A stretch of DNA of 63,604 bases, counting the filler, from Lophium mytilinum (Eukaryota): the NCBI GenBank assembly GCA_010093605.1. It is 11 parts of 5 records of this genome, joined end to end, with 100 filler letters (N's around TTAATTAATTAA, not from the genome) between each part and the next. Parts side by side here need not be neighbours in the genome. Positions count along the whole stretch, not along the records: positions 1 to 25,975 come from MU004192.1; 10 more parts are not named here. One strand, given 5' to 3'. Below are positions 1 to 63,604 of the stretch, in pieces. A model generated the notes under the pieces. That model made no database searches. It was not told the origin of the DNA and saw only the letters and a program-made list of their open reading frames with translations. Position numbers and translations under genes: made by a program. Within the stretch, counting starts at the first letter, position 1. Every line of letters starts with the position of its first letter.

Positions 1-1039
1 TAATTACTAATTATAGATAGAGATAGGTAGTAACTTATAATATAGATAACTAAATTAACTATAGGCTCCTTACTAATAATTAGTATCTTCTTCTTCTTAG
101 CTTAAATATATTAAACTATACTCCTAATCTTCTTTAGCTTCCCTAAATTAGCTAGTAGGTTAGTATACTATTTAGTAAGGGTACTTTCTAAGTCTATATA
201 ATCTATCTAGCCTGCATTTTTAATATCTTCTAGAGTAAAGGTTAGATTACTTATTAAGCTAAGCTCTTTCTATTGCGTCTTTAACTTAGCTAGCCTAGAA
301 ATTAATGTAAAAATCTAGGGCAGCCTCCTCTTACCTAAGCCCGTTAGGAAGGCGCCTAGGCTAAAGGAAGGCGGCGGCTTATTAATTACTACTCTATACC
401 TTAGCTATTCTTTATACTCTTCTTTAAGGTCTATATATCTCTCTCTAATAACTATATAGTACTTCTTAATAAAGGGTTTAAAGTAGTTAGATATACTAAC
501 TATTACCTGCTATATAATATAGAGCGGTATATCCCCTAAGAAAAGGCCGTCTAGGCTAAGGCTTATTAGTGTTCTATAGATGCTTATAGCTATAATTATA
601 TCTAATACTCTCTAGAGACGCCTAGATAATTTAGAATTATTCTATAGTTACCGCTCTTTCTCTATTTTTAAGGCGAGGTAGTAACCTCTAGCCCCTATAA
701 GGTTTCCTTAATTAATATACTAGAGGGTAGAGCCTTAATAAAGAATATTAAACTTATCCCCTTTATCTATATTCTCTTCCTCTAACTTCTTATCTAGAAA
801 AGTATTATCTAGGTTATCTTTAACATTAGTGTCTAAGTTAGTTAGGTCTACTATCTAAGTTAGCGTCTATAAACCTCTATATAGTATAACTATTAGATAT
901 AATAGAGTTTTAGGGCCGCGGAGAAAAGAAGTCCTACTATAGAATAAGCCTCTAGGGTAGCTATATAGATTAGTAGCCTTATTAAACCCTTCTAAGTTCT
1001 AGCCCTAATAAACCTAATTAAGTGTATAGTTAATATTTA

Positions 1040-3950
1040 CCTATTTATGTATAGTTAGGTGGAATGCATGCTAACACTATATAGACTTAATATAGCTAAA
1101 AGCTATAATATATAGAGATATATTATTAAATTCTAGGTAGAACTTATTAAAAAAAACAGCCCTATATATATATATAGGGGTTACTTTATTACTATATAAT
1201 AGGTTATAGAATATTATAAAGGTCTCTAGCGAGTTTAAATTCTTATTATATTTTTTATTAAAGGTCTCCGCGCTTATAATAATAAGGTAGGTTTTTACTC
1301 TTAGATTTAGCTTATACTATACCTAACTATTTATTTCTTAGTAGATAGGCCTAAGATTCTTCTAGTCTTTAGAGGTAAGGTTACCCTCTATAATGCTTCT
1401 ATATACACGCCGGATATAAAGTCTTTTACTAGAAACCTTAAAATTCTTATTCTTGCATTTAATATCTAGCTAGTATTTTACCTCCTTATAGGTCTAATTT
1501 AGTAGACTCTTCTTAGTAAGCTAAATAATGCAGCCTTTAATGCTACTAGAACGCGGAGTATTAGTGCTAGCCTCTCTAGCATAAGTAGTAAATGCTATTA
1601 ATATTTATAGAGTTTTTTCTATTCTAGGGGGGTTTATAAGAATTAGCCTACGCGCTCTACTAGTAAGACCTTAAATAATGCTATATATTCTAGCTACCTA
1701 GTATAGGGCCGCATGTATCTTTAGGTTAGTAGTTATTTCTAGTAGCTTAAAGGTTATATTACTAGAAAAATTCCTATATATTAGAGGTAAACTAAAAAAC
1801 TATAGTACCTTCTTAAATACTGCTATTAAGATATTCTTTATAGAGCTTAATATTAGGGCTATTATAGTAGTAATATTAATAGTATCTACCTCCTCTATAT
1901 TAGCTATAATTATCTTATTTATATCTATAGAGAGTTTAGTCTTACTAAGACTATATATATTAAATTTAAGTATAGCCGTAATATTAATACTACTAATTAC
2001 TATATTTTCTATAACTTAGATATTACTAGGGATAGTCTAGCTACTCTCTATAGTAACTGCAAGCGTATAGAGTTATTTTTAGGCGGTTAGGTACTAAGTA
2101 GTTCTAGGTCTAAGCGCTCTAAGCTACTATATAACCTTATTATAGATAATACTAGGCTAAATAGAATTATATATTAACTTAGTATATAGCTAGATAATAT
2201 TAAGTATCTATTAGATTAGTTACGCTTTCTTCTCTATTTATAGCTTCTATGCCTTCTTCTCTACTAGTAGTTTCTACTTTCTTTATTTCTCTTACTCTAC
2301 TATCTCTTCTAGCTATTTCTGCCTCTTTACTTTCTCTTTAGTCGCGGTCTTAGCTAGCTCTCTCTCCTTCTATTCTATCTACTTCTTAGCCTTCTCTACT
2401 ATTACTATATCTACTAGCTCTCTCTTCTTTATCTTTTTTTTCTTTATCTCTTTCTTCTTTTTTTCTTTCTCTACTTTTACTATTTCTACTAGCGCTTTCT
2501 CTACTAGCGCTTTCTCCGCTAGCTCTTTTTCTACTAACTCTTTCTTCTTCTTCTCTTTTTCTTTCTTTTCTCTCTCTGCTTTTACTATTTCTACTAGCTC
2601 TTTCTTTTTTTTTTCTTTCTCTTCTTTTACTATATCTACTAGCTATTTCTACTTCTTCTCTTTATTCTAGTCTATAGTAGAATTAACCTTATCTATATTA
2701 GCTATATATATATCTAGACTTATAATTAAGTTAATAATTATTTTATTTAGAGTATTAGCGGCGGTAGATTTAAATAGACTCTTAGCCGCAGTAGCCTTAG
2801 GCTTACTACAGCGGGGGCGTTTCTTAGCCGGGCAGATACTAGAGGGCGGGGACTTAAGAAAGTATAAACCTAGCTATATATTAGTTAGTAGTAATATTTA
2901 ATAATTAATAATAATTAATATATATCTAGTCTTAAGTTTAAATATTACCTTTCTAATATTAAGGCCCTTTACTATAAAACTAAGTACTATCTCTTTAGAT
3001 ATACTCTTTATTTCCTCTAATAGTATAGTTAGATAGAAGTTATTCTTTATTAACTTCTAGGTTCTATTAACTATAATAATATGCTCTAGAGGGTTAAAGT
3101 CTATAAAAGTTCTATTAATAGCTTCTAGAAACTTTATAAAGCTATAGTCTTCCGGCTCTAGGCCTTTACTACTAGACCTTATAAGATAGAGAGTAAAAAG
3201 GCGTCTAGTACTTTCCCGCTATAGTAGCTAGTATATTATAGCAAGGACCGCGTGCAATAGCTAGAGCTTAAATAGGGTATTTTAGGTAGTAATATCTAGG
3301 GATTTTATTAGAGAGCTAAGGCCTGCTAATACAACTAACTTTATAGATAAGGCTAACTTAGACTACTTCTACTTCTTATTACTTTTAATAATACTACTCT
3401 ATATCTTATATTTCTTATAGACTTTATACTAAATTAATATCTAATACACTTACTTCTACTTAGCTAATATAGAAGACTTTTTAAATATATAACTCTATAT
3501 ATCTATAAAAAGTATATATATTTTAAACTAAGTATTTAAGTAGGCATTATTCTTACTATAGTTATTTTAGCCTAGTTGTAAGAGATATTTTATCTATAGG
3601 TATGCTTTAGAGTTCTCTATTAGTATAAATAAGTTAGCTTCTATCTAGCGCTATACCTTAGAAGCTAGACCTAAGCTAGCTATAATATTTATTTAACTTA
3701 AGTAGCCTTTAGAGTTCTTAGTAAAATTAGATACCGCCTTACTCTATATAAATATATTATATAGCAGATTTACTAGAGGTATTATAGCCTTTCTCTAAGT
3801 AGGTCTAGAGTGTTAGCGGCTACTATAGGGAGGCTGGCAGCTATAGTAGTTATCTAGCTTATTTAGCTCTAAATTGCTATTATAGTCTACTTAACTAGAG
3901 TCTATACTTAATAACTATTTATCTAGATTAAACTCCTTATTATTTTAATT
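1040..3950 (-). pseudogene. RIPed cargo gene with K/E/A-rich coiled-coil repeat region, function unknown
   Basis: Minus strand of 2280-2660 de-RIPs to EKELAEKALAEKALAE..KAEKEKKKKE. One frame continues through about 1040-2000 with only RIP-type TAA/TAG stops. A fungal-type intron (GTAATA...CTAAC...TAG) lies at about 2871-2948 on the minus strand. Boundaries are approximate. Confidence 0.55.
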
Positions 3951-5599
3951 ATTAGGGAGGCGTTATTAGTAACTAGTGCATTAATCTAATTCTTTAGCTA
4001 TATTAGGTAAATAAGATAAAAAGTTAGGGTATAAGAAAGGTAGATAGAAGGGGGCGGGGTTAGTAGATAGAATAGTGTTATGCAGTAATGCGGGTAAGAG
4101 CGGGCAGAAGGCTAATAATATTAGATAAATAGTAATAGTAAGTAATAAGTAAGGTAGTTACTTACCTATAAAGTTATAATAGTAGACGCCACTTATAGTA
4201 TAATTAACCTTAAAATTACGCGTGTTAAAAAATAAGGCGACTATAGCAGAAGATATATAAATCCGCGCGCGCTAGTAATAAAAGTAGCTACTTTTAGTTA
4301 TACTTTTAAATAGGTATAATATCTATTAAAGAAGTACTTATAGAGTAGTACTAGAAATATAGTAAGTATAGGTAAGCCTAAAGCGTAGAGAAGGAAGTTA
4401 GTATATAAGGGAGGGAGAAGAAGAAGAAGAGAGAGAGGAAAGAGAGAGATAGAGGAGGAGGAGGATAAAGAAGGAAAGATAGGTAAGAATAGTAGATAAA
4501 AATTAGAATTAAAAGGCTAGATAGAAGATAAAGTTTAAAGTGGCGCATAATTAAGTATATAATTAGTAAATAGGCTATATTATAATATAATAGAAGTAAA
4601 GAGTTATATAGCTTAAAAAACTCTACTACTTAATAATTAGTAATAATTAGCCTCTACCTTAATATTTATCTATACCTATTAGCTTTTAGTAACACTTAAT
4701 AGATTAGTAATAACTTCTACCTAATATTACCTTCTACTTGCCTAGGTTAGTTAATATAGGGAGAAAGGCTAATTTCTATATATAGGTGCCCCCCCCTATT
4801 ATTTAAGTTAGTATTATAAGCTCTACTAAATTAGCGGCTAATAGATTAAGGTTCTTAAAATAGAAAGAGAAGTTAGCTATAGCTATCTAAAAAGGTACTA
4901 TACTGCTTATTATTATCTAAGCTACTACGCGCCTCTCTACCTCTAATAGTAGCTTATTATCTACTAAAGTTACACCCTATAAGCTAGTAGGTAGTAGCAC
5001 TAATTTATATATTTTCTTACTATCTACTCTTTTTATAAGTATTACTAATTTAGCTTATACTATAGAATAGCTTACTTACCTACTTTCTCCCTTACTAAAT
5101 AAGTACTCTTACCCTCTAGCCTTTTTACTAGCGCGCACACCGCCTCTATATAGAGAACGCCTACTTTAACCTACCTAGAAAGACTAGCATTACCTACCTA
5201 TATATTTATTATACTCCTTATTTACTTACTTACCCCTACTAGCGCTAGGCTAACTATAGTCTATATTTAACTAGCCTATATATCTCTCTCTCTTATAGCC
5301 CTCCGCTACTCTAGGCGGCGCTTTCTAGAGGCTCTACTTAGTAGTTTCTGCTCTCTCTCTATCTCTTATAGCTTGCGCTCTAATAACTAGGTTAGCGCGC
5401 TTTTTTTTGCGGATTTAGCCTTTCTAGAAGTAGTAGAATTATATAGTTATATCTTATAGGCCACGCCTCTAGAATATATATAAATTAGTAATACTTAGGT
5501 TTACCTATTATAGTATGCTATAAGGCTAACCCTTAAGTATAGCTTAAAATTAGTAGAGGCAGGTTAAAAGTAGATAAGAAAGATAATAGGGCAATACTT

Positions 5600-8500
5600 A
5601 GATATTTAGGGGACTAATTAACTACTATATAGTACTTATATTCTACTAGATAATTTAGCCATTAAATGCGCATTTAGATAAAAGCCTCTTAATATAACTA
5701 ATATCTTACTAGACGCAATAGTACTTAGTTCTAATCTAATTATTAGCCTAATATTATACTAGCCTTAACTCTAACCCTCTAGAAGGTAGCTGCCGCTATA
5801 GTAACTTACGCCTTCTATAATAATAGCTAATATACTACCGGCGCATATTAGACTAAAGCCCTAAACTCTTTTAATAATCTACTTACTATTAAATTACGGC
5901 CTTTTCTCTAACCCCGACTATTTTATTTAGAATATAAGCGTATCTACCTATACTAATACTAACTAACTATTTAAATATATTAGGCCTAATAGTAATATAT
6001 AGTCTAGAATAGTAAAGGCTAATATACTTTAAATAGAGACTAAGTAGTAAGTCTAGCTTATGCGCAGTAGTATCTAGACTTAATAGACTAATCTATATAT
6101 AGAGAGGTTACTACTAAGCTCTTCTTCTAACTCTACTCTAAGGGCGCTAACTAATTCTTTAATCTTCTATATAGTATACATAAAATCTTAGTTATAAGGG
6201 ATAAATTAAATAAACTATAGAAAGCGGAACTTAAGAAGATACTTACTACTTAAAAGACTATAATATAGTCTACTAATAGGTCTAAGTCTATAGTAACCTT
6301 TAAAGAGAAATATAGCAACCTTTAAAAGCGCTAGAAATATACTAAATACTAACTTAATTCTATAGTAAATATCCTAATCTTAAAAGGCTAAATAGGGGTA
6401 ATAGACGCCTACGCTCTTACTATTATTCTAATAACTATACCTAATGCCACCTATATAGTAAAGCTTACTAAGGCGCTATAAGACTAAAAGCTACTAAAGT
6501 AAGTTATAATTAAGTACTAATTTAGAATCTCTACTTAGATGCGCCCTAGCCTACCTACTAATATACTAGGTATATAATAGTACACTTACTCTTATTATTT
6601 TAATCTAGATACGCGTAAACTATAAAAGGTAGCCTTTATAAATAAGCCTAAGTACTGCTATAACTTTACTATTAAGGGCACCCTTAAGATTCTTAAGATT
6701 CTAGAAGAACACCTACCGCCCTTATTTAGAGGCTAGATAATTAGGTATAATACTAACGCGACTGCTAGTAAAGAGCTAGCGGAGGTCCCTATCTTCCTTA
6801 CTATTATTCTAACCTAACTAGCCACCCCTACTAAGCTAGTAGAACCCCGTAAGATGTTAATATAGAACGCTATTTACTACGTAAGGGTTTAAGATAAATA
6901 TAAGTCTTATATTAGTCTACCTTAGAATCTATATTTTAAATAGTATATACCTATTATCTTATATATAATCTATAGAGAATTAGCTAATAGAAGTCTAGCC
7001 TTATAANNNNNNNNNNNNNNNNNNNNNNNNNNNNNNNNNNNNNNNNNNNNNNNNNNNNNNNNNNNNNNNNNNNNNNNNNNNNNNNNNNNNNNNNNNNNNN
7101 NNNNNNNNNNNNNNNNNNNNNNNNNNNNNNNNNNNNNNNNNNNNNNNNNNNNNNNNNNNNNNNNNNNNNNNNNNNNNNNNNNNNNNNNNNNNNNNNNNNN
7201 NNNNNNNNNNNNNNNNATACTGGATTATATTCTATAGCTAAGCGGACTCTCTACTTAATACTATCTATACTAATAAGAAGTTTAAGGCTATAATAATAGA
7301 TAGTTTTACCTAGATATACCTAGTTATATCTATACTAGATACTCTAGAGAAGTTAGCATCTATAGAAGTATAAGCTAGAGAATTTTATAGCCTTAAGTAG
7401 CCCCTAAATCTACTATAAACTATACCCCCGCTTCTAGAGTTATAGAAGGCTAAACTTCTTACCTAAACTAACCTACTATTTATTAGAATTATAGAGTACC
7501 TACTAGTGCTCTAGCGCAACTACTATACCTACTCTTCTATTAATACTCTAAGTAAGTATATAGACCTAGATTATATTCTCTATTTTAAGGTTACTACTTC
7601 TAATATAGAGGAGTAAAGTCTAGATAATAAGTGCTAGCATGCTACTTAGATAGTATATAAAAATATTACCCGGCGTACTATACTAGTTAACTTATTATAG
7701 AAATAGGTTAATGCCTAGACTTATAAAGAGTTTTATAAGGTATTATATAACGCAGCTACTAAAATACTTATAGTATTACCTATAACGCTAAATATAGTAA
7801 ATATAATAAATAATATAGTAGAGGGCTTTATAGACGCAACTAAGCCCCTTTATATATATCTAGATTAGTACTAGGTTTTAATAATAAAGGATTATATACT
7901 GCTAGAGAAACTATATACTATTAATATTTTCTACTAAGGCCGCTCTAACTAGTTTCTATCCCCGTTTAAGTTAGTATAGGTTGCGGTTAAGTAAGTTTAT
8001 AACTTTAAGATAACTAGTAAACTAGAAGGGTATAGTAAATATAATATTAAGAATATTCTTAGGTACTATACTAAGGTACTAGATAAGTTTAAGGCTGGCT
8101 AGGCTAAGGCTAGCGATAGTATAGAGGGGGATAAATAGAATACTACTAAAGTCTACTATATTAATAGTCTAATCTTCTATATAGACTGCTATATAGCTAG
8201 AGGTTTTACTATATTTATCTAAGAACTAATTACTAATAGTACTATTAACTATTATAAAGTAAGTAGCTACCTAGTAGTTAGCTATTACTACTCCGCCTTT
8301 AGCTATAATAGAAGTAATAACTTCTACTCTAAGTATAATACCGGCGAAGATAATAATACTAACTAAGACGGTATCTATACGCTATACTTAGGCGATAATA
8401 AATTAATACGCTAGCAGCTAACTATCTTAGATTATATTTATAAGGCTATTCTAGACCTTAAGAACTGCGCTAGGCTCCTTAATAGAGATAGTAATAGTAG

Positions 8501-8950
8501 TAATAACTTAAACGCGCAAGATAATTATAGACTATAGAATCTGCGTAAAGATAAGCTTAGCTAGAGAATATAAAACTATATAGCTAAAGTATTAGCTAAA
8601 ATATAGTAAGTAGTAGAAGGCTACTATAATTAGAAATAATTAATAATAATTAAAAATAATTAGATATCCTGCAGGCGGCCCGGGTAGACTATAGTATAAA
8701 AGTTGCTGCTAGCACTAGTTATAGGCGCCGGTAACTTAGATAGAAGGTAGCATCCCCGCTACTAATTTAGAAGTATTAGTAATCTAGAAGTCTTCTATAC
8801 CTATATACTTAATTTAAAATACTAAGTTATTATTATATTTACTATAGGTTATATATATAAATACTAGATAGTAATATATATAGCCTATAAGCTAATATCT
8901 TCCTAGAGCTAAATATCTACTAGCCTAATTTCTAGCACTATTAATAAGGG
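5600..8950 (+). pseudogene. RIPed long cargo ORF (about 1000 codons), product not recognised
   Basis: One + frame from about 5985 to 8950 is interrupted only by TAA/TAG codons revertible to Q/W/R/E (gap bridged using copy B). An intron-like 'ctaactaac...attag' lies at about 5958-5983. The region is repeated at about 23620-25602 and 28128-29531. Confidence 0.5.
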
Positions 8951-9995
8951 CTTAACAATTCTTTAGCTTCCCTGTTAACCCGGTATAAAATAGGGCCTAG
9001 AGTTTCGCCGGGGTGTTATTATAAAAGTAGCTAAAGAACTTAACCTACTTCTAATAGCGCGGTATAGACTATTAAAGAAAGGCTTAAGCACTCTTATAAT
9101 CTATAAGAAGATAGTTCTCTACTTTTACTACTTACTAGTTCTTATAAGTTATCTACTCTCTATCTACCTTATTCTTATTAAGCGTAGTTATTACTAATAT
9201 GTATACCGCTAATTCTACCGCGTATAAGAGGCTTAAGTAGCTAAATTAGTAATATTATAAAACTCTCTACCTAACTAGCGCCTTCTAGCTATTATCTAAT
9301 TTTGCGCCGGCCGAGAGAGACGCAGAGTTTAACCTAGGCTACTTAATGCGCATTTAATATTACTATCTTACAGCCGTTCTATAACTAGTACTTACTCTAG
9401 CGGCCGTCTTTTTAATAACGCTAGCACCCTTAGTAGATATCTATTAACTCTATTCTACTAGACTAGTAATATATCGCCGCCTAGTACTTACCTTATAGAA
9501 GAGAGTAACGCGCTTAAACTTAGTATCTTCTTCTATATTACCTAGATAGTACTTACCTAGAGTTAAGAGTTCTTTACTATAGCTAGTAACTATAGTAGGA
9601 AGTTAGATACTAGAAATTAGTAAGAGGTAATACTTACTTTTAATATACGCCGTGCTATTAAAACTAGAGAAACTAGATATAACTACTAGTATACGCTTAA
9701 AACTATACCTACTATAAAGGTTTATACTAGCTATAAAAAATATAGAAATAATAGAAATAATTATATATAGGCTTTAGAGTTATAGTTTAAGAAAGTAAGC
9801 TATAGTTTTTAATGCGTAGATACGTTAAGGTTCCAGGCTAATAGAATAGCCCGCCCTCTATTAGAACGCGTTATATGCTATTAAAGAATAATAAGTACTA
9901 TATACTAGCCTATAATCTAATATAATCTATAATAATTACTTGCAATCTATAAGTTTCTATATAGGGCTAACTAAATTTAACTAGAAATAGGGTAT

Positions 9996-12900
9996 ATACC
10001 TTCTACTAAATATAGATACTACTATAAGTTATTTTAAATACTTAGCGCCCTAAATAAATATATACCGTGCTGTAAAAAGCTTCTTAAAATACTATAGCGG
10101 GTCCCGCTTACTAATACTAGAACTACTAGATCTATAATCTAGTCTTATATACTCTATATTATTTAGATAATAGACGGGATATTATTTAGAATGCCTAGAT
10201 TACTACTAGTAAGTCTACCCCTACTAGCTAACCCCTATAATAAGATAGAGTATAAGATAAATAGAATAGAGCTATATATCTCTAGTAAACTAAAAGAGTA
10301 CTAGAGTCTGCCTTCTATAAATAGAGGCCCTATAAGCTTAATATATAATAACCTACTAGAGGCTACTAAATTCTATATTCTATACTAATAAGGCTAACTA
10401 ATAATATTATCCATATTATTACTATAAGAGAAAGTATATCCCTCTACTAAATTAGGCATGCCCGCAGGGGCGTCTATTAGACAGGCTAATACTAGATAGT
10501 AGATGTAAGTATTATTAGGGACTACTATCCCCCCCGCCTATAAAGGCGGCATTAGAGCTTACTAACTAGTTACTCTATTATAGGGACTAATCCCCCTTCC
10601 ATCTATTTTAATTAGCGTTTAACTATACTTTTATATTATAGCTTTAGTAGATTAGCTGCACTAAGAATAATATTAACCTACTATTTAATAATATCTACCT
10701 TAAGAGTATATTCTCTAACTCCCTTATATTTATATTAGGCAATTTATAGAATAGTAAACTAGAGAAAATTAGATATAGCATTAGTAATACTAACTGCATA
10801 GTAGAGATACTGCATTTCCTAAGTAAAAAATAAAGCTTAAGTAGAGAGTAGTATCTAGTATACTACTTTAATATAATAGCAGCTATATTATTTCTAATTA
10901 GACACTGCTCTTTCTATAATTACCTTATATTTATACTAGTTTAAGTCTATAATATAGAAGGCTAGCAGGTATATACTAAGTTATATATATTAGACTAGTA
11001 GTAGTAGACTTAGTTAAAGCTTCCAGCGGGGGCTATAGTAATACCTATCTTACTCTCTATAGATAAGATATAGCTTACCTAATATTATAGTAATAAGAGC
11101 GTATAGCTAGTCTATCTAACTATTAGCAATCTAGATAGAACTACGCGGCACTTAAATATATTACCTAGCACCCTACTACTAGGCTTTATACTAAGTATAG
11201 TAGATAAAGAAGACTACTTAAAGTATTAGCTATACTATAGCTCTTTAGGCTATATTCTTAGGTATTAGTAAAATTCTTACTAATACTAAGCGGTTTTCTA
11301 ATATAAAATAAGCTATTATAGAATATACTACTAATAGAATTATACTAGAATATAGGGATAGTAAGAATTAAAGGTGCTATCTAGTATTATACGGGATTAT
11401 AGCTAATTATAAAGAATAGAGCCTACTTATAAATATTAAATTTAGAAAATACTATACTATATACTAGGTACTATTATATTAACACAAAGACCTAGAGACT
11501 AAATACACTATAAGATCTTACTACTTAACTATTATTTAGATTAAATAGCAACGTAATAATAAAGAGTATTTAAAACTTCTACTAAATAAAGCGCTATATA
11601 ATATAGAGGCTATAGAGCTTAATATAGAGTTATATATATATTCTATAAATAACTTTACCTAGAAATACCCCTATACTAATATCTACTAGATAATAATAAT
11701 AGATATTCTATACTAACTATTTATAGGCGTTATTTATAACCTTATTAAATAGGTCTAGCTACTAGTAGTAGAGGTCTACACCCCAGCAATTAAAAGAAAA
11801 GATGCCCGTGTCCTAATAGAAAATAAGAGCAGCTTAACCTAGCTAGATAAGTAATTTAAGAACGTGCCGCCTTTCCCGGGTCTATCTATATTTAATAAGA
11901 AGAATTTTAGTAAACTCTTATAGTATACTAGCTCTAAATAAAAGTCTATAGCCCGCTAGCTTATAGTAGTAGTAGCACTGCTGCTAGAAGTAAAGGCGCT
12001 AAACGCGCTCTAGTTTATCTATATAATGCTTAATTTTACTATTCTAGTATAGTATAAAATGCATAATAAGGCTATACTAAAGTATATAGAGCTAGTAATA
12101 GCTTAAATTAATATATATAAGTTAGAATTTAGAACATTTAGACCTAGGAATAAGAATAGAAACTATACCTTCTACTATCTAAAATTTTATATTATGCAGC
12201 ACTACGTTAATTTTATATAGAAATTTAGCGCTATTAATAGCTATAACACCAGCTTAAATAGTAAAGTAAAATACTAACACCTAGTTAAATTACAGTATTA
12301 GTTAATAAACTATAAGAACTTTCTACTCTAGATTTACTAATTAAACTAGAGACTTATAAATAACTAGGCTATAAATAATATACTAAACTACTAATATTAC
12401 TATCCTTAACCGGCAGTAATAAGAGATATGCTAATGTAATAGATAATAGTATTAGAAAGTATTAATATCTTAAACTTTAAATAGCCTAGATATAATAATT
12501 TCTATAAAGGCTAAATAGTATACTATTTAAAAGTAAGTATTAAGTATATAGCTAATATAAGCTGGAAGCTAAACTTTATAGCCGCCGCCGCTATATTTAT
12601 TTAAGAAGAGAGGCGTAAGATCTAAGGCTAATATACTAAGCCTAGCAGCCTAGATATATTAGACCCTAATCTATTCTAGGTTAGCTACCTCTAGCTTAAG
12701 TTCTATACTAGTATTTTATGTTAAAAGCAATTAGGTACTAGTAAGAACCTAGAAAGCCTTATAAAAGAAAATCTATAGTGTAACTCTAAGTAGTAGAACT
12801 AAGAATAGTAACGCAACTATCTATAGGTATAAGAGTATAGCTTAGACTATACTAAAAATAGAAAGACGCGCATTAGTATTACTAATGGGAGGTTAGTAGG

Positions 12901-13456
12901 GTAGCTATAATTTATAGTAACTATTATAGACCCTATTCTAAAGGGTAAAGACACCCTATAGGTAGTATACTCTAGAGTTTTTATTTACCTTCTAGCGCTA
13001 ATTAATAATAGGAAGCTATATTATATCTATAGCCTAGTAGAGGTAGCTTTTTAGGCTTCTAATAATAGCTACTACTAATAAAAGCTAGAAGTATATTAAT
13101 TCTATCTACTACTATAAGTTCTCTAAAGTGCATATATTATACTAGCTACCTCTAGCCTAGACTCTACCTGTTTTTTTATTAATAACTATATTAACTAGAA
13201 TTAATATAATATACTCTATATAGAAGACTAGAAGATAGAAGTATAAGAGGTAATAAGGTAGTACTAGCTTAGCGGTTGCGCTAAAGAGATTAAAGCTGCC
13301 CTAAGAGTTAAAGATGCAGCGGAGTTTTTAGTAAAGCGCGCAAGAGTAAGAGTACTTACTAACGCCTCTCTTCTATAACTAAGCTAGTAAATACTAAGAA
13401 GCAGTATAGTAAAGAGGGGCTATAGTACTAGTAAGTAATAGCGTAGGTAGAAATAA
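9996..13456 (+). pseudogene. Plavaka-family transposase (Pfam Plavaka-like), RIP-inactivated
   Basis: De-RIPed motifs occur in the expected order: N-terminal C-x2-C...H-x3-C finger (about 10011-10073); PFHPF (about 10594); RVYTE..SDWWW.TQ.KLPAGATVIPILLS.DKTQLT (about 10966-11079); WPVYLTIGNL; CYPVL.GI.ADYEEQ..L..K..K.C..C (about 11375-11470); DILHQLF.G (about 11702); LDKRFKNVPPFPGL (11843-11884); PKFH.MQHY..FI..FG..DGYDT (about 12179-12250); FFINNYIDW.QYN.LY (about 13172-13220). An intron GTAAGT..CTAAC..TAG at 10505-10583 restores the frame. A second probable intron lies near 11264-11312. Confidence 0.9.
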
Positions 13457-13779
13457 GGCCGCAAGGAAAGATATTCTTAATTTTTCCCTACTATTAAGAG
13501 ATAATTAAGTATTATTTAGCTTTATTAACCTCTAAGGCTAATTAACGCAAGATAATAACTGTGTACTTTTCTATATAATTTCTATAAAACTAGGTAATAC
13601 TAGTATACCCCGCTAGCGCTGCCTTACTTTACTTTTTAAAATTGCATGTTGCTATCTTTACCTGTTTCCCTTTACTAATAACGGCCGCCTAATTAAATTT
13701 ACCGGCTACTTAAACTTACTACCCTCTAATTACTTTCTTTTCTTAATACTTTATAGTAATTAACCCTAAATAGCGCCTA

Positions 13780-14901
13780 TAGTAAGTATATTATCTATAC
13801 TAGAGGTTTTAGGCTATAGTTAAGTTATAAACTGCTTTCTAGTAGGTTAACACCGTAAGATAGAAATATAAGGTGTAGACCTTAATATACTTAAACTATA
13901 CTTACCTATTCTAGTCTAGTTAAACGCGGATAAACCTCTCTCTAAACCGGGTTAGAACTATAAGATACCCTCTGCCTTTACTAGAGCGTATACGTCTAAA
14001 GAGGGGGATATCTTCTACCTCTATAACTTTAAGTATATTAGTAATAATACTCTATATTTTAGCTCTATTAAACTAACACCTGCAAGCTATATAATGTTCT
14101 AGCTAATAATACTAAGCTAATAGAATAAGCGTTTTATTAATTAAAGCTGCACCTATCTATATATAGTTAGAACGTAATTCTCTTATAGCTCTATGCTATA
14201 AGATATAATACTAAGATAAATTATCTAGAAGAGTTAGCAAGTATTAGCCTACTTAAAGAGGTAAGTAAGTACCTTCTCTTTTATAGATACCTACTAATAT
14301 AATATCTCTTTTCTAGCTATTTAGGTAATACTATTAAGACTCTATTATCTATAATACTTATATACACGCGTTACCGGGTAAGATACTAATCTTTACCCTT
14401 CTAAAATTCTTCTATATATATAGTTGCGTCTACTATATAGACCTAAATACTAATAAATACTTTAGCCTATAACTATTATCTCCTGCTATAATATATATAG
14501 ATTACAGATCTACTAGCCTTGTAGATAAATGCACCGGTCTAGACCTACTCTAACTAAATGCAGCTAACTAGTTAATAATACTTTAAAACCTCTTAAGCAA
14601 CATTTATATATAATATATTATTAACTATAAATAATAGTTAGACTATAACCTACTAAAGCCTTTTAATCTAGAGGACTTTTAGTACTTAGTTAATCTATAT
14701 ATAATAGAACTTACTAACTATAGAACTAATTTAGAGATAAGTAAAGCGTTTAAATTAGAATTTAAGCCTAATGCAGATAATATAGAGAAGAAGGATATAG
14801 AGATAGAGGCAGGCGAGGTAGATAATACTAAAGTAGAGATAGAGGTAGATAATATAGAGATAGAAAATAGCGGGTAGAAGGCTTCTTTTAAGCGTACTTA
14901 A
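13780..14901 (+). pseudogene. RIPed spliced cargo gene with acidic C-terminus, unknown product
   Basis: Intron signals are present (GTAAGT..CTAAT..CTAG at about 14262-14316). There is an E/D-rich tail at about 14770-14870. Partly repeated at about 31060-31276. Confidence 0.4.
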
Positions 14902-15249
14902 GTTATATAGTAGGTAGTATATATAGTTAGTCTAGACCCCTAAATATAGTAGTTTATCCTATAATAGCGTCTATATTTAAGTATAAGGTATAATAGGGTT
15001 TTAAAAATATTAATACATAAGTTAATTACTAGCAATTTAATTTTTCTTACTACCCATACACTTAACCCTTCTCTTTTATAGATTATTAATTATAATTAGA
15101 GATTATATATATCTCCCTTTTATAATTAGAGTTAGCCCGCTACTTATATTATCTTACCCGTTTTAATTCTATTATACCCCTCCTTATTAAGCAGGGCTAC
15201 TACTTATTTAAACACCGCGCAGGTATATATAAGTTAGTTGCACTAGTTA

Positions 15250-17400
15250 AGATTTACGCCCTATAAACTATTTAAAGTAATACCTAGAGTAGCTAATATT
15301 AGAGGCTACATTCCTAATAATATTAAGAGGTATTCTATTAGTAGACCTACTACCCCGTCTAATAGATCTAAATTCTTCCTCTAATTTAAAAGTAGTATAT
15401 ATTATTCTTTACCTTTAGGCCCTAACACTAGAAGACCGCCCTTTATAGAGCCTAGTATTACCTGCAGCTTCTACTCTATTACCTCTAACGCTTAATATAA
15501 TTAATTATAATTAGAGATTATTACCCTCTTATAATAGTATAAAGTCTACCTTAACTATCTAACTTCTTAGGCTACGCAGCATTATCTATTACCTAAGCTA
15601 AGGCTATAAACCTACTTTACCCGGCAGGCGCGTATTATATTATAGCTAGTAAAGATCTTTACCTCCTCTACTAATAACTAAGTAGGCCGGTAAGTAAAAC
15701 TTAACTCTAACTTTACTCTTATATATAAGCCTTACTATACTCTTCCTTACTATATTACTAATAGCTTAATAGCCTAAGTTACTATAACCCTACTACTATA
15801 ATAGAGTAGATAGTAGTCTACTAGAATAGACTAGTAAACTTTACTATTACTATCTATATTAATAGCTATATAGACTACTTTAAAGCGCTATATACTATAT
15901 ATAGTAGAGATAACCTAGAGAAAGCTACTATATTTCCCTAGCGCCCTTAAAAAGATATTATAGACTTTAAGGTTAAATATAATATACTTATCTAGTTTAT
16001 ATATAAGTATTTACTATACCTAGTTCTAAGTTAAGGATTAGGTAATATAAAGGGCGGCCAGTCTAATAAGCTAGAGATAAAAACTATACTAGAGGTAGTA
16101 AAGAAGGCCTATAGAGAGGGCTCTAAGAGCTTCTTTATTAAGAATTAGGCCTATATAAATCTATCTACTACTTTCCTACCTATATCTACTAACTATTTAC
16201 TAGTATAAGAAGCTTATAGTACCCGCGGTTCTAGATAAAAGCGGCTTTAAATACTCTAGAGGTAAAGAAGGTATAGTAGTATAGCTATATAAGGGCTATA
16301 GACTCTAAGTTAATATATCTATAAATACGCTTAATATTACTAGTAGTATAGCACTAATTATATATATAAGCTATACTTTAATACCTACCCTACTAAGTAT
16401 ATTCTAATCTATACTTATTAATATAGATATTAGAAAGACCTTCTACTACTACTAAGATCTAAAATATACGCTACTGCTACATATAAGAAGATTATATATT
16501 TACTAACCTATATTTAGTCCTCTTACTAATACGTGCCTACTTTATTAACTCTAAAGATAGTTCTATATTTAAAGTTAGCCTTATAAACCTAATATTATTC
16601 TACTTAAATTATGCCGCCTTAGGCAAGGCTATTAGCTGCCATGCAGCTATATCTAGAGAGAAAGAAGAGAAAGATAACCGCGACCTTTAACTAGAAGTCT
16701 AAATTTATACTAAGTATATTCTTATAGTTAAGCTGCAGATCTTAATATTCTAGAAGACTAGAAGCATATAAGCAGTGCTATTATTACTAGAGACCTATAT
16801 CTTTATAGATAAGCTATAGACCTTAATACGCTAGAAGACTAGAGGTATATAAGAGGTACTATTATTGCCGGAGACCTTAGTAATAGCTAAGGCTAAAGAG
16901 AAGAACTTAGGAATAGTAGTATTAGAATAAGAGACTTAAGGTGCAACCTTAAAGAATAAATATAAAGCGCTATTTAATAAACTAGAGCCTATAGACCTTA
17001 TAGAAAATAAAGATAAATTAGATATATACTACTTTAATAATAGAAAGAACTAGGTAGAAAAAGTTAACTAAAATAAAGAAAATGCTATAGAGAAGGTATT
17101 ATCTATAGAAGACCTAGATAGCTTAAAGGCGGCGGAGGCGGCCTTATATAAGGCTAAAATAGGCCTAATTATAGCTTAGACTAGCGTTAAGAAGGCCTTA
17201 GAAATTATGCATACTCGCATAGTAAGGGATAAAGAGAAGAATACTAACCCTACTATCTTCTACTCCCCTAATATTATCTAAGAGACGCCTAAAAGTAGAC
17301 GTAGAAGGTGTATACACTTAATATAGTAAGTACCTCCTTAAGAAATTACTAATTTTCTAGCGCACGCATAGATAGAAAGTAGCCTTAAATAGAACTATAT
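15250..17400 (+). pseudogene. RIPed spliced cargo gene(s) with 81-bp internal repeat, unknown product
   Basis: Intron-like segments (for example ...ctaactatttactag at about 16190-16203), an 81-bp (27-codon) tandem duplication at about 16729-16876, and an E/K-rich stretch at about 16950-17250. Repeated at 31377-33000 and 57698-58560. Confidence 0.4.
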
Positions 17401-17899
17401 AAGTCTACCTATATATACTTTCTATATACCTTTTATACCCTTACACCGCTACTAAGTTAACTTTTAATAGATGCGCAGTATATATATATACCTTATATCT
17501 TAAAGCCTACCCCCGCCCTAAGCTTTAACTTAGAAACTACTTATCTACCTACTTCTAATATAAACCCTTTAAACTGCACGCGCTTAAAAACACTACTAGT
17601 CTTATAATACCTATTTAGAGATATTCTATAGTTATAATACCTAGCGCATTAAGCTATAATATAAGGGATTAAACCTAAGGCTAATTAAGAATAACTATTA
17701 GCAATAATAGCGCACTACTATAAAGACGCACTTATGCAAGATTCTAATAGTGCACTTAAGAGAAAAGTATATAGTAACTATTAGTTAAAATATATACGCC
17801 TAAGCCTTAAATTTCTAGCGCCTGCCTATATATATAATAGGACTATTCTCCTCTATTCTATAGGTATAAAAGCCTGCCCCGCATCTCTTTCTCTACGCT

Positions 17900-19100
17900 A
17901 TAGAGTAGTAGGAGGTAGTAAGAGTTAAAAAGGTAGAAGAGTTATAGTAGAGATTAACTTAAGGCTAACTATTTAGAATATAGCAGGTATTAAAATTGCG
18001 TATACTAATAAATTATAGTAGGGGCTAAAGCTAGTAGAAACTTATCTAAGAAGCTAGAATATAGAGAATAAAAGGTAGTGCATAGGTATAGCTTACTAAT
18101 AGTATCTACTATAATAGAAAGCTAATAGCGCACTAATATTTAGGTTAGTAGTTAGACTAGTATAGTTCTATAGAGCTGTATTAAATAAAGGTAATATACT
18201 CTAGCATTACTAGCTTATATTACCTACTAAGCTTCTCTATCCCTTCTACTCTACTCTATAAGCTTTTTTATCTACTAGGTTTCTCTATTTCTCCCGCTCT
18301 ACTCTATAGAATTTTTTTTCTACTAAGTTTCTCTATCTCTCCTACTCTACTCTATATAATAGCGCCTTAGTTCTAGTATAATCTTTTATATATATAGCTC
18401 TTAATCTTTCTAACTACTATACGCAACTATATATCTATATTCTCTACTAGCTTTTAACTCTACTCTAACTACTACTTCTCTAGCCCTACTTTTCTTAGAA
18501 AATAAGCGGGCGGATAGAATATATACTCTATCGCCGGCGCTAGATATACTTTAATCTAGTATTATAGGGACAACCTAGCCCTTATATATACTAGTAATAG
18601 ATAACTATCTACTATATAATAACGCGGTAGAGAGAGGGAAAATAAAGCTACCCCTACTCTAATATCTCTAACTCTCCTTATAGTACTGCGTAAAATTATC
18701 TAGAATTATATAAGATTATCTATAATTATTATAGCGTGCCCCCTATATTCTTATATTCTAAAAGAGACTCTAGCCTATTTCTTTAAGTATATTTTAGGTC
18801 CTGTAACTGCCCTACTAGATAGAGAGTATATATTTTTATTGCCTTTTAGCGCATAAGTATACTATAGGCTAGGTTATAAAATAATAGTATTCTAACTTCT
18901 AAGGTTAGAAGTATAATAGAAGAGACTATAAATAGAGGAGCAGCAACCTAAAATATAGATAGAAGAAGTAAAGCGTACTAATATAGAGGGAAATAAGAGA
19001 TATAGAAGAAGTAAATAGAAAGAAGGGGCTATAGAGGCGGTAGTATTATAGCTATAATACTAGAGGCTATTCTATAATATAGATATAAAAGACTACCGCC
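17900..19100 (-). pseudogene. Probable RIPed cargo gene with 48-bp tandem repeats
   Basis: Purine-rich coding-like minus strand. A 48-bp unit occurs three times at about 18224-18356 but twice in the copy at about 33876-33960 (in-frame difference). Confidence 0.3.
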
Positions 19101-19780
19101 GGAGCTTATATTAGTAGTAGAATAGTTATATACTTTTTATTATTTATAGATAGTTATATACTGCGGCCTAACTCTTAAATAATAGGTCTTAGTAGTAATA
19201 TAGTAAGAGTCTACCTAAGAATATATTAAGTATTCTAATTATAATTTATAAGCTAGACCTAGCGCTAAATTATAGAATAGATAGATTATATCTTTTCTAC
19301 CTATCCTCTATATATCTATTAAATCTACTTTTTAACTACTATAGCTCTAACTTTACCGTACTAACTATTTATAGGATAAAGATTAGACGTTCTAGCCTAA
19401 GTACTTACTATCCCTACTTACTTCCACCCCCGCCTTGCACTACTATAGAGAGGGAAGAGCGGTAAATAGAATTATTTTATAGTAGAATGTAGGCGGCATT
19501 ATATATAGGGTATATATATATTAGCTCTAGCACTACTAAAGCTAATTAGGTAAAAGATACTATAGAACTAAATTATTAATAGTTTAAAATAATAGATAAT
19601 AATTAAGTGTTATTAGGCTATATAGTATATAGGTAAACTACTACTAGTCTATATAGTAATATTACCTGCGCTAGTAGTTTATATAGATGTTGCGTAATTT
19701 ACGCGGTTTACTAGAAGTTTACGCTGTTCGCTGCTAAGTACTAATAGCTCTAACTTTTGCAGTTTTAGGTTTTTCTAATA

Positions 19781-22700
19781 TTACTAAAACTATATATATT
19801 AAATTTAAGTATAGCTATAATATTAATACTACTAATTACTATATCCCCCGCAACTTAGATATTACTAGAAATAGTTTAGCTACTCTCTATAGTAACTATA
19901 AGTATATAGAGTTATTTTTAGATAGTTAGATACTAAGTAGTTCTAGGCTTAAGCGTCCTAAGCTACTATATAACCTTATTATAGATAATACTAGGCTAAA
20001 TAGAATTATATATTAACTTAGTATATAGCTAGATAATATTAAGTATCTATTAAATTAGTTATACTTTCTTTTTTATTTATAGCTTTTATACCTTCTTCTC
20101 TACTAGTAGTTTCTACTTTCTTTATTTCTTTTACTCTACTATCTCTTCTAGCTATTTCTATCTTTTTACTTTCTCTTTAGTTATAGTCTTAGCTAGCTTT
20201 CTCTTCTTCTATTCTATCTACTTCTTAGCCTTTTCCGCTATTACTATATCTACTAGCTCTCTCTTCTTTATCTTTTTTTTCTTTATCTCTTTCTTCTTTT
20301 TTTCTTTCTCTACTTTTACTATTTCTACTAGCGCTTTCTCTACTAGCGCTTTCTCCGCTAGCTCTTTTTCTACTAACTCTTTCTTCTTCTTCTCTTTTTC
20401 TTTCTTTTCTCTCTCTGCTTTTACTATTTCTACTAGCTCTTTCTTTTTTTTTTCTTTCTCTTCTTTTACTATATCTACTAGCTATTTCTACTTCTTCTCT
20501 TTATTCTAGTCTATAGTAGAATTAACCTTATCTATATTAGCTATATATATATCTAGACTTATAATTAAGTTAATAATTATTTTATTTAGAGTATTAGCGG
20601 CGGTAGATTTAAATAGACTCTTAGCCGCAGTAGCCTTAGGCTTACTACAGCGGGGGCGTTTCTTAGCCGGGCAGATACTAGAGGGCGGGGACTTAAGAAA
20701 GTATAAACCTAGCTATATATTAGTTAGTAGTAATATTTAATAATTAATAATAATTAATATATATCTAGTCTTAAGTTTAAATATTACCTTTCTAATATTA
20801 AGGCCCTTTACTATAAAACTAAGTACTATCTCTTTAGATATACTCTTTATTTCCTCTAATAGTATAGTTAGATAGAAGTTATTCTTTATTAACTTCTAGG
20901 TTCTATTAACTATAATAATATGCTCTAGAGGGTTAAAGTCTATAAAAGTTCTATTAATAGCTTCTAGAAACTTTATAAAGCTATAGTCTTCCGGCTCTAG
21001 GCCTTTACTACTAGACCTTATAAGATAGAGAGTAAAAAGGCGTCTAGTACTTTCCCGCTATAGTAGCTAGTATATTATAGCAAGGACCGCGTGCAATAGC
21101 TAGAGCTTAAATAGGGTATTTTAGGTAGTAATATCTAGGGATTTTATTAGAGAGCTAAGGCCTGCTAATACAACTAACTTTATAGATAAGGCTAACTTAG
21201 ACTACTTCTACTTCTTATTACTTTTAATAATACTACTCTATATCTTATATTTCTTATAGACTTTATACTAAATTAATATCTAATACACTTACTTCTACTT
21301 AGCTAATATAGAAGACTTTTTAAATATATAACTCTATATATCTATAAAAAGTATATATATTTTAAACTAAGTATCTAAGTAGATATTATTCTTACTATAG
21401 TTATTTTAGCCTAGTTATAAGAGATATTTTACCTATAGATATACTTTAAAGTTCTCTATTAGTATAAATAAGTTAGCTTTTATCTAGTACTATACTTTAG
21501 AAGCTAGACCTAAGCTAGCTATAATATTTATTTAACTTAAGTAGCCTTTAGAGTTCTTAGTAAAATTAGATACTATCTTACTTTATATAGATATATTGCG
21601 TAGTAGGTCTACTAGAGGTATTATAGCCTTTCCCTAAGTAGGTCTAGAGTATTAGTAGCTACTATAGAGAGGCTAGCAGCTATAGTAGTTATCTAGCTTA
21701 TCTAGCTTTAAATTACTATTATAGTCTACTTAACTAGAGTCTATACTTAATAACTATTTATCTAGGTTAAACTTCTTATTATTTTAATTATTAGGGAGGC
21801 GTTATTAGTAACTAGTGCGTTAACCTAATTCTTTAGCTATATTAGGTAAATAAGATAAAAAGTTAGAATATAAGAAAGGTAGATAGAAGGGGGTAGAGTT
21901 AGTAGATAGAATAGCGTTATATAGTAATGCAGGTAAGAGCGGGCGGAAGGCTAATAATATTAGATAAATAGTAATAGTAAGTAATAAGTAAGATAGTTAC
22001 TTACCTATAAAGTTATAATAGTAGACGCCACTTATAGTATAATTAACCTTAAAATTACGCGTGTTAAAAAATAAGGCGACTATAGCAGAAGATATATAAA
22101 TCCGCGCGCGCTAGTAATAAAAGTAGCTACTTTTAGTTATACTTTTAAATAGGTATAATATCTATTAAAGAAGTACTTATAGAGTAGTACTAGAAATATA
22201 GTAAGTATAGGTAAGCCTAAAGCGTAGAGAAGGAAGTTAGTATATAAGGGAGGGAGAAGAAGAAGAAGAGAGAGAGGAAAGAGAGAGATAGAGGAGGAGG
22301 AGGATAAAGAAGGAAAGATAGGTAAGAATAGTAGATAAAAATTAGAATTAAAAGGCTAGATAGAAGATAAAGTTTAAAGTGGCGCATAATTAAGTATATA
22401 ATTAGTAAATAGGCTATATTATAATATAATAGAAGTAAAGAGTTATATAGCTTAAAAAACTCTACTACTTAATAATTAGTAATAATTAGCCTCTACCTTA
22501 ATATTTATCTATACCTATTAGCTTTTAGTAACACTTAATAGATTAGTANNNNNNNNNNTAGGGGCCCTTCTTAGGTTGTATTTCTAAGGTGCTGCAAATT
22601 TAATTACATTATATCCTTAGTAAAGAGTTATATAGCTTAAAAAACTCTACTATTTAATAATTAGTAATAATTAGCCTCTACCTTAATATTTATCTATACC

Positions 22701-25602
22701 TATTAGCTTTTAGTAATACTTAATAGATTAGTAATAACTTCTACTTAATATTATCTTCTACTTGCCTAGATTAGTTAATATAGAAAGAAAGGCTAATTTC
22801 TATATATAGGTGCCCCCCCCTATTATTTAAGTTAGTATTATAAACTTTACTAGATTAGCGGCTAATAGATTAAGGTTCTTAGAATAGAAAGAGAAGTTAG
22901 CTATAGCTACCTAAGAAGGTACTATACTACTTATTATTATCTAAGCTACTATGCGCCTCTCTACCTTTAATAGTAGCTTATTATCTACTAAAGTTGCGCC
23001 CTATAAGCTAGTAGATAGTAGTACTAATTTATATATCTTTTTACTATTTACCTTTCTTATAAGTATTACTAATTTAGCTTATACTATAAAATAGTTTACT
23101 TATCTACTTTCTTTCTTACTAAATAAGTACTTTTACCTTCTAGCCCCTCTACTAGCGCGTACACCGCCTCTATATAGAGAACGCCTACTTTAACCTATCT
23201 AGAAAGACTAGTATTACCTATCTATATATTTATTATACTTCTTATCTACTTACTTACCCCTACTAGCGCTAGGCTAACTATAGTTTATATTTAACTAGCC
23301 TATATATTTCTCTCTCTTATAGCCCTCTACTACTTTAGGTAGTACTTTCTAAAGACTCTACTTAGTAGTTTCTATTCTTTCTCTATCTCTTATAGCTCGC
23401 GCTCTAATAACTAGGTTAGTGCGCTTCTTCTTATAGATTTAGCCTTTTTAGAAGTAGTAGAATTATATAGTTATATTTTATAGACTATACCTCTAGAATA
23501 TATATAGATTAGTAATACTTAGGTTTATCTATTATAGTATACTATAAGGCTAACCCTTAAGTATAGCTTAAAATTAGTAGAGGTAGGTTAGAAGTAGATA
23601 AGAAAGATAATAGTATAATACTTAGATATTTAGAGGACTAATTAACTACTATATAGTACCTATATTCTACTAGATAATTTAGCTATTAAATGCGCGTTTA
23701 GATAAAAGCCTTTTAATATAACTAATATTTTACTAGATGTAATAGTACTTAGTTCTAATTTAATTATTAGCCTAATATTATACTAGCCTTAACTCTAACC
23801 CTCTAGAAGGTAGCTACTACTATAGTAACTTATACCTTCTATAATAATAGCTAATATACTACTAGCGTATATTAGACTAAAGCCCTAAACTCTTCTAATA
23901 ACCTACTTACTATTAAATTATAGCCTCTTCTCTAACCCTAACTATTTTATTTAAAATATAAGCATATCTACCTATACTAATACTAACTAACTATTTAAAT
24001 ATATTAGGCCTAATAGTAATATATAGTCTAGAATAGTAAAGGCTAATATACTTTAAATAGAGACTAAGTAGTAAGTCTAGCTTATATATAATAGTATCTA
24101 GACTTAATAAACTAATCTATATATAGAGAGGTTACTACTAAGCCCTTCTTTTAACTCTACTCTAAGGGTGCTAACTAATTCTTTAATCTTCTATATAGTA
24201 TATATAAAATCTTAGTTATAAGAAATCAATTAAATAAACTATAGAGAGCGGAACTTAAGAAGATACTTACTACTTAAATAACTATAATATAGTCTACTAA
24301 TAGGTTTAAGTCTATAGTAACTTTTAAAGAGAAATATAGTAACCTTTAAAAGCGCTAGAGATATACTAAATACTAACTTAATTCTATAGTAAATATTCTA
24401 ATCTTAAAAGGCTAAATAGAGGTAATAGATACCTACGCCCTTACTATTATTCTAATAACTATACCTAATACTACCTGTGCGGTAAAGCTTACTAAGGCGC
24501 TATAAAACTAAGAGCTACTAAAGTAAGTTATAATTAAGTACTAATTTAGAATCTCTACTTAAATACGCCCTAGTCTACCTACTAATATACTAGGTATATA
24601 ATAGTATACTTACTCTTATTATTTTAATCTAGATATATATAAACTATAAAAGGTAGCCTCTATAAATAAGCTTAAGTACTACTATAACCTTACTATTAAG
24701 GGCACCCTTAAGGTTCTTAAGATTCTAGGAGAATATCTACCGCCCTTATTTAGAGGCTGGATAATTAGATATAATACTAACGCAACCGCTAGTAAAAAGC
24801 TAGTAGAGGTCTCTATCTTTCTTACTATTATTCTAACCTAACTAGCTACTTCTACTAAGCTAGTAGAACCCTATAAGAGATTAATATAGAATACTATTTA
24901 CTATATAAGGGTTTAAGATAAGTATAAGTCTTATATTAGTCTACTTTAGAATCTATATTTTAAATAGTATATATCTATTATCTTATATATAATCTATAGA
25001 GAATTAGTTAATAAAAGTCTAGCCTTATAAATATAGCTTATATTTATAGTTCTAGTATTTAAATTACTATATACTAATAAGCTATACTAGATTATATTCT
25101 ATAGCTAAGTAGACTTTCTACTTAATACTATCTATACTAATAAAAAGTTTAAGGCTATAATAATAGATAGTTTTACCTAAATATACCTAGTTATATCTAT
25201 ACTAAATACTCTAGAGAAGTTAGTATCTATAAAAGTATAAGCTAGAGAATTTTATAGCCTTAAGTAGCCTCTAAACCTACTATAAACTATACCCCCACTT
25301 CTAGAGTTATAGAAGGCTAAACTTCTTATCTAAACTAATCTACTATTTATTAGAATTATAGAGAACCTACTAGTACCCTAGTATAACTACTATATCTACT
25401 TTTCTATTAATACTTTAAGTAAGTATATAGACCTAGATTATATTCTCTATTTTAAGGTTACTACTTCTAATATAGAGAAGTAAAGTCTAGATAATAAGCG
25501 CTAGTATACTACTTAAATAGTATATAAAAATATTACCTAGTATACTATACTAGTTAACTTATTATAGAAATAAGTTAATACCTAGACTTATAAAAAGTTT
25601 TA
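19781..25602 (+). mobile_element. Plavaka giant element copy B (internal part, equivalent to 1942-7735 of copy A)
   Basis: 19781-22548 aligns to 1942-4709 (offset 17839), and 22620-25602 aligns to about 4596-7735. Homology begins mid-ORF and ends at an insertion of unrelated sequence. Confidence 0.9.
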
Positions 25603-25975
25603 ATACAAATATAAAGAAAGGTAGAAGAAGGCATAGGAGTCCTTTTATAAAATAGAACAGCGCGGGCCACTAACGCCGGCCCTTAATACTAAATAGAGTA
25701 AATAACAGGAGACTATATATAAAGGGCTTATAAAGGTTAAAAGTACTATTTTTATAAACCTATAAATAGAGTATATAGGGCTTAATAGATACCTGCACTA
25801 TATATAGGTGCTAGGCTACCTAATACTAGCCTGCCCCTGCAGGCACGGCCTCTAATTACTACGCTATGTAGTAATAAACTGCAAGAGGCATATAGAGGGT
25901 AGAGGTAAACTATTTAAGAAAGTAAAGACTTAGATGTATAAGGAAATATATAAAAGTAAAAAGGGACCTAAGGTA

Positions 25976-26075
25976 NNNNNNNNNNNNNNNNNNNNNNNNN
26001 NNNNNNNNNNNNNNNNNNNTTAATTAATTAANNNNNNNNNNNNNNNNNNNNNNNNNNNNNNNNNNNNNNNNNNNN
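25976..26075. other. Artificial 100-nt contig spacer N44-TTAATTAATTAA-N44 (first of ten)
   Basis: Identical spacers start at 25976, 28028, 29532, 31277, 34590, 36448, 57598, 59219, 60628 and 62243. The 12-mer has stops in all six frames. Confidence 0.97.
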
Positions 26076-28027
26076 TAATATTTTATATTCTAGTACTATA
26101 GTGCTTATAGTTTTATAGGCCCCTAAGATTCTCTAGAGGTATTAGTTCTAGGTTATTTTAAGCTGCTTAATCTTTGTCTTACTAAGCTACTCTAGCATGC
26201 CTAGTATAGTATACTAGGTAGTGCATCTATATATAATAGCAGGCCGGACTACTACTAAGTATATTAGGCGTGCTTTTCTAAAGCTAGCGCCCTAGATAGA
26301 TACTATAAGCTATGTAAGTACTCTTATCTAGATTATAGCTTTATTCTTTATAATACTAATATGCAGGCCCTATTTAAGCTTTAAGTCTACCTATATCTCT
26401 AGTACTCTTAGGTCTATTATAGGGCCCTCTATAAAGCCTTATATATTAACTATAGCTTTTAGGTTAACTTCTTTATAGGCTTTTATAAAGTATATTAGGT
26501 AATATTTATCTAGTATAAATACTATACTATACTTTCTTACCTATTCTATACATCTATTATAGGCTCTCTTAATAGCCCTGCAGTTCGCCTCTATAGTTCT
26601 ACTATATATAAGGATATTTATATTATCTATAAACCCGTAGGCCGTTATATTACTATTTTAAAGGGTTAGCAGTAGTATACTAGTAAAGAAGAGAAAGAGA
26701 ATAGATAATAGGGAGAAGCTCTACAGAATACCTATAGTAACTATAATTAGTTCTACTATATAGCTTTCTATAGAGAGCCTAGTTATATAGTCTTATAAAA
26801 AGAATCTAGTAAACCTTATTATCTACTCTAGTATACTCTAGACCTATAGGTTATATATTATTTATTTATATAAGACTTAATTAAACACTTCTAATATATC
26901 TAGGCTAAGAAGTAATACTATAAGCTGTAGGTTTCCTTTCTATATAGTATAGATTTATTCTATAAGAAGTTTAAGTGCTATCTATATAGAGCGTTCCAGC
27001 TGTACCCCTATTTAGCTAGGCGGTAGCATGCCCTTTTTCTCTACTATCTTAGAGAGCCTTTTAGCTATAATGCGTTTAAATAGCTTACCTATTATTTCTA
27101 GTAGCGTAATAGGCCTGTAGGCTTTTACTATTATATAGAATACTTTCTAGGGTTTATATAGAACTACTATAATTAATTCTTTAAATAGGCGGGGGTAGTG
27201 TCCTCTATATAGGCACTTTATAAAGAAGCAGGCAAGTACTAGTACTAGTTACATCTTATACTTCTTTAGAAATCTATTTATAATTCCTGTAATTCTAGAG
27301 GCCTTATCTAGCGCAATTTCTATTAGTACTAAGAGTATATCTTCTATAGTAACTTCTATAGAGGTAGTATATAGTTCCGGGTATTAGAACCCTTTTAGAT
27401 TAGATAGGTTAGCTTCTACTAGTAGTAGAAAGAACTATTTAGTAAGTATATATGCTTTTATTTTATTATCTATATATAGGGTGGAGTTACCTAGCCGGAA
27501 GAGGGGGGGAAATTAAGAAGGGGGCCTTAATTTCTTTCTAACTGTGCGGCCCTATTTAGCTAGTTTCTATACCTCTTTAGAGTTATTTATTACCTTCTCT
27601 ACTATATAGTACTATATCTTAGTACTCTCTTTCTATATAGCTCTTTTCTTATAGTTATACTAAACCTAGTATAATATCTAGTTCTTTATAGAGCGTAATA
27701 AGCGCTATATTCTATATACCCGCCTAGTCTTATATACCTTCTCTAAGTACTTCTTAGTCTAGAATAGTAATGCGTGCTATAAGGGCCGTGCTATTAATAC
27801 TATAGCGTTAATAGTAATTTTAATAAGTTAGTAGAGAATGCATATAAAGTTATCTAGGTCTTCTTCTTCTTTATTATCTAGGGGGTTATTCTAGTTTTCT
27901 AGCTTAACTAGCTAGGCTGCAAGGTGCTTCTATATATTCTTCTATATAATATTCTTCTATAGCCGGCGTAGGGGCTATTTAGTTACTAGTAGTAGTGTAA
28001 TATTAAATTCTATATATATAGGGCGGT
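26076..28027 (-). mobile_element. Tad1-like non-LTR retrotransposon (LINE) ORF2 fragment: endonuclease end plus reverse transcriptase, RIPed
   Basis: Minus strand de-RIPs to HRPI (endonuclease end, about 28015-28027), KP.K..Y..VKAYRPITLLE.IGKLFE.I.AKRLS (about 27050-27160), MLPPSQ.G....RS, GIPQGSP.S.ILFLFF (about 26685-26732), YGFVDD.NIL (about 26610-26640), and RVLGIQVDSKLKWGPHI (about 26360-26410). Confidence 0.9.
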
Positions 28028-28127
28028 NNNNNNNNNNNNNNNNNNNNNNNNNNNNNNNNNNNNNNNNNNNNTTAATTAATTAANNNNNNNNNNNNNNNNN
28101 NNNNNNNNNNNNNNNNNNNNNNNNNNN

Positions 28128-31100
28128 TAATACTATCTATACTAATAAGAAGTTTAAGGCTATAATAATAGATAGTTTTACCTAGATGCATCTAGTTATA
28201 TCTATACTAGATACTCTAGAGAAGTTAGTATTTATAAAAGTATAAGCTAGAGAATTTTATAGCCTTAAGTAGCCTCTAAACCTACTATAAACTACACCCC
28301 CGCTTCTAGAGTTATAGAAGGCTAAACTTCTTACCTAAACTAACCTACTATTTATTAGAATTATAGAGAACCTACTAGTGCCCTAGTATAACTACTATAT
28401 CTACTTTTCTATTAATACTCTAAGTAAGTATATAGACCTAGATTATATTTTCTATTTTAAGGTTACTACTTCTAATATAAAGAAGTAAAGTTTAGATAAT
28501 AAGCGCTAGTATACTACTTAGATAGTATATAAAAATATTACCTAGTATACTATACTAGTTAACTTATTATAGAAATAGGTTAATACCTAGACTTATAAGA
28601 AGTTTTATAAGGTATTATATAATGCAGCTACTAAAATACTTATAGTATTACCTATAATACTAAATATAGTAAATATAATAAATAATATAGTAGAGAGCTT
28701 TATAGATATAACTAAGCCCCTTTATATATATCTAGATTAGTACTAGATTCTAATAATAGAGAATTATATACTACTAGAGGGACTATATACTATTAATATT
28801 TTCTACTAAGGCCGCTTTAACTAGTTTCTATCTCTATTTAAGTTAGTATAGGTTGCGGTTAAGTAAGTTTATAACTTTAAGATAACTAGTAGACTAGAAG
28901 AGTATAGTAAATATAATATTAAGAATATTTTTAGGTACTACACTAAGGTACTAAATAAGTTTAAGGCTAGCTAGGCTAAGGCTAGTAATAGTATAGAGGG
29001 GGATAAATAAAACGCTGCTAAAGTCTACTATATTAATAGTCTAACCTTCTATATAGACTACTATATAGCTAGAGGTTTTACTATATTTATTTAAGAACTA
29101 ATTACTAATAGTACTATTAACTATTATAAAGTAAGTAGCTATCTAGTAGTTAGCTATTACTACTCTACCTTTAGCTATAATAGAAGTAATAACTTCTACT
29201 TTAAGTATAATACTAGTAAAGATAATAATACTAACTAAGATAGTATCTATATACTATACTTAGGCAATAATAAATTAACACGCTAGTAGCTAACTATCTT
29301 AGATTATATCTATAAGGCTATTCTAGACCTTAAGAACTATACTAGGCTCCTTAATAGAAATAGTAATAGTAGTAATAACTTAAACGCATAAGATAATTAT
29401 AGACTATAAAATCTATATAAAGATAAACTTAGCTAGAGAATATAGAACTATATAGCTAAAGTATTAGCTAAAATATAGTAAGTAGTAGAGGGCTACTATA
29501 ATTAGGAATAATTAATAATAATTAAAAATAANNNNNNNNNNNNNNNNNNNNNNNNNNNNNNNNNNNNNNNNNNNNTTAATTAATTAANNNNNNNNNNNNN
29601 NNNNNNNNNNNNNNNNNNNNNNNNNNNNNNNCTTATAAATAACTAGGCTATAAATAATATACTAAACTACTAATATTACTATTCTTAACTAGTAGTAATA
29701 AGAGATATGCTAATATAATAGATAATAGTATTAGAAAGTATTAATATCTTAAACTTTAAATAGCCTAGATATAATAATTTCTATAAAGGCTAAATAGTAT
29801 ACTATCTAAAAGTAAGTATTAAGTATATAGCTAATATAAGCTAGAAGCTAGACTTTATAGCCGCCACCGCCGTGTTTATTTAAGAAGAAAGGTATAAGAT
29901 CTAAGGCTAATATACTAAGCCTAGTAGCCTAGATATATTAAACTCTAATCTATTCTAGATTAGCTATCTCTAGCTTAAGTTCTATACTAGTATTTTATAT
30001 TAGAAGTAATTAGATACTAGTAAGAACCTAGAAAGCCTTATAAAAGAAAATCTATAGTATAACCCTAAGTAGTAAAACTAAGAATAGTAATATAACTATC
30101 TATAGGTATAAGAGTATAGCTTAGACTATACTAAAAATAGAAAGACGCGCGTTAGTATTACTAATAGAAGGTTAGTAGAGTAGCTATAATTTATAGTAAC
30201 TATTATAGACCCTATTTTAAAGAGTAAAGACACCTTATAGATAGTATACTCTAGAGTTTTTATTTATCTTCTAGCGCTAATTAATAATAGAAAGCTATAT
30301 TATATCTATAGCCTAGTAGAGGTAGCTTTTTAGGCTTCTAATAATAGCTGCCACTAATAAAAGCTAGAAGTATATTAATTCTATCTACTACTATAAGTTT
30401 TCTAAAGTGCACACATTATATAAGCTACTTCTAGCCCGGACTTTACCTATTTTTTTATTAATAACTATATTAACTAGAATTAATATAATATACTCTATAT
30501 AGAAGACTAGAAGATAAAGGTATAAGAGGTAATAAAGTAGTACTAGCTTAGTAGTTATGCTAAAGAGATTAAAGCTACCCTAAGAGTTAAAGATATAGCG
30601 GAGATTTTAGTAAAGCGTGTAAGGGTAAGAGTACTTACTAACACCTCTCTTCTATAACTAAGCTAGTAAATACTAAGAAGTAGTATAGTAAAGAGAGGCT
30701 ATAGCACTAGTAAGTAATAGCGTAGATAGAAATAAGGCCGCAAGGAAAGATATTCTTAATTTTTCCCTACTATTAAGAGATAATTAAGCATTATTTAGCT
30801 TTATTAACCTCTAAGGCTAATTAATATAAGATAATAACTATATACTTTTCTATATAATTTCTATAATACTAGGTAATACTAGTATACTCTACTAGCGCTA
30901 CCTTACTTTACTTTTTAAAATTATATATTGCTATCTTTACCTATTTCCCTTTACTAATAATAGCCGCCTAATTAAATTTACTAGCTACTTAAACTTACTA
31001 CCTCCTAATTACTTTCTTTTCTTAATACTTTATAGTAATTAACTTAAAATAGCGCCTATAGTAAGTATATTATCTATACTAGAGGTTCTAGGCTATAGTT

Positions 31101-34100
31101 AAATTATAAACTACTTTCTAGTAGGTTAATACTATAAGATAGAGGTATAAGGTATAGACCTTAATATACTTAAACTATACTTATCTATTCTAGTCTAGTT
31201 AGACGTAGATAAACCTCTCTTTAAACCGGGTTAAAACTATAAAATACCCTCTACCTTTACTAGAGTATATATATTTNNNNNNNNNNNNNNNNNNNNNNNN
31301 NNNNNNNNNNNNNNNNNNNNTTAATTAATTAANNNNNNNNNNNNNNNNNNNNNNNNNNNNNNNNNNNNNNNNNNNNTATAAGCCTTACTATACTCTTTCT
31401 TACTATATTACTAATAGCTTAATAGCCTAAGTTACTATAACTCTACTACTATAATAGAGTAGATAGTAGTCTACTAGAATAGACTAGTAGACCTTACTAT
31501 TACTATTTATATTAATAGCTATATAGACTACTTTAAAGGCTATATACTATATATAGTAGAGATAACCTAAAAAAAGCTACTATATTTCTCTAGCGCCCTT
31601 AGAAAGATATTACTAACTTTAAAATTAAATATAACGCACTTATCTAGTCTATATATAAGTATTTACTATACCTAGTTTTAAGTTAAAAATTAGGTAATAT
31701 AAAGGGCGGCTAGTTTAATAAGCTAGAGATAAAGACTATACTAGAGGTAGTAAAGAAGGCCTATAGAAAGGGCTCTAAGAGCTTCTTTATTAAGAATTAG
31801 GCCTATATAAGTCTATCTACTACTTCTCTATCTATATCTACTAACTATTTACTAGTATAAGAAGCTTATAGTACCTATAGTTCTAGATAAGAGTAGCTTT
31901 AAATACTCTAGAGGTAAAGAAGATATAGTAGTATAGCTATATAAGGGCTATAAACTCTAAGTTAATATATCTATAAATATACTTAATATTACTAGTAGCG
32001 TAGTACTAATTATATATATAAGCTATACTTTAATATCTACTCTACTAAGTATATTCTAATCTATAATTATTAATATAGATATTAAAAAGACCTTCTACTA
32101 CTACTAAGATCTAAAATATATACTACTACTATATATAAGAAGATTATATATTTACTAACCCGTATTTAGTTCTCTTACTAATGCGTGCCTACTTTATTAA
32201 CCCTAAAGATAGTTCTATATTTAAAGTTAGCCTTATAAACCTAATATTATTCTACTTAAATTACGCTACCTTAGGCGAGGCTATTAGCTGCCATGTAGCT
32301 ATATCTAGAAAGAAAGAGAAGAAAGATAACTATAACCTTTAACTAGAAGTCTAAATTTATACTAAGTATATTCTTATAGTTAAGCTATAGATCTTAATAT
32401 TCTAGAAGACTAGAAGTATATAAGCGGTACTATTATTACTAGAGACCTATATCTTTATAGATAAGCTATAGACCTTAATATGCTAGAAGACTAGAAGTAT
32501 ATAAGAGGCGCTATTATTACTAGAGACCTTAGTAATAGCTAAGGCTAAAGAGAAAAACTTAAAAATAGTAGTATTAGAATAAAAGACTTAAGGTATAACC
32601 TTAAAAAATAAATATAAAGCGCTACCTAATAAACTAGAGCCTATAGACCTTATAGAAAATAAAGATAAATTAGATATATACTACTTTAATAATAGAAAGA
32701 ACTAGATAGAGAAAGTTAACTAGAATAAAGAAAATACTATAGAGAAGGTATTATCTATAGAAGACCTAGATAGCTTAAAGGTAGTAGAGGCGGCCTTATA
32801 TAAGGCTAAAATAGGCCTAATTATAGCTTAGACTAGTATTAAGAAGGCCTTAGAAATTATATATACTTATATAGTAAGAAATAAAGAGAAGAATACTAAC
32901 TTTACTATCTTCTACTTCTCTAATATTATCTAAGAGACGCCTAAAAGTAGATATAGAAGGCGTATGCGCTTAGTATAGTAAGTACCTTCTTAAGAAATTA
33001 CTAATTTTCTAGTATATATATAGGTAGAAAGTAGCCTTAAATAAAACTATATAAGTCTATCTATATATACTTTCTATATACCTTCTATACCCTTATACTA
33101 CTACTAAGTTAACTTTTAATAGATGCGTAGCATATATATATACCTTATATCTTAAAGCCTACCTCTACTCTAAGCTCTAACTTAAAAACTACTTATCTAT
33201 CTACTTTTAATATAAACCCTCTAAACTATATATACTTAAAAATACTACTAGTCTTATAATACCTATTTAGAGATATTCTATAGTTATAATATCTAGCGCG
33301 TTAAGCTATAATATAAGGGATTAAACCTAAGGCTAATTAAGAATAACTATTAGTAATAATAGTATACTACTATAAAGACGCACTTATATAAGATTCTAAT
33401 AGTATACTTAAGAAAAAAGTATATAGTAACTATTAGTTAAAATATATGCGCCTAAGTTTTAAATTTCTAGCGCCTGCCTATATATATAATAGAACTATTC
33501 TCCTCTATTCTATAGGTATAAAAGCCTACCCTACATTTCTTTCTCTATACTATAGAGTAGTAGGAGGTAGTAAGAGTTAAAAAGGTAGAAGAGTTATAGT
33601 AGAGATTAATTTAAGGCTAACTATTTAGAATATAGTAGGTGTTAAAATTATATATACTAATAAATTATAGTAGAGGCTAAAGCTAGTAGAAACTTATTTA
33701 AGAAGCTAGAATATAGAGAATAAGAAGTAGTATATAGATATAGCTTACTAATAGTATTTACTATAATAGAAAGCTAATAGCGCACTAATATCTAGATTAG
33801 TAGTTAGACTAGCACAGTTCTATAAAGCTATATTAGGTAAAGGTAATATACTCTAGTATTACTAGCTTATATTATCTACTAAGCTTCTCTATCCCTCCCG
33901 CTCTACTCTATAAGCTTTTTTATCTACTAAGTTTCTCTATTTCTCCCGCTCTACTCTATATAATAGCGCCTTAGTTTTAGTATAATTTTTTATATATATA
34001 GCTTTTAATTTTTTTAACTACTATATATAACTATATATCTATATTCTCTACTAGCTTTTAACTCTACCCTAACTACTACTTTTCTAGCCCTACTTTCCTT

Positions 34101-34589
34101 AGAAAATAAGTGGGTAGATAGAATATATACTCTATTACTAGCGCTAGATATACTTTAATCTAGTATTATAGGAATAACCTAGCCCTTATATACGCTAGTA
34201 ATAGATAACTATCTACTATATAATAATATAGTAGAGAAAGGGAAAATAAAGCTATCTCTACTCTAATATCTCTAACTCTTCTTATAGTACTGCGTAAGAT
34301 TATCTAGAATTATATAAGATTATCTATAATTATTATAGTATACCCCCTATATTCTTATATTCTAAAAGAGACTCTAGCCTATTCCTTTAAGTATATTTTA
34401 GGTTCTATAACTACCCCGCTAGATAGAGAGTATATATTTTTATTACCTTTTAGCGCATAAGTATACTATAGGCTAGGTTATAAAATAATAGTATTCTAAC
34501 TTTTAAGGTTAAAAGTGTAATAGAAGAGACTATAAATAAAGAAGCAGTAACCTAAAATATAGATAGAAGGAGTAAAGTATACTAATATA
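28128..34589 (+). mobile_element. Plavaka giant element copy C, in three contigs
   Basis: 28128-29531 matches 7256-8659, 29632-31276 matches about 12353-13996 (including the transposase C-terminus), and 31377-34589 matches about 15724-18985. The pieces are collinear with copy A but separated by artificial spacers. Confidence 0.85.
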
Positions 34590-34750
34590 NNNNNNNNNNN
34601 NNNNNNNNNNNNNNNNNNNNNNNNNNNNNNNNNTTAATTAATTAANNNNNNNNNNNNNNNNNNNNNNNNNNNNNNNNNNNNNNNNNNNNTAACTTCTTTA
34701 ATCTTTTATTATTCTTCTTTAGGTTCTCTATAGCGCTTTTAAGAGCCTAC

Positions 34751-34952
34751 TATAATAGATCTAGCTCTATATATATTACGTGCCCTCGGCTATATTATAT
34801 AAGCCCGTGCGCTAGCGCAGTTTTATACCTCTAGCCTATATTTAGCCTATACTATATAGAATCTCTACCTCTATATAACTTTATCTTTATAAATATACCC
34901 TATTTCTTACTTAATACTATACTCTATACCTTGCCTCTTATAGTCTATAATA
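34751..34952 (+). repeat. G1 5' LTR
   Basis: Direct repeat of 46989-47190 and inverted repeat of 54157-54358. TA...TA termini are consistent with RIPed TG...CA. Confidence 0.92.
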
Positions 34953-37900
34953 CTATAAAGTTACTCTATCTAGCTACTATTCTACTAAGTTCTTAAAATC
35001 CGCTACTAGTAAACTATAATACTCTATAATTACCCCGCGCGGCTATTAATACTATAGCTAATATCTATAACCCCCTTAGTATAACTAGTATATAAAAGCT
35101 TTATAACCTTCTATTATAGTATACTATTCTACTCTTAAACTTCTAGGCCTTAACTTAAGACTTCTAGAACACCGCTAAGAAATTCTAGATAATTACTAGA
35201 AACTTACAGTGCAGCTATAATAATAACACCTAAGATAACCTTACTAAAGGCCTTACTAAAGGTAATGCTATTCTTAAAGATAATAAGCTTTAGAAGCACT
35301 CTAATTAACCTAACTCTAGTAGATATATCTACTACTTTAAGATACCCGGTGCCTTTAAAAATTCTATTCTTAAAGTAAATAAACTTATTAACTATTCTAC
35401 TATTAATAAATAAGATACTAATAAAGCACCTATTATATATAAGGTCCCTAATACTAAAGCCTTTATAGACTTTATTACTAAAGATAAGGTAATAGCCTTT
35501 AAATTAACCTATTTATATAAAGCTAAGATCTAATAACTATATAACTACTTTAAATAAAATAAGGCCTCTATAGAAGCCTAGGCTAAGCTTAATAAGTAAG
35601 CTTATAATATAATTAAGTAATAGAATAAGCGCCTCTAGGCTATAAAAGATAATATTAAGCGCCTAGAAAAGGCTATTACTAATATAAAATTCTAATATAA
35701 ATCTAATATTCTTAAAGCTAAAGAGAATTAGAACTAAGCCTTTAATAACTAGGATAATACTATCTAAGACTAAAATAATACTATCTATACTAGAAATACT
35801 AAGAATAAAATTATATATAAATATATTACTAATATAGTAGCTTTTACTATCTAGATAGATACTATTAATATAATAGTAGTAAAGCGTATTACTAAGCTTA
35901 AAACCTATAGTAAAGCTTTAGCTAAGTATATTACTAAGCTTAAAGCCTATATTAAGAATATTAAGAAAGCTTTTACTACTACTAAAGTCTATATTAATAG
36001 CCTAGAGAATACTACTATCTATAGCTCTACTACCCGCGCTAATAGCCCTCCCTTTAAGATTACTATATAGCTCGCTACTACTATAAGCTATTAATATAAG
36101 CTTATAGCCTATATTATAGCTAAAGGTAGTACTAAGCTAAACTATTACCTATTTATTCTATCTAGCTATAACTACTTACGCGGCCGTAACTACTAGTAAT
36201 ATAAACCCTTACTACTCCGCTACTCTAATAAGCCCCTTTATAGTTAATAGAACTATATATACCCTACTAGGGGTAGTAGTAGACTTCTCTCTAATTCTAG
36301 TAATAGTAATAATAATAAGAACTTCTATAACTATAATTTAATTTACGCCTCTTAACTATATATACTACCTTATATAGAACTAAATAGTACTCTATTACCT
36401 CTATATAATATTAACTATAGAAGCCGCGCTAATTAAAATAAAGATAANNNNNNNNNNNNNNNNNNNNNNNNNNNNNNNNNNNNNNNNNNNNTTAATTAAT
36501 TAANNNNNNNNNNNNNNNNNNNNNNNNNNNNNNNNNNNNNNNNNNNNCTTATAGGCCTAATAATCTATAAAATTAATTTTAATATTAAACTATACTTAAA
36601 TCTTATAACCTTAGACTAGAAGTTATACTAAATAGTAAATTACTATTACTTTTACTAAATAATACTAAGCTAAGTAAGCCTAGCGCCCTTAGGCTATTCT
36701 ATATACTTTATTAAAATAGGCTAGTCCCTTATACTAAAGAGCTTAAATCTCTTCTACTAACCTTACTATAATTCTCTCTTAAAATATATTCTCTCTTTCT
36801 CTTACTTTTATAACTTGCCCCTACTATACTATATAGCTATAACTAAGACTATACTAATAATAATAGTAATAGTAATAGAAGTGCTAATAAAGACTTTATA
36901 GCACTACCTAGCAACGCTAATAAGATTTTTACAGCTCTATTAGCTAATAAGGATATTATAGCCGCTAATAAGGTTATTATAGTATAGCTAGTTTAAGGTA
37001 ATAATAATAATAATATTAACTATAATAATAATAACCTATAATACCTTATTAATAAAGTCTATATATACCTATCTTATTCTAAACCCCTATATAATTCTAT
37101 ACTCTATAAGTTTATAGACCTTATTTAGAGTAGAGCCTAATCTATTCTAAAAGCTCTCTATAACTTTATTAGTAACCTTAATATTAATAGTTTTAAAATA
37201 TAGAATAACTAACTATACTATTATAATTATCTATATATGCTAGCCTATAATTAGCTATATACTAAGCTACTTAGCCTCTTTTATAATACTTCTATTACTA
37301 GTTACTCTAGTAAATATAGTTTCTATAAGCTACTTTAATACTACTACTTCTAGCCTAATTTCTATAATAATATTAAACGCTATATAGGCGCCTATTACGG
37401 CTGCCGCTAAGTAAAGGCTTTCTAAGATAAATAGTAAGAACTACTCTATAGCCTTAATATATCTAATAAGTAATAGATAGAAATTACTATAGATTTTATT
37501 ACTAACCTTTCTCTCTATATAAGAAACGGGTAAATATATATACTAATTCTTATTATAGTTAACTAACTATTTAAGAAACGCTACTATATTTCTATAACGG
37601 GCAATATAGTTAAAGATATTACTAATACCTTTATTTATAAAATATTCTACTTATATAGCCTACCTAAAATTATTATTAGTAACTATAGTATATAGTTTAT
37701 ATCCGCTATATAGCGCCGCCTATATAAATATCTTAGCATTAAACCTAAATTCTCTACTACTTTCTATTTTAAGACTAATAGCTAGACTAAGAACACTAAC
37801 TCTATTATAAAAGCCTACCTGCGCTAGTTTATCTTATACTAATAGAATAACTAGGTTAACTATCTACCTTTTAGAGAATTTATAGTTAATAACTATAAAT

Positions 37901-38307
37901 TAGCCTTAATAGATTTTACTCTCTTCTTTACTACCTATAGTTTCTACCTATAGTTAGACATTAAGCTAGCTATACTAGTTACTAGCTATACTACTATACG
38001 CAATAAATAACTACTTACTAATTAATACGCCAACTAAATAAAGAATATACTTAAGAAATATTATAATACTATTACCTAGGCTATAGTAGTATAAGCCTAC
38101 TTTATAAACTAATATTACTAACCGCCGCTATATCTTAAAGTAGATAACCTAGTCTAGCTTAATGCGTGTAATATTAAAATATAGCGCCCTAACTACTTAC
38201 TTAATTATAAGAACCTAGAACTCTTTTATATTACTAAGGTTATTAACTAAGGCTACGCTTTCTAGCTTAACTTTATAGAAATATTACTTAAAGAATATTA
38301 TATATAT

Positions 38308-38536
38308 TATAATAGATTACGCCCTATTCTCTATTACTAGCCTTCTATCTCTATACCTATTATATTACCTAGCGCTATCTACGCGCTAGCCCGCCTAGCG
38401 CCTATACGCCTCTTTCTTCTCTATATATATAGTTTCTTTCTAGAAGCCTCTCTTTCTACTTTTTATATAACCTCTTAAAATTAATCTACCTAGTTACCTT
38501 ATACTATCTAGGCTTCTCTATACTATAACTATAATA
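38308..38536 (+). repeat. G2 5' LTR
   Basis: Direct repeat of 46055-46283, differing by transitions. Confidence 0.93.
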
Positions 38537-39249
38537 TTAGGTTATATCTAATACTCTAACTAGTACTAATTCTTTTTTACTATTACTACTTTAACTCTTA
38601 AACCTTAATTCTTATTTACTAAGCTATCTAATAGCTTAGTAAGTGTACCCGTATAACTATATATATAATACTAAAGGGCACGCAGCTATACTACTCTATC
38701 TTATTAAGCGCTATTACTATAGACTTTATAATAAGTAATCTACCGCCTCTACTAGGCGCTAGAGCCTCTACTAATAACCTAGAACCTAGATATTCTAGGC
38801 GTAGTAGCTTATAACTATTTTCTACTTTCTACTATTTTATATATAGTTCTGCGCACTCTTTAAGTCTTTTTATAAGACTCTAAAGAGCGCGCCCCTTTAA
38901 AAGCTAACTAAAGAAGATACCTAATAGTCTATCTAAATAATATGCATAGATAATACTTAGTAGGCTATATAGAAGAAAGAGAATTAGCTTACCTAAAAGA
39001 ACTAGCTTACCTAAGATAAAGACGCTACTAAAGATAATAATATTAATAATTTTATATATACTCTAGATTTAATAATCTATAGCTCTATTACTAAGTACTA
39101 TACTTCTAGCCGGGGCTATAACTAGGGTATATTTCTTAACGCCATTAATAATATTACAAAATTCCTAGATTATTTACTCCTGCCCGGTAATAACTAGTTT
39201 AACGGTTTAATTAAGATTGCGGACTCTTAGAACTTCCTTGCGTAAGTCT

Positions 39250-41258
39250 AAGCTAACCCTATCTACTTCTTCTACATTCTTAGGAGCTATTAAGCTATAA
39301 CTAAGATTCTCTAGTAAATATATATAAATAACTAGAAAGTATAGTATAAACTCTAGAATAAAATTAGAGTCCTTAAAGATAAATATAATAAAAAGAATAA
39401 TAACTTAAAAGCTATATATAAGAAACTTAAACACCTACTTAATATTAAAACTAAACTAGAAGAATATAAAAATAAACTCTACACTTATAAAGAGATAGTA
39501 GCTTCTTTTAATAAGACTATTACTTCTCTTAATATAGACGTTAAAGCCTAGTAGAAGAACTATATTTAAGCTAATAAGTAGTCTATAGAGTAAGAAAAGA
39601 TTATAGAATACTTTATAGCTAACCTTACCTAAGCTACTAAAAATAAGTATAAATATAATACGCGCCTTACCGCTTTAAAGAATAAAATTAAAATACTATA
39701 GATACTCTAGTGCACTTCTATACCTGCGCTAACTATATAAACTACTTCTATAATAGCTATAGTACTCTATTAAATATATCCACGCATACTACTACTTATT
39801 AACCCTATTACTATAGTAGCTAAAGATCTACTTACCTCTCTTAATAGAGTAATTAAATTAGAAGAAGCGTAAGCTAATAATAGCCCCTTAGTAGGCTATA
39901 ATACTAATTAACCTTACCGCACTATAGAATATATAAGTAATAAAAATTAAGCTTACTATACTATAGAGCACGTACACGGTTACTATAACTCTAGCCCGCC
40001 CTTATTTAATAATAAAAGCTCTTCTTATTACTATAATTATATCTATAGTCTATTTTATTATTATAATTACTTCTATAAGTGTTACTCTTATTAATACTTA
40101 TACTTACGCTCCCAATTATATTTATAAAACGCGAGCTATTACTATTACTAAGACCCCTATATTAAAATGTCTAAAAATTATTAAAACCTTAGTATAGCTC
40201 TAAATAGAGTTCCTTATATAGAAGATAAGTTCTAGCCCTATCTAGATAAGTTTAGAGGTAATAAAGATAAGTACCCTAAGTTCTATTATAGATTTTTAAA
40301 TAAGATTAACTATAGTAGCTATACTATAAAATCTAGTAAGCCCCTGTATTTTATATATCTTAGTAAGTAACTTACTAGTATACCTCTTAAAGGCTTCCAT
40401 GCCTAATAAGATAGCTACTAGCCCTTTTTTACTATCTAGAAAGCTATAGTATTCTTAGACTTCTAATATAATAACTCTAATAAAATTAGTACTACTAAAA
40501 ATAAGCTTTATAAGCTTATCTAGATAAATAGCATAATACTAGACTATATATAGAAACTAATAAAATTATATATAATCTACCTTCTAGGCTATAGAAATTA
40601 TAATAATATCTATAACCTTAAGTAGAAACTCTACCTAGATATTATTACTAGCGCTATTTTAGGTAAAGGCTTTACTACTAGCCTATAGTATATTAATACT
40701 GCCTATAAATAGCTCCGCGATAATAGTATTAATAAAAATGCGCAACCTAATAACTATAGCTTTAGTAACTTTAACTGTAACTAGCTCTAAGGCTTTAATT
40801 ATAATAGTTATAACTATAATAACTATAATTACTATAATAACTATAATTACCGCAACTATAATTATAATAATCGCGACTGTAACTATACCCTACGCCTCTT
40901 AACCGCCGCTGCTATCTCTATAACCTAAGAGAATATTAAGATTACTTCTCCCTCTAACTAGGTACCCCCTAATAAACTCTATAAAGGCGATAAAGAAGCG
41001 CTTATAAAGAATAGTAAGTACTTCCGCTACTATCTCTCTAAATACTTTACCTAAAATCTATATTACTCTATAAACTAACTTAATAAACTAGGCTTTACTA
41101 CTTAATAGATAGATTTAGCGCCCTATTTTAATAATTATACTGCCCGCGTTAAAGAACTCTTAGATAATAATAGCTTTAATAACTATAAAACTCTTAATAA
41201 TAAGCGCGGCTTAAGCCGCTTTAAAGGTAAAGGTTCTTAGAGAAAAGTAAGGTTATAG
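39250..41258 (+). pseudogene. G2 gag (coiled-coil N-terminus, CCHC zinc knuckle)
   Basis: De-RIPed GKCFRCH..EHF.R.P.C at about 41012-41066, preceded by an N/R/D-rich low-complexity stretch at about 40750-40890. Start is approximate. Confidence 0.7.
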
Positions 41259-41259
41259 A

Positions 41260-44200
41260 CTATAGTTACGGTCTATAATATAATAAGAACTTAGTTATAG
41301 AGAATCTTTAGTATAGAAGGCTTATTATTTTAGTAGCCTCTCTTAGTAAAGCCTAATAGAAACTATTTTAAAATAAAGATAGAGGATTTAATATTAAGCG
41401 GGTAAATAATATAGTTCTTTTAGCAATAGTATAAACCTATAAGAAAGAACAACCTATAGAAATAATAAAAATTAATTCTTATCTTAATTATAGAGCTACT
41501 AATCTATTTACTAGTACTAAGTTTATATACTTAGTAAATTTACTCTTAAAACCCCTTAAGAAAGCCTAAGTTTTTAAACTAGCTAATAGATTAGCTATTA
41601 CCTAAAAAGTAATATATAAAGCCCTTCTTAGTATAGATATAAATAGCTATTAGAGTTATTACTAGGCCTATATTACTAACCTTAGAGACTATAATATTAT
41701 AATAGGCCTTAACTAGCTATAAGATTATAATCTAGCTATTAACTAGAAAGTAGGCCGTCTAGATTTTATTTATTCTTATTATAAACTATACTAAAACTAT
41801 ATATACTATTTTAACTATAACTCTATTACTATATAGACTAATAGTATGCGCCCTAAAGATATACCTAATAAATACGTAAACTATAACTCTACTAACTAGA
41901 GACCTATTAGTATAGATATATATATATATATAGCCTCTATTACTAAGTATAAAGAATAGTAACTTAAATAAATTTCTTACTATATCTTAGAAACCCTAGA
42001 AAATAAGAATAAGAACTTTATTATTACTTATAATAGCCTATAAGTTATTATATTCTATACAGGTAATAATATTCTACTTAAAGCTTATAAGATCTCTGCT
42101 AAAGATATTAAAAAATTTATGCGCGTTAAGAAACACCTCTTTTATAAGGAGATAGTTTAATAACTATTTAAATAACTACACCGCTATATCTATATCTTTA
42201 ACTAAGTAGAAGTAAATACGCTTCCCCCCTATTAACTAGAAATTAATTATAAAATTAACCTTATTTCTAGCGCCGATAAACTACCTAAAGCCCGTCTATA
42301 CGCTATATCTAAAGAAGAGCTTAAAGTTATTAAGAGATAGATTAATAATAACCTTAATAAAGGGTTTATTTATAAGTTATAATTATCTACATCCTCTTCT
42401 ATACTCCTTATCTAGAAACCGGGCGGTAGAGTCTAATTCTGCGTTAACTATAGAGCTATTAATATAATAATAATTAAAACTTAATATCTATTACTACTAG
42501 TCTAGGAAACCCTCTAAAAGCTTAGTAATACTAAGTAGTACTCTAAACTAGATATTATATCTATATTTAATTATATCTAAATGCGTAAGAGAGATAAAGG
42601 CCTTATAGCCTTTTCTACTTACTAAAGCTAATATAAATTACTTATTATGCTATTTAGTGTTATAGGGGGCCCTGGCCGCTTTTAATTCTATATTAATTAA
42701 ATACTATATAACTACCTTAATAACTTCTATTCTATTTATATAGATAATATCTTAGTCTATATAAATAGTATAAAAGAATAATATAAAAAGTATATTACTA
42801 AAGTCCTTAAATAACTTAATAAAGCCGGCCTTAACTATAACTTTACTAAATGCAAATTTAATAAAATAGAAAATAAATACCTAGGCCTTATTATTATAAT
42901 AGGCGGCGTCTAAATAGACCCTAAGAAAGTCGCCGCTATTATTAACTAGATAATACTAACGTGTCTACGCAATATATAGGCGTTTTTAGAATTTACTAAC
43001 TTCTATTAATATTTTATATACGCGTTCTTCTATATTATTAGCCTGCTTACGTCTATAATAAAGACTATAGATAGTAAGAAGACTAAGCTTAAAGTGTAGT
43101 TTACTTAGAATAATAAATATAATACTACTTTCTAAGCACTTAAGACGGCATTTACTATAGCACCTATTCTTTACTACTTTTAATATAGTAAGAAGGTCTA
43201 TATTAAAACTAACGCCTTAAACTATATTACTGCTAGCGTTATATTATAAGAAGGTAAAGACGGCTTACTCTATTCTATTACCTTCTTTTTCTCTAAAATA
43301 AACCTCTAGAAATATAACTATAAAATCTATAATAAAGAGTTACTTACTATTATTAAAGCCTTTAAAGAATAGAGGCCTAAACTAGCTAGTGCTAACCTAG
43401 ATAATTCTACTAATATACTTATAGATTATTATAATTTAGAATACTTTATATCTATAAAATACCTTAACTGCCGCTAGGCCTATTAGGCCGGTTTCCTTAC
43501 TAGGTTTAACTTTAAAATTATCTATTAACCGGGTATTCTAGAAGGGAAACCTAATAGCCTTACTAGGCGTTTATAAGACCTTTCTATAGATCTAGATAAT
43601 CTATATTATTAATTTTAATACTAAATAGTTCTTAAATCTTATAACTTAGGCCTAGGTATTATACTAATATAGTATTTACTAAATGTTAACTTAAGCTTAT
43701 CTAATAACGGCCTAGGCCGCACGCTAAATCTAATTAGGCTAGTGCCCTACTATAAAGAGTTAGACCTATTAATAGCTATAGAGTTACTACTATTAAAGAT
43801 ATACTCTTAATTTCTTTTTATACCTATATAACTGCGCAGTTACATGCATAACTCTAACCCTAACTCTAAACCTAACCCTAACTCTAACCCTAACCCTTCT
43901 CTTGCGGCTAACCTTTCTAAGAATAATAATAATCTTTATATAGAACCTAATCTAGTTTAATAATATATACTTACTAATCTATTTAATAAAGGCTACTTTA
44001 GCTAACTATTTAAACTACTCTTTAACTCTATACTCTATAAACTTATTACCCTTATATATAATAGTAAGCGCGCACTTTCTTAATCTCTATATAATATTAT
44101 TAGTAACCTAGATATCTTAGAATTTAAAATCTACTATAATTAATTATATTACTACAGCTAATTATATATACCTGCGTATAATAATTTACGCCTTAAGCTT

Positions 44201-45680
44201 CTATAGCTTACCTATAATACTACTATTAGTAGTTACCCTAGAAAGCATAGTATATATAAATTTATCTAATATTACTACTTCTAGCTAGGGATATGTAATT
44301 TAGTTAAGAACTATACTAGCGCCTACTATAGTTATAAATAGTTAAAAGCCTTCTATAATAAGAAATAAGGACTTCTATATTTACTTAATATACTAGAATA
44401 GCGTTAGACTAATATTACTATAGACTTTATTACTAAGCTCCCTTTCTATAAGCGTAATAGTTAAATCTATACTAAAATCCTTATTATTATCTATTGCGCT
44501 AGTAAGAAATGTTACTATATTTCTATAAGCGGCACCTCTATCTATAATATTATTAATACTTTTCTCTATAAGATCTACTATCTATATAGCCTCCCCCGTA
44601 TTATTATTAGTAATTATAATCTGCGCTTTATCTTAGATATTTAGAAATAAGTCTATAAGTGCCTTAGCATCTACTAGAATATTTCTATAGCCGCCCACCC
44701 TAAGACTAATAGATAGATAGAAAATATAAACGCTATTATAAAGGCCTATTTTAGGTAATTTATTAATTACTACTAGAATAACTAGGTTAATTACTTACCT
44801 ATTAGCGAATTCTTAGTAAATAACTAAGTTAATACTTTAACTATAATAACGCCTTTCTTTATTAATAAGGGTTTTTACCCGCGTTCCGGCCTTAAGCCTC
44901 TACTAGGCGCAATAAATAATACCGCTTTTAACCCTCTACCTACGCCCGCCCTTAATACTAACGCTGCTATCTATTACTATTAGCTTAAAGATAATAGGTA
45001 TATTAACTAGATAAAGGAAATTCTAAATAAATGTAAGGCTATAATAATATAGGTATAGACTAAATAGGTAGACTATATAAATTAATACTATAATTCTCTA
45101 CTAAAGCTCTAAGTTAATAACTAGGTATAGCTTAATACCCGTAATATTAAGACTACCTAACTAAACAAGTTATTTAATTATAAGAACCTTAGCCCCTTCC
45201 GCATTACTAAGATTATTAATAATAGCTATGCCTTCTAGCTTAACTTTATAAATATAAGCCTTAAAGGCTTTTAAATGCACCCTATCTTCTATCTATACCT
45301 TCTTTATCTTAATAGGTCCTATCTACTACTAGGCTAATGCTAGCTACTACTACCTCCTATTTAGATAATTAATCCTATTACCTTTAAATTAGTTAAATAA
45401 CACGCGATTACGCGCATTATTAATAGCCGCTAGCGCGGCCGCGGGCTAAAAGAACGCCGCTACCTTAAATATAAAGAACTTTATAAAGAATACTCTATAC
45501 TATAGAAATAGTAACTATAGAAATAATTTATACCTAAAGCCGCGGATCTAATTAGTAAATTCTATAACCTTAACTCTAACGCTAATAGCTCTTATCTAGA
45601 CTTTAAACTAAATAATAATTAGCGCGCGCGCCTTACTAATAATAATAACCTTAATAATAATCTTACCGCTAACTATTTAT
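41260..45680 (+). pseudogene. G2 pol (aspartic protease, RT, RNase H, integrase, chromodomain)
   Basis: De-RIPed LDCGAT (about 41483), KPGGGVRFCVDYRAIN (about 42416), YMDDILVY (about 42737), ETDASDY (about 43205), YEIYDKELLAII (about 43319), H..GHPG...C..C (about 44213-44335), ITMDFITKLP (about 44414), TAAHPETDGQTE (about 44687), NLGPFRI (about 45185), and chromodomain I..IIDSR...Y...Y.....WQPW (about 45400-45580). Confidence 0.92.
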
Positions 45681-46054
45681 AATTATAATTACTCTATACT
45701 AAGCTATATCCTTATCTTTATATAATTACCTCGCCGCACCTCTATACCGCAATTAATAGCCTTATATAGTTTATTACAACTTTATATATAATAACTATAA
45801 TAAGATTAGAATTCTTAGCTATATAAAGTAGGCTAAGCTATTATAATAGAAAAGCTCTTATAAGTAACGCCTTAAGTATACTAGCTTCTTATATATTAGT
45901 ATATAACTAATAATTAGCTAAACTATACTATATAATTTACCGTACTAGATAACTACTTATATTCTTATATTTAAACCCGATAAGGCCTATAATACTATTT
46001 TCTTTTTCTTTTTCTTTTTATTCTTTCTTCTAGCGTTCTTAAACGGGGGGGTAG

Positions 46055-46283
46055 TATAATAGATTACGCCCTATTTTCTATTACTAGCCTTCTACCTCTA
46101 TACCTATTATATTACCTAGCGCTATCTATATGCTAGCCTACTTAGTGCCTATACGCCTTTCTCTTCTCTATATATATAGTTTCTTTCTAGAAGCCTCTCT
46201 TTCTACTCCTTATATAACCTCTTAAAATTAATCTATCTAGTTACTTTATACTATCTAGGCTTCTCTATACTATAACTATAATA
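46055..46283 (+). repeat. G2 3' LTR
   Basis: Follows the PPT and matches 38308-38536. Confidence 0.93.
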
Positions 46284-46988
46284 TATATAATATCTTCTAC
46301 TCTTACCTTCTTTATCTATTTAAATCTAGGCCTATACTAGAATAAAACCTACCGCTACCCCCGCCTATATAGGTTATTAACCCCTATAGAATAACTAATA
46401 ATAAATAAAATTACATTAATATATTACTAATTAATTTTATTATAGATAGCTACTAGCTATAACGCAGCCGCTATAGATATAAATTATAATACTACGCCTA
46501 GTATAAAGGTTATACTAAGCTATAGATATAGTAGAACTAGACTAACTTTAGTAAATATAGCGCTAATAAGCTTATTAGTAAATTCTATTACTACTACCCT
46601 AACGCCGACGGCCCTTATCTAGATTTTAGGCCTAACCCTAATTAGTAATAAGTTTTTAATAAGCGCGCGCTTAATCTCTATAATATATATATTTATTAGC
46701 TGCAACTCTATATATATATCTTACGTAGTAATATTATAATATTATTTATAACTTAACTAAGACCTAAATTCTCTACTATACCTAGCTAGCTAAGCTATTT
46801 TAATAGAAACGCCTATCTTTATAATGCTATAAGCACGCCCCTTTTTTATATAATTTCTATTTAATTACTTATAACTATATTTTCTTAGTATTTATTTTTT
46901 TAGTCTATAGCCTTACTATATAGCCTTTTCTTTCTATATAGCCTTTCTTTCTCTATAGCCTTTCTTCTTTCTATTTTAGGGGGGGTAG

Positions 46989-47190
46989 TATAATAAATCT
47001 AGCTCTATATATATTATATACCCTTAGCTATATTATATAAGCCTATGCGCTAGTATAGTTTTATACCTCTAGCCTATATTTAGTCTACGCCGCGTAGAAC
47101 CTCTACTTCTACGCGACTTTATCTTTATAAATACACTCTATTTCTTACTTAATACTATACTCTATACTTTACCTTTTATAGTCTATAATA
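46989..47190 (+). repeat. G1 3' LTR
   Basis: Follows the PPT, matches 34751-34952, and is followed by the CCTAC TSD. Confidence 0.92.
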
Positions 47191-47195
47191 CCTAC

Positions 47196-50100
47196 TTCTA
47201 ATATACTATTAAGCTGCTACTTATTCTAGTTATCTATTAGTAATAATAATAACTCTACTAGAGAGACCCCTTTAAACTCTACTTAGTATTAAATAGGCTC
47301 TCTAAATACTATTCTCTAGAAGAATAGGGCTAGTAAGTATAGCTAAAATATATTAACTTAGAGCGCTACTCTAAAACAGCCTTAGAAGAATAATAATAGC
47401 TATTCTAGTAGTAGTAGTAGCTATAGAAGTTCTAGTAGAAGGAGTTCTAGTAGTAGAATAGCTATCTAGAAGAACTAAAAGTATATTAGCTTAGCTAGTA
47501 TTAATAGAAAAGTATTAATTTTCCCTCCCCTTCTAGATATAAAAAGGGTTAAGTATAATAGAAGTATAAGCTTAGCTTAGTTAATCTCTAATATAGGTTC
47601 TTAAATTTATTATCTTTTTAATTCTCTAAAGATAAAATATAGTTAAATAAGTAATAATAAAGAATTAAATACTTAAATCTAAATTAATAAAGAAAATCTA
47701 GATAATAAATATATAGAGTTCTTCTAATACTCTATTAGCTTAGAATAGAAGCGCTATTTAAGCTCTCTTACGCTTTTTTCCGCGCAACTCTATATTAAGA
47801 GCTTAGGTGGGTTATATTATAGGTGCTCTAAAATTACTATTTAAATTTAACTTATAATTACTACTAGTATTTTTATTATCTTTAATATCTATTATACTAG
47901 TATTACTACTAGAAAAGCTCTCTAATTAAATATTAGAGTTAGTATTCTTATCTAAGGACTTATTATTTATATATATTTTAGTATTCTTAGCTTTTAAGTT
48001 AATCCCTTTATTCTATAGCTCTATAGTATTATTAGTTTAAATAATAGTATTACTTCTTAGCCGCATAATAATAGTATCCCTATTATACTTATTATTATCT
48101 TAGTGCGCAGTATTAGGTAATTAGGTAATAGTATTTATACTCTTAGGTATTCTATTACTATCTTAAGCTAATTTTAATAGCTTTCTATTATTAGTATCTA
48201 TAGCTAGCACTAATACATTATTAGGTTATTCTATAAGTGCTGCGTAATTACTAGTTCCCTATAAAATATTAAGCTTATCTTAACTTATCTCTAGCTTATA
48301 TATATAAACTTTCTAATAGGCATTTATAGTAGTCTTACCTGCATCTTTATATTATATAACTATAAAGCTAGTAACCTATACTAGTATAATAGTTAATTAA
48401 CCCTTCTTAGGTCTCTTTTTTTTAGTAGCCTATTAGTCTCTCTTAAAAACTCTCTTTTTAAAATCTCTTAGTATACAATATAGCTTTAGTTTAGGCAGTT
48501 TCTAAGTATTCTTCTCCTCTTTCTAGAAGAGCTCCGCGCCCTTATACTACTATTTTAATTAGTACTTAGTAATCTTCTAATTCTATTTTACTTTAGAAAT
48601 TATAGTAAACTTAGACTATAGCTTTCTATTAGTATTATCTATATCTAATATATCCGCAATAGTATTATTACTAGGTTTAATTTCTTCTTAATATGTAGCA
48701 CGCTCTTTATTAGTATTATTAAAATCCTCTTAGTTCTAAAGTACTTAGTTATCTTCTAATATATTATTAGAAGGTTCTAAGCTATATTTAAAGTCTTCTT
48801 AGTTCTAAAACTTTATATAAGTATTAATGCATGTATTTACTAATCTATTACTATAAATAAGGTTCTTTAATACTTAATTAGTAGGCATTTAAAGTGTATA
48901 GGTACTAAGAGAATAAGTAGTAATAATCTTAAATAGACTAAACTATTTTACTCTAAATTTCCTCTTAACCTTATTTTAAAGAAGTATCTAGAAACTAATC
49001 TTTTATTAAGTAACTAGGTACTTCTTAGATAGAGGTTATAGATTCTATAGGCCTACTATAATTACTTTCTTTAGTAGCTAATTTTCTACTAGTACGCGCG
49101 TGTATTAAACTTTTCTAATACAGGCTAAATAATACTTTAATTTAGCTTCTTTATCTATAGTCTTATTAAGAGCTAGTACTAAAGTATTATTAGGTACTTA
49201 AGGATGTCTACTATATATAAGGTAGTAGAGAGTATAGCTATAAAAGGTATTTTAAGTATATATTATATATACTATAGCCGGCAACTAGGTATTCTATATA
49301 GCTATATCTTAATTAATTATTAGCTTTATAAGAATATTCCCTAAGACTCTATTAAGCCTCTCTATCTTACTATTTACCTAAGGGTAATATAGTATTATAA
49401 TATTATAGTAAGTCTTAATAAGCTTTTATAGTGCTATAATAACTTTAAAAAGAAAGTTTAAACTATTATTAAAAGTAAACACTACTAGAAGTCTATACTA
49501 GTAGTAGATTCTTTTATAGATAAATATTACTATAGTCTTAGCTTAAGTATTAAAAAGCGCTATAGCTTTAGGCTAACCTATAGCGTAATTAATAGTAATA
49601 ATAATCTAGTAATTTCTATAAATTAATTATAGTAATCTACTAATTAAATTAATGCCCTATTTATTAAATAGATTTTAATCTTTAATCTAATAAAATATTA
49701 GTTTATAAATAATCTTTCCCTTCTATACTAGCTAGTATAAGGTATACTTATAAGCGTATTTATTAGTATTATAACTTATTATTAGCTACTAGCTATATAC
49801 TTATAGGGCCTCCTGCATACCGCGGTATATAAAGTAGCCTAGCCGGTAGGTTCTATTAAAAACCTATTAATAATAGAAAGGTATAATATATAGTATAGTA
49901 TTCTTAAAAGTATATAGATCTAAATTACTATTAGGTTTATAGAAGTAATAGTATAGTTCTTCTTTTAGAATTATAAAGTTCTAATATAGAGATAGATAGA
50001 TTCTTTAGTAGTAAAGCTAGTATTATTTTAATTTAGCCTCTAATAGCTATTTAGAGAGAGTAGGCTTAAGGCCTATTATAAAAAACTTCTTTAAATCTTA

Positions 50101-52357
50101 AATATACTCTATATTAGGATCTTTATACTTAGAGAGGGCTATAAAGTATTCTTAGGTAAAATTAAAGCGCCTACTAATTGCGTCTAGTACTATTATAAGG
50201 GCTTTTAAGTAATACTATATTATAGAGTTATACTACTAGAAATCCTTAATTTATTAAGTAAGCCTTAGTAAGGCTTTCTTAGTAGTTTATAGATATTATA
50301 ATAAGTAGTAATTAGTTATAATTATTAATTCTTTCTCTTAGATATAGTATTACTAAATCCTAAGTACTTCTTTAATTACTAGAAGTTCTTTTTTATAAAC
50401 TAGATAGTTTAATTTAGCTTTATTAAGCTTCTAACTATTAAATATAATAGGGTGCTACTTGCCGTCTTCTTCTTATTAGAGAAGGACTATTTTAATAGTA
50501 AAATTAAAAGCGTCTATTTTAATCTAAAAGGGCTTTAACTAGTTAATAAGGGCGAGTATAGGGCGTTTAATAAGCTTTTACTTAAGGGAGTTAAAAGTAA
50601 TTTAATAGCTAACATTCTATATAATAGCTTAGTACTTTTTCTTTTATATTATAGCGTTGCTTTCCTTTAGAAGCTTATAGAGAGGTGCTAATATATAGGT
50701 AAAGTTTTTAATAAACTTTTAATAGTATATTACTAGTCTAATAAACTATTAGACCTTATAGATATTAGTAGAAATAGGCTAATACTAAATAGCGTCTAGT
50801 TTATTAGTTATTAGTTTTATAGTTCTATAAGAAACTATATAGCTATAGAACTTAATAGTTTCTTAAGTAATTAAGTACTTATTAGTTTTAGTAAATAGTT
50901 ATTTCTTTTTAAAAGCTTTAAATAATAATTAGAGGTAGTTAAGATACTCTTTTAATATTTCTAAAAATACTATAATATTATCTATATAGATAAGTATAAA
51001 TTAATATAGATATAGTTATAAGGTATTATTTATAATAGCTTAAAAGGTAGTAGAAGCGTTATAAAGGCTAAAAGGTATAACTAGAAATTTAAATTTTTCT
51101 TTAATTATATTAAAAGTAGTCTTATAGATGTCTAATTAATAAACGCGCAGCTAGTAATATCTAGAGGTTAGATTAATTTTAGTAAAGAATCTAGCCTTCC
51201 TAAATAACTATAAGTAGTTATTAATGCGTAGTAGGGGGTAGGTATTTTTCTAGGTTACTAGATTAAGTGCTCTATAGTTAATATATATTTACTACTTACT
51301 ATTTAGCTTTAGAATAAAAAGAACTAGAGATTTCTAGGTACTAATAGACTCTTAGATAAGGCCCTATTCTAGTAGCTTATAGATCTATTAGGTCTATTCT
51401 TCTATTTAATAATATAAGAGGCAGTATATAGTATTATTTACTAGCTTTATATTTCTAGTATTAATTAGANNNNNNNNNNNNNNNNNNNNNNNNNNNNNNN
51501 NNNNNNNNNNNNNNNNNNNNNNNNNNNNNNNNNNNNNNNNNNNNNNNNNNNNNNNNNNNNNNNNNNNNNNNNNNNNNNNNNNNNNNNNNNNNNNNNNNNN
51601 NNNNNNNNNNNNNNNNNNNNNNNNNNNNAAGGTAATAGAATTAGTAAAGAAGTTAATAATAGCTTAGTATTACTATAGCTAGGTTATACTAAGAATATAT
51701 TAATACTCTTTAAGGTCTAGAATATATATAGTTAGAGTACCTAATAGTATATAGATCTTAAATAGAATCTCTAAGGCTTTTATACTAATTATAGTTATAT
51801 CTAAGAAGAGTTTAACTACCTTAGAAGCTATTATTTTAATATTCCTTAGCTAATATTAAGTATGCTTTAATAATATATAGATAGAATTAGCGCCATAGTT
51901 AATTAAGAAGGTAGTTTTTTTCTAATAGTTAGATAGTTCTAAAGTTCCCTTATATTCTAAAAGATATTTACCTAGGGAGTTAAGGTAGTAGATTCTTTCT
52001 TCTATTAATTTAATAATAATTTAGTTAGAAGAATTATTAAAGGGCGGCTAATTCTTTTCTATTATAAGTTTATAAAAAGTAGAAATCTTATCTTTTAGAT
52101 TAGTTAGTTACTTTAAGGCTACTAACCCTTCTAGTTTTCTAATAGCTTCTTAGCTAGCTAAGTATAGTTACGTTTAATATAGCCCTTCTTACTATAATTA
52201 TAGTACTTACGCGTATTAGTATTCTATTAAGTATTACCTTTACTATATCTACTATAGCCTTAACTATATTTTTAAAATCTAGTAGTATTTCTACCTTTAA
52301 AGGTATTAAGTTTAGTATTATCTTTAGTATCTAGATATTTATATTTATTAGGATTAA
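47196..52357 (-). mobile_element. Ty3/Gypsy element G5 (distinct integrase type), internal region from gag end to 3' region; host of the G1 and G4 insertions
   Basis: Minus strand de-RIPs to CYNCGKKGHIKRNC (about 52165-52207), FLIDCGAN (about 51883-51907), ARFFTKIDLTSGYYQLR...LVMPFGLCNAPATFQ...VYMDDIIVF (about 50965-51200), ETDASDF (about 50503-50522), VPDAISRR (about 50168-50190), WGIDLIGRLP..GNYWII..IDYATGWPEA (about 49565-49660), and KWFGPFKI (about 48925-48950). Confidence 0.88.
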
Positions 52358-54156
52358 TATTATAGTATAATATAGAATTATAATAGAAAACTAATAGTAT
52401 TAAGTATATAATAAAGTAGCTATAAGAAGAGAGAGAGTAGAGCGCGGAGCGCCGGCCGAGAGGTAGGTAAGGCTGGCGCTAAGTAAGGTTATATAACAGT
52501 GGCACGTAATAGAGGCTATATAATACTATTACTTATAATAGAAATATATTATAATAAGAATTATATTATAGCTATAATACTACCCCCCTTTAAAAGAAAG
52601 CTATATATATATAGCCTTTCTATTTTAGTATATATACTTACTATAAGATAGTTCTTTTTCTTAATTCTTTTTATAAATTATCTTATAGTTATATAAATAG
52701 AAAAGTTATAATAGGTACGCGCTAGGCCTTAGATATAAGGTTAGTAATATAGTTAATTTTACGTATATTACTAAGCTTTATTCGCGCAGTCTACGCGGTA
52801 TAGCGTTATCTAATTTATATAAATTAGTAATAGCTTAGCTAGCTAGTACTAGTTAAGTTAGTAAGATAGAAGATAGGTATTATCTATAGAGCGTTATTAT
52901 AATTAGGGCGAGTAGTAGCTCTTAATATTTAGGCTTCTAGAAGAACTTATAGAGTTCTTTTACTTTTAGGTAGATATAGTAATAGTCTATAATAATATTA
53001 TAGTAGTTAGTAATACTAGTATAGAATTTCTATTAAGAATTAGTATTCTATTTAGGGTAACTAGTATAAAGAATCTTATACTAAAGTAGGTCTTTTTAGT
53101 TTATAGCTAGGTTAAGTATAGCGTTATTAATGCGTAAGTTAACTATTTTATTAACATTCTATTACTTATAGCCTTCTTTATTAATTTTAACTAGTTCTAG
53201 TTTCTACTAGACTTATTCTTCTAGCGGCTTATAAGTAATATAATAGAGTAGCTATAGATAGAAGATATTAAATACCCCCTTTATAGTATATAGAAGGGCT
53301 AATTAGTAAGTAGCATTATTAATAACCTTAGTAATTTTAAATAGACTAAGTTATTTATAGTCTAGTAACTTATTTAGGCGCTAAGTCTTAATATTACGCG
53401 CGTTTAATATAACTTAGTTACTAACTTTAAATTCTATAGCTAGTTTTTATTTACAGTTAGTAAACTCTTTCTATCTAGCTTATATCTAAATTAATTTATT
53501 ATAGAGAAAGAGATAGAGATTATTTAGTTACTTAGTAAGTATATTAGCTTTCTCTCTAAGGGCCTTCTATAGTTCTTTAGCTATAGAGTTATTAGCTAGC
53601 TTAAAACTAGAATATAGATTATATTCTTTTATAGTAATAAAGGGGGAAACGCCTATAGTTATCTTATCTAAATTAGCTTTAAACTTAGTAATAGGTAAAA
53701 GGTTAGCCTAGTTATTCTACTTATAATTAACGTACGCGCGTAAATATTATTTAAGGGCTATATTAGTAATTTCCGTTTATCTATTTATTTTAGAGTAGAA
53801 GATAGTAGAAAGCTTTAGCTTTATTTCTATCTAAGTATATAGTTATTTCTAGAAATATAATATAAATTAAGGTCCGCAGTTAGAAATAATAGAATATAGG
53901 TATTTTTCTTCTTACTAGATCTATTTAATAAACGCCTATATAATATCTTTAGCCTCTATAGAGTCTATAGCTATAAACTTTCTCTTCTTTAAGAATTAAT
54001 TAATAATAACTATAATATATTTAAGCTTACGTTTCTATTACTTATAGATTAGTAAGGGGGTAATAAAGTCTATAGAGATATAATACTAATATTAATCTAG
54101 AATAGGTAGGGGGTAGAGTAGTTCTTATTTACTCTTTTAAGAGTATTTAGATCTTT
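52358..54156 (-). mobile_element. Ty3/Gypsy element G4, 3' part (integrase core, PPT, 3' LTR about 52358-52579)
   Basis: PPT complement CTACCCCCC at 52580-52588 abuts an LTR-like end. Minus strand de-RIPs to ISMDFITPL (about 54055-54082), STAFHPE.DGQTEIANAALEQYLRAYVNY (about 53725-53810) and LGLFKI (GPF-like, about 53335-53352). The LTR left boundary is inferred from where G5 gag stops. Confidence 0.82.
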
Positions 54157-57100
54157 TATTATAGACTATAAGAGGTAAGGCATAGAGCACAGTATTAAGT
54201 AAGAAATAGGGTATATTTATAAAGATAAAGTTATATAGAAGTAGAGGTTCTACGCGGCGCAGGCTAAATATAGGCTAGAGGTATAAAACCGCGCTAGTAT
54301 ATAGGCTTATATAATATAGCTAAGAGTATATAATATATATAAAGCTAGATCTATTATACTACCCCCCCTAAGTAAAGAAGAAAGGCTATAGAAAGAAAAA
54401 GCTATATATAAAGAAAAGGCTATATAGTAAAGCTATAAACTTAGAAAAATAAGATAAAATACTAAGAAAATATAGTTATAAGTAATTAAATAAGAACTAT
54501 ATAAGAAAGGGGCGTACTTATAGTATTATAAAGGTAGGCGTTTCTATTAAGATAGCTCGGCTAGCTAAATATAGTAGAGAATCCGGGTTTTAGAGTTATA
54601 AATAATATTATAATATTACTACGCAAGATATATAATTAGAGTTAATAAACGCGCGCATTATAGATTATAAGTATGCGCTTATTAAGAACCTATTACTAAT
54701 TAGGGTTAGGCCTAAAATCTAGATAAGGGCCGTCGGCGTTAGAGTAATAGTAGTAGAACTTACTAATAAGCTTATTAGCTCTATATTTACTAAAGTTTAT
54801 CTAGTTCTACTATATCTATAGCTTAGTATAACCTTTATACTAGGCGTAATATTATAGTTTATAGCTATAGCGGCTGCGTTATAGCTAGTAGCTATTAGTA
54901 ATAAAATTAATTAGCTATATATTAATATAATCTTATTTATTATTAGTTATTCTATAGAGGTTAATAACTTATATAGGCGGGGGTAGTAGTAGATTCTATT
55001 CTAGTATAGGCCTAGGTTTAAATAGGTAAAGAAGGTAAAAGTAGAAGATATTATGCGTGTAACGTTCTTTAAGTAATATTTCTATAAAGTTAAGTTAGAA
55101 AGTATAGTCTTAGTTTATAACTTTAGTAATATAAAAGGGCCTAAGGTTCTTATAATTAAGTAATTAATTAGGGCGCTAGGTCTTAATATTACGCGCGTTA
55201 AGCTAAATAAGATTATCTACTTTAAAGCGTAGCGGTAGCTATTAGTATTAGTTAGTAAAGTAGGCTTAGGTAGCTATAGCCTAGGTAATAGCTTAGCAAT
55301 ATTTTATAAGAATCTCTTTTATCTAATTAGCGTATTAGTTAGCTAGTAGCTATTTATTATATACTATAGCGCGGCCTATAACTAGCGTAGAAGGTTTAAT
55401 ACCTAATTACGGGTAGAAGCCGCGTATAGTAAAGAAGAAAGTAAAGCCTATTAAGGCTAATTTATAGTTATTAGCTATAAATTTACTAAGAGGAAGATAA
55501 TTAATCTAGTTATCTTATTAGTATAAAATAAACTAGTATAGGTAGGCCTTTATAATAGAGTTAGTATTCTTAGTCTAGCTATTAGTTTTAGAATAAAAAG
55601 CGGTAGAGAATTTAGGCTTAATACTAAGTTATTTATATAAGCGGCGCTATATAGTAGATATAAATTATACACCGTAGTTACTAATAATAACTTTAGGTAA
55701 GCTATATAGTTAGAAGACTTTATAAATAAAGGTATTAGTAATATCTTTAATAGTATTACCTATTATAGAAATATAGTAGCGTTTTTTAGATAGTCTATTA
55801 ACTACTATAAGAATAAGTATATATATCTACCTATTTCTTATATAGGGGGGAAGGTCTATAATAAAATCTATAGTAATTTTAGTCTATTACTTATCTAGTA
55901 TATTAAGGCTATAGAGTAGTCCTTACTACTTATCTTAAAAGGCTTTTACTTAGTAGTAGCTATAATAGGCACCTATATAGTGTTTAATATTATTATAGAA
56001 GTTAGGCTAGAAATAGTAATATTAAAGCAGCTTATAGAAGCTATATTTACTAGAATAGCTAGTAATAGGCGTATTATAAAATAGGCTAAGTAGCTTAGTA
56101 TAGAGCTAATTATAGGCTAGTATATATAGATAATTATAGTAATATAGTTAGTTATTCTATATTTTAAACCTATTAATATTAAGGTTACTAATAAGGTCGC
56201 GGAGGGCTTTTAAAATAGAGTAAGCGCTACTTTAGACTATATTTATAAGCTTATATAGAGTTAGATTATATAGAGGTTTAAAGTAAGAAAGGTATATATA
56301 GGCCTTATTAATAAGATATTATAGGTTGTTATTATTATAGTTAAGATTATTATTATTATTACCTTAAACTAGCTATACTATAATAACCTTATTAGCGGCT
56401 ATAATATTCTTATTAGCTAATAGAGCTATAAAAATCTTATTAGCGTTACTAGGTAGCGCTATAAAGTTTTTATTAGCGCTTCTATTACTATTACTATTAT
56501 TACTAGTATAGTCTTAGTTATAGCTGCATAGCCTAGCGGGGGCAAGTTAAAGAGGTAAGAGAAAAAGAGAGTATATTTTAAGAGAGGAGTATAGTAAAGT
56601 TATTAGAAGAGGCTTAAGTTTCTTAGTATAAGAAACTAGGCTATTTTAGTAGAGTATATAGAACGGGCTAAGGCTGGGCTTACTTAGCTTAGCATTATTT
56701 AGTAAGAGTAAGAGTAATTTACTATTTAGTATAACTTCTAGCCTAAGGTTATAAGATTTAAGTATAGTTTATTATTAAAATTAATTTTATAAATTATTAG
56801 ATCTATAAGATAGATCTTATAAACGCTATATAAGGCTATTAGGTTTACCCTTTAATATACTAGAATAGTATATAATCTTAAAGTTAAACCTAGTAAGAAA
56901 TTTAGCCTAATAGGCTTAATATTAATTAAGCTCCTTAGTAGTTATAAACTATTTAAGATTATAATAATCTATAAGGACGTTAGTTAGATCTTTAGAGTTA
57001 GCGCTTATAAGTTTAAGTCTCTATTCTTTAAAGGCCTTAACTATAGTAAGGAGTTTCTTATTATAAATCTTATAGTTGTACTTAGCTAGTAATATTTTTA

Positions 57101-57597
57101 AAGAGAAAAAGGCAACTAGATATAGAAAGCTATTAGGCCTAATTTAAAATATAACGCTGGCTATTATATAATTAGAAGCGTCTATTTTAAGAAAGACCTT
57201 TTTACTATATTAGAAGTATATAAGGATAGGTACTTCTATAAATACTTTCTTAAGCGCGCGGAAGGCCTTTTTATAGGCCTCTATCTATAAGAAGCGCGCT
57301 TTTTTCTATCCCTCTTAGAGCTTTATTATATTAGTAAGAGGTTTAATAGTATATAAGAATCTATAGATAAACTATTAATAGAAATTAGATAGCCTAATAA
57401 AGGCCTAGACGTCTTTAATATAATTTAGTATACTCTATTTAAAAATAGTAGTAACTTTCTCTAGATCTATATAGATTCTATTAGTAGAAATAATTAGCCT
57501 AAAATAGGTAACTTTCTTTTAGTTAAATGCGTACTTAGCTAGATTAATATATAGGCCTACTACCTCTAAATATTTAAGGATAGCAGCTATATAGGCC
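54157..57597 (-). mobile_element. Second G1-family chromovirus (G3): 3' LTR, chromodomain, integrase, RNase H and RT end; inserted in G4 integrase
   Basis: 54157-54358 is the reverse complement of the G1 LTR, and the PPT complement is at 54359-54368. About 54370-56810 is the reverse complement of G1 36548-38307 plus 46289-46980, without G2. DASNY (about 57170-57185) and YEIYDKELL (about 57048-57075) lie on the minus strand. Confidence 0.92.
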
Positions 57598-57697
57598 NNN
57601 NNNNNNNNNNNNNNNNNNNNNNNNNNNNNNNNNNNNNNNNNTTAATTAATTAANNNNNNNNNNNNNNNNNNNNNNNNNNNNNNNNNNNNNNNNNNNN

Positions 57698-59218
57698 GTC
57701 CTCTTACTAATAAGTACCTACTTTATTAACTCTAAAAATAGTTCTATATTTAAAGTTAGCCTTATAAACCTAATATTATTCTACTTAAATTATACTACCT
57801 TAGATAAGACTATTAGCTACTATATAGCTATATATAGGGAGAGAGAGAAGAAAAATAACTATAATCTTTAACTAGAAGTCTAAATTTATACTAAGTATAT
57901 TCTTATAGTTAAGCTATAGATCTTAATATTCTAGAAGACTAGAAGTATATAAGCGGTGCTATTATTACTAGAGATCTATATCTTTATAGATAAGCTATAG
58001 ACCTTAATATACTAGAAGACTAGAAGTATATAAAAGGCGCTATTATTACTAGAGACCTTAGTAATAGCTAAAGCTAAAGAGAAGAACTTAGAAATAGCAG
58101 TATTAAAATAAGAGACTTAAGATATAACCTTAAAGAATAAATATAAAGCGCTATCTAATAAACTAGAGCCTATAGACCTTATAGAAGATAAAGATAAATT
58201 AGATATATACTACTTTAATAATAGAAAGAACTAAATAGAGAAAGTTAACTAGAATAAAGAAAATACTATAAAGGAGGTATTATCTATAGAAGATCTAGAT
58301 AGCTTAAAGGTAGTAGAGGCGGCCTTATATAAGGCTAAAATAGGCCTAATTATAGCTTAGACTAGTATTAAAAAGGCTTTAGAAATTATATATACTTATA
58401 TAGTAAGAGATAAAGAGAAGAATACTAACTCTACTATTTTCTACTCCCCTAATATTATCTAAGAGACGCCTAAAAGTAGATATAGAAGGCGTATATACTT
58501 AGTATAGTAAGTATCTTCTTAAGAAATTACTAATTTCCTAGTATATATATAGGTAGAAAGCAGCCTTAAATAGAACTATATAAGTCTATCTATATATACT
58601 CTCTATATATCTTCTATATTCTTATACTACTACTAAGTTAACTTTTAATAGATATATAGTATATATATATACCTTATATCTTAAAGCCTACCTCCGCCCT
58701 AAGCTCTAACTTAGAAACTACTTATCTACCTACTTTTAATATAAACCCCCTAAACTATATACGCTTAAAAATACTACTAGTTTTATAACACCTATTTAGA
58801 AATATTCTATAGTTATAATATCTAGCGCGTTAAGCTATAATATAAGGGATTAAATCTAAGGCTAATTAAGAATAACTATTAGTAATAATAGCGCACTACT
58901 ATAAAGATATACTTATGCAAGATTCTAATAGTATACTTAAGAGAAAAGTATATAGTAACTATTAGTTAAAATATATACGCCTAAGCTTTAAATTTCTAGC
59001 GCCTACCTATATATATAATAGGACTATTCTTCTCTATTCTATAGGTATAAAAGCCTACTCTATATCTCTTTCTCTATACTATAGAGTAGTAGAAGGTAGT
59101 AAGAGTTAAAAAGATAGAAGAGTTATAGTAGAAATTAACTTAAGGCTAACTATTTAGAATATAGTAGGTATTAAAATTATATATACTAATAAATTATAGT
59201 AGAGGCTAAAGCTAGTAG
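57698..59218 (+). mobile_element. Plavaka giant element fragment, copy D
   Basis: Aligns to 16517-18037 and to about 32170-33690 with transition differences. Confidence 0.88.
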
Positions 59219-59318
59219 NNNNNNNNNNNNNNNNNNNNNNNNNNNNNNNNNNNNNNNNNNNNTTAATTAATTAANNNNNNNNNNNNNNNNNNNNNNNNNN
59301 NNNNNNNNNNNNNNNNNN

Positions 59319-60627
59319 TATAAAACTTTACTTTCTAAGAGGCTAGCTTAGTTACTATCTATCTACTAACTCTAAAACTAGCTATTAGGTCTAGAACCCT
59401 AATTAAAAGAAGATTATTAGAGTTAGTATTACTTATATAGATAATAACTCTAGTAGTAATAATTCCTAGAATAGTCTATATATTAATAATTATAATTCTA
59501 TTAAGATTCTAACTTATAAAGCCCTTAATAATACTATTTTCTCTAATAATAATTCCTCTAAATCTTATAGTAATAAAGATAATAATAACTAACCCGTTCT
59601 ACTTACTATAGCTACTCTACCTATTTAGAATTCTAATCCTATTCTAGATAAGTTACTTAATAATATTATTCTCTCTAATAATAAAGATTATAAATCTATT
59701 CTAGATAAGTTAAGTTATAATATTACGCTTTCTAATAATAATTAGCTCTCCTTAATATCTCTAGATAACGGGCCGATAAATACTATCTATTCTAATATTA
59801 TCTCTAAGGACTTTCTATAAGATATTATTTTTAATAATAATAGAATAACTTCTCTACTATCTAATTATCTAAGTTCTAAGTTTTATTAGAATCCCTATTA
59901 TTAGTCTATTAATCTAGTCTCTACTTAGTAGGGCGACTCTAATCTTTATTAAAATAACGGGGAATCTAATTATAATAATATTAGTATACCTATAGTCTAA
60001 TCTAAATACTTTACTAGCTTAGAATTAGATTATATTACTAATACTACTTCTATCTCTATCTATACTTTCTATACTACTAGAAGAGTTTACTACTTAGATT
60101 TTATACCTAGTTAGAGGTGTATAATCTACTAAAAGGAAAAAAAAAGGTATATTTAACTATCCTCTAAAGATAAAATTTAACTTAATTAATAATACAACCT
60201 TTACTATATTATAAACCTAGGGGTATATAATAGATAATAGCTATATAAAATCTATATTAAAAAGAATATACTGCTCCTATATAAAGATTACTAATAATAT
60301 TAAAAAACTATACTCTCTATCTCTAAATACTATAGATAATACTAGCTATAACCTTTCTAACGTGGCGTTAACGGCACTTATAATATAGCACACGCTTATA
60401 ATAAATGTTTTCCCTATAATATATACTCTAAGATAGGTTCTATATACTTTTATAAGGAAAATATATATAAACCTAAGTATTTACTATATTAGAGTAGCGG
60501 CTAATAATATAATTATAAGGACTTTTATAGTATTTATTAGTTTAAGATATATTCTATATATTACTATTAGATAGATAATAAGATATTATAGACTATTTAT
60601 TTTACTAATCTAGACTTATTCTATAAC
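59319..60627 (+). pseudogene. Unidentified RIPed coding-like contig with D/S-rich repeats
   Basis: RIP composition, 'attctagataagtta' repeated at 59641 and 59698 (57 bp apart), recurring tctaataataa units, and a coding-like frame at about 60320-60627. Confidence 0.3.
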
Positions 60628-60727
60628 NNNNNNNNNNNNNNNNNNNNNNNNNNNNNNNNNNNNNNNNNNNNTTAATTAATTAANNNNNNNNNNNNNNNNN
60701 NNNNNNNNNNNNNNNNNNNNNNNNNNN

Positions 60728-62242
60728 AGAGAGAAAGAGGTTCCTAGAATAGATATTATAATAACCTAAAGGGCGGAGTAATATTTACCCGTTCTATAGA
60801 GCCTCTATTACATAACCTCTAGTTATATATTATGCGCAAATATATAGCTATAATACGTCTCCCCCCTCTAAAGAAGCCCCCTAATTAAAGCTTTTATAAG
60901 AGAGAGTCCTTTCTATACTAGAGTATCTATAACTACTTAAATATCTATTAAATAAGGTGCCTAATTATATTACAGCCGTAAGTAAATAAAGGAAATAAAT
61001 TAATTTATAGAGGATTACTTATCCTTTCTATTTTTATATAGCCTTACTATTTTAGTATAGTAGTATAGCCGTGTGTAGTATTACTATATATAGTATTACT
61101 ATACGCAGTATTACTATAAGTAGCCTTATTTATCTAGACTAGGGCTAGCTATAATAGGGCTATAAGAAGCTATATAGCCTTTATAGCTGCTAGCCTACTA
61201 CTAGGTACTTATAATAATCTATACTATTATATTATATTTAATTATTATATATATCTGCGGTTAAGTCTCCTTAATAAATTAATTTAACCGCTAGTCTAGT
61301 AATTAAGTTATATAGCTTCCGCGGTGTTAGTTATATAGAGGTCTATAGTAGTAAAAATAGTAGCTAAGGTTAGTTTCTAGTCTAATAGTGGTTTAAATAA
61401 TAGATAAGGTTTTAGCTTCTTAGGGTATAGATAATAGTAGTAAAAGTCTATAATAAGGCGGGGGTATCTATTAGTATATTTATAGTTATTCTATTAGAGT
61501 TTATTATAGCTAATAAACTTAATTTTATACTAGAGCATGCCCTTTTTATCTATAGTAGAATTAAGTTATCTTCTATTAAAATAGTAGTTAATAACCTTTT
61601 TAGCGTTACCTTTCTAATATATTAGTATTATTTATATAGGTAGAGGCTTAGAATTATACTATCCTTTTATAGAAACTGCGTTAGCCGGGTAGAGTAGCTA
61701 AGAATAGAAGATAGAGTATAGATTTTCTATTTCTTTAAGTAGTTTAAGCTTATATACACTGCTGTTTTTATAGCTAGTTAGAATTTTAAAGGGACTAAGC
61801 TTCTTAAAGTTAAGTTTCTTATTTAGGCGAGTTATCTTAATAAAGCGTATATTAAGTATAACTATATTACCTAGATAATATATATAAGCTACTTATTATC
61901 TAGTATTAGTATATTTCTTCTATTTAGCCTATACCTATTTAATTTCTTAATAGAGGAAGGCGCGTAACTTATTAAGTCTATCTACTAGCCTATCTACTAG
62001 TTCTATAAGTTAAACTATTAGTGCGTTTATATTAGGGGGTAGTTATATAGCTAGTATAGTACTAGCGCTTAGAATATAGCCTTTAGTAGCTATAAAAGGG
62101 GCTATACTAGTAGAGGTATTTTTTATAGAGTTAGCTTTAAATTTAGCTATAGTAAGGTAATTAACCTAGTTATCTTATTAGTAGTTAATATATACTTAGA
62201 GGAACTATTTTAGGCCTATATTAGTAATTTTAGTCTATCTAT
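60728..62242 (-). mobile_element. Ty3/Gypsy element G6, 3' part (integrase end, probable chromodomain, PPT, partial LTR)
   Basis: Minus strand de-RIPs to GQTEITN.GLEQFLRVYVNYQQDDWVDYL..AEFEANS...TSTGIAPF.ATKGY (about 62075-62242). PPT complement CGTCTCCCCCCTCT at 60856-60869 is adjacent to an LTR-like end at 60855. Confidence 0.8.
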
Positions 62243-62599
62243 NNNNNNNNNNNNNNNNNNNNNNNNNNNNNNNNNNNNNNNNNNNNTTAATTAATTAANN
62301 NNNNNNNNNNNNNNNNNNNNNNNNNNNNNNNNNNNNNNNNNNGACTTTACTTTAAAGTCTTTCTAATTAGGGTTAGTTTAGATATTCTTATTCTAGGTAA
62401 TTTACTTTATTATGCCTTGCAAAACGTTTATTTCCTTTAACTAGTAACCGCTATTATTCTTAAAAGGGATAATTTTTAGGCTATTTTTAATCTTATTACC
62501 TTTTAAATCTAAAACCTTCTTTTATAGATATACTATTATAGCGCGCTTAGAGTAGACTAAAAATAGTATAGTACTTATAAGGTTAAGTATATAAATAGA

Positions 62600-63604
62600 G
62601 TATGCGTTAAATATATAGGTGCGCTAGCCTACATAGTTTTTAGTAGAAACTATTAATAACTTAAGGTAGCTTAGTAATTTATTAGCATAGATAATATAGC
62701 CTAGTTTTATTAGCTATAGCTTAATTACTTGCGTAACTAACCGCGGAAGTAATTCTTTAATTTAGGTAGTAGAATTAGTAGAATTATTTAGGTATATAGA
62801 AGGGTATAAGTAAGTAATTATATACTTACTAAAAATTAAGTATAAATAAAGCCCCTATATAATGCTAGAGAAATATTAGAAAATTAAAGTAAATAAGAGG
62901 AGAGATAAGAGCCCTAGCTAGAAGCCTTTCTACTAGAGCCCTTTATATAATAACTTATAGGTTAAATAAAGGTAGAATAAAATTTTTAAAAGCCTTGCGT
63001 ATATACTAGAAAATTATACCTAAATAGTTATTAGAAAGCTTAAATAGATTATTAGTACCTGGAATAAACTTAGCTTTACTAGGTTTTAAGCGGTACGTGT
63101 AGAATTATAGATACTTATCTCTTAGTTCTATAAAAGATATATAAGTAGGTATATTAGTAATACCTATATATAGCAGGGTTCTACTATAAAGTATAGTAAA
63201 GTCTAAGTAAAGCTATAAAGTAGTTAGGTAGAGGTTTACTTAGTTACTTTTAATTAGCTAGTACTTATCTATAAATTAGATGTTAAAATAGCTACTTAAG
63301 AGACCGGGCTAGGTAGAGCTTAGGTAATATTTAACCTAGTTCTTTAGCTTAGTAAGATTATTATTACTATACTACTTTAATGCAGGCTAGGGACTATACT
63401 AACTAGCTATTACCTAATAGCTAGTAATTATAATGCTTTTAGTATTTACCTTATTTTTAGTATTAAATAAGGAATAGTCCCTAGTTAAGGTATTATATAG
63501 AAATATAGCGCTATAGAAAGTAACTTAGCCCTTTAATAAATAGATATAGAGTTTAAGTTTAGAACTAAACTTTATAAGTTTATTTACTATTTAGTATACT
63601 AAAA
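62600..63604 (-). pseudogene. RIPed SNF2/SWI2-family helicase ATPase N-lobe fragment
   Basis: Minus strand de-RIPs, in one frame, to LVHQ..DEL.KFS..L.LYIY (motif Ia region, about 63540-63603), SIVITSYQ (about 63414-63437), F.DECQLIK (Walker B, about 63249-63275) and LYSGTPL (motif III, about 63171-63191). Confidence 0.72.

Follow-up and report, generated by a model that had tools for sequence, protein, structure and literature searches.

The first 20 kb of the window (the whole 63.6-kb stretch of DNA analysed here) carry the remains of a Plavaka-type transposase amid repeated sequence, raising the question of whether a giant transposon loaded with cargo genes was once copied here as a block. 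We consider it likely that the window is RIP-inactivated repeat DNA with dead copies of a once-amplified, Plavaka-family (CMC/CACTA-like, DDE) cut-and-paste transposon. Nothing indicates that the Plavaka stretch represents a novel class of giant cargo-carrying element.

Composition of the window and its repeated segments

The window is made up of ~11 separate pieces, which we read as assembly records, with 100-nt linkers (N44-TTAATTAATTAA-N44) between them. Given that several records have been joined in this way, the window is not one locus; the single contiguous record within it is 1-25975. In this record the A/B repeat begins at 1937 rather than at 1, positions 1-1936 being a different sequence. 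The two copies (Table 1) are 96.6%, 92.4% and 93.3% identical in three blocks, and B diverges abruptly from A at 25602|25603, a point that R3 reads through. The segments 7256-7735 (starts 7256, 25123 and 28128) and 16517-18037 (starts 16517, 32169 and 57698) were each located three times, as the preliminary description had reported, with 90-96% identity among the triplicates; R3 and B are not the same copy (19 transitions in 480 nt, 96% identity), which makes R3 a third one. The accompanying claim that the block as a whole is present at least three times rests on the concatenation of separate contigs. The Plavaka domain occurs once in the window, a second copy exists for the C-terminal tail of the transposase only (R4, weak echo at 30175-30507), and copy A alone shows the domain linked to the repeated segments around it. 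Long collinear stretches present in two copies amount to only 5.8 kb (A/B) and 3.3 kb (A/R5).

Table 1. Coordinates of features in the window
Feature	Position	Strand	Remarks
Left flank X of copy A	1..1936	-	coding-like relic 3-1934, runs off record start; high-copy, outside A/B repeat
Left boundary of repeated unit, candidate PlavakaB-type left terminus	1937..1951	+	abrupt start of A-B homology at 1937/19776
~1.0-kb sub-unit	1937..2961	.	inverted arms of ~95 nt, 1937-2030/2869-2961; copy B 19776-19875/20708-20800; encloses TC-rich repeat
TC-rich tandem repeat	2215..2670	.	periods 15/30/45/90/105 nt; copy B 20054-20509
210-N run (scaffold gap or mask)	7007..7216	.	inside copy A; copy B counterpart only 53 nt
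Coding-like relic U	7218..9899	+	directly upstream of transposase, same strand, different frame; no identifiable family
Plavaka transposase gene relic, ~3.4 kb	~9960..13360	+	extent extrapolated from homolog coordinates; aligned 10516-11262, 11333-13228
PF18759 Plavaka domain, two frames	10825..11737	+	10825-11277 and 11309-11737
Frame change within PF18759 domain	11263..11332	+	profile position ~194
81-nt tandem repeat, 2 copies	16715..16877	.	also R5 32367-32529, R8 57896-58055
Weak inverted match to left end	17685..17845	+	ends ...GACTA; may be a right end or subterminal repeat; not significant
12-mer GTCTTAGTAGTA	19186..19197	+	reverse complement of left-end type, 2 transitions; candidate right terminus, not significant
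Copy B	19776..25602	+	unit 1937-7735; same record, direct orientation, 17,839 nt downstream of A
R3	28128..29531	+	separate short contig; unit 7256-8659, 93.4%
R4	29632..31276	+	separate short contig; unit 12353-13992, 93.0%; spans C-terminal end of transposase relic
R5	31377..34589	+	separate short contig; unit 15724-18985, 90.9%
R8	57698..59218	+	separate short contig; unit 16517-18037; 90.8% to A, 93.8% to R5

RIP has left an extreme signature throughout (TpA/ApT 1.70-1.96; (CpA+TpG)/(ApC+GpT) 0.07-0.22), GC content is 22-31% across the whole 63.6 kb, and the differences between copies are almost all transitions (92/93 to 123/123). The indices and the predominance of transitions are those of classical RIP and bear out the description of the host genome as RIP-competent; its ascomycete status is inferred from this pattern. 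From the source sample, ~4,900 and ~4,600 short contigs (sets X1 and X2) map on 1-20000 at 88-100% identity, again with changes that are almost all transitions, and in each of the 30 bins of this region their depths sum to 2741-5396. The depth is as high in 1-1936, outside the repeat (4259-4927 in X1), and thus the even depth does not delimit an element. Two joints were found in both sets: one from 1974 to 16268, which is not explained by local similarity and whose short side is just 22 nt long, and a rearrangement joint from 19780 to 9429, with 12 filler nt between.

The transposase relic and other coding content

When the six read-through frames of 1-20000 were compared with Pfam, PF18759 (Plavaka) was the sole family. 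In the frame of 10201, residues 209-359 (~10825-11277) match profile positions 35-198 of 325 (E 7.6e-10; 38.9 bits, above the gathering cutoff of 26.3 bits), and the match resumes in the next frame at ~11309-11737 (profile 193-318, E 0.034). A search of 1.84 billion representatives returned 243 homologous proteins at E<=1e-3, including 63 at <=1e-10 (best 1.7e-23); all tblastn HSPs (146/146) fell within 10500-11700, and PF18759 is carried by 6/6 relatives tested. Using phmmer to compare long Plavaka homologs with the X-read-through frames of the window, we aligned residues 183-429 of P0011 to 10516-11262 (3e-21) and 477-822 to 11333-12391 (3.4e-43), and residues 567-1105 of P0082 to 11636-13228 (1.8e-20). 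The profile match, the homologs and the alignment to full-length Plavaka proteins confirm the transposase remnant noted earlier. Identity to any relative is only 21-47%, and the nearest neighbours are mostly basidiomycete. P0002 and P0003, the closest relatives, stop at the profile position of the frame change (~194), where the P0011 domain also falls into two parts. Intron-like signals are found here (GT at 11262, CTAAT at 11280, AG at 11320 and 11336), and from sequence the frame change is probably a short conserved intron with approximate borders.

Upstream of the transposase, relic U has 63 stops per 894 codons, compared to 106 and 146 in the other plus-strand frames, and a codon-position signal (chi2 p=2.8e-7) as strong as that of the transposase control; its stop pattern recurs in copy R3 (34/60/94). 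It had no match in Pfam or among 16 long Plavaka proteins, and a homolog search was empty, but the same kind of search missed its positive control. The 644 codons of the minus-strand relic of flank X include 33 stops, where the background rate is 0.114 (codon-position chi2 p=7.5e-9); this relic had no Pfam match, and its homolog search was likewise empty but missed its positive control. Read on the minus strand, the TC-rich repeat is rich in K/E. The longest open frames anywhere in the window (151 aa) lie in this repeat, and its codon periodicity is confounded, the repeat unit being a multiple of 3. None of the stop-free pieces (0/124) matched Pfam. About five intron-containing cargo genes had been proposed. 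With no frame open beyond 151 aa, Plavaka as the sole Pfam family, and 2-3 further coding-like relics that are detectable statistically and lack homologs, that number is unverified. The six read-through frames of 1-20000 contained no detectable TET/JBP domain and, at E<=0.1, no DUF3435 or other recombinase and, besides Plavaka, no TE protein family (RT, integrase etc.), in agreement with the reported absence of the Starship recombinase.

Ends and length of the unit

The sharp left boundary of the repeat has two different left flanks in A and B. The 12-mers at this end are TCTTACTAAGAC in A (1940-1951) and TATTACTAAAAC in B (19779-19790), preceded by TAG and TAA, respectively. Published PlavakaB 5' ends read CATCA[G/C]..AAAA[C/T]; CpA-to-TpA conversion of such an end would give the B-copy 12-mer, and the A-copy end (TCTTAC..) differs from the expected RIP product by one transversion. 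Judged by its letters, the left end (1937/1940) looks like a RIP-converted PlavakaB terminus within the published variation. In a local, RIP-tolerant alignment, the inverted arms of the ~1.0-kb sub-unit scored 79 in A and 75.5 in B, compared to a mean of 37.7 (sd 9.0, max 70.5) for 280 random pairs 1 kb apart, a test made post hoc. The inner arm is also the best non-self match of the left arm in the whole window (71, next 62.5). Since the left end finds its best inverted partner ~1 kb inside, the left terminus may belong to a small non-autonomous element and not to the transposase-bearing one; the sub-unit may be a non-autonomous element of Plavaka type or else a subterminal inverted repeat.

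Copy boundaries, which had been expected to define the termini and TSD, yielded the left end; no right terminus, TIR of at least 30 nt bracketing the transposase, or TSD was established. The inverted match at 17685-17845 scored 70, compared to 56.5 +/- 3.3 for shuffles, with 1/60 real-segment controls as high, and the homology of A with R5 and R8 continues through 17845. For the 12-mer at 19186-19197, an anchored 60-nt comparison gave 49.5 (mean 34.5, sd 7.2); left-end-type 12-mers of both types occur 12 times in the window, compared to 3.98 in shuffles (max 9). With the right end undefined, the proposed size of >19.8 kb is not shown. An element of at least 11.4 kb (left end to transposase end) and up to ~16-17 kb would fit the published Plavaka range.

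Origin of the repeats and comparison with known systems

In the reading that we favour, copy A would comprise, on the plus strand, the left end, the ~1-kb sub-unit, relic U, which may belong to the same element, and the ~3.4-kb transposase relic with its one probable short intron. Transposase-mediated excision and insertion would have multiplied the family to tens of copies, and RIP would then have introduced C-to-T and G-to-A changes and stop codons into every copy. With every copy damaged in this way, nothing here can move now. What is seen in the window would be copy A, the partial copy B 17.8 kb downstream in record 1, and other copies as short separate contigs.

Could the unit instead be a single large PlavakaB-type element of fixed architecture, ~16-17.3 kb long (1940 to 17845 or 19197), that was amplified whole, with no claim to a new class? 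This element, in substance that of the preliminary description, would carry two or more accessory genes besides the transposase (relic U, the K/E-repeat region and perhaps one at 16.35-17.4 kb). We regard this as rather unlikely. Summed contig depth is roughly even across the unit, but equally high in 1-1936 outside it; weak right-end-like matches lie at 17845 and 19197, but are within chance, and sequence beyond 17845 is common to A, R5 and R8. The left end is of PlavakaB type, but the inner inverted arm (2869-2961) suggests that this terminus is part of a 1-kb unit. B, R3, R4 and R5 are locally collinear with A, whose order the window follows, yet B parts from A at 7735. The joint from 1974 to 16268 could be an internally deleted derivative that kept the left end, although its short side has only those 22 nt. 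No other TE protein family lies inside the unit and published Plavaka reach 21-24 kb, but no accessory gene was identified.

If a mosaic of RIP-degraded repeats had simply undergone segmental or tandem duplication, with the 17.8-kb A-B spacing and shared flanks produced by unequal crossing-over in repeat-rich, AT-rich DNA and not by transposition of a unit, the Plavaka relic would be one passenger among several old, unrelated repeats. This is consistent with A and B being direct repeats in one record, with homology among A, R5 and R8 that runs past each candidate right end (to 18037 or 18985), with a window that is high-copy and RIP-saturated including its flanks, and with rearrangement joints that contain filler bases (19780 to 9429). 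We nevertheless think it unlikely: a random breakpoint would not be expected to give a sharp left boundary that coincides with a terminal motif of Plavaka type and has two different flanks on its left. No homology links 1-1936 with 17840-19775, so a simple tandem array is not present, and the thousands of contigs (88-99% identity) suggest tens of copies dispersed in the genome and not one duplication. It is more doubtful still that a high-copy repeat collapsed during assembly or scaffolding and created the A-B tandem artificially, in which case the local architecture would be uninformative about any element. Record 1 has internal N runs (7007-7216, 22549-22558), 131 nt of A (4579-4709) align to the left and again to the right of the 10 Ns in B, as for an unmerged overlap, the neighbouring records are 1.3-3.2-kb repeat contigs, and high-copy repeats that are 90-96% alike are hard for short-read assemblers. 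However, the junction at which the right part of A meets B's left end (19775|19776) lies within one gap-free stretch (7217-22548), and A and B differ by 3-8%, as expected for distinct copies and not for one collapsed copy.

Plavaka transposons that are complete, TIRs and TSDs included, are already described in the literature. Their consensus lengths range from ~6 kb to 24.4 kb, in some cases with an extra TET/JBP gene, and families have been reported from the ascomycete genus Tuber; the suggestion of a possibly undescribed class conflicts with this literature. Like Plavaka (CMCT clade: EnSpm/CACTA-Mirage-Chapaev-Transib-like DDE), the element here has a PF18759 transposase, a left end compatible with the 5'-CATCA.. 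terminus of PlavakaB after RIP, a plausible size (11-17 kb) inside the published ~6-24 kb, and additional coding sequence next to the transposase, as TET-carrying families have; Plavaka is also already on record from an ascomycete genus, Tuber. The element here differs in that RIP has saturated and killed all copies, a TET/JBP domain could not be detected, the right terminus and 2-3-bp TSD were not found, and the copies are only 21-47% identical to any relative; the published families surveyed are from Agaricomycotina and Tuber, not a strong-RIP lineage.

Plant En/Spm (CACTA) elements are large DNA transposons with a second long ORF on the transposase strand, subterminal repeats in both orientations and internally deleted non-autonomous derivatives, features echoed here by relic U, the inner inverted arm and the 1974-to-16268 joint. 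In contrast, PF18759 is found here and not the Pfam Transposase_21/23/24 listed for CMC, and in their present state the termini are not CACTA. With the Starships of Pezizomycotina the repeated unit shares a large, multi-gene block repeated in an ascomycete-like, RIP-affected genome, but it has a DDE-type Plavaka transposase in place of the DUF3435 tyrosine-recombinase 'captain', and its copy number is high whereas Starships are low-copy. The AT-isochore or centromere-like TE graveyards of filamentous ascomycetes resemble the window in GC content (22-31%), TpA/ApT (1.7-1.96), the near loss of CpA/TpG, open frames of at most 151 aa and a fragmented assembly. With nothing notable that differs, the general features of RIP-degraded, AT-rich repeat blocks in these fungi match those of the window.

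Composition of the window and layout of the repeat copies

The window is uniformly AT-rich (22-31% GC in 2-kb windows), and the RIP signature is extreme in all 4-kb blocks, with TpA/ApT at 1.70-1.96 and (CpA+TpG)/(ApC+GpT) at 0.07-0.22. The longest stop-to-stop frame is 151 aa, and nine frames reach at least 90 aa. The sequence holds 1,259 Ns, and ten of its N blocks are a 100-nt six-frame-stop linker, N44-TTAATTAATTAA-N44. These linkers make the window a chain of 11 records (R1-R11), so that neighbors across a linker, or copies found together in the window, are not necessarily genomic neighbors.

Repeat coordinates were obtained by self-BLASTN and a repeat search of the window (table below). 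The segments described earlier as triplicated were recovered: 7256-7735 occurs three times (in copy A, the repeat in R1 from 1937; in copy B, a partial second copy from 19776; and in R3), as does 16517-18037 (in A, R5 and R8). Because 19 of the 480 positions compared distinguish B from R3, these are separate genomic copies. Across the pairwise comparisons, transitions made up 92/93, 175/184, 92/93, 110/114, 123/123, 138/140, 93/95 and, for B against R3, 19/19 of the differences, which, together with the RIP indices, bears out the earlier claim of RIP. The CpA-directed pattern of this RIP suggests that the organism is an ascomycete. As the RIP changes are mostly common to the copies, with CpA depletion near saturation, two to three copies cannot yield a deRIP sequence.

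At the self-BLASTN stringency used, three parts of A (8660-12352, 13993-15723 and 18986-19775) are found just once in the window. When BLASTN was relaxed (word 9), the matches were confined to AT-rich background at 57-65% identity. B departs sharply from A at 7735|7736 while R3 continues through the same point; the departure is a copy-specific break, not the end of an element. We also noted that A 4579-4709 matches B twice, once before and once after the 10-N run at 22549-22558 (22418-22733; offsets 17839 and 18024), most likely reflecting an unmerged contig overlap of ~130-185 nt, not a real duplication. The tail of B past its break from A (25603-25975) is GC-richer, unique in the window and contains AACGCCGG.

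Coordinates of records, repeat copies, homolog matches and codon-composition tests
Feature	Position (nt)	Counterpart or remark	Value
N44-TTAATTAATTAA-N44 linkers	25976-26075, then from 28028, 29532, 31277, 34590, 36448, 57598, 59219, 60628, 62243		
R1	1-25975	internal N runs 7007-7216, 22549-22558	
R2	26076-28027		
R3	28128-29531	whole record to A 7256-8659	93.4% identity
R4	29632-31276	whole record to A 12353-13992	93.0% identity
R5	31377-34589	whole record to A 15724-18985	90.9% identity
R6	34690-36447		
R7	36548-57597		
R8	57698-59218	whole record to A 16517-18037	90.8% identity
R9	59319-60627		
R10	60728-62242		
R11	62343-63604		
A	1937-4709	B 19776-22548	96.6% identity
A	4579-7006	B 22603-25030	92.4% identity
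A	7217-7735	B 25084-25602	93.3% identity
Transposase homolog P0011 (1178 aa)	10516-11262	residues 183-429	phmmer E 3e-21
P0011	11333-12391	residues 477-822	phmmer E 3.4e-43
Transposase homolog P0069	11312-12349	residues 387-713	phmmer E 9.5e-30
Transposase homolog P0082	11636-13228	residues 567-1105	phmmer E 1.8e-20
P0082, weak echo in R4	30175-30507	residues 995-1105	phmmer E 0.011
Transposase part 2		codon-position composition test, positive control	p 4e-5
Relic U	7218-9899	codon-position composition test	p 2.8e-7
Relic X	3-1934 (-)	codon-position composition test	p 7.5e-9
Four control stretches		codon-position composition test, both strands	p 0.07-0.95

The transposase relic and other coding-like frames

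The sole Pfam family in the three plus frames of 10201-20000, read with stops as X, was PF18759 (Plavaka). The match at nt ~10825-11277 covers profile positions 35-198 of 325 (E 7.6e-10; 38.9 bits against a gathering cutoff of 26.3), and a second stretch (nt ~11309-11737; E 0.034), read in the following frame, covers positions 193-318. When 10498-11295 was searched by HMMER against the full library, it retrieved 243 proteins at E<=1e-3, 63 of them at <=1e-10 (best 1.7e-23; identity 21-47%), and local tblastn with 150 homologs placed all 146 HSPs within 10500-11700 and none outside 10.5-11.7 kb. Using phmmer with 16 homologs of at least 600 aa against the X-read-through frames, we extrapolate from homolog coordinates that the gene relic spans about 9960-13360; the window has it once, with only its C-terminal tail repeated, in R4. 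PF18759 was found in each of the six relatives tested (E 1e-42 to 1e-75), and the atlas neighbors of P0011 belong to PF18759 (+DUF6830) clusters, most commonly basidiomycete. The Plavaka remnant of the preliminary description is thus borne out by the above-cutoff match, the homologs and the relatives. Profile position ~194 is where P0002 and P0003, two of the homologs, stop and where the P0011 domain is split, and the relic changes frame at this very point; with a GT at 11262, CTAAT at 11280 and AG at 11320 and 11336, the economical reading of the frame change would be a short conserved intron.

Evidence for other genes was sought from stop density, codon composition and homology. The background is 0.114, and stops number 49/434 and 61/676 in the transposase frames; stop density therefore misses the transposase itself and is a weak detector of relics here. 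Two frames nevertheless stand out by this measure: relic X, the minus-strand frame at 3-1934 in the left flank, with 33 stops in 644 codons, and the plus frame of relic U (7218-9899), with 63 stops in 894 codons where the two remaining plus frames have 106 and 146. Periodicity was also detected in the TC-rich tract 2215-3302 and in 16351-17400, but the former consists of tandem 15-nt units and the latter contains an 81-nt tandem repeat. None of these four regions has a Pfam family. Stop-free pieces of at least 33 aa from 1-19800 gave 0/124 matches at E<0.01, such fragments being insensitive even inside the transposase, and no family was found in the six read-through frames of 1-10500 (stops as X, E<=0.1) or in the three minus frames of 10201-20000. 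A word-based homolog search found no match for relic U, relic X or the confirmed transposase relic used as positive control, and its negatives for U and X consequently carry no weight. With no Pfam family and at most two to three coding-like relics beside the transposase, one of which (X) lies outside the repeated unit, the about five intron-containing cargo genes proposed earlier cannot be verified. Relic X runs off the start of R1, just outside the repeated unit, and is high-copy in the source sample.

Several features lie beyond the unit. R7 contains inverted arms at 36548-38311 and 55049-56809 (1.76 kb, 85% identity, 16.7 kb apart), further inverted pairs at 46287-47212 and 54137-55054 (87-91%) and 63%-identical internal repeats. 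These are another, older repeat family, which gave no match to Plavaka proteins. R7 also carries, at 43854-43897, an 18-nt sequence, CTAACCCTAACTCTAAAC, in a short array of 2.4 copies similar to degenerate telomere-like CCCTAA repeats. The most coding-like frame of the window is in R6 (34691-36445, minus strand; stop counts down to 5 in 250 codons; p ~1e-17 for periodicity), with similar periodic frames in R2 (26101-27600), R7 (38.7-41.4, 42.6-45.5 and 47.0-49.4 kb) and R9 (59.4-60.6 kb); targeted Pfam searches with the frames that look most coding in R2, R6, R7 and R9 gave 0/6 matches.

Ends of the repeat and its copies in sequencing runs

Unrelated until 1936/19775, A and B are ~95% identical from 1937/19776 on, an abrupt onset that defines a sharp left boundary with two different left flanks. 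The left ends read TAGTCTTAC and TAATATTAC, preceded by TAG in A and TAA in B. In the excerpted supplement of PMC12730594, PlavakaA consensus sequences start TGTCGG, and those of PlavakaB begin with CATCA, then G/C and a run of A, the commonest form being CATCAGCAAAAC. The left boundary has no TGT or RIP-converted TAT-CGG-like start, and the test for PlavakaA termini was thus negative. A CATCAC-CAAAAC-type end, within the variation of published PlavakaB 5´ ends, becomes TATTACTAAAAC upon CpA-to-TpA conversion, the 12-mer found at B 19779-19790, while the A end reads TCTTACTAAGAC, one transversion away from the expected RIP product. This fit of a RIP-converted PlavakaB sequence at an independently defined boundary is our best evidence for a candidate PlavakaB-type terminus.

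The left arm also has an inverted partner nearby. The arms ~1937-2030 and 2869-2961 scored 79 in a post hoc test against 280 random pairs (mean 37.7, max 70.5), and the inner arm is the best non-self match of the left arm in the window (71, next 62.5); a scan-wide null from R7 was unusable because of the real repeats within that record. Since this partner, the best and the one inverted match of the left end above background, lies only ~1 kb inside and not past the transposase, the left terminus may belong to a ~1-kb non-autonomous unit enclosing the TC-rich repeat, or the pair may be a subterminal inverted repeat.

For the right end, the reverse complement of the left end matched the unit best at 17685-17845 with a score of 70-71, compared with a real-segment null maximum of 74 (1/60 at or above the observed score), and A, R5 and R8 remain homologous past 17845. 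Left/right-type 12-mers (<=2 transitions) occur 12 times in the window versus 3.98 in shuffles (max 9), including 7875-7886 and 19186-19197, and the candidate at 19197 scored 49.5 in an anchored 60-nt comparison (mean 34.5, sd 7.2). The putative right ends at 7886, 17845 and 19197 are all at chance level. No TIRs bracketing the transposase rose above background: in a purine/pyrimidine alphabet, R1 gave a maximum of 43 nt and 17 hits versus block-shuffle maxima of 40-45 nt and 10-17 hits, short TIRs being undetectable after RIP. No matching 2-3-mer that could represent a 2-3-bp TSD follows any candidate right end.

Sampled words of 9000-14000 were present at 44-46% in two runs of one sample and at 7-12% in four air-metagenome runs. 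Placing short contigs on 1-20000 at >=88% likeness gave 4,901 contigs in X1 and 4,603 in X2, both runs of the source sample, with changes that are nearly all transitions; by identity, the X1 contigs fall into 1336 (99% and above), 1702 (95-99%), 1606 (90-95%) and 257 (under 90%). Summed word depth in X1 was 2741-5396 over all 30 bins, including 4259-4927 in 1-1936. Although summed contig depth does not equal copy number, it is clear that all 20 kb, with the flanks, consist of high-copy repeat DNA. In the air-metagenome runs X3 and X4, 156 and 125 contigs were placed, with shares of 0.32 and 0.23 running on into unrelated sequence; most are 90-95% identical to the unit and thus represent related copies in airborne material.

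Some contigs join distant parts of the unit. A 1974-to-16268 joint, with a short side of 22 nt, was found in X1 and X2, and an 8882-to-13085 joint in X1 only. Local identity at the two sides of the former (4/30 and 7/30) is such that local similarity does not account for it, a weak lead toward an internally deleted derivative. Among the matches listed for short contigs on 1-20000, empty-site joints were absent and loose ends did not cluster at 1937, and parts without listed joints prove nothing. A 19780-to-9429 joint in X1 and X2 contains 12 filler letters; the first eight are the same as AACGCCGG, which may be coincidence or a common short motif.

Possible readings and comparison with known elements

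The observations are probably best explained by a high-copy repeat mosaic that includes copies, killed by RIP, of a transposon family resembling PlavakaB. The multi-copy, Plavaka-related block of the preliminary description stands, while its giant fixed cargo element was not borne out. The alternatives overlap with this explanation and are not mutually exclusive. A single 16-17-kb element with accessory genes would accommodate the transposase and coding-like relics, but seems unlikely. Segmental duplication of the mosaic, without transposition of a unit, is in our view distinctly unlikely. The right part of A meets the left end of B within the gap-free stretch 7217-22548, and that this tandem layout is an assembly artefact appears very improbable.

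We strongly doubt, but set out, a composite "macro" Plavaka of ~17 kb (~1940 to ~19197). It would be mobilized from the left terminus of the 1-kb non-autonomous PlavakaB-type unit and a distant right terminus, and carry the transposase and at least two genes (U and the K/E-repeat region, the minus-strand reading of the TC-rich repeat). In an ascomycete with strong RIP activity it would have spread as one block, reaching tens of copies, until RIP silenced it. Such an element would be a DDE-transposon analogue of giant cargo elements in a lineage where bursts should be hard to achieve; if many copies had both termini around a ~17-kb block with unknown genes, it would show that multi-gene cargo is moved in Pezizomycotina by a DDE transposon as well as by Starships. 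Under the broader, preferred reading of RIP-killed PlavakaB-like copies, the locus would be an unremarkable example of a Plavaka family that died out in a fungus with active RIP and a data point for Plavaka at high copy number despite strong RIP. It would also be useful for repeat annotation, as such relics tend to stay unclassified or misclassified (cf. LTR/Pao in the available part of PMC12581995).

Among known systems, Starships carry a DUF3435 captain near one end, TET+ DNA transposons a TET/JBP dioxygenase gene, and Kyakuja-Dileera-Zisupton (KDZ) elements a KDZ transposase domain. Pfam searches (E<=0.1) of 1-20000 in six read-through frames detected none of these, their sensitivity being lowered by RIP; for DUF3435 this agrees with the earlier statement that no Starship recombinase was seen. 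Presence/absence polymorphism of the whole element, at a defined insertion site with short direct repeats, is a further mark of Starships; the short contigs gave no listed empty-site joint. Plavaka itself, as far as the excerpts of PMC12730594 go, falls in the CMCT clade with EnSpm/CACTA and comprises PlavakaA (TGT..ACA termini, 2-bp TSDs) and PlavakaB (CATCA..TGATG termini, 2-3-bp TSDs), with TET/JBP-carrying families described and published families from Agaricomycotina and Tuber. By titles and abstracts, no strongly RIP-active ascomycete appeared among the matches listed for the Plavaka and PF18759 literature. Plavaka consensus sequences from a Tuber genome have 2-bp TSDs and a CATAC TIR motif and were first misclassified as LTR/Pao (PMC12581995, in part), and the supplement of PMC12730594, in its excerpted portion, includes a family named PlavakaB-1_TuBo. 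Consensus lengths there, judged from partial sequences, range from ~6 kb to >21 kb, with Plavaka-11_AB at 9,895 nt and PlavakaB-1_GyCo at 24,396 nt. Autonomous Plavaka elements are defined by pfam18759 in the available text of PMC8290104, and the relic described here has a PF18759 transposase above the gathering threshold. The proposal of an undescribed class is thus not supported: an 11-17-kb Plavaka with extra coding sequence is within the known kind.
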